A DNA stretch of 37,159 nt, taken from assembly GCA_024860865.1 (NCBI GenBank), contig JACRDV010000029.1:1-37159 (forward strand), read 5' to 3'. The notes below the pieces were generated by a model, which saw only the letters and a program-made list of their open reading frames with translations, had not been told where the DNA came from and did not search any database. Below, in pieces: positions 1 to 37,159 of the stretch; positions within the stretch are counted from its first letter, which is position 1, and every line of letters starts with the position of its first letter. This stretch comes from Methanobacteriota archaeon. Lineage in GTDB: Archaea; JACRDV01. The position numbers were made by a program, and so were the translations under genes.

Positions 1-74
1 CGAGTGCTTTGATCGGATTTGTTTCAATCGCTTTTGCATCCGCTATTGTACTCTATAGGAAACTCAAATATTAA
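1..74 (+). CDS. 3' end of a CDS entering from upstream; C-terminal hydrophobic anchor (..SALIGFVSIAFASAIVLYRKLKY*)
   Basis: Frame open from the window edge to TAA at 72-74. A hydrophobic helix plus basic tail resembles the C-terminal anchor of the octahaem cytochrome at 4028-5461. Confidence 0.35.
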   Translation, partial: SALIGFVSIAFASAIVLYRKLKY

Positions 75-92
75 TATTAAATTAAAATAGAT

Positions 93-126
93 GAGAGGGA
101 TAAGCGCCTTCTCTTCTACCTTTTTT
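93..126 (+). terminator. hairpin plus T6 run downstream of the partial CDS
   Basis: GAGAGGG (93-99) pairs with CCTTCTC (107-113, one G-U), 7-nt loop, then TTTTTT at 121-126. Confidence 0.35.
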
Positions 127-418
127 ATTTCAAATTCTAAGATATTTTTGCATTAATAAGAAATATAGAAACTTTAGGTTTCATTAGGAATATTTAAATT
201 ATTCTCTCTTTTTTCTTTTTAAATTAACTTATTCTATATGAAGATAACTAAAAAAGAAATCCAATTATGCAATATTACAAATCATTTTAATTAATTTCGA
301 ATTATAAAAAATTTATTTGCATATCTAGCTATAAAATATTACTGTATTTTTATAACTAAAAAAATTAATCAACTAAAATAAATAATTTTTATATAAGTCT
401 CTAGTGAATAGAAATAGC

Positions 419-493
419 ATGCAAAAAAATAAAACTATTAAATTAGTCATCCTCGTTACAATTGTGGCAATATTATTTCTAGTAATTGGATGA
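419..493 (+). other. 24-codon hydrophobic mini-ORF (MQKNKTIKLVILVTIVAILFLVIG*), probably the displaced signal/anchor peptide of the cytochrome c at 490-696
   Basis: TATA-like TTTTTATATAAG at 386-397 puts a predicted TSS about 26 nt downstream, at the ATG at 419 (leaderless). The ORF stops at TGA 491-493, which overlaps the ATG at 490 (ATGA) in the -1 frame. Confidence 0.4.
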
Positions 494-696
494 TAAACCC
501 ACCACCAACTACAGAAGGAGAGATGCTATATAAAGAAAAATGTAGCAAGTGCCATGAGTTGAGGCCTCCTTTACGGCACACTGCTAACGAATGGCCGACT
601 ACTGTAGATAGAATGCAGTCCAAGGATCCTTTGTGGATTTCAGATACTGAGAAAGAGAAAATTCTAGCATATCTCCAAGCAAACGCGAGAAAATGA
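490..696 (+). CDS. small monohaem c-type cytochrome domain (one CxxCH: CSKCH); no signal peptide in this frame
   Basis: CSKCH haem-binding motif followed by ..EWPTTVDRMQ..ISDTEKEKILAYL, a pattern recalled from small haem-binding domains of bacterial cytochromes. Confidence 0.6.
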   Translation: MINPPPTTEGEMLYKEKCSKCHELRPPLRHTANEWPTTVDRMQSKDPLWISDTEKEKILAYLQANARK

Positions 697-733
697 ATCG
701 TGTAAAAATTTTCATTTTAAGCTGTTTTCACTC

Positions 734-1252
734 TCATGCAATATAACTCATGCTAGACTTATCGAAATCAGGCACCATTTCAATATAAAGTTCTGGTTCT
801 TCTTGTGGCTGCCAGCCTAATTGCCAATCTAATGCTGGATATAATTTCTTGAAAAATTCTGTTGGATTTTTCGAAACTAGTGTAACTAAGTGGTTGGGAC
901 CAAACAAATCGAGAGCGATCTTGTATGCTATCTCCTCAGTTCTATTTTCATCGATATTTCCTAAGGAGTGAATATACTCATGGAGCAAAATATAGAACGC
1001 ATAAGGTTTAAAAAAAGAAGGATCCGCTTCATTGATTAACTTGAGAAGACTTTTATTCATAACAATAATATTTGATCCAACTGGATAAAATGCCCCAATA
1101 AAATAGCCTTTCCTAAAGCCTAGTTCGGCTAGACCTAGCGTTAGTCCAGCCCTTCCAAATCCGTAGATTTTCCGAACAGCATCCTTGACTATTTCAAAAA
1201 TATCCGCTAAACTACCCGCCTGATCGAGTCGCTCGGCGAATGACTTTACCAC
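734..1252 (-). CDS. putative zinc metallopeptidase (HExxH: LLHEYIHSLG), 172 aa, GTG start
   Basis: HExxHxxG motif. Size and layout loosely resemble archaemetzincin or ImmA/IrrE-type small metalloproteases, but the Cys4 site of archaemetzincins is absent. Driven by the dual-operator promoter at 1274-1329. Confidence 0.6.
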   Translation of the reverse strand: MVKSFAERLDQAGSLADIFEIVKDAVRKIYGFGRAGLTLGLAELGFRKGYFIGAFYPVGSNIIVMNKSLLKLINEADPSFFKPYAFYILLHEYIHSLGNIDENRTEEIAYKIALDLFGPNHLVTLVSKNPTEFFKKLYPALDWQLGWQPQEEPELYIEMVPDFDKSSMSYIA

Positions 1253-1273
1253 TTAATCCACCTTTTTTGTTTT

Positions 1274-1286
1274 TTAACGCTGTTAA
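1274..1286. promoter_or_regulatory. operator-like palindrome TTAACGCTGTTAA (TTAAC-N3-GTTAA), promoter-proximal site for the minus-strand gene 1252<-
   Basis: Perfect 5-bp arms. It is the reverse complement of the site at 1887-1899 and lies 43 bp from its partner at 1317-1329. Confidence 0.65.
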
Positions 1287-1316
1287 AAATAAAAAGGAAC
1301 AATATTATATATAAAG

Positions 1317-1329
1317 TTAACGCCGTTAA
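1317..1329. promoter_or_regulatory. operator-like palindrome TTAACGCCGTTAA abutting a palindromic TATA (TATATATAAAG, 1306-1316)
   Basis: Reverse complement of the site at 1844-1856. It sits between the divergent starts at 1252 (-) and 1343/1358 (+). Confidence 0.65.
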
Positions 1330-1357
1330 ACATGGTGATAATTTGAAACCTCCATGT

Positions 1358-1735
1358 ATGGTCGTTGTTACACAAATTTTACCTGCAATCAGAGTTATGG
1401 TGGCAAGAGAGTTAGTATACAACCATGGCTTAAAGCCAATAGAAGCCGCAGTCAAAATGGATGTTACGCCAGCGGCTATAACCCAGTATATTAAAGGTCT
1501 CCGAGGAAAATACCCGATAGAAACGATTGAGAAATCCAGAAAAGCAAAGAAAATTATATCAGAATTAACTATTGAGCTTGTAAAGGATGAAGTAGACATT
1601 ATATTTGTTTTAAATATGTTATGCAAAGCTTGCAAAGCCATTAGTTCTGAAGGCCTTCTTTGTGATCTACATAAAGAGCTAATGTTAAGTCTTAGAAAGC
1701 ACAAATGCAAAATTTGCCCCATGCTTATAAGGTAG
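1358..1735 (+). CDS. small HTH transcriptional regulator with a Cys-rich C-terminal (metal-binding?) tail
   Basis: N-terminal ..ILPAIRVMVARELV..GLKPIEAAVKMDVTPAAITQYIKGLRG has an HTH pattern. The C-terminus has CKAC..C..H..CKIC. The ORF-track start at 1343 is TTG; the in-frame ATG at 1358 is more plausible. Confidence 0.7.
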   Translation: MVVVTQILPAIRVMVARELVYNHGLKPIEAAVKMDVTPAAITQYIKGLRGKYPIETIEKSRKAKKIISELTIELVKDEVDIIFVLNMLCKACKAISSEGLLCDLHKELMLSLRKHKCKICPMLIR

Positions 1736-1843
1736 AAATCTTTTAATTGCTAAATTAACCCAAGAATTCGATCTTGTATTTTTATGGAATTTTGTATTTT
1801 TAAAAAAAATTCTTTTATATTTATAATAACTTGTTTATTAAAT

Positions 1844-1856
1844 TTAACGGCGTTAA
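1844..1856. promoter_or_regulatory. operator-like palindrome TTAACGGCGTTAA directly upstream of TATA CTTTATATAC (1857-1866)
   Basis: The 22-nt block TTAACGGCGTTAACTTTATATA is identical to the minus-strand reading of 1308-1329. Confidence 0.65.
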
Positions 1857-1886
1857 CTTTATATACATTTTTAGAGTAAATTATTT

Positions 1887-1899
1887 TTAACAGCGTTAA
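1887..1899. promoter_or_regulatory. operator-like palindrome TTAACAGCGTTAA over the predicted TSS of the 1912 gene
   Basis: 43 bp from the site at 1844. The block TTATTTTTAACAGCGTTAAAAA is identical to the minus-strand reading of 1269-1290. TATA centre +26 lands at about 1888. Confidence 0.65.
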
Positions 1900-1911
1900 A
1901 AAGTAATAAAT

Positions 1912-3570
1912 ATGCCCGATAAAATCTATTTAAAAGGCTTTCCAGAAATCATGAGATTTAAACTAACAGATGATGTTCGCAATGAGATTTTTGCTGAAGC
2001 ATTTGAAAAAATGAGAGAGCAATATTTAGACGTGAGTGATTTATTAACAAATGAATCCTCAAATCACACCTTATATGGCCAATCTATACACGAGTTTGTT
2101 TTTGGAAGATTTGAAGGTAGAATTTTAAAAGTGTTAGAAGAAGCGCCTTCAACCGGCATTGAAATAGTCCAAAAAACAGGACTATCTCCAAATACTTTTC
2201 GCCATAAAATTGCAGAATTGAAAAGAAAGGGAATGATCGAACGAAGAAATGGCAAATATGGATTTATAAAGAATCCATTCGATCTAATTAAGTTCTCAGA
2301 AATAGGAAAAACTGGCAGCTTAGCACCTACACAACGTAGAAAAAAATTTCTTTCTAAAAATGATGTTAAACTTGCGATATATCTGTGGCCAAAATATAGA
2401 AAAGCATGTGCTGAGGTAGGTATCAGTCCTCTAGTCTCAAAATACGCAATAACTTATCATAATATTTTCTGTCTTGCTAATGCTATCAAAAAGTGGAGAA
2501 AAGGAAAAAACGCAACTCCAAAATGGGCCCTGATAGCATTAACAGACCTAACTCAAAAAGCAAATGAATTAAATGAGGAAGGTATAATCCAGAGCTATTG
2601 TTTGCCGGCAAGTACTCCTATAATTCCTTTTTATAATGGAAAATACAAAATTCCAATCGAAGCTGGAGAAGATTTAGACATAATAGCTATCAAACTATTG
2701 GCAAAAGGTTCAGCAAATGGAACAACTTATAACCATAAAAATAAGGAAAAATTTTTTGAAAGACTTCATGATCTTTTTGGATTTTTTGAAACTAAAAGAA
2801 ATAAAGGAGTTCCAACAACAATTCTGGAGATAATTAAAAAGCACTATAATATTCAAAATTTTGATAAAAAAGAAGCTAAAATTCCTTTAATAATAACTGA
2901 AAAATTAGAGAAATTAAAAGGCTACGAAAAGATAAAATATGAACTGAATTTATTAAAGGGAATAACCGAGCTGAGCAGCAACTATAAGGGATATTTTGAT
3001 CTAACATCTCAATCAAAGGATTTTCTAATTGGCGTATCTAAAATCGTGGAAGATTTAGGATTAGGAAAACTAACTATAATGAAAAAATTAAATAGACCTC
3101 ATTATCGATGTATGATTCCTTCTAAGAAAATTAATTTGCTACAACAAAAGGAGTTGCAATTGAAGAAATTATATGAAAACATAGAGCGAATATATCCAGA
3201 CTTTGAAATTTGGAATAAAATACCCTTAAACACAATAATAGAAAGAGCAAGGAGAAAAGACGTATTAAAATTAACACCAATAGAAGTTTTGCAACAATCC
3301 TGCAAAGAAGAGCTTTCCGATTATCTAGGTTTGATTTTAGATAGCATTAAGCGAAACACGAATAAATATATCCATAATTTTCTAGGAAAAAAGATAAACA
3401 CCTTAGAACTCCAAAAAGAAATGACAAATTATTACTGGAATAACAAAAAAATACCAAGCGCTAGAAGCGTAAAAGAATATCTGAATATGATTGAAACTAC
3501 TGGAGCAAGTGTAGATTCTGAAAAAACTTTATCTCGTTTAGGTTCTTCTTCAAATTTATTAAAACTTTAA
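1912..3570 (+). CDS. 552-aa winged-helix DNA-binding protein with a degenerate double-LAGLIDADG-like core; function unknown
   Basis: wHTH at aa ~65-118 (ILKVLEEAPSTGIEIVQKTGLSPNTFRHKIAELKRKGMIERRNGKYGF). Two LAGLIDADG-like segments (DLDIIAIKLLAKGSANGT; YELNLLKGITELSSNYKGYFDLTSQSKDFLIGVSKIVEDLGLG) have the catalytic acidic positions substituted. Very low GC (~30%). Confidence 0.75.
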   Translation: MPDKIYLKGFPEIMRFKLTDDVRNEIFAEAFEKMREQYLDVSDLLTNESSNHTLYGQSIHEFVFGRFEGRILKVLEEAPSTGIEIVQKTGLSPNTFRHKIAELKRKGMIERRNGKYGFIKNPFDLIKFSEIGKTGSLAPTQRRKKFLSKNDVKLAIYLWPKYRKACAEVGISPLVSKYAITYHNIFCLANAIKKWRKGKNATPKWALIALTDLTQKANELNEEGIIQSYCLPASTPIIPFYNGKYKIPIEAGEDLDIIAIKLLAKGSANGTTYNHKNKEKFFERLHDLFGFFETKRNKGVPTTILEIIKKHYNIQNFDKKEAKIPLIITEKLEKLKGYEKIKYELNLLKGITELSSNYKGYFDLTSQSKDFLIGVSKIVEDLGLGKLTIMKKLNRPHYRCMIPSKKINLLQQKELQLKKLYENIERIYPDFEIWNKIPLNTIIERARRKDVLKLTPIEVLQQSCKEELSDYLGLILDSIKRNTNKYIHNFLGKKINTLELQKEMTNYYWNNKKIPSARSVKEYLNMIETTGASVDSEKTLSRLGSSSNLLKL

Positions 3571-3716
3571 AATATATGCAATGCTTGAGTTATCATGTTA
3601 ACTTTTTATGAGTCTCTAAAATCAAACAGAATAAGCAATTTGGACAGCAAGTTTCTTTTCTATAAGGACCATAAAAAATATATTATACTTCGATGATGTT
3701 TTTTGGAGTGATTAAA

Positions 3717-3947
3717 ATGCCATTTTTAGTAAGGATTAACCATGAAACTTGTAATGGGAACGGAGAATGCTTTAATAGTTGCCCAGCGGGCGTTTTTGAG
3801 GCATCTCACGATGGAAAGTGTTGGGTTGGCGGAGAGAAGTCAATGGAAGGAAATCTTCAGAAAGGCAGTAACGAAGATCTATGTGTAGGGTGTTTGGTTT
3901 GTGTAGAAGTATGCCCAACTAAATCCATCACGGTGACTGAAAAATAA
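3717..3947 (+). CDS. small 4Fe-4S ferredoxin
   Basis: Cx5Cx3CP and CxxCxxCx3CP motifs. GGAGTGA lies 5 nt upstream of the ATG at 3717; the ORF-track start at 3693 is in frame but has no RBS. Confidence 0.8.
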   Translation: MPFLVRINHETCNGNGECFNSCPAGVFEASHDGKCWVGGEKSMEGNLQKGSNEDLCVGCLVCVEVCPTKSITVTEK

Positions 3948-4027
3948 CTGTACAAACAGAAAAATATTTTTCCTAATTTTTTATTTTTGGATTTTAGGCA
4001 AAGCAAATAAAAATAAAAAAGGAGACT

Positions 4028-5461
4028 CTAACCAGTTTTTCTTCCTACAAGGATTGCTACTACAATTGCACTTATTGCTCCTATTACTATAGCTGCTATT
4101 GACAATGGATATGCTGCCGCAGCCTGTTTAACCCTTGTTTCTATTGCTGCCCCCTCTCTGATTTTTTTAGCCTCATCTTTTATGAAGTTTAGAGATGTTT
4201 TCATTGGCGCCCAGCCATACCAGTGCATATAGTCAGGGTTCATGTGAAAAGCTCCTTGGAAAGTTCTCATTCGGTGCTCTAGAAACATTCCGTAGAGTTC
4301 TTGTTCAATGGGAGATGGAGCTTCGTAAAATGTTAGCAAATCTGGATAGGCATATGCATAGTCCTTTGGCTTGGAAAGCAATCCATCTTTGTATAATTCA
4401 GCAACAGTGGATATGCCTTCAGCCATCAGAGCATCAGCTTGTTTTATGATAGCGTCTGCATTCTCTAGATTTTGCTTAGCATAATTTGCTGAATGGCATT
4501 GACCACAAACATTTAGCATAGCCTCCCTTTGGGCCTGCCATTCTTCTGCCGTTAATCTCGCAACCTTTCCAGCTTTAACCACATCCAGCCTTGCTGTAGG
4601 TTTCCCATCTGGGTCCAATACACCTGTTCCCTTAAGAATTATTGTTCTATAAGACATCCACTCCGAATCAGGTTCTGGTAACCTCACAGCTAAAAAGCCC
4701 CAAGATGTGATTACTTTATGGTTGCCATTTGTCATATGGCAGATTTGGCATGTCGGTGCTGGATATGGATTTTCGCTGAGGTGTTTGTTCCAGTCCCATG
4801 TATCACCTTGCATTGCATAAATTACACCGTGCTTAGAGGTCGAATACATTTCCCATTGAGGGTGATTAAAACCCATGTGGCATGGCAAACATGCTTCAGG
4901 TCTTCTTGCTTCAGCCGTGGAGAATTTATGTCTGGTATGACATGAATCGCAACTACCCATGCCATATCTATACTCTGGTATTCCTGTTTTATTCTTTGAT
5001 CCCATTTTGTGGCATCCTCCACAGCCTTTTTGACCTCCTATTATTGGCTTAGCTTGATGTGTAGTCCCCGGCATTGCATTCATGGCAATCCATGCGAGCG
5101 CGTGCTTACCCTCATTGAATTCTACTACCTTTGGAGCATGGCAAGCATCGCATGTATCTGGCGTCGGCATCTTTGCCTTTGTAAAATCAGCAGCTGAGGT
5201 ATGTTCTGACCCGTGGCAATTTTCACAGCTAATTTGCGATAAACCTCCAGCCATCTTGCTAGCTGTTGGATTCTGTATCCCAGGTGTTCCCATTGCGCCA
5301 CTTTGAAAGGCATCAACAATTTTTGGAGTTATTGTTTTATGGCATGCTATACATGGCGACTCTTCTGCAACTACTTGGGTAGTAATTCCTATTAAGAATA
5401 AAAGTGTCGTTAAAAACGTTACAATTAAAATTTTATTTGAAATTATATTTTCACTTCTCAT
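4028..5461 (-). CDS. octahaem c-type cytochrome, hydroxylamine-oxidoreductase (HAO)-like family, N-terminal signal and C-terminal TM anchor
   Basis: Eight CxxCH motifs (CIACH, CENCH, CDACH, CGGCH, CDSCH, CLPCH, CQICH, CGQCH). HAO-like spacers (CHMGFNHPQWEMYSTSKHG; FHMNPDYMHWYGW). Hydrophobic N- and C-termini. Confidence 0.85.
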   Translation of the reverse strand: MRSENIISNKILIVTFLTTLLFLIGITTQVVAEESPCIACHKTITPKIVDAFQSGAMGTPGIQNPTASKMAGGLSQISCENCHGSEHTSAADFTKAKMPTPDTCDACHAPKVVEFNEGKHALAWIAMNAMPGTTHQAKPIIGGQKGCGGCHKMGSKNKTGIPEYRYGMGSCDSCHTRHKFSTAEARRPEACLPCHMGFNHPQWEMYSTSKHGVIYAMQGDTWDWNKHLSENPYPAPTCQICHMTNGNHKVITSWGFLAVRLPEPDSEWMSYRTIILKGTGVLDPDGKPTARLDVVKAGKVARLTAEEWQAQREAMLNVCGQCHSANYAKQNLENADAIIKQADALMAEGISTVAELYKDGLLSKPKDYAYAYPDLLTFYEAPSPIEQELYGMFLEHRMRTFQGAFHMNPDYMHWYGWAPMKTSLNFIKDEAKKIREGAAIETRVKQAAAAYPLSIAAIVIGAISAIVVAILVGRKTG

Positions 5462-5646
5462 TTACAGGCAATATATAATTCTAAGATTTAAATCATTCGA
5501 ATTTTAACCGTTTGGGCAGGGCAACTGGTATTAATATGGCTTTACGCCTGAATAAAAACCGATTTAAAGCGCATAGAAGAAATGCTGCAAAATTTTATAA
5601 ACCACTGCTAAAGAATTACTGCTAATAAATGTTAGGAGGATATGAT

Positions 5647-7032
5647 ATGTACATAAAAGTACTGTTAGATGAAGATGAAATACCTAAGCAATGGTATAAT
5701 ATTCAGCCTGATCTTCCAAAACCATTACCACCTCCAATTAACCCAGCAACAAAAGAACCGATAGATCCTAAGGCATTAGAAAGAGTATTTGCGAAAGAGC
5801 TCGTAAGGCAAGAAGTAAGTCAGGATAGATGGATAAATATTCCAGAGGAAGTTAGAGATGTCTGGATGGCATGGAGGCCAACTCCATTCTATAGAGCTGT
5901 TAAACTTGAAAAAGCTCTAGGAACACCTGCAAAAATTTACTATAAGTATGAAGGCGTCAGTCCTCCAGGTAGTCATAAACCAAACACAGCAGTAGCACAA
6001 GCCTGGTATAACATGAAAGAAGGCGTTAAAAGGTTAACAACAGAGACAGGGGCTGGCCAATGGGGTTCTGCTTTATCTTTTGGCTGTTCAACTTTTGGTT
6101 TAAAATCAACAGTGTACATGGTAAAAGTTAGCTACCATCAAAAGCCCTATAGGAGAACTATGATGCAAACTTGGGGCGCTGAGGTGTTTCCAAGTCCCAG
6201 CGATAGAACTCAAACTGGGAAGAAAATATTGCAACAAGATCCAGATAATCCAGGTAGTCTTGGAATATCTATAAGCGAAGCTGTTGAGGATGCAGTAACA
6301 CATGAGGACACTAAGTATACATTAGGAAGTGTCGTGAATCATGTTCTTATGCACCAAACGATAATAGGTATAGAAACTGAAAAGCAATTTGAAATTGTAG
6401 ATGATTATCCCGATACGATTATTGGGTGTGTAGGTGGAGGGAGCAGTTTTTCTGGACTATTTTGGCCATTTTATTACGATAAAGTTTCTAAGAAAGCTCC
6501 GAAAGAAGCGGAATTTATTGCAGTCGAACCAACGGCATGCCCTAGCTTGACCAGAGGCAGTTATACGTATGATCACGGGGATACTGCTAGGTTTATCCCT
6601 CTAGTTAAAATGCATACTCTTGGCCACGATTTTGTTCCTGCCCCAATACATGCTGGAGGTCTAAGATATCATGGAGATGCTCCAACGCTATGCTTGCTAG
6701 TCAATGAAAAAAGGGTAAAAGCAAGGGCATACAATCAAGTTGAAGTTTTTGAAGCTGCCGTACTGTTTGCAAAGACCGAAGGAATAATACCCGCTCCTGA
6801 ACCTGCGCACGCTATAAAGGCAGTAATTGATGAAGCAATCAAGTGCAAAGAAACAGGTGAGGAAAAAACAATACTTTTCCTTTTGTGCGGGCATGGATAC
6901 TTTGACATGAAAGCTTACGAGGATTTCTTTGAAGGCAAGTTACTTCCTTATGAATATCCCGAAGAAAAAATTAAGGAATCATTAAGAAGGTTAAAAGAGC
7001 TCTATCCTTGGGCAGAAAAACTTCCATACTAA
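5647..7032 (+). CDS. trpB: TrpB2-type tryptophan synthase beta-like PLP enzyme
   Basis: N-terminal ..[14 protein letters not shown].. and ..[25 protein letters not shown].. are typical of TrpB2. AGGAGG lies 7 nt upstream of the ATG at 5647 (ORF-track start 5629). Confidence 0.9.
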
Positions 7033-7096
7033 CCTTTTTTCTTTTTTATTAAATGTAGTAAATAATATAAGATTGCTCAATAGAGAATTCCTTCTT

Positions 7097-8302
7097 ATGG
7101 GAGATTTAAAAAGATTTACTTCTTCTATCCAAGCTGCAATTAAAAAACTCCAAACTTGGCCAATTAGAGAACTAACTCTATGCCATCACGACGAAGCTGA
7201 TGGGTGCACATCGGCAGCTATAACTAAAACTGCTCTCGAGAGGAGGGGCTATAAAGTAAATTTTCTTTGTATAGAGAAGTTATTTCCTCAAGTGCTTGAG
7301 AAACTTCATACGCAAAAAGGGGCTTTAATTTTTTATACAGACATTGGAGCTTTTCACTCGAAACTAATCTCTGATTTAAATAAAGGCAAAAATCTTACAA
7401 TAATTTTAGACCACCATGACACTGAGCCTTCAACTGACTCGATGGTTTTCAATTTAGATCCTGAATTGTTTGGATTTAGTGGCGAAAAAGATGCTAGCAG
7501 CGCGACTACTTGTTATCTATTTGCTAAAGAATTAGATCCAAAAAACATCGATTTAGCTCATCTTGCAATTATTGGTTCAGCTGAAATACCAGGAGATGTT
7601 ACAGGTCTTAACAAAATTCCACTTGAAGATGCACAAAAACAAGATTTAGTTGAGGTTAGTGGTACGAAGGGAAAGCAAAGGTATAAAGTTAAATTACCAA
7701 GTGGAAAAATTTCTAGCACTGAAGCTTCCAGCAAATTGTCTGCGCTTGCATCGGTTGGATATTATGAAAACGGTCCAAAACTTGCGATTAAAGCTTGCCT
7801 AGATGGGTTTGATGAAACTATTGAGAAAAAAATTTTAGAGCTCCAAGAAAAACGAAAAACTGTTAGTAAGAAAATGCTGGCAATTCTATATAAAACCAAA
7901 CTTAAAGAAACTGATCATATTCAATGGTTCCATGCTAAGGACATTTTTAAATCTATGGGTGTTAAAGTTATTGGAACCTTTTGCTCTATGTTGCGTTTTC
8001 AAACCAAATTGATTAAACTGGAGAAATACATTGTCGGGTTTATGAATATGGACCCAGTTATTCCTAGGTATGGAAAATTAGAACAACCAATGACTAAAGT
8101 TTCAATGAGAGTTCCGATTCAACTTGAAAAGTTAATTAATGCGAAGAAAATGCCCGGTGCTTCATATCTCTTGCCTGAAGCTTCAAAGTTAGTAGGTGGA
8201 TTTGGTGACGGTCATAGTTTAGCTTCTTCTTCAATTATTCCAAAAGGGCAGGAAGAAAAATTGATTGATTATATGGAATCGCTATTTAAAAATTTTTCAT
8301 AG
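7097..8302 (+). CDS. DHH/DHHA1 family phosphoesterase (RecJ-like)
   Basis: HHDEADGCTSAA (DHH motifs I-II), ILDHHD (motif III), C-terminal GGFGDGHSLAS (DHHA1 GGGH-like). The ORF-track TTG at 7073 is less likely than the ATG at 7097. Confidence 0.8.
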   Translation: MGDLKRFTSSIQAAIKKLQTWPIRELTLCHHDEADGCTSAAITKTALERRGYKVNFLCIEKLFPQVLEKLHTQKGALIFYTDIGAFHSKLISDLNKGKNLTIILDHHDTEPSTDSMVFNLDPELFGFSGEKDASSATTCYLFAKELDPKNIDLAHLAIIGSAEIPGDVTGLNKIPLEDAQKQDLVEVSGTKGKQRYKVKLPSGKISSTEASSKLSALASVGYYENGPKLAIKACLDGFDETIEKKILELQEKRKTVSKKMLAILYKTKLKETDHIQWFHAKDIFKSMGVKVIGTFCSMLRFQTKLIKLEKYIVGFMNMDPVIPRYGKLEQPMTKVSMRVPIQLEKLINAKKMPGASYLLPEASKLVGGFGDGHSLASSSIIPKGQEEKLIDYMESLFKNFS

Positions 8303-8306
8303 TATG

Positions 8307-8479
8307 AAAAAGAGTTGGCAGTTGCTTTTCTTACTCGAACGATTGGTATCATGTAAACATGAAATTGCCAATTAGATCATTTGTTGGTAAGATTTAGTGA
8401 CCTAATTTGGGTAAGGGGCTTGTGAGTTTAAGATTTTTGAAGTTTGGGAGTTATAAGAACAACTGCCAACTTTTGTTAA
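8307..8479 (-). ncRNA. candidate ~170-nt structured non-coding RNA with termini closed by an 18-bp stem (alternative: MITE-like element)
   Basis: 12-bp perfect inverted repeat AGTTGGCAGTTG (8313-8324) / CAACTGCCAACT (8460-8471), extended by TTCTTA (8328-8333) / TAAGAA (8454-8459). Internal hairpin ATTGG..CATG-TAAA-CATG..CCAAT at 8342-8372. No ORF longer than 3 codons from an ATG. On the minus strand a TATA plus operator cassette lies upstream (8501-8523) and a U5 run (8307-8311) follows the closing stem. Confidence 0.5.
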
Positions 8480-8510
8480 AATAATTTAAGGATGTACCAA
8501 GTATAAAAAG

Positions 8511-8523
8511 TTAACGGCGTTAA
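8511..8523. promoter_or_regulatory. fifth TTAAC-N3-GTTAA palindrome (TTAACGGCGTTAA) with adjacent TATA, same cassette geometry as at 1844-1899
   Basis: The minus strand reads TTAACGCCGTTAA-CTTTTTATAC-21 nt-TTAACAAAAGTTGG. Compare TTAACGGCGTTAA-CTTTATATAC-20 nt-TTAACAGCGTTAA at 1844-1899. The AAATTATTTT(T)AAC block is conserved. Confidence 0.6.
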
Positions 8524-8546
8524 AATTAGTTAAAAACTCTATTAAA

Positions 8547-9968
8547 CTAGCCTAAAAGAGCGGCACGGAAACCTGAAATGCAGTCTTTAGCTGATTGGAA
8601 AAGCAGGTGTTTTATTTTTGTAGGAGTTTTCAGTTTTTCTAACCTGCCAATCCTAAAATAGATCGGTGGATGTGGATCCCATGTTATCCAACTTTGGATC
8701 CTATAAGTTGGTGATCTTTCAAATTGAAGTTTTCGAAATCCAATTTTTCGTAGAGCTTCAGCCAAAACCTGCGGCTGCTCTATTTTAACTGCAGATTCAA
8801 GGTCAGCCCTTGCCTCAAAGAATTTAGCGATGAAGAAAACTATTCCCATGGCAACAAAGAGATATAATAATGGAAAGAATACAACAATTGGCCAAAACAC
8901 ATATAAGCGAAGCAAATATTCAGATGCCGTTAATACAAAGAGATTAAAGGGATCTCTTCCTTTAAGATGGCTAAACTCATGCCCTAAAACGTTAAATATC
9001 TCATATTCTTCCAATTGAACTAGCAATCCTGTAGTAATAAGTATTGTCCCATGACTCGGGCTAGGACCGGAAGCAGCTGCGTTAGGTAGCATTGTATTTG
9101 AAATGACTATTTTGGGCACCGGAAGGTTGAATCTTTCGGCAACCTTTCGCACTAGTTCATAGACATTTATTGTTTTTGTTGAGATGTTCGCTGGTATGCA
9201 TTTGATTCCATATTTAGAAAATACTTCTTCGGCAGTTTGACAGCTGAGTTCTTTACCAACAGCTAGAGTTTTTTCATAGATCTCTTTCTTCATTTCAATA
9301 ACGAGGTCTTTCCCATACTTTTGTTGAAATTCTTTATATTCTTCTACTGGCAAATGATATTGTAATAAGTGAACATTTGGATTTTTAGGTGTTACAGACC
9401 AGTTGCCTAATTTTTTTATGATTTTGTCTGAAAAAAGAACTGTCACAAACTGAAAAGCTACTATAACAATTGGCGCATAAGAACCCAAAAAATAAAACAC
9501 TAAAATACTTGCAGCAATGAAGATTATAAAAAAGAAAAGCATACTATCTGTTAAAATCCTTTCAAGAGCACTTCCACGTTTTGATGGAATTTTTTCAGGT
9601 ATAATTTCTTCGCCTTCGAGCCAGGCAAAGTAAAGAGTAGTTTTTCTAACTTTCTCTTCAAATAGCTGAACAACTATGATTAAGTCTTCTTTCAGTTGAT
9701 CTATGGCTGTTTCAGGCACATTTTCGCTTGGAGACATTTTAACTTGAATTGGTTTTACAGCTTTAATCTCAACATTAATGTACCATTTTTCTTCTGACTC
9801 AAATGCTGTGAAACAGAGGAGATGCTCATTATCTGCAGTTAATTTTTTTATGCTTGCAAAACGTTCTTTGTTAGGGAGCAGATAATACTCATTTATGAAC
9901 TTTAGCAGATCGTCAAGATGTGCTAGCGTGACTTCTGTATCTATTGTAAAACTCTCAGTTTTTCTCAT
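8547..9968 (-). CDS. peptidase M48 (HtpX-like) membrane zinc metalloprotease with extra N-terminal soluble domain
   Basis: LGHEFSHLKGRD (HExxH plus downstream acidic residue, M48 style) and multiple TM helices flanking the catalytic region. Confidence 0.8.
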   Translation of the reverse strand: MRKTESFTIDTEVTLAHLDDLLKFINEYYLLPNKERFASIKKLTADNEHLLCFTAFESEEKWYINVEIKAVKPIQVKMSPSENVPETAIDQLKEDLIIVVQLFEEKVRKTTLYFAWLEGEEIIPEKIPSKRGSALERILTDSMLFFFIIFIAASILVFYFLGSYAPIVIVAFQFVTVLFSDKIIKKLGNWSVTPKNPNVHLLQYHLPVEEYKEFQQKYGKDLVIEMKKEIYEKTLAVGKELSCQTAEEVFSKYGIKCIPANISTKTINVYELVRKVAERFNLPVPKIVISNTMLPNAAASGPSPSHGTILITTGLLVQLEEYEIFNVLGHEFSHLKGRDPFNLFVLTASEYLLRLYVFWPIVVFFPLLYLFVAMGIVFFIAKFFEARADLESAVKIEQPQVLAEALRKIGFRKLQFERSPTYRIQSWITWDPHPPIYFRIGRLEKLKTPTKIKHLLFQSAKDCISGFRAALLG

Positions 9969-10047
9969 AAAATCGCTTTTTATAAAACAAAACTAATAGA
10001 AATCTTATAGAAAAATTCCAAGCAAAAAATATCAATCATTAATTCTG

Positions 10048-10788
10048 TTATTCTCTCATAAGCTTATATCTCATAAAAATATCCTTCAATCGAGGAATAA
10101 GCTCTGAATGACTTCTAACATAAAGAACATGCCTAGGCATGCGAGTCTCCTCTTTCTCAACTCGATGTTCCATCATGAACGGCTCTCCCCAAACGGTCAA
10201 GAATGCTTCTTTGACTTCTTTTTCGGAACTAACATCTATCATTCTAAAAGCTATATTTTCCTCTATATCTCTCCACAATGGAGGTTGAATTTTTTCTTTG
10301 CCTTTGCATTTTTCAATCTTAGGTTGAATGTCTTTCTCCCAAGCATCTTTCATTGAATGCTTCAAAACAAATACAATTTTACTGCTTTTTTGACTTTGAA
10401 TTGAAGGCTTCAATAATCTATCAAATAGATCTTGAGAGCGAAACATATCAGCACATATATTAAACCACCATTCTTCGCCCTGATTCCTTAACGCAAATTC
10501 CTGTGATAGAGTGAGAAGATCGGGTGGTTTTATAAGTTCGATCTCCGATGGTGGACAAGTTAGTTTATTCTCAATTCTCATTATTGTTTCATGCGCTACG
10601 TCATACTTTACGCTATGACTAATTTCATGAATAGCAAGAAGGCTAAGAAGGAGTAGAAGCAAAGATATAAGATATGCTTCAGGTATTATTCCCAAAGCAT
10701 GCAATGCAAGGCCAATTATGCTTGCAACTATAACAGCTATAAGATCTAAATGTTTAGTAATTCTCGTTATTGATAACATATTTATCAT
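10048..10788 (-). CDS. 2-TM membrane protein with uncharacterised C-terminal domain
   Basis: Two N-terminal hydrophobic helices. Same strand as the small ORFs upstream and the M48 gene downstream. No motif recognised. Confidence 0.6.
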   Translation of the reverse strand: MINMLSITRITKHLDLIAVIVASIIGLALHALGIIPEAYLISLLLLLLSLLAIHEISHSVKYDVAHETIMRIENKLTCPPSEIELIKPPDLLTLSQEFALRNQGEEWWFNICADMFRSQDLFDRLLKPSIQSQKSSKIVFVLKHSMKDAWEKDIQPKIEKCKGKEKIQPPLWRDIEENIAFRMIDVSSEKEVKEAFLTVWGEPFMMEHRVEKEETRMPRHVLYVRSHSELIPRLKDIFMRYKLMRE

Positions 10789-10825
10789 CTTCCTATCCTA
10801 AAAATTTGAATTTTACTTTTATTTA

Positions 10826-10918
10826 TTAGATTTTTTTTAACATTATTATATTTTCTTTAGCAAAACTCTGGACTTTTTCTAGCTCTATCAATGCTTGCTC
10901 ATTCCATTTAATTGCCAT
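10826..10918 (-). CDS. 30-codon small ORF (MAIKWNEQALIELEKVQSFAKENIIMLKKI)
   Basis: AGGGGA precedes the ATG. It lies between the 43-aa Zn-ribbon ORF and the 246-aa gene. Below the ORF-track length cut-off. Confidence 0.25.
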   Translation of the reverse strand: MAIKWNEQALIELEKVQSFAKENIIMLKKI

Positions 10919-10926
10919 ATTCCCCT

Positions 10927-11058
10927 TTATCCATGGATAAAGAACGGAAGACATTGAACGCATACAAAATCTTTCTTTCCTTTAAAATAATATTGAATCA
11001 ATTTAACTTCATTATCTGTTCTTTTGCAGTTACTACATCTTGGAATTTCTTCTGCCAT
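10927..11058 (-). CDS. 43-aa CxxC..CxxC zinc-ribbon miniprotein, ClpX zinc-binding-domain-like pattern
   Basis: MAEEIPRCSNCKRTDNEVKLIQYYFKGKKDFVCVQCLPFFIHG. The CS.C...EV+.LI......vC..C spacing is reminiscent of the ClpX N-terminal ZBD. Antisense to the implausible track ORF 10912-11124. Confidence 0.4.
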   Translation of the reverse strand: MAEEIPRCSNCKRTDNEVKLIQYYFKGKKDFVCVQCLPFFIHG

Positions 11059-11069
11059 TTTTTCACTTC

Positions 11070-11228
11070 TTATCTAGGTATCTTAAATAAAGAGAAGATA
11101 CATAACAAAATTAAGTTGATATAGTGAAATGGTCTCCAGCGATCGCAAATACCGTACTTTAAAAATATGCTTTTGGTTTTTGGGTGCTTCTGGATTATTT
11201 CTTTAATTGCCATATCGCGAGCAATCAT
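11070..11228 (-). pseudogene. decayed DUF1858-like paralogue (52 codons; N-terminal half conserved, C-terminal half frame-disrupted)
   Basis: MIARDMAIKEIIQKHPKTKSIFLKYGICD matches the intact copy at 12836 (MKITKDMTVGEVIRKFPKTREILLKHGLCD). After ICD the expected ..LSLE.. continues in another frame (RSLETISLYQLN). Confidence 0.45.
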
Positions 11229-11235
11229 AAAATTT

Positions 11236-11478
11236 TCACTTCTTTAGTTTTTCTTCAATAATTTTTTTGTATTTCTCTTCGCCAATACACTTTTTTGCAT
11301 ATGAACACCATTCTATGCAAGAAGGAACCGATTCTCTAAACACTATTGTTCCGCATTTGTCACATTTGGCTTTCATTTCATCTGCGAATATTTCTACTTC
11401 TTCACCACAATTGGTACATTTCACAATTACAATAGTTGGTCTTCTTATTGCTGCGCTTCCAGGGCATTTAACTTCCAT
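11236..11478 (-). CDS. 80-aa cysteine-rich zinc-ribbon protein
   Basis: CPGS..KCTNCGEEVEIFADE..KCDKCG..SCIEWCSYAKKCIG. This pattern is recalled from conserved small proteins of anaerobes, often found near redox-stress genes. Confidence 0.7.
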   Translation of the reverse strand: MEVKCPGSAAIRRPTIVIVKCTNCGEEVEIFADEMKAKCDKCGTIVFRESVPSCIEWCSYAKKCIGEEKYKKIIEEKLKK

Positions 11479-11589
11479 GATATTCCTCTAAAGCGAATAA
11501 ATACAAAAACTTTTTCTAAATTTTTATGCTATGATTTAATAATATGTTTTAATCTTTTAAGATTATAATAAACTGTTGAGGTAGTAATA

Positions 11590-12222
11590 ATGATGGAAGC
11601 TATTCTATCTCTTAAAATCCCGAAAATTTGGATGACTGAAATTTCACAAAAGTATCCAGCAATAGTTAAAATCTTAGAGCGCAAGCCATTTGGGAAGTAT
11701 GGAGTTCAAGATTTAGTCGAAATTAGTGCAACTGACGAGTATCTTGGTAAAATAATAGAGGATATTCGAAGTAATCCATTAGTTTATAAAGTCGATATTA
11801 GCACAACTGATAAAAGTAAAGCACTAGGGGTAGTTTCAACCGTTAAATGTGTGGCGTGCAGGGCTTTAGTGGGTTCAAATTGTTTTCTTATTTCGTCTAC
11901 TTCCAAAAAAGATGGAAAAGTTGAATGGAAATTAATTTTTAGTGAAAAGGATTCGTTACGACGGTTAATTATAAAGTTAGAGAAATCTCATTGTGAAGTC
12001 AAGCTAACTAAACTTTCAAGTATTGATGACAAAGAAGCATTAACATCAAGGCAAGGAGAGATCATTCAAATAGCATTTCAAAAGGGATATTTTGACTATC
12101 CTAAGAAAATAACCATAAGAGATTTAGCAAAAATATTTAATATTTCAATATCAACGCTTTCTGAGATTCTAAGAAGAGGACAACGAAAAATTTTGATAGA
12201 ATATTTTAGGGAGCATAAATAA
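11590..12222 (+). CDS. HTH_10 (bacterio-opsin-activator-type) transcriptional regulator
   Basis: C-terminal LTSRQGEIIQIAFQKGYFDYPKKITIRDLAKIFNISISTLSEILRRGQRKIL is the classic HTH_10 signature. Confidence 0.85.
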   Translation: MMEAILSLKIPKIWMTEISQKYPAIVKILERKPFGKYGVQDLVEISATDEYLGKIIEDIRSNPLVYKVDISTTDKSKALGVVSTVKCVACRALVGSNCFLISSTSKKDGKVEWKLIFSEKDSLRRLIIKLEKSHCEVKLTKLSSIDDKEALTSRQGEIIQIAFQKGYFDYPKKITIRDLAKIFNISISTLSEILRRGQRKILIEYFREHK

Positions 12223-12229
12223 TACAAAA

Positions 12230-12243
12230 CCGAACATGTTCGG
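12230..12243. promoter_or_regulatory. perfect 14-bp palindrome CCGAACATGTTCGG between the regulator gene and the DUF59 operon
   Basis: Self-complementary 7+7 bp, 8 nt after the stop of the HTH_10 gene and about 55 nt upstream of the ATG at 12299. Operator or short hairpin. Confidence 0.4.
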
Positions 12244-12298
12244 GACAAGAACTATTTTAAGGAGATATAATATTAATTGAGCTGAGAGAGGTGAAAAA

Positions 12299-12580
12299 AT
12301 GGTCACAGAAAATCAAGTAATTGAAAAATTAAAAGAGGTAATGGATCCTCACACGAATACTAGCGTCTATGATATGAATTTAATTTCAGGGTTAAAAATA
12401 AACAATGGTGATGTAAGTTTGACTTTCACACCTTCAAGTCCGTTTTGCCCGTTAGGGATTCAACTTGCAGTGGCAATTAAGCGAAAGTTAATGGAACTTA
12501 AAGAAGTTAAAAAAGTAGACGTGAATGTTGTAGGGCACGTTCAAAAAGACCAATTAAATGAACTTTTGAAGAAAATTTAA
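12299..12580 (+). CDS. DUF59 (MIP18/SufT-like Fe-S assembly) domain protein
   Basis: VMDPHTNTSVYDMNLISGLKI..VSLTFTPSSPFCP fits the DUF59 pattern (V.DPe...i..lGlv..i...v.v...lT...CP). Confidence 0.8.
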   Translation: MVTENQVIEKLKEVMDPHTNTSVYDMNLISGLKINNGDVSLTFTPSSPFCPLGIQLAVAIKRKLMELKEVKKVDVNVVGHVQKDQLNELLKKI

Positions 12581-12587
12581 TGCAAAG

Positions 12588-12839
12588 GTGGAAATTTTGA
12601 GCAGTGAGATTTTGACTCTGGATGTTCGAGGACTACCGCACCCAGAGAGGCCACCTTTAATTATGAGCAAGCTCTTGCAACTCAAAGAAGGTGAAACACT
12701 TACTTTAATTGTTGAAATTGAACCTCTTCCAATGTATACGTTACTAAAACAACATGGATACGAATGTAAAGGAGAACAATTACCAAATGGTTCGTGGAGA
12801 GTTTTAATAAAAAAGTCAAAGCTAGGGGAGAAAAAATGA
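12588..12839 (+). CDS. DUF2249 (TusA/SirA-like fold) protein
   Basis: LDVRGLPHPERPPLIMSKLLQLKEGETLTLIVEIEPLPMYTLLKQHGYE fits the DUF2249 pattern. GTG start. The stop overlaps the next ATG (ATGA). Confidence 0.75.
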   Translation: MEILSSEILTLDVRGLPHPERPPLIMSKLLQLKEGETLTLIVEIEPLPMYTLLKQHGYECKGEQLPNGSWRVLIKKSKLGEKK

Positions 12840-13021
12840 AAATAACTAAAGATATGACTGTTGGAGAAGTAATAAGAAAATTCCCAAAAACTAGAGAGAT
12901 TCTTTTAAAACATGGCTTGTGCGATTGTTGTGGAGGTCATCTCAGCCTCGAAGGTGGAGCGAAAATTCACAAAGCCAATGTTAGTGCATTAGTGAAAGAG
13001 CTCAATTCTTTTATCGAGTAA
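12836..13021 (+). CDS. DUF1858 (hybrid-cluster-protein-associated redox disulfide / ScdA_N-like) protein
   Basis: MKITKDMTVGEVIRKFPKTREILLKHGLCDCCGG. GGGGAG RBS lies before the ATG at 12836; the ORF-track start at 12794 is an upstream in-frame extension. Confidence 0.8.
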   Translation: MKITKDMTVGEVIRKFPKTREILLKHGLCDCCGGHLSLEGGAKIHKANVSALVKELNSFIE

Positions 13022-13035
13022 TTTTTTAACAATGG

Positions 13036-14292
13036 ATGTTTTTAAAAATGATCCAGAACTTATCTGTGAGATTTTTTGCTACATCTATTGTATATTTCTT
13101 AATTACTGTTACGTTTGGAATACTGATTGCACTAGGAAAAATAGGCTTTTTTGACAATCCAATTGCTGCGCATTCCCATATTGCTCTCATCGGTTGGATC
13201 ACAATTACAATAATGGGAGCTGAGTATCAAATAGTTCCAACGTTATTAGGTAAGGAACTTTACAACAGAAGGTTAGCCGAAATTCAGTTTTGGCTTATAA
13301 ATATTGGGACAATAGGCATGTTTTTGGGATTTTTATCGGGAAATGGTTTATTAATATTTATATTCGGTGTAGTGGTGGCAATAGCCGCATATCTTTTTGC
13401 TTTCATTATTTTTAAAATGTTAGAAAAGAAAAAAATGATTTTAACGATGAAATTTTTTGTTGTAGCTATTCTATATGTGCTTGTAACGGTTACACTTGGA
13501 TTGCTCATAGCTACAAATGCCAAATATCTAATTTACTATGCTTTTCCTGAAGTTAAGATTCTTGCAACACAAACTCATCTTGCATTAGTTGGTTGGGTTT
13601 CTATGACTATTATGGGCGCAATGTATCAAATGTTGCCCATGCTTTCATTAAAAAAACTTTATAGCGAGAAGTTGGGAGAAGCTCAGTTCTGGGTTGCAAA
13701 TGTTGGAATCATTGGAATGACTTTAGGTTTTTTAACTGGAGAGATACGGCTGGTAGCTATATTTGGCACAATTACTGCAATAGCTTCTTACTTGTTCGCC
13801 TATAATATGTTTCAAACACTAAGAACTAAATCTGAAACAAAAATGAAAGTGGATATTTCTGTTAAATTTTTTGTTAATGCTGTCATTTACTTTTTAATAG
13901 TAGTTACTTTCGGAGTACTGATAGCTACTGATGCGACAAATTCGATTTTTAAATTAATACCAGGAGCTAAAATTATTGCTTCTCACGCCCATCTTGGGTT
14001 GATAGGTTGGGTTTCAATAACTATAGTCGGAGGCATGTATCATCTAGTGCCGATGCTTGTATGGATGGAGCGATACGGTCCAAAGTTAGGAATAGAAAAA
14101 GTACCTACAATTAAGGAGCTCTTCAGCGAAAAGTTAGCAAATGTTCAGCTCTTACTTTTTAACGTTGGATTAGTTGGAATGTTTTTAGGTTTTATGATGG
14201 CAGAGATGAGACTAGCAGCGATATCTGGAGCTATCATTGCCATAGCCTCATACATATTTGCTTACGATATGTTAAAAACGATTAAAGGATAA
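13036..14292 (+). CDS. 12-TM membrane protein built from three tandem 4-TM repeats, each with a haem-copper-oxidase subunit I helix-X-like motif
   Basis: Repeats begin at aa 10, 137 and 275 (SVRFF../TMKFF../SVKFF..). Motifs: HSHIALIGWITITIMGAEYQIVP, QTHLALVGWVSMTIMGAMYQMLP, HAHLGLIGWVSITIVGGMYHLVP. Compare bovine COX1 [23 protein letters not shown], which has identical HxH, IMG and P spacing. Confidence 0.85.
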   Translation: MFLKMIQNLSVRFFATSIVYFLITVTFGILIALGKIGFFDNPIAAHSHIALIGWITITIMGAEYQIVPTLLGKELYNRRLAEIQFWLINIGTIGMFLGFLSGNGLLIFIFGVVVAIAAYLFAFIIFKMLEKKKMILTMKFFVVAILYVLVTVTLGLLIATNAKYLIYYAFPEVKILATQTHLALVGWVSMTIMGAMYQMLPMLSLKKLYSEKLGEAQFWVANVGIIGMTLGFLTGEIRLVAIFGTITAIASYLFAYNMFQTLRTKSETKMKVDISVKFFVNAVIYFLIVVTFGVLIATDATNSIFKLIPGAKIIASHAHLGLIGWVSITIVGGMYHLVPMLVWMERYGPKLGIEKVPTIKELFSEKLANVQLLLFNVGLVGMFLGFMMAEMRLAAISGAIIAIASYIFAYDMLKTIKG

Positions 14293-14354
14293 TCCGAATC
14301 CTAGTCTTAGAGCGGATATGGGTAAACTATGTTTGGCTATTATTAAAAACCAAA

Positions 14355-14972
14355 TTAAATAGAGAAACTCAATTTGATCCATTCCCTGAAAAATAAATCC
14401 AATATCCTATTATCTTCAATTAAACCCGCGCCCTCTAATGCCGTTATTGCTTTCCTCACGTGACCTGGGGATTTTAACCTATATTTTTCTATGAAATCCT
14501 TGGAGTAAATTGATGCACCCTTTTCATTAGCAATGCCAATGAGTAGTTTTCTCTGTTCACTGCTCTTGATTCTGTCCCAAATTGTTTGAAAGCCCGCGCT
14601 GAGATTAGGTAAAATCTTTTCTTGTAAAGCTTTCTGTGCTGTCTCTATATTGGCACTCTCTTTTGTTATATACCAAGTTTCATGACATAAGTGTTGTACG
14701 TAAGAGGGAACCCCTTCACTGAATGCCACTACCCAATTTGCTGCTTCCTCGCTAATTTTCTTTCCACTGGCTTTAAATCTATTAATGACAAATTCTTCTA
14801 GTACTTTTGTATCAATAGATTTGAGTTGTATAGGCTTAGCAAATCTATAAAAAGGTCTTTCCTTTTCTCCAAAAATTAGAGAAATTAAACTTCTTTTACT
14901 TCCAGCAAAGAGATAGCTAACATGATGGTGATGCTGTAGAATAGAACGAAAAAGCTTCGCCCCAGGCCAATT
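14355..14972 (-). pseudogene. 5'-truncated archaeal AAA-type ATPase (Arch_ATPase plus DUF234-like C-terminus); P-loop half missing
   Basis: Frame open from the stop at 14973-14975 with no ATG. It reads ..LFRSILQHHHHVSYLFAGSKRS..PFYRFAKPIQLKSID..AFSEGVPSYVQHLCHETW.., which matches only the region after Walker B. The track ORF begins at an internal GTG. Confidence 0.55.
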
Positions 14973-15012
14973 TTAAGCCTAACTGTGAGCATAATTCTTA
15001 TATAATACATGC

Positions 15013-15029
15013 TAACATGTCACATGTTA
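15013..15029. promoter_or_regulatory. inverted repeat TAACATG-N3-CATGTTA over the predicted TSS of the aro operon
   Basis: TATA-like CTTATATAATAC at ~14997-15008. 7-bp perfect arms at 15013-15019 and 15023-15029. The ATG of the first aro gene is at 15055. Confidence 0.45.
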
Positions 15030-15054
15030 ACAAGAATTAGAGGTAAGTAATTTT

Positions 15055-15858
15055 ATGCCTGAAATCGGAAAACGCATTCGTTTAGAGCGGATTCTCAACC
15101 GTGACAGCCACAAAATATTAATTGTCCCAATGGACCATGGCGTGACAGTAGGGCCTATTAAAGGAATAATAAACGTGGCTGAGATGGTTAACAAAGTGGC
15201 TGAAGGTGGAGCTACCGCAGTTCTATTACACAAAGGCATAATTCAAGCGGGCCATCGTGGATACGGGAGAGATATTGGCCTTATAATTCACGTTTCGGCC
15301 TCAACAGCTCTCGGCCCCGACCCTAATTACAAAATTCAAGCAACTTCGATCAAAGAAGCCATCAAACTTGGAGCAGATGCAGTTTCAATCCACGTTAATG
15401 TTGGCGCAAATGATGAGCCTGAAATGTTAAGAACTCTTGGATCGGTTGCTGAACAATGTGCTGAATGGGGGATGCCGTTGCTCGCGATGATGTATCCAAG
15501 AGGACCAAAAGTTAAGAGCGAACATGCTGTAGAGTTCGTAAAACATGCAGCTAGGGTCGGAGCGGAGTTAGGAGCAGACATTATAAAAACAAATTACACA
15601 GGTAGCGTTGAATCATTTAAAGAAGTGGTCGACGGCTCTCCAGTTCCAGTTGTAATTGCAGGTGGACCGAAGATGGCGAATGATCTAGAACTTTTAACTA
15701 CGGTGAAAGGTGCTATAGATGCTGGTGCCAAGGGTGTGGCATTTGGAAGAAATATTTTCCAACATTCTAATCCGACATTAATTACGAAAGCTATTGGTAT
15801 GATTGTACATGAAAATGCTGATGTAGAAGAAGCAACTAAAATACTGAGCAAACATTAA
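15055..15858 (+). CDS. aroA': 2-amino-3,7-dideoxy-D-threo-hept-6-ulosonate (ADH) synthase, class I aldolase family (archaeal shikimate step 1)
   Basis: GKRIRLERI....[14 protein letters not shown] and the DeoC/FbaB-type aldolase layout. Directly upstream of DHQ synthase II. Confidence 0.9.
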
Positions 15859-15900
15859 GACACTAAAAGGTTAATTTTAATTTTTATTTTAGGTTTTTCT

Positions 15901-16998
15901 ATGAAAACTTTTTGGGTAGCAGCAAATCAAAATATACCATGGGAAACGCGAAAAAAATTCGTCACTACTGCCATAGAGTCTGGAGCTGAGGCTGTCTTAA
16001 TAAATTCTAATGAAGTTGAAAAAGTAAGAGAATTAGGTAAAATATTTGTAACAGCCCCACCTTCTGAAAAAAATGTTGCGGATATTGTAGTAACAACTGA
16101 AATAGATACAAGATTAATTCAGGATCTCAAAGAAAAGGGATTTCAGGCAGCCATCAGTGTAATAATCGATGAAAAAACAAAAGAGCAACCTGCTATTGCT
16201 GCTGCAAAAACAGGAGCAAACTATGTGATTATATCAGCTAGAGACTGGAAAATTATACCGCTTGAAAATTTAGTAGCTGAATTACAAAAAACGAACACAA
16301 AAATTGTAGCCGAAGCCAAGACTGCAGAAGAGGGACGAACTTTATTTGGCACTTTAGAGAAAGGAGTAGATGTTATTTTAATTGATCCTTCTCGATCAAG
16401 CTTAGATGAAATCAAAAAACTACACTATGTGGTTGAAGGCCTTAAGTCCGAAAAAATCACTTTAGCACCGGCAAAAATTACTAAAATTAAGCCCGTAGGC
16501 ATGGGAGACCGCGTTTGCATTGATACATGTTCGCTTCTTAGAGTTGGAGAAGGTGTACTCGTTGGATCAAAATCTACTGGATTGTTTTTAATTCATAGCG
16601 AAACAGTTGAAACACCATACGTGGAAACAAGACCATTTAGAGTTAATGCTGGCCCAGTACATGCTTATGTAAAAGTAATAGGCGGCAAAACTAAGTATTT
16701 AAGTGAACTAAAAGCTGGAGATGAAATATTAATTGTAGATAAAAGTGGCGAAACTAGGACTGCTATTGTTGGAAGAGTAAAAATCGAGAGACGCCCGTTG
16801 ATGTTAATTGAAGCAGAACATAAAGGAAATAAAATTAAAACATTAGTACAAAATGCTGAGACTATTAGGCTAGTAAATAAAGAAGGGCAACCAATTTCTG
16901 TTGTTAATTTAAAGCCCGGCGATGAGATATTAGCTGCAATTGAAGAAGAAGCAAGACATTTTGGTATAAAAATTCACGAAACTATTATTGAGAGATAG
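15901..16998 (+). CDS. aroB': 3-dehydroquinate synthase II (archaeal type)
   Basis: MGDRVCIDTCSLL..GEGVLVGSKSTGLFLIHSETVETPYVETRPFRVNAGPVHAY is the DHQS-II signature region. Confidence 0.9.
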   Translation: MKTFWVAANQNIPWETRKKFVTTAIESGAEAVLINSNEVEKVRELGKIFVTAPPSEKNVADIVVTTEIDTRLIQDLKEKGFQAAISVIIDEKTKEQPAIAAAKTGANYVIISARDWKIIPLENLVAELQKTNTKIVAEAKTAEEGRTLFGTLEKGVDVILIDPSRSSLDEIKKLHYVVEGLKSEKITLAPAKITKIKPVGMGDRVCIDTCSLLRVGEGVLVGSKSTGLFLIHSETVETPYVETRPFRVNAGPVHAYVKVIGGKTKYLSELKAGDEILIVDKSGETRTAIVGRVKIERRPLMLIEAEHKGNKIKTLVQNAETIRLVNKEGQPISVVNLKPGDEILAAIEEEARHFGIKIHETIIER

Positions 16999-17001
16999 AT
17001 T

Positions 17002-17751
17002 ATGAGATTATCAGCAAAGAAACCAATTGAGATTGGGAAAGTTTTAGTTGGGAGAGATATTCGAATATGTGCCTCTATCATGGGTAATGATGAAAGCGAA
17101 GTTCTAGAACTAATTAATAGGGCAAATGCAGCTGATTTAATTGAAATTAGATTAGATGGATTTAATAAAATCAATCCAGCTATAACTAAACGTGTTCTAC
17201 GAACTGCTAAAATACGCAGTGGCTACCCAATAATAGCAACAAATAGAATGGAGGCTGACGGTGGAAGCTTTCCAGGTTCTGAGAGAGATAGGATTGAAAA
17301 TTTAATTGCAGCCCTTGAAATTGCTGATGCAATTGACATAGAACTTCGCTCTCAACTTGAGTTAAGAGATGAACTAATTGAAAAAGCAAAAGAGAAACGA
17401 ATTCCAACAATAGTTTCTTACCATAATTTTGAGAGGATGCCGCCGAAAAATGAACTATTGCAAATTCTCGATGAAGAAGTTCAAGCAGGGGCGAGTATTG
17501 CGAAAATTGCAGTTATGACAAAGTCATTAGAAAATATTTTAACTGTGCTTGATACAACTTTGCTTGCCAAGGCTAGAGTTGAAATTCCAGTAAGTATAAT
17601 TGCAATGGGTGAAATTGCAAAACATGCTAGAGTAATTACCCCAATTTATGGATCAGATTTGATCTATGCAGCGGTTGATGAAGGAAGAAGTACAGCACCT
17701 GGTCAATTAACGGTTCAAGAGGTACGTGAAGCTCTAGGGATTTTGACCTAA
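17002..17751 (+). CDS. aroD: 3-dehydroquinate dehydratase, type I
   Basis: ICASIMG..ADLIEIRLD..IIATNR..SYHNFE..AKIAVM pattern, plus operon position. Confidence 0.9.
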   Translation: MRLSAKKPIEIGKVLVGRDIRICASIMGNDESEVLELINRANAADLIEIRLDGFNKINPAITKRVLRTAKIRSGYPIIATNRMEADGGSFPGSERDRIENLIAALEIADAIDIELRSQLELRDELIEKAKEKRIPTIVSYHNFERMPPKNELLQILDEEVQAGASIAKIAVMTKSLENILTVLDTTLLAKARVEIPVSIIAMGEIAKHARVITPIYGSDLIYAAVDEGRSTAPGQLTVQEVREALGILT

Positions 17752-17752
17752 T

Positions 17753-18619
17753 GTGGTGGTGACTTTGGAAATTTTAACCACCACCAAAGTTTTTGCTTTA
17801 ATTGGAAGCCCAATAACACATTCGCTTTCGCCCCGGATGCACAATGCTGTCTTTAGGCAACTTAACTTAGACTGTGTATATTTAGCCTTTGAAGTTAAAA
17901 AAGAAAATCTAAAGCAAGCTTTTGAAGGGGCTAAAGCATTGGGGATAAAAGGACTAAATGTTACTATTCCACATAAAATTGCTGTTGTTCAATATCTTGA
18001 TGAATTAGATGAATCAGCCCAGTTAACCGGTTCTGTTAACACAATTAAATTCGATGAGAAGGCAGTTGGATTTAATACAGATGGCATTGGGGCTATTCGT
18101 GCACTTGAAGAAGAATCTAATGAAACTGTTCGCGGAAAAAAAGTTGTATTAATTGGAGCAGGTGGAGCAGCTAGAGCAATTGCGTACCAACTCGCACTTA
18201 AGAAGGCGCATGATATAGTTATTGCAAATAGAACTGTAAAAAAGGCCCAAGAACTTGCTGAAGAAGTTGAAACTAAACTAAAAGTAAAAATTAGAGCTTG
18301 TGGAACAAACAAAGGAACGCTCAAGATAGAACTTGAGAGTGCAAAGTTCCTTATTAATGCAACTTCGGTTGGGATGTTTCCAAATGTTAATGAAACACTA
18401 GTTACAGCTGATGTTATGCATTCTGATTTAATTGTTAATGATATAGTCTATAATCCAATTGAAACTCTATTATTAAAAGAAGCAAAGAAAGCAGGAGCTA
18501 GAACAGTAAGTGGTATCGGTATGTTTGTTTATCAAGGAGCAGAGTCTCTTAGGATTTGGTTAGGAATTGACCCTCCAATTGAAACAATGAGACAAGTTGC
18601 TTTAGAAGTTTTAGGATAA
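17753..18619 (+). CDS. aroE: shikimate 5-dehydrogenase
   Basis: FALIGSPITHSLSPRMHNAVF, NVTIPHK, NTDGIG, GAGGAARA. GTG start abuts the aroD stop. Confidence 0.92.
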   Translation: MVVTLEILTTTKVFALIGSPITHSLSPRMHNAVFRQLNLDCVYLAFEVKKENLKQAFEGAKALGIKGLNVTIPHKIAVVQYLDELDESAQLTGSVNTIKFDEKAVGFNTDGIGAIRALEEESNETVRGKKVVLIGAGGAARAIAYQLALKKAHDIVIANRTVKKAQELAEEVETKLKVKIRACGTNKGTLKIELESAKFLINATSVGMFPNVNETLVTADVMHSDLIVNDIVYNPIETLLLKEAKKAGARTVSGIGMFVYQGAESLRIWLGIDPPIETMRQVALEVLG

Positions 18620-18658
18620 TATTTTACTTATTTTTCCACTATTTAGTGGTGGATAAAA

Positions 18659-18931
18659 ATGAGAATGAGAACAACCAAAGCAAAAGTAGATGAAAAATGG
18701 CGAGTTTTAATTCCTAAAGAAGTGCGAGAAGTACTAGGTATTACTCCTAACACTACGATTCAGTTTATTGAAGAAGAAGGTAAATGGTATGTAAAACATG
18801 TTGGAAAAGACCCTCTCGATGAATTAGTAGAACGACTGGAAAAAGGCAAGATAAAACGTGTAGGTAAGCCATTATTGAAAAATGGAAATGAAGCCATTAA
18901 AGTAATCCGACAGATGTGGGGCGAAAAATAG
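18659..18931 (+). CDS. SpoVT/AbrB-type DNA-binding protein (antitoxin-like), no partner toxin
   Basis: KVDEKWRVLIPKEVREVLGITPNTTIQFIEEEGKWYV fits the AbrB swapped-hairpin pattern. Sits between aroE and tyrA. Confidence 0.7.
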   Translation: MRMRTTKAKVDEKWRVLIPKEVREVLGITPNTTIQFIEEEGKWYVKHVGKDPLDELVERLEKGKIKRVGKPLLKNGNEAIKVIRQMWGEK

Positions 18932-19015
18932 TGGAAATAGCAAATGACCTAGAAGATATATCAGAATCAAGCGTATGATCTAACTTTACTCGGTTTACGG
19001 ACAGAAGGAAAAAAA

Positions 19016-20338
19016 ATGAAGATTACAATAATTGGTGGAACTGGACAAATGGGCAGTTGGTTCGCTCATTTTTTTAAAACAAAAGGATTCGATGTAACAA
19101 TTTCCGGCCCAAATACTAAGACTGGCGATGAATTAGCTAAGAAACTTAATATAAAGTATACTCTTGACAACAAAGCTGCAGCAAAAGATGCTGATATTGT
19201 TCTAGTTTCAGTTCCAATTGAGAAAACTGTTGATGTAATAGCTGAAGTAGCTCCTCAAATGAAGACTGGTGCACTCTTGACAGATACTACTTCAGTTAAA
19301 GTTGATCCAGTTAAAGCTATGCAGAAATTCGCTGCTCCAGGTGTTGAAATAATTGGAATGCACCCAATGTTTGCTCCGAGATTTCCAAGTTTAAAGGGTC
19401 AAGTGATTATTCTTACACCAGTAAATCATCCACCTTGGCTAGAGAAGATTAAAGATTTTTTTGAAAAAGAAAATGCAAGAGTTTTTATTGCAACCCCAGA
19501 AATGCATGATGAAATGATGGCAATCATTCAAGGATTAACTCATTTCGTATATATTGCAACTGCAAGCACGCTAAAAAGATTAGGAATTGATATTAAAGAA
19601 TCGCGCAAGCTTATGAGCCCTATCTACGAGCTTACTCTTGATATCATTGCGCGAATTGCGGGTCAAAATCCACGCTTATATGCTGGGATCCAAATGTACA
19701 ACCCAAAAGTGAATGAAATTCACAAAGCATTCATTGAAGAATGCCTTGGATTGCAAAGAGTAATTGAAAGCAAAGATGTGCAAGCATTTGTTAAAATAAT
19801 GAGTTCTGCAGCAAAACATATGGGTGATGTTGAAGAAGCGATGAGAAAATCTGACAAAGCAGTTAGAGCGCTGAATAGAGAACTTGAAGAGCTGACAAAG
19901 AGAATTGGAAAAGAAGTTGCATTGCGGCACATTTACTCTGAAAGTATCCACGTTGGAATTGTTGAAAAAGTTGAGCCCGAAAAAGTTATATTAAAGACAC
20001 AAAGCGGCAGATTAGCTGAATTTAAGATTAGCAATATTGAACTTTTAAGTGATGAAGCGCTTCTAGAATTGAAAAAAGAAAAATTCACAAAAATTACAAG
20101 AGATTTTTCTGTAGTTTTGCCTAAGCAAACAGATCCAAAAGTAATTCAACAAATAGTAGCTAACTCAAATGATAAAATTATTTCAGCAAAAATTTTAGAT
20201 ATTTATGAAGGTGCTCAGATTCCAAGTGATAAAAAAAGCGTTACCATCAGAGTTGAAGCTTTGAGTAATGCCGATCCAAAAATGTTAGAGAATGCTATAA
20301 TAAATTTGCTAAAAGGAATTGGCGGACAAATTAGATAG
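19016..20338 (+). CDS. tyrA: prephenate dehydrogenase fused to a C-terminal FDX-ACB-like (ferredoxin-fold) domain
   Basis: N-terminal MKITIIGGTGQMGSWFA Rossmann and PDH core. The last ~90 aa (RDFSVVLPKQTD..ILDIYEGAQIPSDKKSVTIRVEA..GGQIR) follow the PheRS-beta FDX-ACB pattern RDla.vv...lfDvY.G..ip.gkKSla.rl....ga.lR. Confidence 0.88.
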   Translation: MKITIIGGTGQMGSWFAHFFKTKGFDVTISGPNTKTGDELAKKLNIKYTLDNKAAAKDADIVLVSVPIEKTVDVIAEVAPQMKTGALLTDTTSVKVDPVKAMQKFAAPGVEIIGMHPMFAPRFPSLKGQVIILTPVNHPPWLEKIKDFFEKENARVFIATPEMHDEMMAIIQGLTHFVYIATASTLKRLGIDIKESRKLMSPIYELTLDIIARIAGQNPRLYAGIQMYNPKVNEIHKAFIEECLGLQRVIESKDVQAFVKIMSSAAKHMGDVEEAMRKSDKAVRALNRELEELTKRIGKEVALRHIYSESIHVGIVEKVEPEKVILKTQSGRLAEFKISNIELLSDEALLELKKEKFTKITRDFSVVLPKQTDPKVIQQIVANSNDKIISAKILDIYEGAQIPSDKKSVTIRVEALSNADPKMLENAIINLLKGIGGQIR

Positions 20339-20572
20339 TGTATTGTCTCTTTCCTTTTTCTAGCAATTCAACGCGTGCTCCGAATCGTCAATTCTACTCG
20401 ATATATTAGCCATGAGAGTCACCGGAAGTATTCGCGATTCATCCATGAGCTTAAAGCAAATGGTATTCCCGCGAAATTATCAATAAAACTCGTTATGATT
20501 GGTCAGAAGTGTATCTCAACTCATGCTCAGTCTAAAAAAGCCTTTCGAAACTGAAAATAAAAAGCTACAAAA

Positions 20573-21472
20573 TTATCTTCTCAGCAAACCACGCACTTTT
20601 TCTCGAGAATAAGAAACTACCGTTCTAAGCGCCCTGACAGGAATACTTGAGAGTCTAAAAGGTTTCATAATGCTTTCTAAAGGTTCTCCTACTGTCTCTA
20701 TATTTTCCAGTTTTCCAATACCGAGACCAAGCTCATCTGCTAATTTTATATGTTTAATACTTAAAGGATCAATACCCATAACTGCTGCACCTACAGCATC
20801 TGCGGCCACGATATCATTGCTCGCGATAATAACACCAACTTTAACTGGATTGCCCGAAATTTCGCTTAACTCCCCTCCTATATAACCATCGATAACTGTT
20901 ATTCTTGGTTTTATATAGCGAGCGAGGTCTACTATTTTCTCATGAAGATGAGTGTGCATGTTTCCCTTAGGCAGCACAAATCCCATTAAATTCTTCATTC
21001 CAAGTGTTACTCCCGCATCTCCGTGAACTTTTAATTTTGGAACAGAAATAATGCAATTATTTTCAAAAAAAGCCTTTGCCACGTTTACTCTCTTCAGCGC
21101 CAGTGCATTTGGAATGTCAACTTCAGCTCTTTTGTCTTTGTTTAGATTAACAAGCTTAATTTTTTTGTTATTAGCAATTTCAGTTAAACCAACCAACTTA
21201 AAAGCATCATCTGCAGTTGATTCACTCCAACCGCCTTCTCCAATTGTTATATTATCAATTCCTAGCTGTTGGAGATAATCGATTATCGCTTCGACAACTT
21301 TGGGATCAGTTGTTATGCCAGTTTCAGGTCTTTTCGCTAAAATATAATTTGGCTTGATCAAAACTTTATCATTATCTGATAGCAATTTTGATGCTCTTAT
21401 CAAGTTTAATGCTTTAAGAGTTGCATTGTATATGTTTTCGTCTTTAATAATGGCGACTGTTGCTTTATACAT
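20573..21472 (-). CDS. DUF362 domain protein
   Basis: VAIIK........LIKPN........TDPKVVEAIIDYL...G...ITIGEG pattern typical of DUF362. Confidence 0.7.
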   Translation of the reverse strand: MYKATVAIIKDENIYNATLKALNLIRASKLLSDNDKVLIKPNYILAKRPETGITTDPKVVEAIIDYLQQLGIDNITIGEGGWSESTADDAFKLVGLTEIANNKKIKLVNLNKDKRAEVDIPNALALKRVNVAKAFFENNCIISVPKLKVHGDAGVTLGMKNLMGFVLPKGNMHTHLHEKIVDLARYIKPRITVIDGYIGGELSEISGNPVKVGVIIASNDIVAADAVGAAVMGIDPLSIKHIKLADELGLGIGKLENIETVGEPLESIMKPFRLSSIPVRALRTVVSYSREKVRGLLRR

Positions 21473-21821
21473 GTTATTATCACAAAATAAATAACTGCTT
21501 TATTTTCGAAATTAAACGTTCTCTTTAGCTATACTAACTTTTTTAAACAACGTGAAGTTTACCAATTCTTTTTGAAAAACTTAAAACGGAGAGCTTATAA
21601 CCTTATCGCCTCTATACCGTGCGATAATATCGTCGTCCACCCGCTGTTGAAAAGGACAAAAGCTTTCTTTTTTTAAATCTATGCAAAGAATTTTCCTTGT
21701 AATGGAACTATTGCAACGTATGCCTTTTCTGCTAACCACAACTCTTGCAGTAATAGTAACTTTTTAATAGAAGAAGTGATAAAAGAAGTGAAAAAAGTAA
21801 ATAAATAAGAAGTGTTAATAA

Positions 21822-22082
21822 ATGAAGATAAAATGGTCTAATCACGCCAAAGAAGAGTGTAAAAAGGAGGGTGTTTCTGAAGCTGATGCAAACCAACTTA
21901 TCGAACACGGAGTAGAGGTAATAGATGATGTATTTGAAAAGAAATATCGCATAATTGGATATGTTGGTGCTAAATATTATGTGGCTATCGTGACAAAAAG
22001 TAAAGAAAAACTCAAAGTAACTACATTCTATAAAGCTAGCGATTATGATATTTGGTATTTCAAAAATCAAAGGAGGAAATAA
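21822..22082 (+). CDS. DUF4258-like putative toxin
   Basis: MKIKWSNHAKEECKKEGVSEADANQLIEHG...VTTFY fits DUF4258 (i.is.HA...m.eRgIs.eev...TvY). Immediately followed by a Zn-ribbon/AbrB gene. Confidence 0.6.
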   Translation: MKIKWSNHAKEECKKEGVSEADANQLIEHGVEVIDDVFEKKYRIIGYVGAKYYVAIVTKSKEKLKVTTFYKASDYDIWYFKNQRRK

Positions 22083-22084
22083 AG

Positions 22085-22399
22085 ATGGAGTGCCTTAGAT
22101 GTGATGGAAAGTTAGAAAAGAAGTTAGCAACTATTGAAGCTGGAGGCATTTCTTTTACTGATGAGTATTTTGTTTGCAGTAAATGCGGAAAGATGTACCC
22201 AACTAAGGATCAGATTAAAAAAATGTATGAGAGTTCAAGTCTTCGAAAGCTCTCTTTTGAGAGAAAGATCTCAATGAGCGGCCGTACTTATGTTATTAGA
22301 GTCCCTCAGACTCTTGAAAAATTATATGAAATCCAAGTTGGAAAAAAAGTTAAAATTGCTCCTTTAGATGCAAAAAGAATGTTAGTTGAATTTGAATAA
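22085..22399 (+). CDS. YgiT/MqsA-type zinc-ribbon plus SpoVT/AbrB-like putative antitoxin
   Basis: CLRCDGKL..FVCSKCGK zinc ribbon, then RTYVIRVPQTLEKLYEIQVGKKVKIAPLD. AGGAGG lies 7 nt upstream of the ATG at 22085; the track start at 22052 overlaps the toxin. Confidence 0.6.
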   Translation: MECLRCDGKLEKKLATIEAGGISFTDEYFVCSKCGKMYPTKDQIKKMYESSSLRKLSFERKISMSGRTYVIRVPQTLEKLYEIQVGKKVKIAPLDAKRMLVEFE

Positions 22400-22463
22400 T
22401 TTTTCTTTTTTACTTTCTTCTAAGGAGCAGCCAATATAGTTTTTGATTTATCTTGTTAATGCT

Positions 22464-23609
22464 TTAATATTCTGCTTTTGGATACGATCCTAAAACTTTT
22501 AGAAAAGCAACCTTCTTTTCAAGCGATCTAAGAGCTTCTTCAATAATTGGCTCCCTAACATAACCTTCCATATCTACAAAGAAAAAATAATCGCCAAGCG
22601 CTCGTTTAGATGGCCTTGATTCAATTTTTGTTAAATTGATATTGCGGGCGGCAAATTCCCCTAAGGCTCGATATAGCTCTCCAGGTCTGTTTGATTTTAA
22701 TCCAAATACAACCGAAGTTTTGCTGTTTTTAACCCGTTTTTGCCCAGTTTTTGAAAGAACAATAAATCTAGTAAAATTTTCACCATCTTGGATACTCTCT
22801 GCTAGTGTTTTAAGGCCGTACAATCTGGCTGCTGTTTTTGAGCAAATAGCAGCTATGTCCTTAGTAAAACCTTCTGCAACAGACTTTGCCGCCTCAGCAG
22901 TGCTCGGACTTTGCTTTAATTCTGCACGCGGAAATCTACCTTTTAGGAATTGGTGAGTTTGCGCCAATGCCTGTGGATGTGAAATTATAGTTTTTATATT
23001 TTCGAATTTAGCATTTGGCTTAGCCGCTAAGCAGTGGATGATAGGTAAAACTATTTCGCCATAAATTTTAGCATTAGTTTCGAGCAGAGAATCGAGCGTA
23101 ATTCCAATTGATCCCTCAAGGGAATTTTCAACGGCAACTACTCCATGCTCAACTTTTTCTTCTTCAACGGCATTAAATATTTCAGGTATAGTAAGAAAGG
23201 ACTTTAACTCAATTGTATCAGTGAAATAATACCTCGCTGCTTCTTCAGTAAAGGTTCCTCGTGGCCCAAGAATTGCAACTAATAACTTTTTTCTCTTTGT
23301 TTTTACCCTTGGTTTATATTGTCGATGAAGAAGATGCTCTTTGCGGCGTGCATAATTTATCAAAACTCGCGTAAGAGATTGCGCGAATTCTGGATCAATC
23401 CCAAGTTGTTTGGCATGCTCGATTGCTTTATCAATTATTTCAAGTTCGCGTTTTTCATCATAAACTTCCATTCTCAGCTTTGTTTTTATTTTTTTAATAT
23501 CATATAAAAGCTGAATTCTCTGCGCGATTAACTCTCGAATTTGAAAATCAATGGAATCAATTTTTCTTCTAATTTCTTCAAGCTTTTGGCTGAGTTTTTT
23601 ATTTTTCAA
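22464..23609 (-). CDS. pheA: bifunctional chorismate mutase / prephenate dehydratase with ACT domain
   Basis: N-terminal CM helix (LEEIRRKIDSIDFQIRELIAQR), PDT (VAILGPRGTFTEEAA), ACT (TSVVFGL..RPGELYRALGEFAARNINLTKIESRP). Confidence 0.92.
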   Translation of the reverse strand: MKNKKLSQKLEEIRRKIDSIDFQIRELIAQRIQLLYDIKKIKTKLRMEVYDEKRELEIIDKAIEHAKQLGIDPEFAQSLTRVLINYARRKEHLLHRQYKPRVKTKRKKLLVAILGPRGTFTEEAARYYFTDTIELKSFLTIPEIFNAVEEEKVEHGVVAVENSLEGSIGITLDSLLETNAKIYGEIVLPIIHCLAAKPNAKFENIKTIISHPQALAQTHQFLKGRFPRAELKQSPSTAEAAKSVAEGFTKDIAAICSKTAARLYGLKTLAESIQDGENFTRFIVLSKTGQKRVKNSKTSVVFGLKSNRPGELYRALGEFAARNINLTKIESRPSKRALGDYFFFVDMEGYVREPIIEEALRSLEKKVAFLKVLGSYPKAEY

Positions 23610-24498
23610 GACGAATACCTCTAGCTATCTTGTTATTTATGCCTGCCCACATTGTATACCCAGGGCGTTCCCTCCAAAGCCTCCTAATTAAACAATTTTC
23701 ACTAGGTCCAATCAACACTGGATCAAATATTGCAACATGAGCAGGACCTGTACCTGAGATACCAGCAGCTTCTGCCCCTACATCTAGTGCTTCAATTGTG
23801 ATAGTAGGATCATACCCAAATATTGCTGAATAAACCAATCCATTAAGAGTAAGAGCATTAAAAATATCCCCTTTAAGGGCAGCTTTGAATGCTAATTCAA
23901 CTTGCGGAGCAACTAGCCTGATCTTTCCAACATCAACGCTTGCAGTATATACTTTTTTTCGCGGGATGTAAATTTTAATACTTAAAGTTGGATCCATCTT
24001 AACTCGTTTTAAAATTTTTCTTTTATTATTATCTGTAATTACTCCTCCACCAAAATAAGATGCACATGCATCATCAAACGCACCGGTAATCGTAACCCCT
24101 GCTCCAATCGCTGCATCAACTCCAATATTTATTGCTTCCATATGTGATAACTTTTCACCAAGCGCAGCTGCAGTAGCAAGAACTGTAGCATTTGCAGCAA
24201 CGCTGCTGCTCTTTAACCCCCGTGCAATTGGAATGTTCCCTTGTGTTTTAATTGCAGCACCATAATCTTTTTCAGCTTTAAAGTGCTCAAGCGTTTTTTT
24301 TGCACAAAGCTCAATTAAAGTCGTGCTCTCTCTTGGAGCTCCAATAATTTTGCCCCTATATATCCTTGGCTCATTAATTAATTCAACAGTTGACTGAATG
24401 AACAAATCAAGTCCAAATGCAGCACCTTTTCCAGTGGCTATGGCATTGACAATAGTGGCTGCACCATGGGCAATTCCTAAACCTTTCACTATATCCAC
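23599..24498 (-). CDS. aroK: archaeal GHMP-kinase-type shikimate kinase
   Basis: GAATIVNAIATGKGAAFGLDL and GLKSSSVAANA (GHMP motif II). Sits between aroC and pheA. Confidence 0.85.
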   Translation of the reverse strand: MDIVKGLGIAHGAATIVNAIATGKGAAFGLDLFIQSTVELINEPRIYRGKIIGAPRESTTLIELCAKKTLEHFKAEKDYGAAIKTQGNIPIARGLKSSSVAANATVLATAAALGEKLSHMEAINIGVDAAIGAGVTITGAFDDACASYFGGGVITDNNKRKILKRVKMDPTLSIKIYIPRKKVYTASVDVGKIRLVAPQVELAFKAALKGDIFNALTLNGLVYSAIFGYDPTITIEALDVGAEAAGISGTGPAHVAIFDPVLIGPSENCLIRRLWRERPGYTMWAGINNKIARGIRLEK

Positions 24499-24734
24499 CT
24501 GACTTTTTTAGCTTCTATTATTTGCTTCAAGATTATCGGTCGATCAACATTACAAAAATAAACTAAACCATCAATAGCTGTTAGATAGAGATGCTTTTTT
24601 CTTAGAATACCTACCAGAGAGTGAACTACTATACAATTTTCTCTCAAACTGATTAATTTTTGAAATTCCTCAGATGACAATTCAATTCTCGTTGTAACAA
24701 CAGGCGCAGACGTAACAGCTCGCACATTGGTCAC
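24489..24734 (-). CDS. 81-aa protein of unknown function, translationally coupled between aroC and shikimate kinase
   Basis: Its ATG overlaps the aroC TGA (ATGA at 24731-24734). Its 3' end overlaps the kinase start by 10 nt. No motif recognised. Confidence 0.6.
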   Translation of the reverse strand: MTNVRAVTSAPVVTTRIELSSEEFQKLISLRENCIVVHSLVGILRKKHLYLTAIDGLVYFCNVDRPIILKQIIEAKKVRWI

Positions 24735-25852
24735 TTTAATGATGAACTTTCCTCAAATTTTGTCAAGTGGACATAACCAGCTCTCATCATATGGTCAACT
24801 AGAACTAATGCCAACATGGCCTCTGCAACAGGTACCACTCGGGGACATATCGATGGATCATGTTTTCCTTTAACTTCAATCTTAGCCTCTTTCATTGTTT
24901 TAAGGTTAATTGTGGTTTGAGGTAGTGCGATGGAAGAAGTCGGTTTAACTACTAATCTGGCAATTATTGGCATTCCGTTTGAGATCCCACCAAGAATGCC
25001 GCCAGCATTATTAGTTGTCGTTATAATTTTGCCAGTTTTAGGATCGATTGCAAATTGATCGTTAGCCTCAGAACCTCTCATTTTCGCTAATCTAAAGCCT
25101 GCTCCAATCTCAACTCCTTTGACTGCTCCAATGCTCATTAAAGCCTTTGCAATATCTGCATCGAGTTTATCGAATACAGGGTCCCCTAATCCTGCTGGGC
25201 AATTTAAAGCAATAACTTCAACAATTCCACCTACACTGTCTCCTTCTTCCTTTGCTCTTTTTATTTTTTGAACCATTTTTTCAGCAACATTTGAATCTGC
25301 GCATCGAATTGGATTTTTATCAGCGTTTCGAATTGCGTCGAAAGTCACTTTTTCGGGATCAATCCCAATTCCTGCAACTTCAATAACATGCCCAAGAATA
25401 TCAATTCCAAATTTTTTCAGTATTTTCTTTGCAATTGCACCTGCTGCAACTCTGGCAACTGTTTCTCTACCACTTGCCCTCCCTCCGCCTCTGTAATCAA
25501 CATGACCATACTTTAACCAATAAGTTAAGTCAGCATGCCCTGGTCTTGGCAAATCTTTAATTATTTCGTAAGGTTCATCTTCAAAGGCTATGTTTCGAAC
25601 AATCATTGTAATTGGAGTCCCTGTTGTCTTTCCGTTAAATACTCCAGATAAAATCTCAACTTTATCAAGCTCTGCTCGCGGACTAACTATTTCACTTACT
25701 CCGGGTCGCCTTCGGTTGAGTTCTTTTTGAACATCACTTTCTGAAAGCTCTAGTCCAGCCGGAACTCCATCAATTATAACACCGACCGCCACGTTATGTG
25801 ATTCGCCAAAAGTTGTTACTCGAAAAATTTGGCCAAACGAGTTTCCTGGCAT
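24731..25852 (-). CDS. aroC: chorismate synthase
   Basis: [31 protein letters not shown]-like [12 protein letters not shown]. Confidence 0.93.
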
Positions 25853-25998
25853 ATTTTCACCTGTAGAACTTTTTTAGTATCTCGTTCAAAAAGGCACTTC
25901 CTAAGGATAAATATCTTATGAAATTTGCTCTATAAAATATCTCACTATGGAAATATCTTTTTTGGGAAACGAGGATTTAAAAACGAGTGCTAGTAAAC

Positions 25999-26364
25999 TT
26001 ATCTTTCTTTTTTAATTTTATTTAATAATTCTTGTTTCAATACTGTTCTTTTTATTTGAAAAATAACAGTTCCACCACCTGTAAATTCCTTGCCTGGATC
26101 TAGACATTGGAGATATCCGATATCCCCTTCTTTGCAAAGACCTACTTCTTTTGGTTCTATTCCTCTACTCAATGGTACTAACATAGAGAGCATGGATCCA
26201 AATGCGTGAATGCAAAACGCATCGGTTTCTTTTAATATTAGCTTTGGTTCTTCAATTGTAATTTTATCTCCTTCTTTAAATACTGGACAATTTCCACGGA
26301 TTTCTTTTACTTTAATTTCAAGACGGTATAATTTAAATGAGTTAAGTTTACTTTTATCAGACAA
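25999..26364 (-). CDS. TIGR04076-like small Cys-containing protein
   Basis: GNCPVFKEGDKI......FCIHAFGSMLSMLVPLSRG pattern recalled for TIGR04076. Confidence 0.6.
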   Translation of the reverse strand: MSDKSKLNSFKLYRLEIKVKEIRGNCPVFKEGDKITIEEPKLILKETDAFCIHAFGSMLSMLVPLSRGIEPKEVGLCKEGDIGYLQCLDPGKEFTGGGTVIFQIKRTVLKQELLNKIKKER

Positions 26365-26508
26365 AGGATATTCCCATTCGCTATTTAATCTTAAACTATT
26401 AAAATCTTTATTGAATTCTAACCCATGTGCATTGAAACTAAAGAGCTACTTTAAAGGTTTTTCAAACTTTGAAATGAACAAATAAAGAAAAATATTCGAG
26501 TATCTTCC

Positions 26509-28875
26509 TTATGCTCTTCCCATTTTTTGTATTTCTTTTATTCTCCGTATGACTACTTCAATGAAAAATAGTGTTAAAGCCGTTAATAAAAATGGCAAAC
26601 GCATATCAATTTTTTCTGCTACTATATGTCTTGTTTTTGCTTTTGCTTGTTGCGCTATATCCTCGAATGATTCTGGATTGAGCTCATATACCTTTCCACC
26701 AGTTATTTTAACAATTTTAAACAAATTCTCATTAAACCCAAGACTTATAAATTCTGCTGGATAGTTGGCGGCAACTACGTCATCATACCCATCTGCGCTA
26801 ATATCATAAAATCCCACTATTTCGGGCTTGAATGTAGCACGATATTTGTTTACATCAATTTTTGAAGTTTTCAATTGCCTTCCTTCTGCACTAATGCCAA
26901 GAGGTTTTGAAGAAGTTGCAATAACTTGGAGCACATCGCCTAAGCTTACATCTTGGGCATCGATTTTTATGGCCTTTGTTTTCTCAGGATCTCCTACGAC
27001 CCAGTTTGTTATTGTGGATATCAACTTCGCACTTTTGTCTACATAGAGCTGCGAAGACCATTTTGTACCATCATCAGTTGTAAGAGAAACCACCCTCCCT
27101 AAACCAAATCTCCATGCTGTTACAATAGGTTTTCCAGTTAGAGTCGCAACTAAGAGCTGAGCGCCAGCCTTTGGTGTTACATCATTATAACCATAAACGG
27201 AGGCACTCAATTCCAGATTTTGGGTAATAAAATGATTTTTATCAACCACCACTGCAGCATAAACATTCTGAGGAGTTACTCCCCTTCCAAAAACAAACTT
27301 TAAACGCTCGTTTTCTTCCATTTTAAAATACATACCATTTCCAACTTTAGCTAAATCTTCCAAAAAGGCTTCATTAGTATCATATCCAACCCCTACTGTG
27401 TAGGTCTTTATTCCACGAGTGGCCATACTTTTTGCTTTTGAGAGAGAAAGGTCCTCAAATTCGGTATTACCATCCGATACTATCGCAACATTTTTACTGC
27501 CCTCGAATCTTCCAATCATATCATCAGCAGCAGCTTGAGCAGGATATGTAACTGTTCCACCTCCAAATTGTAACCTAGCTACTCTATCCTCTAAGGCGTG
27601 CTTGTCAGAATATGCTGCGAATGGAATTACAACATAGGGATCAGTATTAAAAGCAATGACTCCGAGGGAATCCTGAGGCAATAAGCTCCTCATTAAACCC
27701 ACGGCAATAGCTTTCTCAACATCTGCTTTAGTATAATTGCCAAAAACTGATCCTGTACTTCCAGATATATCAATAACTATTACTACGGCAATACCCTCTT
27801 CACCAGAGAATGGAACTGACTTGACAGGCAAAAGAGTCTCAAGAAGTGAATCTCTATAGCTTCCTTTCTCAAATGCATGGGTACCACCCACTGCAACTAG
27901 GCCGTTGCCCTTGCCAACATAATTCTTCAGTGATTCTACATCGCCTTTTGATGTCTTATTTACACTCACATCATTTAAAAAAACTACGTCATAGTTTTCA
28001 ATGTTTTCTAAATTTTTTGAAAATCTGAAATCATAGATGCTGTCCAAAATCTTAGCTAATGGTGAAGCTGATGAATCTGAAACGAACAATATTTTAGGCT
28101 TTGGAACAACATATATCGATTTGAAGAATACATTATTTACTGCAAACTGATCAAAAGTAGTTGGGAATATTTCAGCTTTAATCTCATGAATGCCTTCTGT
28201 GTTGAAAATATGTTTGAGAGGGATAACTACCTTCTTTTCCTTTTGCTGGATATTTTCAGAAATAACAACTTTATCATCAACAGTCACTTCAAGCTTGTAT
28301 GATGATTCATTACCTACATGCTCTAATATTATATTATATATGGCTTCAGATCTTAACAAAACTTTTTTGTTACCTTCTATCTTCACTCCAACATCGCTTT
28401 TTTCCGGGATTAGATGAATTGCATGAATAGTTACGTTCATTTTCGCTGCGAATGTCGCAACATCTGTTAGATCTCTTCCATAGTTGTTATTTCCATCACT
28501 GAAAAGTATAATGTTTTCACCTTTACTAGCTTCACTAAATATTGCATCACCCAAGGCAGTTTTATTCCCTTGTGATACATACTTTAATTTAACATCTCCA
28601 GGTTTTACTTTATTTAATGTTCCCATTGCTCTGCCATAAAGCTCCATACTGGTCGAATTATCGACCAAAAGAGTTATGTGAGCTTCACCTTCTTTAACAT
28701 CTTCTTTTACCATAAAAGGAGAGGCAAGAGCTGCCACCATGAGAGAGGCAATTACAAATCTATTTCCAATTAACATTATATTGCTTTTTGTTATCTCGCT
28801 TTTTCTAATAGTATAGTAAAACAAGAATGCTATTGGAATAATTAAAGCCAAGAAATATAGATGCTCAAAGTTCAA
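26509..28875 (-). CDS. membrane-anchored double-vWA protein (Bat-like operon, distal gene)
   Basis: N- and C-terminal TM helices. Two MIDAS-type DxSxS motifs (LLVDNSTSM; VIDISGSTGS). Confidence 0.85.
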   Translation of the reverse strand: MNFEHLYFLALIIPIAFLFYYTIRKSEITKSNIMLIGNRFVIASLMVAALASPFMVKEDVKEGEAHITLLVDNSTSMELYGRAMGTLNKVKPGDVKLKYVSQGNKTALGDAIFSEASKGENIILFSDGNNNYGRDLTDVATFAAKMNVTIHAIHLIPEKSDVGVKIEGNKKVLLRSEAIYNIILEHVGNESSYKLEVTVDDKVVISENIQQKEKKVVIPLKHIFNTEGIHEIKAEIFPTTFDQFAVNNVFFKSIYVVPKPKILFVSDSSASPLAKILDSIYDFRFSKNLENIENYDVVFLNDVSVNKTSKGDVESLKNYVGKGNGLVAVGGTHAFEKGSYRDSLLETLLPVKSVPFSGEEGIAVVIVIDISGSTGSVFGNYTKADVEKAIAVGLMRSLLPQDSLGVIAFNTDPYVVIPFAAYSDKHALEDRVARLQFGGGTVTYPAQAAADDMIGRFEGSKNVAIVSDGNTEFEDLSLSKAKSMATRGIKTYTVGVGYDTNEAFLEDLAKVGNGMYFKMEENERLKFVFGRGVTPQNVYAAVVVDKNHFITQNLELSASVYGYNDVTPKAGAQLLVATLTGKPIVTAWRFGLGRVVSLTTDDGTKWSSQLYVDKSAKLISTITNWVVGDPEKTKAIKIDAQDVSLGDVLQVIATSSKPLGISAEGRQLKTSKIDVNKYRATFKPEIVGFYDISADGYDDVVAANYPAEFISLGFNENLFKIVKITGGKVYELNPESFEDIAQQAKAKTRHIVAEKIDMRLPFLLTALTLFFIEVVIRRIKEIQKMGRA

Positions 28876-30717
28876 TTATAATTCGCCTCTCTTTTTGAGA
28901 TATAATAATTCCGAAAATACCAACACTAACGCCAATGGGAGTAAATAATAATTAAAATCTTTTTTCGCATCTCTGGTTATCCGTGCAATATGCGAGCTAA
29001 TATTTCGAGCAGTTGAGATGGAAGTGTAAGAGATATCTGATTCTTTCTCATCAATGAGATTTGATGCAATTTTTGTCTCTTTAATTTCGTATATCCCAAC
29101 TTCATCTAAAAACAATTTTTCTGTTTTTAAGGCTGTTGAAGGTGTTTTTACATTTGTTTCTTTTTGCAGCGGCAATAAATCGCCAGTCTTAAGGTTATAT
29201 ACCTTTACTGCATCGCTCTCTCTCATTCCTTCAATTAATTTTAGCCAAAAGATTGGAAAAGAAGGTTTCAAGTGAAAATCACTCCACGTATCTTCAGGAC
29301 GAACTCCAATGTAGGCTACTGTACCTTTACCGAGGCTCCAATATGCTATAAGAGGCGTATTATCATTTTGTGCCGTTGCTAGCACAATAGAACCATTTTT
29401 TCTGCTCGCAAATAAGTACTTTGTAGAAATGCCTTCGAAATATATGTCCTTTGTGATCTCATTTATTGTTTCAATCTTAACCTTAGTTTTCCCAAAACTC
29501 TCATTGATTTTAACTGGTAACGCAGAGCGCAAATCATCAAAGGTTCTTAGATAGTCTGAAGCAATAACAATTAGGCTTCCACCGTTTTCAACATATTTTA
29601 TAAGATTACTAAGAGTACCAGGTAACAAAGAGTCCTTCTTAAATTTATCCAATATTACCACATCATAAGAATCGAAAGCAGGTACTACTGGAGGAATTGC
29701 TTCGCTAAACTCAACGCTTCCAGATGCTAACAAAGCAAGTTTCAAATAAGAAGTAAAAGTTTTGTTCTCAGTAATGATGAGTGTCTTATACTTTTTAGGC
29801 GTTGGAATTACAATAAGAGCTTTATTATCCACAGAAAAATCATCATCTGGCTCGAGATTTATTGCTGTAATTCCAGGAGAAAGATTGCGTAAAATAAAAA
29901 GTTCATCTGAAAGTGGCTGAACAATTCTCTGCTCAGATGATATTGTTCTATCACGTGATGACTTAAGTGTAATTGTCTCCTTTCTGTTCATGTAATTCTT
30001 TACTGTAATTAAATAGCCTTCCTTCATGGGTTTTAAATCCACTATTCCAATGTTTTTTCCTTCGCCACCTACATTCACTAAGTCTACTCTGATATCCTCT
30101 GCCTTTGCAAGTTTTTCAGCTAGCAACGGATCAGTTGCTGAATTAGAAAAATCAGAAAAAACTATGATCCTTTTGCTTTGTCCAGAAAGAAGGTCTTTAG
30201 CTAATATAATTGCATCTCCGAGGTTAGTGGTAGTAGCTCCAGGTTTTACCTCATCTAAAACATTCTTGGCATCTTTGCCACTTCCTTCCCTTAAAGCAAC
30301 AATTGGAATGTTTTCAGCTAGAATAACGCTCACTTTATCCTTATCTGAGACAACATTCTTAGCAAGTTCTACTGCTTTATTGAATCTGCTTGGAATCGTA
30401 TCCGTAGATTGCATGCTTGCAGATGCATCTAATATTAGAACAATATTTTCAGACTCTAAAGTTTCTGTAGTGAAATAAAATGGATTAATCATAGCTACAG
30501 CGAGTAACGATAAAACAAAAAGCTGAATCAAAAGTAAAGGATCTTTAACAAACCTTCTTAACAAGGAACTAATTTTATCTTGTTTTTTTTGGATTTCTAG
30601 AATGAACATGAGAGAGGGTATCTTAACATCCTTAGGTTTTGGTTTAATCAAATAAAGTATTATAATGGGAATTAAAGCTGCAAAGGCCCATGTTGCAAGC
30701 GGATTTGTGATTTCCAA
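28876..30717 (-). CDS. BatA-like protein: N-terminal double-TM aerotolerance-regulator domain plus vWA
   Basis: NPLATWAFAALIPIIILYLIKPKPKDVKIPSLMFI (TIGR02226-like), MIDAS LILDASASM, C-terminal TM. Confidence 0.85.
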   Translation of the reverse strand: MEITNPLATWAFAALIPIIILYLIKPKPKDVKIPSLMFILEIQKKQDKISSLLRRFVKDPLLLIQLFVLSLLAVAMINPFYFTTETLESENIVLILDASASMQSTDTIPSRFNKAVELAKNVVSDKDKVSVILAENIPIVALREGSGKDAKNVLDEVKPGATTTNLGDAIILAKDLLSGQSKRIIVFSDFSNSATDPLLAEKLAKAEDIRVDLVNVGGEGKNIGIVDLKPMKEGYLITVKNYMNRKETITLKSSRDRTISSEQRIVQPLSDELFILRNLSPGITAINLEPDDDFSVDNKALIVIPTPKKYKTLIITENKTFTSYLKLALLASGSVEFSEAIPPVVPAFDSYDVVILDKFKKDSLLPGTLSNLIKYVENGGSLIVIASDYLRTFDDLRSALPVKINESFGKTKVKIETINEITKDIYFEGISTKYLFASRKNGSIVLATAQNDNTPLIAYWSLGKGTVAYIGVRPEDTWSDFHLKPSFPIFWLKLIEGMRESDAVKVYNLKTGDLLPLQKETNVKTPSTALKTEKLFLDEVGIYEIKETKIASNLIDEKESDISYTSISTARNISSHIARITRDAKKDFNYYLLPLALVLVFSELLYLKKRGEL

Positions 30718-30762
30718 TTTTTATCACTAAGGAATGTCCCTTTTTAATAATAGTAGTTGTCT

Positions 30763-31653
30763 TTAGGAGTGCTCAATTATCTCTAAAAACGCATCAAAAA
30801 TAGGAGTATCTGATGTTATAGAATAGAAGTCAGCTCCTACATCATCGCAAACTTTTTTTATTGCGCCAGCATGCTCATCTAGTATTTTTTTATAATTAGC
30901 TTTAAAAGCAGGGCTAATATAAGTACGTCTCATTTCAGAAGTTTCGGAATCGTATAACTTTGTATCACCTTCTACTCCTTCTAAGTTTTTTTCTTTAGGA
31001 TCTAAAACTTGGATTAACACTAAATCATGGGATCCTCTCGCGATCTTGTATATGCCAGTATCTAGAGAAGACAAAGGCTCTAAAAAGTCTGAAATTATTA
31101 TTACAAGAGACCTTGATCTAATTATCTTGCTATATTGATCTGCGCACACATTTAACCTTGTTTTTCCCTCAAGAGATGTGCTATTTAACAGCTCCACCGC
31201 ATCTAAAAAGTGTCTTTTACCTCTTCTTGGTTGCATTATGTCCTTTAACTCATCTGAGTATGTTGAGAGCGCAAACCTTTCATTTTCATTAGTCACTAAG
31301 TATGCAAACCCAGCACCGATCATAGCGGCATAATCAAATTTTTTTATCTCTCCAAACTCCATGCTTTTGCTGCAATCAACTAAAATATGGGTTGTGAGAT
31401 TCTTCTCTTCTTCAAATCTGCGAATGTATAACTTCTCTGTTCTGGAATAAACCTTCCAAGCTATTGATTTTATATCATCTCCAGGAAAATATTCTCTATA
31501 ATCGACAGTATCGATGCCTTTTCCTTCCTTTATAGATACTCTTGCGCCAGCGTATATGCTTATTACTCTTTTTTTGACCATAAAACTGAAGCGATCTAAC
31601 TCCTTACAGAAATCTATGTCTATCAATTTATCACAATTTTTGAATGATTTCAT
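30763..31653 (-). CDS. DUF58 protein (vWA-like, MoxR partner)
   Basis: YREYFPGDDIKSIAWKVYSRTEKLYIRRFEEE is the DUF58 signature. Overlaps the MoxR 3' end by 23 nt. Confidence 0.88.
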   Translation of the reverse strand: MKSFKNCDKLIDIDFCKELDRFSFMVKKRVISIYAGARVSIKEGKGIDTVDYREYFPGDDIKSIAWKVYSRTEKLYIRRFEEEKNLTTHILVDCSKSMEFGEIKKFDYAAMIGAGFAYLVTNENERFALSTYSDELKDIMQPRRGKRHFLDAVELLNSTSLEGKTRLNVCADQYSKIIRSRSLVIIISDFLEPLSSLDTGIYKIARGSHDLVLIQVLDPKEKNLEGVEGDTKLYDSETSEMRRTYISPAFKANYKKILDEHAGAIKKVCDDVGADFYSITSDTPIFDAFLEIIEHS

Positions 31654-34447
31654 TTACGACAGCATCTTGAGTGATGCCTTTTCTCTCCGCATCAAAAGTT
31701 AAAATTATTCTATGCCTTAGAATAGGATATGCCATAGCATTGATGTCCTCTTTGCTCACAAAATTTTTCCCTCGTATTAGTGCTCTAGCCTTTGAAGTTA
31801 ACACTAGTCCAATCGAAGCTCGTGGTGAAGCGCCATACTCTATTTTAGTAGCAAAATCTTTAGACCTAGTTGAAGTAACGATGTCTAATGCATGCTTTTT
31901 TATATCTTCAGCTATTGGCATCTGGCGCGTTAAGCGTTGGAGTGATAGTAATGTTTCTTTATCTATGATCTTCTGTATCGCTGGCGCAGAATGGCTGGCA
32001 TACATCTCAACGATTTTATCTTCTTCCTCTTCAGTGGGATAATCAACAAGCACTTTTAACAAAAAGCGATCTAATTGGGCTTCTGGTAATGGATAAGTGT
32101 TATGATTTATACCACAAGCGCCGAAACCAGCTAAGTAATTCTGCAATCCGGGCACAACAAGTCCAAAAACAAGCCCAGAGTAGGGCTTATACTCTATCTT
32201 ATGCACTTTGTCGTAATATATGTCTTCAGTAAGAAGCCCTTGTAAGTAAGCTAATATTTTCTCCGCTTTACTAAGCCTTTGTTTGAATTTTTCTTTAATA
32301 AAATTTTTAAGCTCTATATGACTTGTGCCATTTGTATATAGCTGCCACACAGTGTGTTTAGAAAAATTAGCTTCTCTAGAAATTTCAGTAATTGACAGCC
32401 CACAAAGAATCGCTAATCTATGCGGATCAGTTTGAGCAAGAGTTTCAACATCTAATGTTCTTCTAAAATCAATCTCTTTTCTGAGATCTTCCAACATTAC
32501 CTTATAAAAATATTCAGATATCCTTTCTCTACCTTCTTTAATTGAATTATAACTGCCATACCAAGTTCTTGAAAGGAATTTCTTAGTTCCATATGAGCGG
32601 AAATTTATTAATCCAAGGAGTTTAACTAGTTCAAGTACAAGTTGCCTTGGAATAGGTACAGCTCTAAAGTTAGAATACCTGCTTGACTGTTTACTTAAAT
32701 CAATTTTAAACTGTTCTATCCAACCAATTTTTTTGAGAAATGCATAATAGTCTCGACCCTGAATTTTTAATCTAAAAATCCTTTTTTGATCTTTTATCCA
32801 TGTTAAAATTCCTTCTTTAATAAGCATATGGATTATTACATTAACACTATCTTTATTGACTTGAGAAAAAGTAATTCGATTATCTCTATTGCTAGATTCT
32901 AAAGAAATAAATGTTCGTAAAAATTCTCTTCTTAGATTTGCAGGCAGAGAAAGCATCCATGGTGGAATACCTTTTCCCGGAGCAGTATCAAATCTCAATT
33001 TAAGGTATTCTACCAGCGGTTTGGACCTAATTATAACGGTCCTGCCATCAGGCTCAGATATAACTTCACTAATGTTAATGCCTAACTTGTTAACAGTTAA
33101 TTCAATAAATCTATCTAAAGCTTTGGGATAATTTTTCTGATATGCTGCAACATAATTCTCTGAAATACTGCCGTCTGAGAGCAAGAATGCTATCCAGAAA
33201 ATAAAATCTTCATCAACGTTAAATCTCTTCATTCTAGTGATTTTATAACTTTCAATAAAGTCATATTCGCATTTTGGATGATTTTCTTTAAAGTAGTTTG
33301 TAAGCAAACAATTAATTCGCTCATTTTTTCCGCCTCTTAAGAATTTTATTAACTTCCAATATTCTGATCGCTCTAGTCCTAATTTCTTTAAGAGTTCAAT
33401 TTTGCTAAAACCTAAAGCTATTCTGAGCTTATCAAAGTCAACACCAGTCAAATTGTAAAAATTTGTAAAATTTTTTGTTTTATCTCTTAATTCTTTTATA
33501 TCCTCTAATTTAACAACTATAAACTTTGTGCATAACCTGTTAAGTGCCTCTTCATGATCCATTAACTCAAATTTTTCATCGCCATCGGGAAGCTTTGCAG
33601 GGCATACTAGATAGTCATTGAGAGTGAGTTCTTCTGCTTTTTTCCAAATTATTCGCCCAAAACGGTTCACTAAGAACGGGTGATTTTTAGTAACGGCAAT
33701 AGTTCTACCGGTTCTTGTTGTTACATAAACAATTTCATCATGGTATGGAAGTGTATAGAGCATACAATCTTGTTTTTCTAGGAGGCCGTTTTGATTCAGT
33801 GTAAAGGTCCAAAGCTCTGGGAGATGATAAAGAACCATTTCTCCATTCTTTACTTGAAGTGCCTTTTTGGCTTTAATTAAAAGCTGTGAACCATTTGCTA
33901 TACTGCCATTAACAAAAACCGGTTGTTCCAAAGCTAAACTTCCTTCCATCTCAATCGGATTTTGCGTCGCAAGCACGAAAAATGGTCTGTCAAGTTGATA
34001 CGTTTCATTTCCTGCTGTAACTTGTTTTTCTTGCATTGCTTCAAGCAGAGCACTTTGAGCTTTGGGCGTAGCTCTGTTGATTTCATCTGCTAATACAATA
34101 TTTGCAAAAACTGGCCCCCTCTCAAACCTAAACACTTTTTTACCGCTCTGCTCTTCTATCACATAAGTGCCGGTTATATCAGAGGGCATTATGTCAGGAG
34201 TACACTGGATTCTGCTGAATTTTAAATCCATTATCTTGGCTAGTGTGCTGATCATCAGAGTTTTTCCTAAACCTGGGTAGCCTTCTAATAATGCATGGCC
34301 ATCGCAAAGCAAAGCTATTATTAAGTGTTCTATAGTATTTTTCTGCCCAATAATGCCCTTTCCTATTTCATTAAATACTGTCTCAAATGTTCCACCAATT
34401 GTTTTGTATACTTTCTCATCCAAAACCTCAGTACCCTCAGTACCCAT
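31631..34447 (-). CDS. MoxR-family AAA+ ATPase interrupted by a large intein (exteins 169 + 155 aa)
   Basis: Walker A GYPGLGKT, Walker B LADEINRA. ATQNPIEMEG / TYPLPEAQLDRF would be contiguous in ordinary MoxR proteins. Confidence 0.92.
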   Translation of the reverse strand: MGTEGTEVLDEKVYKTIGGTFETVFNEIGKGIIGQKNTIEHLIIALLCDGHALLEGYPGLGKTLMISTLAKIMDLKFSRIQCTPDIMPSDITGTYVIEEQSGKKVFRFERGPVFANIVLADEINRATPKAQSALLEAMQEKQVTAGNETYQLDRPFFVLATQNPIEMEGSLALEQPVFVNGSIANGSQLLIKAKKALQVKNGEMVLYHLPELWTFTLNQNGLLEKQDCMLYTLPYHDEIVYVTTRTGRTIAVTKNHPFLVNRFGRIIWKKAEELTLNDYLVCPAKLPDGDEKFELMDHEEALNRLCTKFIVVKLEDIKELRDKTKNFTNFYNLTGVDFDKLRIALGFSKIELLKKLGLERSEYWKLIKFLRGGKNERINCLLTNYFKENHPKCEYDFIESYKITRMKRFNVDEDFIFWIAFLLSDGSISENYVAAYQKNYPKALDRFIELTVNKLGINISEVISEPDGRTVIIRSKPLVEYLKLRFDTAPGKGIPPWMLSLPANLRREFLRTFISLESSNRDNRITFSQVNKDSVNVIIHMLIKEGILTWIKDQKRIFRLKIQGRDYYAFLKKIGWIEQFKIDLSKQSSRYSNFRAVPIPRQLVLELVKLLGLINFRSYGTKKFLSRTWYGSYNSIKEGRERISEYFYKVMLEDLRKEIDFRRTLDVETLAQTDPHRLAILCGLSITEISREANFSKHTVWQLYTNGTSHIELKNFIKEKFKQRLSKAEKILAYLQGLLTEDIYYDKVHKIEYKPYSGLVFGLVVPGLQNYLAGFGACGINHNTYPLPEAQLDRFLLKVLVDYPTEEEEDKIVEMYASHSAPAIQKIIDKETLLSLQRLTRQMPIAEDIKKHALDIVTSTRSKDFATKIEYGASPRASIGLVLTSKARALIRGKNFVSKEDINAMAYPILRHRIILTFDAERKGITQDAVVNEIIQKL
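32099..33940 (-). mobile_element. 614-aa LAGLIDADG-type intein inserted in MoxR (Ser1 ... His-Asn / Thr+1)
   Basis: Starts SLALEQPVFV (block A) and has TKNHPFLV (block B). LAGLIDADG motifs FIFWIAFLLSDGSI and EFLRTFISLESS. Ends VFGLVVPGLQNYLAGFGACGINHN, then T+1. GC is visibly lower than in the exteins. Confidence 0.85.
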
Positions 34448-35280
34448 TATTTACTCTCCTCTGTTAATTTTTCGAAATATTTTCTAACAACTTCCTCATA
34501 TTTCTCAGGTATGTTTTCCGAATATGATTCAGCTATAGTTGGAGTTGCTGGAAAAGACGGTGATATTGTTGAAAAGGATTCCTTCCTTTCTTTGAAGTCT
34601 TTAAGGTCTCTAACTTTAAGTTCTCCGGCTCCAACATACAGCTCTAAATTTATTTTTTCACCTTCTATTTTTGCTATAGAGGATTGCCCGTAGATATCTT
34701 CAAAAGCTTCTTTGCCACCACCAGGGGATTTTTTTCGTTGTGCAGAAGCTGTGGGCTTATTTTTCCCCTCTTCCTCTATACTTGAAGGAACCTCAACTGG
34801 TTTTTTAGTCACTATACTCGATAGTAGGTTAGGAGCGTCAACGACCTTAATATTCATAAAACTAAAAAATAGAAAAATGAAGACTAAGAAAATTGATAAA
34901 AAAACTTTTAATCTAATTTTTCTAGCATCTAAAAAAGAGGAGTATTCAACCGCATTATCCATCTTTTTCGTTATTTCTTCATTTAAGTGCTTTATAATAA
35001 TACTACTTCTCTCTTTGTTGTCATAAGCAGTTCTTAGTCTTTCTCTAAAATACTCATAGTTCTCTTCAATTATTCGGAAAATATTGGTTTTTCTTTTTAT
35101 TATTGCCAATATCGCGTATATTGTAAAAATAATAACTGCATATACCACTGGAATATTAATTAATAAGAAAACTAAACTGAAAATGAGTAAAACTAGTATT
35201 GCATCTAAGAAAATATAAAATACTTTAATTCTTCTAACTGCTCCCTTTATTTTGTTTATTCTATCAATAAACTCATACAT
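34447..35280 (-). CDS. 3-TM membrane protein of the MoxR operon, uncharacterised
   Basis: Its stop overlaps the MoxR start. Hydrophobic helices at aa ~20-65 and ~125-145. C-terminal ..IPEKYEEVVRKYFEKL motif recalled from MoxR/vWA operon partners. Confidence 0.7.
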   Translation of the reverse strand: MYEFIDRINKIKGAVRRIKVFYIFLDAILVLLIFSLVFLLINIPVVYAVIIFTIYAILAIIKRKTNIFRIIEENYEYFRERLRTAYDNKERSSIIIKHLNEEITKKMDNAVEYSSFLDARKIRLKVFLSIFLVFIFLFFSFMNIKVVDAPNLLSSIVTKKPVEVPSSIEEEGKNKPTASAQRKKSPGGGKEAFEDIYGQSSIAKIEGEKINLELYVGAGELKVRDLKDFKERKESFSTISPSFPATPTIAESYSENIPEKYEEVVRKYFEKLTEESK

Positions 35281-35298
35281 AAAATTACCTTACTAATG

Positions 35299-35847
35299 CT
35301 AACCAGATGTGCAGTTTGCTAACTGCTTTTCCAGCTGTGAAACTCTTTTAGTCAAATTTTTTACTTGACTGTCTAATGCTTCCTCTCGTTTATATGCCGA
35401 CTCTAAACTATACTTAGTAATTTCAAGATCACTTTTAGTTTTATTATATTCAATTTTTAATGCTTGTAAATCTGTTTTTGTAAGTGCCAACTCGTTTTGA
35501 GTATCCTTTAATATTCCTTCAACCCTCTGTTTCTCTTTTTCAAGAGCTGTTTTTTCCTCCCTTAATTTGTTGTATTTCTCTGAAATCGCAACCTCTCTTT
35601 CCTTAGCAAGTTTTTCCCTTTCTTTAGTAGCATTCAATTCCGTTAATTTTTGTTTTAGTTGGCTTTCTCTCGCCTTGAGTTCAGCTGAAACTTTGTTTAA
35701 TTCCTCCATAGTGCTTTGGCGGCTCACTATCATTTTACCATAAACATTTTGATAGTAAAAGGATGCGCCTATTATCGATGCTAGCAATAGGAGTATAAGC
35801 CAGAGGAAGGTAAAATTCACGTTGCTCATAGGATTTTGTTTTTTCAT
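35299..35847 (-). CDS. N-terminally anchored coiled-coil protein, first gene of the MoxR operon
   Basis: One TM helix, then ~140 aa of heptad-like K/E/L-rich sequence. Confidence 0.7.
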   Translation of the reverse strand: MKKQNPMSNVNFTFLWLILLLLASIIGASFYYQNVYGKMIVSRQSTMEELNKVSAELKARESQLKQKLTELNATKEREKLAKEREVAISEKYNKLREEKTALEKEKQRVEGILKDTQNELALTKTDLQALKIEYNKTKSDLEITKYSLESAYKREEALDSQVKNLTKRVSQLEKQLANCTSG

Positions 35848-35931
35848 TATTGATTTACCTCATACTTTATACTTTAAGTTTTATATTTGGGAATTTAAAA
35901 GATTTTGGTAAAATGAAGTCAGGCGACGCTT

Positions 35932-35956
35932 TTTGTACATACATTAGATGTACAAA
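35932..35956. repeat. 9-bp perfect inverted repeat TTTGTACAT-N7-ATGTACAAA between aroA and the MoxR operon
   Basis: Arms at 35932-35940 and 35948-35956. 4 nt downstream of the aroA stop on the minus strand. Confidence 0.5.
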
Positions 35957-35959
35957 TAG

Positions 35960-37159
35960 TCAATCTATCCTTAAATTTGCCCCTAGTTTTTGCATTGATT
36001 TGACAAATTCTGGGAATGAGATATTTACTGCTTCGGCAGTATCAATTATAGTCTTCCCTTTTGCAACTAAGCCAGCAACTGCAAGTGCCATAATCATGCG
36101 GTGGTCAAAATAACCATGAACCCGAGCACCTTTGAGTTGCTTAATCCCTTCGATAATTAACCCATCTGGCAATTCTTTGATTTTTGCTCCCATTTTTTTA
36201 AGCTCAATGGCAGGGGCTTTTAATCTATCAGTTTCCTTGTATCTAGCATGAGGTACGTTTTTAATTATAGTCTTTCCTTTAGCAACTGTTGCTAGCACAG
36301 CGAGAGTTGGGACTAAGTCTGGAATATCGCTTGCATCGATTTCAGTACCAGTTAAGGGAGCTCCACCTTCAACTATAACTTCATTTTTTAGCGCTTTTAT
36401 ATGTGAGCCCATCTCCTTTAAGATATCAATTATCTGCCTATCTCCTTGTTTGCTTTCTATTGGAAGATTCTTAACCTTGGCTTTTGATTTTGTTAAGGCA
36501 GCAGCAGCAAGCATATAAGATGCTGAAGAAAAATCTCCAGGGACTTTAAATTCTATGGGGGAATAAATCTGATTTCCTTGAATGAAAAATTGTTGCAATT
36601 CTTTTGGGTAATCCAGCTTAGCACCGGCTATTGACAAAAGCTCTAACGTCATTTCGATATATGGGGCTGATCTTAATTTGCCCAAAATTTCAATTGTCAC
36701 ATTTTTTCTGGAATAGGGCGAGACAATCAACAATCCTGAAATAAATTGAGAGCTAATATCCCCTCTAATTTTTACTTTGCCGCCCTTTAGTCCTCCGCCC
36801 CGTATTACAACTGGCGGAGTGTTATCTTGAGTTGAAAAAGCCTCAACTCCAAGTTGTCTTAATGCTTGGAGAAGCGGATCCATTGGGCGCCTTCGAATAG
36901 ATTGATCTCCGGTAAGAATGGTAGCGCCCGGAGCTAAGGCCGCAACAGCTGTCATAAATCGTATAGTGGTTCCTGAATTCTCGACATCAATTACATTATC
37001 AGGTGTATTTAGCTTGCCGCCGGTTCCTGTTATAAACCAACTCTTTTTTTGTTTAATATCTGCTCCAAAAGCAACGCAAGCTTTTATAGTTGAAAGAGTA
37101 TCGCCTGAGGCTAATGGCGACTTAACAACAGATTTTCCTTTAGCTAAACTAGATATTAC
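35960..37159 (-). CDS. aroA: 3-phosphoshikimate 1-carboxyvinyltransferase (EPSP synthase), 5' end beyond the window
   Basis: The frame stays open upstream of the track Met to the window edge (..LASGDTLSTIKAC..VENSGTTIRFMTAVAAL..), with typical EPSPS motifs. Confidence 0.92.
   Translation of the reverse strand, partial: VISSLAKGKSVVKSPLASGDTLSTIKACVAFGADIKQKKSWFITGTGGKLNTPDNVIDVENSGTTIRFMTAVAALAPGATILTGDQSIRRRPMDPLLQALRQLGVEAFSTQDNTPPVVIRGGGLKGGKVKIRGDISSQFISGLLIVSPYSRKNVTIEILGKLRSAPYIEMTLELLSIAGAKLDYPKELQQFFIQGNQIYSPIEFKVPGDFSSASYMLAAAALTKSKAKVKNLPIESKQGDRQIIDILKEMGSHIKALKNEVIVEGGAPLTGTEIDASDIPDLVPTLAVLATVAKGKTIIKNVPHARYKETDRLKAPAIELKKMGAKIKELPDGLIIEGIKQLKGARVHGYFDHRMIMALAVAGLVAKGKTIIDTAEAVNISFPEFVKSMQKLGANLRID

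Follow-up and report, generated by a model that had tools for sequence, protein, structure and literature searches.

Palindromic sites around a small XRE-type helix-turn-helix gene of a Methanobacteriota archaeon as putative operators of the encoded regulator

The locus and its promoter cassettes

The window analysed here is the whole stretch of 37,159 nt of contig JACRDV010000029.1 (assembly GCA_024860865.1) from a Methanobacteriota archaeon. Near its left end, a small helix-turn-helix (HTH) gene lies between two outward-facing promoter cassettes, each followed by a putative target gene. The region contains the following features.

734–1252, minus strand: putative target gene 1, encoding a 172-aa HExxH protein (minigluzincin-like putative metallopeptidase)
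1274–1286: putative operator O1, TTAACGCTGTTAA, the proximal site of the leftward promoter, covering the predicted transcription start site (TSS) of the HExxH gene
1305–1316: palindromic TATA element TTATATATAAAG, whose minus strand reads TTTATATA (1315 to 1308); read directly
1317–1329: putative operator O2, TTAACGCCGTTAA, abutting the BRE/TATA side of the leftward promoter
1343–1735, plus strand: regulator gene, encoding 130 aa with an XRE-type HTH, an N-terminal MKPPC and a C-terminal CxxC...C-x2-H...CxxC
1771–1806, plus strand: a T-rich 18-nt repeat in two tandem copies (ATYTTGTATTTTTA...), located past the stop codon of the HTH gene; found by repeat search
1844–1856: putative operator O3, TTAACGGCGTTAA, the distal site of the rightward promoter, separated from the TATA box by one base (C)
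1858–1865, plus strand: TATA box TTTATATA, promoter of the 552-aa gene; read directly
1887–1899: putative operator O4, TTAACAGCGTTAA, the proximal site of the rightward promoter, 13 nt before ATG 1912
1912–3570, plus strand: putative target gene 2, encoding a 552-aa protein with one winged-HTH (wHTH) domain (residues about 70–120)

Sequence reading and pattern search located exact TTAAC-N3-GTTAA palindromes at 1274–1286, 1317–1329, 1844–1856 and 1887–1899, with the central triplets GCT, GCC, GGC and AGC, respectively. The initial annotation had described these four palindromes as two pairs, each with a start-to-start distance of 43 bp; positions, motif and distance were all exact. The two 22-mers that it had reported as identical between the cassettes were also perfect when compared by script. 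One of them, TTAACGGCGTTAACTTTATATA, occurs once per strand (1844–1865 on the plus strand and as the reverse complement of 1308–1329), and the other, TTATTTTTAACAGCGTTAAAAA, at 1881–1902 and as the reverse complement of 1271–1292. Read outward, the cassettes were identical at 49 of 62 positions, with only 5 of 18 matching in the spacer between the two 22-mers. A repeat search retrieved the same likeness as inverted arms of 30 nt and 90% complementarity (1263–1292 with 1881–1910 and 1301–1330 with 1843–1872). Identical operator and TATA 22-mers beside a diverged spacer fit selection on function. A fifth exact site at 8511–8523, absent from the initial annotation, heads a third, degenerate cassette. 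The window thus held five exact sites compared with 0.04 expected, a number reached in none of 100 dinucleotide shuffles.

The palindromic TATA element is likely a bidirectional core promoter, serving the HExxH gene to its left and the HTH gene to its right. O2 sits between this element and the HTH gene start, 14 nt before TTG 1343, and O1 covers the position predicted as the leftward TSS (TATA centre 1311.5 minus 26, about 1285–1286). In the right cassette, the TATA box agrees with the archaeal TATA consensus, and O4 starts at the predicted TSS (TATA centre 1861.5 plus 26). Oligo-T tracts serve as archaeal transcription terminators, and the T-rich repeats are likely to act as such a signal, dividing the HTH transcript from the right cassette.

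The regulator and its protein family

The HTH gene had been annotated at 1358–1735. The gene and its end were retained, and its start was moved from ATG 1358 to TTG 1343, because the N-terminal MKPPC gained in this way is kept in homologues. The NCBI record of the protein (MCS4540987.1) likewise has 130 aa. Its match to Pfam PF01381 (HTH_3) had an E-value of 0.041 and 14.4 bits, below the 23-bit gathering cut-off, and 30 of 52 family members matched HTH_3 at 1e-3 or better (best 8.6e-8). The best sequence matches among solved structures were lambda-repressor-like and Xre proteins, covering the HTH part only. The AlphaFold2 (AF2) model (pLDDT 95) was all helical, with helices 32–39 and 43–51 spanning the recognition helix VTPAAITQY. 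No significant fold match to solved structures was obtained for this model with Foldseek (best E = 1.1), and Pfam and NCBIfam contained generic HTH matches but no curated family over the whole protein.

Residues C5, C94, C97, C107, H110 (or Cys), C122 and C125 were conserved in 43–51 of 52 diverse members. Our guess from this conservation pattern is that the six cysteines and the histidine (or cysteine) hold a metal centre; a purely structural zinc site would be equally compatible. The family comprises about 1,160 clusters at 50% identity, its named matches stem from Bathyarchaeia and Nitrososphaeria, and its members are annotated merely as "HTH domain-containing" or "hypothetical". A literature search on the motif, COG2522, archaeal suf/cys regulators and XRE with Fe-S in archaea yielded no characterised member. 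DUF2193, which surfaced in the literature, is unrelated to the family.

Conservation of the sites across related loci

The comparison set consisted of 78 distinct loci encoding homologues of the HTH protein at 42–66% identity. The 250 bp preceding the HTH genes, 18.8 kb in total, contained 128 exact sites, compared with 7 in the remaining 403.6 kb, a difference in density of about 390-fold. Twelve loci had no exact upstream site; most of these carried a variant operator, and the contig of one carries no DNA upstream of the HTH gene. The variants were TTAAC-N4-GTTAA in 7 loci (one among them removed as a duplicate from the 78-locus count) and TTAAC-NG-TGTGA, upstream of the HTH gene in 2 loci.

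The divergent neighbour, by comparison, varied from locus to locus. It encoded a cysteine-synthase-like PALP protein in 28 loci, a multi-wHTH protein in 16, ThiS in 5, SufC, a nitroreductase or a flavodoxin in 3 each, and NifU_N or a sulfite-reductase-like protein in 2 each. A site that stays constant beside the HTH gene while the neighbours vary is most likely the regulator's own operator, with the consensus TTAACGnCGTTAA. On this comparative evidence, the four palindromes of the window are probably the operators of the HTH protein encoded between them. The link drawn earlier between this protein, the palindromes, both outward promoters and its own promoter thus gained support from the presence of the 13-mer, or a close variant, upstream of nearly every homologue.

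The central triplet of the motif is GC-rich and itself conserved (GGC, GCC, AGC, ACC), and the motif is retained in GC-rich Bathyarchaeia loci. Two distant members with different recognition helices have the palindromes ATTAC-N4-GTAAT and ATGAC-N4-GTCAT instead, and these too adjoin the TATA box of the respective locus at the corresponding position. A near-identical assembly (99.8%) differed by 19 SNPs, too few for covariation.

Promoter architecture and mode of control

In the window, the sites directly adjoin TATA boxes that can be recognised as such, and they also cover the predicted TSSs, about 26 nt further downstream. This layout, one site against the TATA box and one on the predicted start, had been noted before and recurs in a locus with a 66% orthologue (L088) and in 16 other loci. 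In L088, the HTH gene is preceded by sites 38 bp apart, and a homologue of the HExxH gene is faced by a site-TATA-site cassette of its own, with a spacing of 41 bp. The 16 other loci share an architecture (b), in which a site at −28 of the HTH gene is preceded, at a distance of about 25 nt, by a TATA box, and a site-TATA-like-site pair, 36–37 bp apart, points toward the divergent gene. In L088 and these 16 loci, a counterpart of O2 is placed at −24 to −28 from the start codon. Most related loci have a single ATATATAA box shared between divergent genes; in this common architecture (a), [site]-N4-8-[site]-ATATATAA, the ATG of the divergent gene often touches the distal site. The earlier suggestion that the palindromic TATA element of the window could also serve the HTH gene agrees with this shared bidirectional box.

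One site against the TATA box and one on the predicted start imply repression and autoregulation. The regulator probably shuts off itself, the small metalloprotease-like gene and the gene of the large DNA-binding protein, repression being read here solely from the position of the sites. Across the family, sites were spaced by 15–23, 36–38 and 41–44 bp. Since these spacings fall in no single helical phase, the exact 43 bp in the window may reflect shared ancestry of the cassettes and not a requirement.

The putative target genes

The HExxH gene starts at 1252, as annotated initially, with a GTG codon and a GGTGG Shine-Dalgarno motif at 1258–1262; its product has an MVKSF N-terminus common to its homologues. 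All 310 homologues, with this same N-terminus, are annotated as "hypothetical", and H91, E92, H95 and E102 were invariant. A sequence search of the protein against solved structures gave no match. With its AF2 model (pLDDT 86), the best Foldseek matches were selecase, jannalysin and abylysin, at probabilities of 0.95–0.99 but E-values of 0.04–0.09 and TM-scores of 0.55–0.68 on the target. With the minigluzincins selecase, projannalysin and proabylysin it shares small size, solubility, archaeal origin, the HExxH motif followed by a Glu further downstream and, as modelled, a similar core fold; the protein in the window differs in being about 60 residues longer, and its peptidase activity is putative. 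The HExxH homologue in L088 (59%) likewise comes with a site-TATA-site cassette. The homologues from other archaea (loci L090–L095) had none of the sites, which indicates that the HExxH target is specific to the lineage.

The second gene begins at 1912, in line with the initial annotation, and extends to 3570 on the plus strand. Its 552-aa product is annotated as a "winged helix-turn-helix domain-containing protein", forms a singleton cluster and had weak Pfam matches (LexA_DNA_bind, 8e-5; HVO_A0261_N, 5e-4). Sequence searches found no match among solved structures and no relatives in the other loci compared. Its alignment with the multi-wHTH proteins of architecture (b) gave an hhalign probability of 4%.

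A third cassette and a candidate non-coding RNA

Two further features are associated with the fifth exact site.

8466–8523, minus strand: third cassette, composed of the exact site (8523 to 8511), a C, TTTTTATA (8509 to 8502) and a degenerate proximal site TTAACAAAAGTTGG (8479 to 8466)
8307–8479, minus strand: a non-coding RNA candidate (about 173 nt) with predicted structure, which would be transcribed from the third cassette

The degenerate proximal site follows 44 bp after the distal site, and the third and right cassettes have TTAACGSCGTTAAC-TTTWTATAC and TAAATTATTTT(T)AACA in common. The candidate RNA has an 11-bp closing stem (8470–8460 with 8324–8314) followed by T5, and a minimum free energy of −37.8 kcal/mol (z = −5.9). 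The minus strand at this position contains no open reading frame of 30 aa or more. Rfam searches of the whole window at gathering thresholds and of 8250–8560 by E-value detected no family for the cassettes or the candidate RNA, and a tRNA search found none in the window. The L088 cassette is followed by a partly similar leader, and a common closing stem appeared in single-sequence folds only. With two sequences to compare, the element downstream of the third cassette is tentatively regarded as a structured RNA.

Proposed mechanism

We consider the following explanation probable as a whole: a dimeric XRE-type HTH repressor acting on TTAACGnCGTTAA, promoter-operator modules that include the third cassette, and a switch at a metal centre. 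The 130-aa product of 1343–1735 would be a dimeric XRE-type transcription factor that recognises the 13-bp palindrome. Both cassettes appear to follow one module design, with an operator on the BRE side of the TTTATATA box and a second one 43 bp away at the predicted start. Occupation of both sites would block TFB/TBP access and RNA polymerase recruitment, and thereby silence the metallopeptidase-like HExxH gene on the left and the gene of the 552-aa winged-helix protein on the right. Because the site at 1317–1329 lies between the shared TATA element and the start codon of the regulator, the regulator would repress itself too. The third, weaker cassette (8523–8466) would bring the candidate structured RNA under the same control. 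Cys5, CxxC, C-x2-H and CxxC most likely hold the metal centre, for which Fe-S is favoured, zinc or a thiol switch being possible, and the state of this centre would set DNA binding. Following the logic of IscR and SufR, the holo-protein would repress, and loss of the centre would lead to derepression.

Alternative explanations

Archaeal activators, too, use positions upstream of the TATA box, like the distal site here, and Ptr2, TFB-RF1 and SurR recruit TFB/TBP at activated promoters. The same protein could thus act through the same sites as an activator or in a dual role, the distal site recruiting TFB/TBP and only the proximal site repressing. Every cassette and the common architecture (a) have a site directly upstream of the TATA box, and Thermococcales SurR, a Cys-switch regulator of sulfur metabolism that both activates and represses, provides a precedent for the combination (PMC12162507). 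We nevertheless consider this reading unlikely. With 0–1 bp between site and TATA box, the BRE is overlapped, which differs from a site upstream of the BRE. Moreover, in the window a site also falls on the predicted TSS of either outward promoter, and the sites of architecture (a) fill the interval from TATA box to start of the divergent gene; both are positions of repression.

The palindromes might instead be bound by another factor, such as the 552-aa winged-helix protein, the HTH gene being merely one of its targets. The wHTH domain of that protein and the divergently encoded multi-wHTH protein in 16 related loci would suit such a role. However, relatives of the 552-aa protein were absent from all other site-bearing loci, and the hhalign result shows no homology between it and the multi-wHTH proteins. 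All site-bearing loci have just one gene in common, that of the small HTH protein, and the pairing of different recognition helices with different half-sites in the distant members also argues for this small protein as the binding factor. We regard binding by another factor as very improbable.

The initial annotation had offered another reading, in which the cassettes form the terminal inverted repeats of a tiny element, mobile now or formerly, that carries the HTH gene. Two 30-nt arms with 90% identity, separated by about 590 and 510 bp, and the inverted 22-mers have the appearance of such repeats, but the remaining evidence speaks against them, and this reading was rejected as barely plausible. 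Neither a transposase nor an integrase is encoded in the 37-kb window, the genes of which are chromosomal in character (shikimate pathway, MoxR-VWA, cytochromes), and no direct repeat that could represent a target-site duplication flanks 1263 and 1910. The likeness of the cassettes is confined to operators and TATA boxes and is lost in the spacer, the third cassette is solitary, the 78 related loci have sites upstream of the HTH gene but no inverted pairs, and the HExxH gene of L088 occurs with its cassette in a different arrangement. Finally, an origin of the sites by chance or from low sequence complexity in AT-rich intergenic DNA (the region has 31–32% GC and many TTAA-like strings) can practically be dismissed, given the shuffling result (mean 0.04), the conserved GC-rich central triplet and the persistence of the motif in GC-rich Bathyarchaeia loci.

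A possible role in sulfur or Fe-S sensing

For the repressor favoured here, the divergent genes beside its relatives suggest a sensor of sulfur or Fe-S: most often they are of cysteine synthase type, and in some loci they encode SufC, NifU, ThiS or sulfite reductase. The three cassettes of the window face none of these sulfur or Fe-S genes; their targets are the metallopeptidase-like protein, the wHTH protein and the RNA. Since these targets are unlike those of the relatives, and HExxH homologues elsewhere are without sites, the physiological signal in this organism is uncertain. It is conceivable, though we put it forward with some doubt, that the family with its XRE-type HTH and Cys6-His module is an archaeal sensor of sulfur or Fe-S status on an unseen fold that was rewired in the lineage of the window. 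A minigluzincin-like protease, a large winged-helix protein and a non-coding RNA of about 170 nt with predicted structure would then have taken the place of cysteine synthase and SUF genes as targets.

Binding sites are known for very few transcription factors of uncultivated archaea. The regulator-operator pair described here was defined from sequence alone, with strong statistical backing. The operator TTAACGnCGTTAA of this subfamily can be read directly from genomes, allowing regulon prediction in metagenome-assembled genomes of Bathyarchaeia and related archaea, organisms common in anoxic sediments. Where the operators lie, they suggest that the family controls cysteine synthesis, SUF/NifU Fe-S assembly and sulfur-carrier proteins, the regulation of which in archaea is, to our knowledge, largely unknown. 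The Cys6-His module, having no solved structural relative, offers a concrete target for biochemistry; if the sensor proposal is true, the family would be a functional analogue of IscR, SufR or CymR with a previously unseen sensor fold. The odd inverted repeat of the window is explained as an ordinary, neatly built promoter architecture, and a possible new regulated RNA is flagged.

Comparison with known regulators

MDR1, LrpA, Phr, TrmB/TrmBL1 and NrpR are archaeal repressors of bacterial type, with palindromic operators that overlap BRE/TATA or the TSS. The regulator described here resembles MDR1, LrpA, Phr, TrmB and NrpR in being a small HTH protein with a palindromic operator on or just downstream of the core promoter, with predicted autoregulation and divergent targets. 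It differs from them in its XRE/Cro-type HTH, in place of a winged helix, Lrp or TrmB domain, in a Cys6-His C-terminal module outside curated families and solved structural relatives, and in the two-site "sandwich" around the TATA box in the window.

SurR has two ArsR-type wHTH folds per monomer (residues 1–75 and 166–219), binds the motif GTTn3AAC, switches through a single CxxC disulfide within its DNA-binding domain and autoregulates (PMC12162507). A Cys-based switch, control of sulfur-related genes and autoregulation (all three putative here), as well as GTT and AAC triplets with a 3-nt spacer, are common to both systems (PMC12162507). In contrast to SurR, the core motif is reversed (AAC-n3-GTT inside TTAAC-N3-GTTAA), and the regulator, with its single XRE-type HTH in 130 aa, falls outside the SurR family. 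Profile and solved-structure searches detected neither a sequence nor a fold relation between the two.

IscR, RirA and CymR of the Rrf2 family and cyanobacterial SufR are bacterial regulators of Fe-S and sulfur status. The regulator has neither an Rrf2 nor a DeoR-type fold, a Pfam/NCBIfam search gave no Rrf2 or SufR match, and its targets in the window are not isc, suf or cys genes. In common with IscR, RirA, CymR and SufR, it combines a conserved cluster of Cys (and His) with a small DNA-binding protein, presumably dimeric, and predicted autoregulation from a divergent promoter. The putative targets of its relatives include SufC/SufBD, NifU/IscU-like proteins and cysteine synthase, as in these bacterial systems. 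The three or four conserved Cys/His ligands typical of IscR and SufR have counterparts among the residues conserved in the 52 family members, where they may bind a putative ligand.

Probable operator pairs around a small regulator gene

Reading positions 1–3700 together with a pattern search confirmed the four exact TTAAC-N3-GTTAA palindromes (sites) of the initial annotation, in two pairs with a spacing of 43 bp. The features concerned are the following.

734–1252, minus strand: HExxH gene, 172 aa, GTG start with a GGTGG Shine-Dalgarno motif 5 nt upstream
1274–1286 and 1317–1329: exact sites of the leftward cassette (site-TATA-site unit)
1343–1735, plus strand: HTH gene (regulator), 130 aa, best read from TTG 1343
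1844–1856 and 1887–1899: exact sites of the rightward cassette
1912–3570, plus strand: 552-aa gene, single weak winged-helix match
8523→8466, minus strand: third cassette, with an exact site (8523→8511), C, TTTTTATA (8509→8502) and a degenerate proximal site (8479→8466)

A script comparison verified that both cassettes, read outward, begin with the 22-mer TTAACGGCGTTAACTTTATATA and include the 22-mer TTATTTTTAACAGCGTTAAAAA. They were identical at 49 of 62 positions, with perfect 22-mers and 5 matches in the 18 positions between them. The palindrome pattern is correct and beyond chance, as the window contained five exact sites against 0.04 expected from dinucleotide shuffles. The fifth, at 8511–8523, was absent from the initial annotation.

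The presence of the HTH gene was upheld, but its start, previously put at ATG 1358, is better placed at TTG 1343, since the N-terminal MKPPC is kept in homologues. Cys5 was found in 46 of 52 diverse relatives, and the NCBI record for the contig also gives 130 aa (MCS4540987.1, 'hypothetical protein HY929_01490', Euryarchaeota archaeon MAG). In a near-identical assembly, a 158-aa antisense ORF (1246–1722, minus strand; 98–574 of locus L089) was chosen over the conserved HTH ORF on the opposite strand; we regard this ORF as an artefact and its annotation as a likely mis-annotation. Directly after the HTH gene, two T-rich 18-nt repeats in tandem (1771–1806, plus strand) probably act as oligo-T terminators of transcription.

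Elsewhere the window was ordinary chromosome, encoding the archaeal shikimate pathway, MoxR-VWA genes, cytochromes, a RecJ-like protein and an HtpX-like protease. A MoxR-type AAA+ ATPase (AAA_3 and AAA_lid_2; 31631–34447, minus strand), located in a MoxR-DUF58-VWA/BatA cluster, was split by an intein (Intein_splicing match over residues 199–783). Also encoded were a small mono-haem cytochrome c (CxxCH; 490–696, plus strand) and a 477-aa multi-haem cytochrome (4028–5461, minus strand) with weak similarity to hydrazine/hydroxylamine-type octahaem enzymes.

The regulator family

A word-based search returned three relatives of the regulator, and a full HMM scan 1,161 representative clusters (E ≤ 1e-3). 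Among the best 120 profile-search matches listed, the few with organism names were Bathyarchaeia and Nitrososphaeria MAGs, and annotations were generic only. The HTH is of the XRE type: Pfam HTH_3 matched 30 of 52 members, with the window protein below threshold. The C-terminal module comprised C94-x2-C97, C107-x2-H110 and C122-x2-C125, each kept in 43–51 of the 52 members. No Pfam or NCBIfam model spanned the whole regulator. Its confident AlphaFold model (pLDDT 95) had eight helices and matched no solved fold at an E value below 1.1.

Sites at homologous loci

Three genome loci (all Bathyarchaeia), 80 metagenome loci and several contigs obtained by exact protein look-up were fetched, leaving 78 loci after removal of duplicates, with HTH homologues 42–66% identical. 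The 250-bp upstream regions of the HTH genes, together 18.8 kb, contained 128 exact sites, against seven in the other 403.6 kb, the majority of these being extra cassettes of the window and of L088, the locus of the closest orthologue (66% identity). The central triplet was mostly GGC, GCC, AGC or ACC, giving the consensus TTAACGnCGTTAA.

An exact upstream site was missing in 12 loci; the check for variants covered 13 such loci, one of them a duplicate removed from the former count. Seven had TTAAC-N4-GTTAA, two TTAAC-NG-TGTGA and one a one-mismatch site, and the contig of one further locus included no upstream DNA. The seven N4 loci (L022–L024, L032, L034, L037, L038) had a single operator with unchanged half-sites and a 4-nt spacer (TTAACATACGTTAA or TTAACGTACGTTAA), placed against ATATATA. 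In the L022 and L037 groups the HTH gene was divergent from nitroreductase or flavodoxin genes.

The sole constant partner of the site was the HTH gene, while the neighbours varied: cysteine-synthase-like PALP (28 loci), a multi-winged-helix protein (16), ThiS/MoaD-like (5), SufC with SufBD (3), nitroreductase (3), flavodoxin (3), NifU_N (2) and sulfite-reductase-like (2). An unusual PALP fusion with an N-terminal ParB_N (ParB/sulfiredoxin-like) domain was encoded divergently, under predicted operator control, in L062, L071, L081, L084 and similar loci. Two distant family members, with recognition helices ISQSAVSMY and ITQTAVSKY, had the palindromes ATTAC-N4-GTAAT and ATGAC-N4-GTCAT, respectively, at the equivalent position at their own TATA box; these helix/half-site pairs would fit co-variation, as single cases. 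Together, the enrichment upstream of the HTH gene, the varying neighbours and the helix/half-site differences provide strong indirect evidence that the regulator binds the palindromes. The main interpretation proposed initially is supported on comparative grounds.

In L088, the operator and first eight HTH codons were duplicated as a direct repeat (1–55 and 1176–1230) flanking a UPF0175/DUF3368 (toxin-antitoxin-like) gene pair, which suggests an insertion into the regulator promoter region or an assembly artefact.

Promoter geometry

Three layouts were distinguished. In most loci (a), two sites 15–23 bp apart were directly followed by ATATATAA, with the HTH start about 30 nt further and the distal site often touched by the ATG of the divergent gene. 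Transcription in both directions thus seems to rely on a single palindromic TATA box, with the operators occupying the space between TATA and start of the divergent gene and, at the regulator's own promoter, overlapping the BRE side. In 16 loci (b), a site at −28 relative to the HTH gene was preceded, at about 25 nt, by a TATA box, and a 'site, AT-rich box, site' pair, 36–37 bp apart, faced the divergent multi-winged-helix gene. The window (c) had site-C-TTTATATA-20 nt-site. In L088, sites 38 bp apart preceded the HTH gene, and a separate cassette (41 bp) faced the HExxH homologue, there on the regulator's other side. Since spacing varied across the family, a distance of exactly 43 bp is unlikely to be strictly required.

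The archaeal TATA centre usually lies about 26 nt from the transcription start site (TSS). The predicted starts were approximately 1285–1286 (leftward), 1887–1888 (rightward) and 8479 (third cassette), each coinciding with the first bases of the proximal site. Between the palindromic TATA box (1305–1316) and the HTH start at TTG 1343 lay site 1317–1329, at a distance of 14 nt from this start codon. If the HTH gene instead used the A-rich box at 1287–1295 as its TATA, as is possible, this site would fall on its TSS. The positions favour a reading of repression and autorepression. An activating role of the TATA-adjacent site is possible, as SurR of Thermococcales both activates and represses (PMC12162507).

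The 552-aa protein, with its winged-helix match, is unlikely to be what binds the palindromes, being absent from every other site-bearing locus and unrelated to the multi-winged-helix group. The initial alternative of terminal inverted repeats of a tiny element fails: there was no transposase, target-site duplication or mobility gene in the 37-kb window, similarity was confined to functional boxes, the third cassette was solitary, and related loci had no inverted pairs.

A candidate structured RNA

In the partly degenerate third cassette the proximal site followed 44 bp after the distal one. The 173-nt stretch that it faces (8479→8307, minus strand) contained no ORF and had an 11-bp closing stem followed by T5, with a folding energy of −37.8 kcal/mol (z = −5.9 against shuffles) and no Rfam match. 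In L088, a leader of about 140 nt with an analogous closing stem came after the HExxH cassette. Both shared 5′ UCUYAUAACUCC and 3′ GAGURAGAAAA, with one U-A to C-G exchange. With two sequences, this is a lead towards a possible new structured RNA under regulation.

Putative targets and comparison with known regulators

The putative targets in the window, the HExxH and 552-aa genes, differ from the sulfur and Fe-S targets of relatives. The HExxH protein is one of a widespread archaeal family whose members, of about 167 aa, all carry the annotation 'hypothetical'; H91, E92, H95 and E102, the downstream Glu, are invariant. The minigluzincins selecase, jannalysin and abylysin gave the best fold matches to its model (pLDDT 86), with probability 0.95–0.99 and E 0.04–0.09. 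In two other sampled lineages (four loci, L090–L093), its gene adjoined that of the Fe-S protein ABCE1/RLI or was one gene away, and no operator sites were found at these loci.

The initial observation is thus real, with an unusually clean comparative signal, and the mechanism would be a familiar one, with an autoregulated HTH protein repressing archaeal promoters by occlusion. The regulator family, its Cys-His sensor module and its operator are apparently new to the literature searched. The regulator may sense Fe-S or sulfur status in the manner of IscR or SufR, as suggested by six Cys and one His in so small a protein and by the targets of relatives, mainly cysteine synthesis, SUF/NifU and sulfur carriers. 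The likeness concerns the mode of action; the regulator has neither the Rrf2 nor the DeoR fold and lies outside both families. The nearest functional analogue is SurR, which regulates sulfur metabolism through a CxxC switch and recognizes GTTn3AAC (PMC12162507), although its fold (two ArsR-type winged-helix domains), motif arrangement and sensor all differ.

Follow-up and report, generated by a model that had tools for sequence, protein, structure and literature searches.

What does a regulated promoter produce when no gene lies behind it? In the stretch of DNA analysed here (37,159 nt; the window), the third copy of an operator/TATA cassette was confirmed on the minus strand (8523 to 8466), upstream of a long-range stem in a 244-nt intergenic region. 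Behind the stem lie two T5 runs and the antisense of a RecJ-like DHH gene (7073-8302), with no same-strand gene directly downstream. The initial annotation had proposed a linear, co-regulated non-coding RNA of ~170 nt. The features collected in Table 1 suggest another product, which is proposed tentatively, at somewhat less than an even chance: the splicing endonuclease would cut the transcript, giving a 124-nt circular RNA (8451 to 8328) and a 46-nt hairpin.

Table 1. Features of the locus and of the associated regulon in the window
Feature	Position	Strand	Remark
HExxH protein gene	734-1252	-	L118 orthologue 59% identical
Cassette 1	1274-1329		pair of palindromes with 43-nt spacing; flanked by the HExxH gene (minus) and the regulator gene (plus)
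Candidate repressor	1343-1735	+	130-aa XRE-type HTH protein with C-terminal cysteines; weak HTH_3 match
Cassette 2	1844-1899	+	upstream of 552-aa winged-helix protein gene (1912-3570)
Distal operator palindrome TTAACGCCGTTAA	8511-8523	-	exact palindrome; overlaps BRE position just upstream of TATA box
TATA box TTTTTATA	8502-8509	-	position relative to palindrome as in cassettes 1329 to 1274 and 1844 to 1899
Cassette 3 block AAATTATTTTAAC	8487-8475	-	read from sequence
Proximal operator-like site TTAAC-AAAA-GTTGG (TTAACAAAAGTTGG)	8466-8479	-	spans predicted transcription start, ~8477
Outer helix h, 5' strand AGUUGGCAGUUGUU	8458-8471	-	pairs with 8313-8326
Central 4-bp helix H, 5' strand CUUA	8454-8457	-	pairs with UAAG, 8330-8333
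5' bulge UAA	8451-8453	-	predicted cut between 8452 and 8451; identical in L118
Inner helix h', 5' strand CUC	8448-8450	-	pairs with GAG, 8334-8336
G-poor interior	8337-8447	-	114 nt including CUC (8337-8450): A41 C31 G9 U33
Inner helix h', 3' strand GAG	8334-8336	-	pairs with CUC
Central helix H, 3' strand UAAG	8330-8333	-	pairs with CUUA
3' bulge AAA	8327-8329	-	predicted cut between 8328 and 8327; identical in L118
Outer helix h, 3' strand AGCAACUGCCAACU	8313-8326	-	pairs with 8458-8471
U5 run, likely archaeal terminator	8307-8311	-	directly 3' of stem; second T5 at 8292-8288

The operator cassette and its regulator

All elements of the third cassette lie where the initial annotation had placed them, and together they form a conserved operator/promoter module. 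The order of the parts is identical in cassettes 1, 2 and 3, as had been noted; their spacing is not, the distance from operator to operator being 44 nt here vs. 43 nt in both others. The exact palindrome at 8523-8511 adjoins the TATA box TTTTTATA, and identical sites precede the regulator's own gene. A AAATTATTTT(T)AAC block had been considered conserved, which is true with regard to the cassette at 1844-1899 but only loosely so for the one at 1274-1329 (TTTTTATTTTTAAC). The proximal palindrome, described as degenerate, is only partly so: 8 of 10 half-site bases match when a 4-nt spacer is read, and such a spacer has a parallel in the proximal sites TTAACAATCGTTAA of the Methanocellales-type loci L105 and L106. 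Archaeal transcription usually starts ~26 nt from the centre of the TATA box; the predicted start at ~8477 is derived from this distance. The palindrome TTAACNNNGTTAA itself is found exactly five times in the window (at 1274, 1317, 1844, 1887 and 8511). With one mismatch allowed, 13 matches were counted against 3.0 expected, a number reached by none of 100 shuffles.

The regulator putatively acting on these sites has homologues with the same palindrome upstream in every related contig fetched (operator-bearing loci L083, L105, L106, L110, L112 and L118-L127). The palindrome is present at Methanocellales, Nanoarchaeia and Woesearchaeota loci as well as at L118-L127. The HTH_3 match, weak for the 130-aa protein of the window, is clear for its L106 homologue. 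In many archaea, an uncharacterised XRE-HTH/Cys4 regulator has TTAACGNCGTTAA as its conserved operator, and binding by this regulator is predicted. The pair is widespread in archaea and apparently not described before; a literature search for the operator or the regulator returned nothing relevant. No sequence relatives of the HExxH protein or of the 130-aa regulator were found in the PDB, and the AlphaFold model of the HExxH protein (pLDDT 42) was unusable. Suf, sulfite-reductase, cysteine-synthase-like and tRNA-Cys genes are seen as neighbours of the regulator-operator pair.

The closing stem is a bulge-helix-bulge motif

A perfect 12-nt arm (8471-8460, minus strand) pairs with 8324-8313 within an inverted repeat whose 30-nt arms are 80% complementary and 111 nt apart. 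The minus strand folds to -37.8 kcal/mol (z = -5.5), and no other 180-nt stretch of the window has a fold as stable as this region. The stem was reported earlier as an 18-bp closing stem with a 3-nt bulge. Its existence holds, but its form is that of a canonical bulge-helix-bulge (BHB), which had been missed. The hBHBh' motif is defined by a 4-bp helix, two 3-nt bulges and outer helices with two or more Watson-Crick pairs each (PMC7714728, PMC6379350). The central helix has 4 bp both in the window (CUUA/UAAG) and in a homologous element on a related contig, L118 (CUCA/UGAG), the two differing by one compensatory pair. The two 3-nt bulges are on opposite strands, each 3' of its H strand, and at least two Watson-Crick pairs are present in each outer helix: in the window, h has 14 bp (one G.U) and h' has 3 bp; in L118, h has 8 bp and h' has 5 bp (CUCCA/UGGAG). 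The 37/38 intron of tRNA-Ser(GCU) in the related contigs L119 and L127 served as the reference for polarity and cut positions. The motif has the polarity of tRNA 37/38 introns on the minus strand only; on the complement it is reversed. As the closing stem is a canonical BHB, the likely product shifts from a linear 170-nt sRNA to an excised 124-nt RNA, probably circular.

The BHB conformer is not the minimum free energy (MFE) structure in the window, where h' has only 3 bp; it lies 1.7 kcal/mol above the MFE there and 0.3 kcal/mol above it in L118. Other registers are available, with a central helix of 6 bp in the window and 5 bp in L118; the 4-bp register alone is common to both. As mini-hairpins, the motifs have energies of -24.1 and -19.9 kcal/mol. 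A descriptor scan over 1.57 Mb gave 1836 BHB matches, among which the window and the L001 strain have the longest flanking helices. A BHB geometry defined this loosely is common by chance, as the number of matches indicates, and the motif was recognised after the stem had been seen.

A homologous element in a related contig

The homologous element of the Bathyarchaeial contig L118, the one related contig on which it was found, lies directly behind the same cassette and on the same strand. It forms the 5' leader of the HExxH gene there and adjoins a PALP gene orthologous to that of the window (78% identical). Fifteen stem pairs are common to the window and L118 (n = 2 independent sequences): nine are identical, six are changed on both sides yet still paired, and none is broken. 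All six bulge nucleotides are the same. The pairs were counted by script; MAFFT did not hold both arms in register.

This homologue speaks for a structured minus-strand RNA and for its co-regulation with the HExxH gene. With regard to the co-regulated non-coding RNA proposed earlier, the cassette, the strand and a stem kept by compensatory changes all recur in L118, but the copy there is a leader of the HExxH mRNA and not free-standing. Given this position, an independent non-coding RNA may exist only in the lineage of the window, or the locus may be a relic.

Elsewhere, the element was not encountered. In 80 metagenome loci with M48 homologues (54-69% identity), there was no DHH neighbour, palindrome or RNA similarity. 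Downstream of the closest DHH relative (81% identical, L117), the DNA is unrelated and lacks the element; an exact-protein look-up of the window's DHH protein returned no record. Seven more contigs with regulator homologues (L119-L127) have the operators, with no HExxH gene and no element. In viral contigs, the stem pattern had no match and the cassette a single one. The strain itself is also present in run SRR12113407.

The enclosed RNA

The enclosed 100-125 nt are G-poor in both species (8% G) and otherwise unconserved, like an intron. A G content of at most 7.9% is found in 1.6% of the 114-nt windows of this contig. Likeness to L118 is limited to the first ~15 nt of the interior (CAAAYUUCAA), and the nested hairpin described at 8342-8372 is conserved there no more than the interior fold. 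On the minus strand, no run of four or more T interrupts the body before the U5 at 8311-8307, which follows the closing stem immediately, as the initial annotation had it. In L118, no terminator follows the stem and the element runs into the HExxH ORF; a U6 run in its interior could stop transcription before the 3' arm.

The sequence behind the cassette is indeed non-coding, with a closing stem that is not random and no conserved ORF. It had been stated that no ORF exceeds 2-3 codons, which is not strictly correct: a 27-aa ATG ORF (8352 to 8269, minus) and a 36-aa TTG ORF (8265-8375, plus) are present, and neither is conserved in the homologous element. A small-ORF reading was rejected, as the 27-aa ORF is unconserved and the predicted L118 circle contains no ORF. 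The absence of a known RNA family was borne out by Rfam 15, with no gathering-level match in the whole window and only chance-level matches (E >2, up to 10) in 8150-8700 and in L118 2100-2400. Likewise, the lack of tRNA hallmarks agrees with standard ARAGORN, which finds no tRNA in the window; with introns allowed, it finds none in L001 or L118. A permuted structured RNA is unlikely at 8% G. A relic of the HExxH start-codon region was considered for the stretch after the stem (ATGAAAAATTTT) and rejected, since the DHH ORF of the opposite strand has its conserved 3' end there. A cis-regulatory 5' leader or riboswitch does not suit the window copy either, as only the L118 copy has a same-strand gene directly downstream.

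Alternative readings of the locus

It is very unlikely that the functional strand is the plus strand, that is, a G+U-rich structured RNA or 3'-UTR element downstream of the DHH gene, with the cassette unrelated or serving as a terminator region. The fold energies would allow it: the plus strand reaches -53.9 kcal/mol (z = -5.3) and is thereby the more stable of the two, and among 1234 sliding 180-nt windows, corrected for composition, the region ranks first on the plus and second on the minus strand. In L118, the complement folds to -42.4 kcal/mol (z = -5.2) vs. -24.8 kcal/mol (z = -3.6) for the strand driven by the cassette, and in the window a TATA-like TATTTAAAAA lies ~26 nt upstream of 8313. 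The z-scores give no clear choice of strand, for the whole element as for its interior, where the window (0.0) and L118 (-2.4) disagree. The additional plus-strand helices differ between the species, two strain SNPs break plus-strand pairs, and the body on the plus strand has T4 runs at 8326 and 8471 and a T5 run at 8434. By comparison, the two interior L001 SNPs fall at unpaired positions of the minus-strand fold. The conserved cassette is upstream of the minus strand in both species, nothing similar is found downstream of the closest DHH relative, and the L118 element is not beside a DHH gene. A MITE, or a comparable small mobile element that is bounded by terminal inverted repeats and has entered the gap between convergent genes, is even less probable. 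The imperfect 30-nt repeats around 111 nt would suit it, as would the absence of the element from the corresponding places in relatives. The initial annotation had named copy number and target-site duplications as the test of this idea. The element is single in the 37-kb window, and in the ~0.8 Mb of fetched loci and the viral contigs covered by the search no copy was found except that of L118, which is in orthologous position behind the same promoter. No target-site duplication was seen, the flanks 8303-8312 and 8472-8485 being mutually complementary and not direct repeats. Furthermore, the window has no transposase gene, and the arms of the two copies differ yet pair, unlike MITE termini.

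Two further readings keep the minus strand, and both are unlikely. According to one, the product would be a stable linear sRNA of ~170 nt, with the stem shielding its ends from exonucleases, the C-rich, G-poor interior acting in trans and the endonuclease playing no part. The evidence of promoter, stem and terminator also fits this, the G-poor interior is common to both species, and the MFE structure of the window is not the BHB conformer. Left unexplained, however, is that the 3-nt bulges and the 4-bp spacing are best conserved while the interior varies; the L118 element, running on into an ORF, is also difficult to reconcile with it, and no target signal was obtained when the predicted circle was paired with the starts of 30 window genes, where pairing was no better than for shuffles (a method too permissive). 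The other reading, of equal probability, regards the locus as a non-functional relic. The ancestral order would have been that of L118, with cassette, BHB leader and HExxH gene; the HExxH gene would then have been brought behind cassette 1 by a rearrangement, for which repeated cassettes may have served, leaving between convergent genes an orphan that may still be transcribed and processed. Indeed, the HExxH gene of the window adjoins cassette 1 on its upstream side and lacks a leader element, whereas its L118 orthologue has one; residual synteny with the PALP gene remains, in inverted orientation, the proximal operator is degenerate, and positions 1-60 of L118 show a cassette duplication. Moreover, of the 11 SNPs that separate the window from L001, 4 fall in the 244-nt intergenic region out of 5250 nt (Fisher p = 0.001), so that, taken as a whole, the locus shows no visibly tighter constraint than the genes on either side. 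Against a relic, the outer helix of the window, at 14 bp (17 bp in L001), exceeds that of L118 (8 bp) in length and perfection, and the sole stem-adjacent SNP, at 8472 in L001, improves the pairing. The TATA box, the distal operator, the BHB core and the U5 terminator are intact, and the body on the transcribed strand is free of T-runs.

Proposed processing of the transcript

In the reading favoured here, excision at the BHB, positions 8523-8307 of the minus strand would constitute a small transcription unit in the regulon of the 130-aa XRE-HTH/Cys4 repressor. The repressor would bind TTAACGCCGTTAA over the BRE/TATA region, and more weakly a site at +1. Upon its release, transcription would proceed from ~8477 to the U5 (8311-8307), giving a non-coding RNA of ~170 nt. 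By sequence, its ends pair through a 14-bp helix leading into the hBHBh' motif (CUUA/UAAG as H, CUC/GAG as h', and the bulges UAA and AAA), where EndA, the tRNA-splicing endonuclease, would cut both bulges behind their second nucleotide. The excised piece would then be closed by an RtcB-type ligase into a G-poor, largely unpaired circle of 124 nt, with 8328 joined to 8451 (predicted junction GAGTAAGAA followed by ACTCCCAAAC), and 8452 would be joined to 8327 in the flanks (GTTGTTCTTATA followed by AAGCAACTGCC), which would form the 46-nt hairpin with a 7-nt loop, CUUAUAA. In L118, the same module would be inserted like an intron into the 5' leader of the mRNA for the HExxH metallopeptidase, and its excision would shorten the leader from ~150 to ~50 nt.

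Conservation is limited to the motif and ~15 nt beside it, and does not extend to the interior. For this reason, the processing itself, or a generic property of a C/A/U-rich circle, such as a platform for pairing or protein binding, is more likely to matter than a specific folded RNA. The most specific version of the proposal is doubtful: a dedicated, repressor-controlled gene whose sole product would be the BHB-excised, unstructured 124-nt circle, in a putative cysteine/sulfur/Fe-S regulon of Bathyarchaeia, descended from or ancestral to the intron of the metallopeptidase mRNA leader, with joined flanks mimicking a tRNA-Met/Ile-like anticodon stem-loop.

Comparison with known substrates of the splicing endonuclease

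To our knowledge, very few natural archaeal substrates of the splicing endonuclease are known outside tRNA and rRNA: the intron in cbf5 mRNA, the leader of HVO_1309 and the SRP RNA in permuted form. Out of the 5' UTR belonging to HVO_1309, an M24 peptidase of Haloferax volcanii, a 46-nt BHB intron is excised and circularised, and it is cut by the endonuclease in vitro (Schwarz et al. 2020, PMC7714728). As there, the motif described here is an hBHBh' outside tRNA and rRNA, the L118 copy also lies in the 5' leader of a (metallo)peptidase, and the interior of the excised piece has no known function. Unlike that intron, known from experiment, the present ones are predicted, measure 101-124 nt and are unrelated in sequence, and the window copy, with no gene behind it, is equipped with an operator-controlled promoter and a terminator of its own. 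The cbf5 pre-mRNA intron of Crenarchaeota is likewise bounded by a BHB (Watanabe et al. 2002; Yokobori et al. 2009, cited through PMC7714728). It belongs, as here, to TACK archaea, is located in the transcript of a protein gene and is removed by the tRNA-splicing endonuclease; it differs in lying inside the coding sequence, where removal restores the frame, while the present motif is in a leader or stands alone.

The processing stems of 16S and 23S rRNA carry BHB motifs as well and yield circular pre-rRNAs. A long helix between the flanks with an embedded BHB is common to both systems, and in rRNA everything in between is excised and circularised. In contrast to the large, conserved and structured rRNAs, the RNA enclosed here is ~120 nt long, G-poor, unstructured and unconserved. 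In Thermoproteus, the transcript of a permuted SRP RNA gene is processed at a BHB and circularised (Plagens et al. 2015, PMC4731332). It resembles the window copy as a stand-alone non-coding RNA gene with a BHB motif, but its circularisation restores a known structured RNA, whereas the circle predicted here has 8% G and no Rfam match to unpermuted models. With tRNA 37/38 introns and tricRNAs, the motif shares geometry and polarity. The joined flanks would moreover give an anticodon-like 7-nt loop, CUUAUAA in the window and CUCAUAA in L118 (C32 U33 ... A37 A38, with CAU in L118); unlike a tRNA, they have no acceptor, D or T arm.

If the proposal is true, the locus would extend this list, beyond tRNA and rRNA, to a TACK lineage not yet cultivated, where the motif is present in one copy as an intron of a leader and in the other as a unit that stands alone behind an operator. 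Archaea would thereby offer a regulated circular RNA that is concrete and open to testing and, should the dedicated-gene version hold, the first regulated stand-alone archaeal circular-RNA gene whose product is neither the permuted nor the precursor form of an RNA already known. The analysis also brings out a regulator-operator pair widespread in archaea, whose neighbourhood makes a sulfur/Fe-S regulon in Bathyarchaeia predictable directly from the sequence.

Operator and candidate regulator

The palindrome TTAACNNNGTTAA occurs exactly at five window sites (1274, 1317, 1844, 1887 and 8511). With one mismatch allowed, 13 matches were counted against 3.0 expected by chance, a number that no shuffle got to. 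An exact-pattern scan for the palindrome plus TATA, with one genome per species, returned 34 loci, 13 of them archaeal. The window ORF at 1343-1735 encodes an XRE-type HTH protein of 130 aa with C-terminal cysteines, and in Methanocellales-type, Nanoarchaeia and Woesearchaeota loci the operator site lies just upstream of its homologues. In every contig fetched via regulator homologues, TTAACGNCGTTAA precedes the regulator gene in one to three copies. Because of this cross-genome conservation, the initial annotation's reading of the cassettes is supported: they are conserved units, probably of operator/promoter type, and the obvious candidate for their repressor is the 130-aa protein.

Members of the regulator family, about 125-135 aa long and combining an XRE-type HTH with C-terminal cysteines, were found with the operator in the window and in L083, L105, L106, L110-L113 and L118-L127. 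The family ranges from Bathyarchaeia to Methanocellales, Archaeoglobi and Nanoarchaeia, and extends to the Woesearchaeota loci. A literature search on regulator and operator retrieved no paper describing either, and the family with its operator TTAACGNCGTTAA is apparently undescribed. An 8-bp inverted repeat, 73 nt apart, is present inside the regulator ORF of three loci; it varies between loci yet pairs (GGGTTATG...CATAACCC vs GGGTGGCT...GGTCACCC).

Genes next to the operator encode SufC/SufBD, a sulfite-reductase-like protein, a PALP enzyme, ThiI and an aminotransferase class V. In three loci, all Methanocellales-type contigs, a tRNA-Cys gene abuts the palindrome: the distal palindrome stands directly against the 5' end of the divergent tRNA-Cys (L105 99-183; L106 7881-7974; L083 about 4950-4983). 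The same operator may thus also control a tRNA gene. Because of the Suf, sulfite-reductase-like, PALP, ThiI and tRNA-Cys neighbours, the set hints at a putative cysteine/sulfur/Fe-S regulon.

Locus and contig setting

The element sits in a 244-nt gap between two convergent genes. Cassette 3 had been described as pointing into a stem followed by U5, and all these parts are present on the minus strand at 8523-8307. The minus-strand fold has a z of -5.5; among 1234 sliding 180-nt windows, composition-corrected, the element's stability ranks first for plus-strand folds and second for minus-strand folds. No further copy of the RNA body occurs in the window, the palindrome/TATA part excepted.

Coordinates of the element and related features (window positions unless a contig is named)
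Feature	Position	Strand	Remark
RecJ-like DHH gene	7073-8302	+	left neighbour of gap
M48 peptidase gene	8547-9968	-	right neighbour of gap
Distal palindrome TTAACGCCGTTAA	8523-8511	-	read from sequence
TATA part TTTTTATA	8509-8502	-	read from sequence
AAATTATTTTAAC	8487-8475	-	read from sequence
Proximal site TTAACAAAAGTTGG	8479-8466	-	read from sequence
Stem arms	8471-8458 and 8326-8313	-	read from sequence
C then U5 after stem	U5 8311-8307	-	read from sequence
Second T5	8292-8288	-	read from sequence
L118, in order: PALP orthologue, cassette, ~147 nt without ORF, HExxH orthologue	cassette 2346->2293	-	
Inverted repeat in regulator ORF	L122 about 3809-3905; L123 about 1618-1714; L124 about 6633-6729		
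tRNA-Ser(GCU) with 37/38 intron	L119 11138-11242; L127 6933-7035	-	adjoin regulator gene

The window, a chromosomal contig, comes from an uncultivated archaeon listed at NCBI as 'Euryarchaeota archaeon', but its proteins have their best relatives in Bathyarchaeota/Bathyarchaeia. The contig carries shikimate-pathway, MoxR/VWA and multi-haem cytochrome genes and no transposase genes. An intein carrying a LAGLIDADG domain splits a MoxR-type AAA ATPase gene (31631-34447, minus strand): matches to Pfam Intein_splicing and LAGLIDADG_3 lie within AAA_3/AAA_lid_2. A multi-haem cytochrome c gene (4028-5461, minus strand) and a COX1-like haem-copper oxidase subunit gene (13036-14292, plus strand) are also encoded, an unusual respiratory equipment for a Bathyarchaeia-like contig. 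The stretch at 100-400 is extremely AT-rich (14-16% G+C); behind it come a hydrophobic ORF of 24 aa (419-493) and an ORF of 57 aa (about 523-696) that has a CxxCH haem-binding motif.

A homologous element and a bulge-helix-bulge motif

L118, a Bathyarchaeial ENA contig, was reached through the regulator homologue P0242 (66% identical); the contig's PALP and HExxH orthologues are 78% and 59% identical to the window proteins. The 147-nt leader of the latter resembles the window RNA at both ends (GTTGTTCTTATAACTCCCAAACTTCAA against GGTCGTCTCATAACTCCACTCAAATTTCAA on the 5' side, TTCGAGTAAGAAAAGCAACTG against ATGGAGTGAGAAAACGACCAT on the 3' side) and has the same closing structure. Of 15 stem pairs common to these two independent sequences, nine are identical, six are changed on both sides and still paired, and none is broken; all six bulge nucleotides are identical. 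In L118, ~55 nt (cassette plus first regulator codons) are present twice (1-60 and 1176-1235), on either side of a 1.1-kb toxin-antitoxin-like pair (UPF0175/DUF3368). The repeat may stem from an insertion that left a long duplication, or from assembly at the end of the contig.

The stem in both species is a canonical hBHBh' motif, that is, a 4-bp helix, two 3-nt bulges and outer helices of at least two Watson-Crick pairs (PMC7714728, PMC6379350). The outer helix h has 14 bp in the window and 8 bp in L118, the central helix H reads CUUA/UAAG and CUCA/UGAG, the bulges 3' of H are UAA (5' strand) and AAA (3' strand) in both, and the inner helix h' has 5 bp in L118 and is short (3 bp) in the window. 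The BHB conformer lies 1.7 kcal/mol (window) and 0.3 kcal/mol (L118) above the MFE. Bulge migration gives alternative registers with central helices of 6 bp and 5 bp, respectively; the 4-bp register is the only one common to both.

Polarity and cut position were calibrated on a real intron, the 16-nt one at 37/38 of tRNA-Ser(GCU) in L119 and L127. In it, tRNA nucleotides 32-35 and intron nucleotides 11-14 pair to form H, with 36,37|i1 and i15,i16|38 as the bulges. Both bulges thus lie 3' of H, and the cut comes after the second nucleotide of each. The tRNA-Ser motif shows h, H and both bulges, its inner helix not being clear (relaxed hBH).

The initial annotation had proposed a non-coding RNA. 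The closing stem and the homologue with its six compensatory pairs uphold this proposal in part, and it is here refined to a candidate BHB-processed circular RNA. The interior fold is not retained as a conserved structure: the interiors (from CUC to the 3' arm of the inner helix, 114 nt in the window and 89 nt in L118) are alignable over the first ~15 nt only, and their fold scores disagree between species and between strands. The G content of the interior is 7.9% in both.

Strand, processing and alternative readings

The functional strand is likely, although not proven, to be the minus strand. Thanks to G.U pairs, the plus-strand fold is the more stable one in both species (-53.9 kcal/mol for window 8303-8485; -42.4 kcal/mol for L118 2165-2296), which follows from the proposed RNA being G-poor, but its additional helices differ between the two. 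The conserved cassette lies upstream of the minus strand in both species, and only this cassette-driven strand has the canonical BHB polarity. Inside the body, runs of at least four T are confined to the plus strand (T4, T5 and T4). Three SNPs in the element separate the window from strain L001: one makes the stem longer, and the other two are at unpaired minus-strand positions; two of the three break plus-strand pairs.

Cuts at 8452|8451 and 8328|8327 would free 124 nt (8451->8328), and the equivalent piece in L118 would be 101 nt. Joining of the flanks would leave a ~46-nt hairpin with a 7-nt loop (CUUAUAA at the 8452/8327 junction; CUCAUAA in L118) that resembles an anticodon loop. tRNA-Met/Ile2(CAU) typically has CUCAUAA as its anticodon loop. 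The likeness may reflect origin from the anticodon arm of an intron-containing tRNA, or mimicry; tRNA detection at the locus found none. The L118 interior holds a U6 run, which may stop transcription early.

The best explanation, at somewhat under even chances, is an operator-controlled transcript processed at the BHB motif into a circular G-poor RNA. The motif was recognised post hoc, once the stem had been seen, and a loose descriptor gave 1836 matches in 1.57 Mb counting both strands, hence is frequent by chance; in that scan the longest flanking helices are those of the window and L001, and the UAA...CUC signature occurs in the window, L001 and L118 only. The main rivals, both unlikely, are an sRNA left unprocessed and a relic leader. 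Cassette 1 stands immediately upstream of the window HExxH gene, which lacks the leader element, so the stand-alone copy could be the remnant of a rearrangement. Simple decay, however, fits poorly with a helix longer and cleaner than in L118 and with promoter, motif and terminator all intact. The window and L001 differ by 11 SNPs over 5250 shared nt, 4 of them in the 244-nt gap (p = 0.001), so the locus is not visibly constrained overall.

Relation to known systems

The nearest precedent is the leader intron of the Haloferax HVO_1309 peptidase gene, a 46-nt BHB intron in the 5' UTR that is excised, circularised and cut in vitro (PMC7714728); processing is demonstrated there and predicted from sequence here. 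Next nearest are the BHB-processed cbf5 mRNA intron of Crenarchaeota, the rRNA processing stems and the BHB-processed permuted SRP RNA of Thermoproteus (PMC4731332). The L118 copy would add one more case to the 'leader introns'. The window copy differs in that it has no downstream gene and a putative regulated promoter and terminator to itself, a variant undescribed in the literature searched.

Follow-up and report, generated by a model that had tools for sequence, protein, structure and literature searches.

A three-unit homologue of haem–copper oxidase subunit I in a probably nitrogen-oxide-regulated archaeal operon

A membrane protein of 418 amino acids with 12 predicted transmembrane (TM) helices is encoded on the forward strand at positions 13036–14292 of a 37,159-nucleotide contig from a Methanobacteriota archaeon (the whole stretch of DNA that was analysed, referred to here as the window). 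The protein is a member of the haem–copper oxidase (HCO) superfamily, as its match to the COX1 profile and its subunit-I fold indicate, and on the evidence of its sequence it is a three-unit member of the HCO-homology (HCOH) class, which has already been described by bioinformatics. Overall, and with moderate confidence, we explain it as a member without canonical O2- or NO-reductase activity that would carry b haems at sites between its units and would belong to an anoxic module, induced by nitrogen oxides, that acts against NO or nitrosative damage. The idea of a three-unit HCO-like protein is already known. New here are the His-x-His (HxH) pair in all repeats of an archaeal clade, a conserved operon with its zinc-ribbon protein and HTH_10 regulator, a palindrome at the operon promoter and an abundance of single-repeat relatives of approximately 135 amino acids.

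COX1 (PF00115) is the sole Pfam match of the product and covers the whole protein in three stretches (E = 4e-33; 115.3 bits, the gathering score being 34.8). Each repeat by itself matches the same part of the profile, positions ~308–401, which represent TM9–12 and include helix X (51.2, 46.6 and 36.8 bits for repeats 1, 2 and 3, against the gathering score of 34.8). The AlphaFold2 model has 12 long helices (pLDDT 94.9, pTM 0.94), and its top match in the PDB, found with Foldseek, is CcoN of cbb3 oxidase (E = 4e-11, TMq 0.78–0.81), followed by NorB and by subunit I of the aa3, bo3 and ba3 enzymes. At E ≤ 0.001 the PDB yields 71 matches, the best 50 of which are all HCO or NO reductase (NOR) entries. 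The HCO-related fold that a first-pass annotation, made from the letters alone, had proposed for this protein is thus borne out by the model.

The same annotation had divided the protein by eye into three four-helix repeats, alignable over their full length. As delimited here, they span amino acids 1–136 (13036–13443), 137–274 (13444–13857) and 275–418 (13858–14289), all on the forward strand, and are 49%, 49% and 53% identical in pairwise comparison over 121–127 columns; local scores between repeats reach 271–337, compared with 35–36 ± 6 for shuffled sequences (z = 38–49). The second-helix strings that it quoted are present as written. They carry H46 (codon 13171–13173) and H48 (13177–13179) in repeat 1, Q179 (CAA, 13570–13572) and H181 (13576–13578) in repeat 2, and H317 (13984–13986) and H319 (13990–13992) in repeat 3, such that the five histidines named as candidate ligands are correct. 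The protein has six histidines in total, and the sixth, H336 (14041–14043), lies outside the motif in ‘MYHLVP’, the counterpart of ‘MYHLIP’ in CcoN. Repeat 3 also has an insertion of its own between helices 2 and 3 (amino acids 342–358, 14059–14109, forward strand; ‘VWMERYGPKLGIEKVPT’), which is a gap in the other two repeats and in which W343, G352, E354 and P357 are conserved family-wide. HCO topology and the positive-inside rule predict that this insertion faces the cytoplasm.

CcoN (PDB 3mk7, 9g6b and 8smr) is the best match in both sequence and fold, and its 12 helices are colinear with those of the HCOH protein. The family profile aligns colinearly with CcoN residues 16–367 (E = 1e-12), which places H46, the first histidine of unit 1, on H60, the TM2 haem-b ligand; H181, the second histidine of unit 2, on H207, the TM6 CuB ligand; and H317/H319 of unit 3 on H345/H347, the His-x-His of TM10. 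Helix 10 of CcoN and unit 3 have the motif ‘GW...G..MYHL.P’ in common. Repeat 1 also aligns to CcoN 306–404 with H46/H48 on the TM10 HxH, and this alignment, together with the position of the repeats on the COX1 profile, upholds the earlier match to helix X. Four of the six canonical HCO histidine positions are accordingly present in the HCOH protein. The TM7 pair ‘HH’ of CcoN falls on ‘TLGFLTG’ in the alignment, and no two adjacent histidines occur at any point of the 418 amino acids, which leaves the protein with one of the three CuB/FeB ligands. The cross-linked tyrosine, which lies on TM7 in C-family and on TM6 in A- and B-family enzymes, is absent from both places, as there is no tyrosine in the aligned helix-7 segment and none beside H181. 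CcoN also has CcoO and CcoP as partners, whereas no adjacent gene for CcoO, CcoP, CoxB or NorC was found in Pfam scans of the large open reading frames of the window or in the related archaeal loci.

These differences bear directly on annotation. The identical public protein (P0001) and most homologues are labelled ‘cbb3-type cytochrome c oxidase subunit I’; judged by sequence, this label is wrong for the HCOH gene, because the TM7 histidine pair and the cross-linked tyrosine are absent and the match to the ccoN equivalog model (TIGR00780, NCBIfam) reaches 84.3 bits, far short of the 583.15 required. The earlier caution that the lack of a CuB-type HH motif and of a cross-linked tyrosine implies no oxidase or NOR function is supported by the CcoN alignment and the ccoN score alike.

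Among 44 archaeal relatives, histidine occupies each of the six HxH positions in at least 40. Across the family, histidine is kept at positions 48, 179 and 181 at a level of 90% or more, G61, G194 and G332 on the HxH helices are invariant, and position 179 is histidine in 95 of 99 aligned sequences (the query and 98 homologues). In these alignments, HxH in all three repeats is a trait of the archaeal clade to which our query is the lone exception, being the only member of its closest group with glutamine at position 179. The first-pass annotation had made its case depend on conservation of the histidines in homologues, which proves to be stronger there than in the query, and on the family not being a characterised transporter, which it is not.

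The HCO fold is pseudo-threefold, and the HxH pair of each unit faces two neighbouring pores. From the alignment and this textbook geometry, each pore would receive two histidines from adjacent units: H46 and H319 would form the counterpart of the oxidase low-spin haem site, H317 and H181 that of the high-spin haem/CuB pocket, and H48 with position 179 a third site, which is left empty in oxidases. The extra family pair H48/H179 sits where CcoN has asparagine and tyrosine. We infer that b-type haems occupy these inter-unit sites; there would be two in the query, in which residue 179 is glutamine, and three in close relatives with histidine at that position. In oxidases the TM6 histidine binds copper rather than haem, and the second site therefore need not be a bis-histidine haem. 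The query is also without H179, which is part of the histidine pair most conserved across the wider family, and this counts against our overall explanation. A gene for a multihaem cytochrome c in the same window makes it plausible that the organism uses haem.

HCO and NOR subunit I homologues without the full set of catalytic histidines were reportedly grouped as HCOH proteins by Pei, Li, Kinch and Grishin (Protein Sci 23:1220) in 2014. They are said to consist of one or three four-helix ‘evolutionary units’, each most like TM9–12, with 12 TM helices in the three-unit form, and to be found in genomic contexts suggestive of denitrification and NO detoxification, DUF2249 being among the domains associated with them. 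Judged by this definition, the number of units, the likeness to TM9–12, the incomplete histidine set and the DUF2249 context were all found independently here, and a context of this type was encountered in the adjacent DUF2249 and DUF1858 genes, in NorB, hemerythrin and Crp/Fnr genes of Ignavibacteria and in a denitrification-type operator. The novelty that the first-pass annotation had seen in the protein was thus overrated. Most three-unit HCOH proteins reportedly keep two conserved histidines and could bind one haem, whereas the archaeal clade described here has six, with HxH in every unit. By 2014, the Ferroglobus relatives had been sequenced and those from Hydrothermarchaeota had not yet been.

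NnrS (PF05940), known from denitrifiers and Vibrio cholerae, is a second non-catalytic relative of HCO subunit I with 12 TM helices; this membrane protein contains haem and copper, has a link to the NO response and contributes to NO resistance (PMC3345576). Membership of this family was rejected, as the query has no NnrS match in Pfam even at E ≤ 1; precomputed NnrS matches occur beside COX1 only in three distant members of the HCOH family (P0033, P0081 and P0082). The operon partners and regulator of NnrS are also unlike the DUF59, DUF2249, DUF1858 and archaeal regulator found with the HCOH gene.

The HCOH gene is the last in a tight operon in which each of the preceding genes encodes a small protein. 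The first gene encodes a DUF59/FeS_assembly_P protein (12299–12580, forward strand; PF01883, E = 3e-15), the second a DrpA-like DUF2249 protein with a TusA-like fold (12588–12839, forward strand; PF10006, E = 1e-15) and the third a DUF1858/ScdA_N protein (12836–13021, forward strand; PF08984, PF04405 and TIGR03980), the likely ATG start of which overlaps the DUF2249 stop by 4 nt. DUF1858/ScdA_N is a redox-disulfide domain of the type that goes with hybrid cluster protein. Genes for DUF59 and DUF1858/DUF2249 adjoin the three-unit gene in about 28 of 30 non-redundant loci, in a spread that takes in Hydrothermarchaeota, Archaeoglobi, Verrucomicrobia and a Bacillaceae isolate; the search for related loci used the closer set of homologues. 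DUF1858 adjoins the HCOH gene in most archaeal loci, and the place of DUF2249 in the gene order is retained in the Archaeoglobi loci and in L018. A cysteine-rich zinc-ribbon protein of 80 amino acids is encoded nearby on the reverse strand (11236–11478; 59% identity to L006:4530-4769), and its gene lies within the operon, between DUF59 and DUF1858, in the related archaeal loci L002, L006, L016, L017, L020-L025 and L029. In Ignavibacteria, the operon also includes genes for a Crp/Fnr regulator, hemerythrin, NorB, Fer4 and Pyr_redox_2 proteins.

Upstream of the operon lies a gene for a regulator of the HTH_10 (‘bacterio-opsin activator’) type (11590–12222, forward strand; 210 amino acids; PF04967, E = 1.5e-19), which also adjoins the operon in L001, L002, L006, L018, L020, L021 and L029. 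Full-length homologues with 26–31% identity are found on haloarchaeal megaplasmids, one of them inside a DUF2249–nor–nirK cluster. Between regulator and operon, 57 nt upstream of the DUF59 start, is the perfect palindrome CGAACATGTTCG (12231–12242), the only place in the window where the promoter motif of Haloferax denitrification genes, CGAAYATDKTYG (PMC11218638), is matched exactly. The same 12-mer occurs at the operon promoter in eight other non-redundant archaeal loci (L001/14, L002/3, L006/15, L013, L016, L020, L021 and L029), against a chance expectation of about 0.03 occurrences in 431 kb. Probably the palindrome serves the HTH_10 regulator as its operator, and the DUF59–DUF2249–DUF1858–HCOH operon is probably regulated by nitrogen oxides or anoxia. 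The haloarchaeal NarO-type regulon has the identical operator and a regulator homologous over its full length, and DUF2249 genes belong to it and are induced under denitrification (PMC11218638). That regulon drives nar, nirK, nor and nos, whereas here the motif precedes the HCOH operon, in a window in which no nir, nor or nos genes were found, a point against our overall explanation. Binding of the regulator to the motif is putative in both systems.

Taken with the haem sites proposed above, this regulation suggests a module that would be switched on under anoxic, nitrogen-oxide conditions and would cope with NO or with nitrosative damage to iron centres. The membrane haem protein could bind or sense NO dissolved in the membrane, or pass electrons, and the conserved loop of unit 3 may be a docking place for the small cytoplasmic partners. 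Both the NO-related role and the partner docking are proposals. DrpA and DrpB are required for nitrate respiration in Thermus, where DrpB is partly associated with the membrane although it has no TM segment (PMC6282519), and a DUF1858 gene is strongly NnrR-dependent (PMC6710368). As for the partners themselves, DUF59, the zinc ribbon and ScdA_N fit iron or Fe–S handling as well as they fit NO chemistry. Haems at the proposed sites would lie near the outer face of the membrane, at a distance that would prevent electrons from passing directly to cytoplasmic partners, a consideration that counts against our overall explanation.

The protein could instead be a sensor or anchor that contains a cofactor and has no enzymatic role, relaying an NO, O2 or redox signal from the membrane through DUF1858/DUF2249 to the HTH_10 regulator. 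There is overlap with the explanation that we prefer, but this one excludes detoxifying or electron-transfer chemistry, and we consider it unlikely. A signalling role in nitrate respiration has been proposed for DrpA and the partly membrane-bound DrpB (PMC6282519), the regulator and operator are conserved beside the operon, and the cytoplasmic loop conserved in unit 3 only offers a possible docking site. However, a sensor has no obvious need for DUF59 or a zinc-ribbon protein, and the Ignavibacteria operon, which runs on into Fer4, Pyr_redox_2, hemerythrin and NorB genes, resembles a working detoxification pathway; the links among these proteins are putative.

Somewhat less probable again is a metal-handling membrane protein, with iron, copper or zinc ions in place of haem held at the HxH motifs or conducted by them, which would supply the Fe–S and metal-binding partners of the operon with metal or relieve them of it. 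Such a function would suit the DUF59/FeS_assembly_P, cysteine-rich zinc-ribbon and ScdA_N proteins, the single-unit relatives encoded beside NifU and DUF59–Mrp Fe–S carriers, and the copper that is bound by the H181 equivalent in oxidases; it would also suit the finding that no conserved arginine pair for haem propionates turned up. Against this, the HxH helix shows residue-by-residue homology with the helix that bears the haem ligands of CcoN, down to the glycine and proline that pack against the porphyrins, and histidines at i and i+2 point to opposite sides of a helix, towards two haem pockets rather than one ion site. The one relative with biochemical work in the literature consulted, NnrS, contains haem (PMC3345576).

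Finally, it is extremely improbable that the protein is what its label says, a catalytic cbb3 oxidase subunit, or else a divergent NO reductase, turning over O2 or NO at a binuclear centre. The public label, the sole Pfam match, the nearest solved structure by sequence and fold and the four retained histidines all point that way, but a canonical mechanism is refuted by the missing ligands (with no histidine on helix 7) and tyrosine, the equivalog score and the lack of partner subunits; it also speaks against this reading that all three repeats take after TM9–12 and not the helices with which they are colinear.

Returning to the non-canonical haem protein of an NO-responsive module, a bolder version can be offered tentatively, although we think it rather doubtful. 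The archaeal six-histidine clade may bind three b haems in near-perfect threefold symmetry, one of them in the pore that is empty in every known oxidase, and may be the closest living model of a symmetric trimer ancestral to HCOs; with DUF59, DUF2249, DUF1858 and the zinc ribbon, it may make up a membrane module, so far uncharacterised, that responds to NO or to stress on iron centres, is regulated in the NarO manner and is common to archaea and bacteria. The combination of the DUF59–DUF2249–DUF1858–HCOH module with a haloarchaeal-type operator ties four domains of unknown function to one testable physiological response. The annotation also has wider consequences. This gene and more than a thousand relatives bear the cbb3 subunit I label, and anaerobic archaea and bacteria could thereby be credited wrongly with aerobic respiration in metabolic reconstructions.

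The family also offers a tractable test of the long-standing idea that a four-helix protein, as a trimer, gave rise to the oxidase core of 12 helices, as single-, three- and six-unit (P0209) forms coexist and cultured hosts are available (Ferroglobus, Geoglobus and Aquibacillus). The single-unit relatives, four-TM proteins of ~135 amino acids, make up at least 1442 clusters, and HxH is invariant in them (115 of 115). Examples such as P0217 and its relatives occur in Nitrospirota, Thermodesulfobacteriota and Deltaproteobacteria. They are 38–39% identical to each query repeat over the full unit, and they have the DUF1858/ScdA_N/DUF59 neighbourhood and the mis-annotation as cbb3 subunit I in common with the HCOH gene; one such gene sits with NifU, DUF1858, ScdA_N and DUF59–Mrp. 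These proteins are free-standing and would have to trimerise, whereas in the query the units are fused and diverging, as Q179 and the loop insertion of unit 3 illustrate.

The first-pass annotation had left a choice between a relic-like form and a re-triplicated derivative of the fold. All three HCOH repeats look like TM9–12 and not like their colinear counterparts in CcoN. On CcoN itself, the repeat profile scores 41 bits for TM9–12 and 10–16 bits for the other two units, whereas the HCOH units are 50% identical to one another; across the archaeal clade, identity between units is 40–62%. Because every repeat resembles TM9–12 and free-standing single-unit relatives have 38–39% identity, the comparison leans towards an origin by fusion or triplication of a single-unit gene, as opposed to a relic form. 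Recent gene conversion among the repeats was considered and rejected, as no more than one stretch, of 99 nt, reaches 71% identity at the DNA level and the synonymous codon identity among repeats (0.39–0.50) equals that expected from codon usage (0.41–0.43). A neighbour-joining tree of the repeat units, built from 124 columns, has too low a resolution to order the triplication or fusion events, and gives a hint that P0084 and P0002 may carry separate or homogenised repeats. The Pfam family DUF2871 is related to the single-unit HCOH proteins.

The open reading frame at positions 13036–14292 (+) encodes a 418-aa, three-unit haem-copper-oxidase homology (HCOH) protein, in which a four-helix unit occurs three times. 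Its segments (aa 1–136, 137–274 and 275–418) show pairwise identities of 49%, 49% and 53% over 121–127 aligned residues, with local scores between repeats of 271–337 (shuffled sequences, 35–36 ± 6; z = 38–49). Pfam COX1 matches the whole protein in three stretches (E = 4e-33). Scanned singly, every repeat passes the gathering score of 34.8 (51, 47 and 37 bits) and matches profile region ~308–401, which is TM9–12, helix X included. The three repeats seen in the first-pass annotation are thus borne out far above chance, and most of its interpretation of the protein, as a possible symmetric haem-binding scaffold related to haem-copper oxidases (HCOs), holds. The public record begins this protein 10 codons downstream of the ATG at 13036, giving 408 aa.

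Among solved structures, phmmer matched the protein only to CcoN, the catalytic subunit of cbb3-type cytochrome c oxidase, and to the NO reductase subunit NorB. A profile of 22 close homologues is colinear with CcoN over CcoN residues 16–367 (E about 1e-12). This places H46 (first His in unit 1) at the position of the TM2 haem-b ligand and H181 (second His in unit 2) at that of the CuB ligand on TM6; H317 and H319 coincide with the His-x-His of TM10. An AlphaFold2 model (88 sequences) has twelve long helices (pLDDT 94.9, pTM 0.94); CcoN chains head its PDB matches (E about 1e-10 to 1e-11, TMq 0.78–0.81), followed by NorB and then by the aa3, bo3 and ba3 subunits I. The profile alignment and these structural matches establish both the fold and the homology to HCO subunit I.

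Of the 44 closest (archaeal) relatives, 40 or more have His at each of the six HxH positions. Position 179 of the window protein is Gln (codon CAA, 13570–13572), the sole Gln within this group, and is His in 95 of 99 aligned sequences (the window protein and 98 homologues). Across those 99, the best-conserved His are H48, H179 and H181, and G61, G194 and G332, on the HxH-bearing helices, are invariant. The Ignavibacteria group reads xxH, HxH and YxY in units 1, 2 and 3, and HxH is invariant (115/115) in the family of free-standing single-unit relatives.

His residues at i and i+2 of a helix point to opposite faces, and the pseudo-threefold axis of the HCO fold is ringed by TM2, TM6 and TM10. 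From this geometry and the CcoN profile alignment we infer three sites: H46 and H319 would form a low-spin haem site, H317 and H181 a high-spin haem/CuB pocket, and H48 and residue 179 a third site. At the equivalents of H48 and 179, CcoN has Asn and Tyr and no cofactor, whereas the HCOH family has a His pair. Given this pairing, the window protein would have two complete His pairs and its relatives three. Most likely the protein holds haem b at its inter-unit pairs. Q179 hits half of the best-conserved pair (H48/H179); either one predicted cofactor site has truly been lost or the MAG consensus is in error here, and one third-position change would regain His.

A word-indexed search with the window protein returned 135 homologues, nearly all of 390–445 aa with three repeats; those with a named source come from Hydrothermarchaeota, unclassified euryarchaeal MAGs, Ignavibacteria and Methylomirabilota. 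Scanning species-representative genomes adds Archaeoglobi (Ferroglobus, Geoglobus), Verrucomicrobia, Dormiibacterota, Limnocylindrales and the cultured Aquibacillus kalidii. The profile of the three window repeats matched 1,565 proteins among 1.84 billion cluster representatives at E ≤ 1e-3 (46 at E ≤ 1e-30), and the best 150 of these 1,565 are almost all three-stretch proteins. Among the top matches is a complete single-unit gene (P0217, 137 aa), 38–39% identical to repeats 1 and 2 and 32% to repeat 3, which heads a family of at least 1,442 clusters of ~135-aa proteins from Nitrospirota, Thermodesulfobacteriota and Deltaproteobacteria. A six-unit homologue (P0209, 862 aa, five repeat hits) seems to consist of a pair of 12-TM HCOH modules joined in a single chain.

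Identical residues in the window repeats use the same codon in 39–50% of cases, where codon usage predicts 41–43%, and just one 99-nt stretch reaches 71% DNA identity; the repeats are therefore old and kept similar by selection at the protein level. The repeats of another homologue, P0002 (L047:141–1373), are 58–62% identical to one another versus ~50% to the same-position window repeats, and its repeats 1 and 2 share codons at 0.59 versus 0.37 expected from codon usage, which suggests later homogenisation in that lineage and hints at gene conversion between its repeats. An origin in which a single-unit gene was fused or triplicated is tentatively favoured over one as a leftover of the oxidase triplication, because all repeats are TM9–12-like, free units are nearly as similar, and a neighbour-joining tree of low resolution is compatible with it. 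In this rough tree the three repeats of the homologue P0084 group with the single-unit family, suggesting an independent triplication.

The HCOH gene is the last of a tight operon, preceded by genes for DUF59 (FeS_assembly_P; 12299–12580), DUF2249 (12588–12839) and DUF1858 (ScdA_N; likely 12836–13021). Upstream lie an HTH_10 regulator gene (11590–12222) and, divergent from it, a gene for a Cys-rich, 80-aa Zn-ribbon protein (11236–11478), which related archaea place within the operon (59% identity for the copy at locus L006). The mechanical ORF list starts the DUF1858 gene at a GTG (12794), which creates a 46-nt overlap with DUF2249; the ATG at 12836 (MKITKDM...) is likelier, because its overlap with the DUF2249 stop is just 4 nt and the resulting length fits homologues (61–67 aa).

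DUF59 adjoins HCOH in about 28 of about 30 non-redundant three-unit loci, as does a DUF1858 or DUF2249 protein. The Ignavibacteria operon runs Crp/Fnr regulator, DUF2249, DrpB-like protein (DUF1858 and two DUF2249), HCOH, DUF59, single-unit HCOH, Fer4, Pyr_redox_2, cupin, hemerythrin, DUF6448 and NorB. Its single-unit protein (L004:6579–7034, 151 aa, HTH at the HxH position) is encoded two genes downstream of the 12-TM, three-unit protein (L004:5001–6266), and the two might co-assemble or act sequentially. A single-unit gene of one deltaproteobacterial genome has NifU on one side and DUF1858, ScdA_N and DUF59–Mrp on the other.

A perfect palindrome, CGAACATGTTCG, lies at 12231–12242, 57 nt 5′ of the DUF59 start. 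No other site in the window matches CGAAYATDKTYG exactly; this motif is reported from Haloferax mediterranei promoters driving nar, nirK, nor, nos and DUF2249 genes (PMC11218638). The identical 12-mer recurs in promoters of the operon or divergent regulator at relatives' loci (L001/L014, L002/L003, L006/L015, L013, L016, L020, L021 and L029), L018 has a version with one mismatch, and L001, L013 and L020 have such a version as a second site; chance predicts about 0.03 exact copies in the 431 kb examined. Full-length homologues of the window's HTH_10 regulator (26–31% identity) are found on haloarchaeal megaplasmids, and that on Halogeometricum pHBOR02 is flanked by two DUF2249 genes and a nor–nirK pair. 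The most likely reading is that a denitrification-type operator governs expression of the module.

DUF2249 is associated with the HCO superfamily, and denitrification induces DUF2249 genes (PMC11218638). DrpA (DUF2249) and DrpB (DUF1858 and two DUF2249) function in nitrate respiration of Thermus, DrpB being partly membrane-associated despite having no TM segment (PMC6282519). A DUF1858 gene is among the most strongly NnrR-dependent genes (PMC6710368), and NnrS, a membrane protein with haem and copper, contributes to NO resistance (PMC3345576). HCOH and its small cytoplasmic partners would most likely handle or sense NO, or deal with nitrosative damage to iron centres; the partners may dock on the unit-3 loop at aa 342–358 (conserved W343, G352, E354 and P357). 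A metal-handling role and a pure sensor role are rival explanations.

A canonical O2 or NO reductase is ruled out and a canonical oxidase rejected: the only His are the six at 46, 48, 181, 317, 319 and 336, with no HH pair anywhere in the protein, its residues aligned with the TM7 'HH' and cross-linked Tyr of CcoN are non-ligand, it scores 84 bits against the NCBIfam ccoN equivalog cut-off of 583, and domain scans of the large window ORFs found no CcoO, CcoP, CoxB or NorC gene nearby. The name under which an identical protein is deposited, 'cbb3-type cytochrome c oxidase subunit I [Euryarchaeota archaeon]', is wrong.

Pei et al. 2014 reportedly defined HCO-homology proteins of one or three four-helix units, noted the similarity of the unit to TM9–12, proposed trimers of the single-unit form and connected such proteins with denitrification and NO detoxification. 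Because that concept dates from 2014, the window protein adds a new, wrongly annotated member to a known class. New here are the symmetric six-His archaeal clade, the conserved five-gene module, the operator common to module loci and denitrification promoters, and the evidence for ancient repeats whose likeness is held by selection.

Elsewhere in the window, a 477-aa multihaem cytochrome c gene (4028–5461, −; PF13447, E = 9e-37) in this archaeal MAG of ~35% GC indicates that the organism produces haem and puts it to use. A near-complete archaeal set of aromatic amino-acid biosynthesis genes (ADH synthase and DHQ synthase II types, aroD, aroE, tyrA, pheA, GHMP-type shikimate kinase, aroC and aroA), interspersed with unrelated genes at 15055–25852 and 35960–36955, helps to place the MAG. 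A 938-aa MoxR-type AAA_3 ATPase (31631–34447, −), interrupted by an intein (Pfam Intein_splicing, about aa 199–783), heads a BatA/VWA/DUF58 'aerotolerance'-like cluster (26509–31653) that includes DUF7408 and DUF7406 domains.
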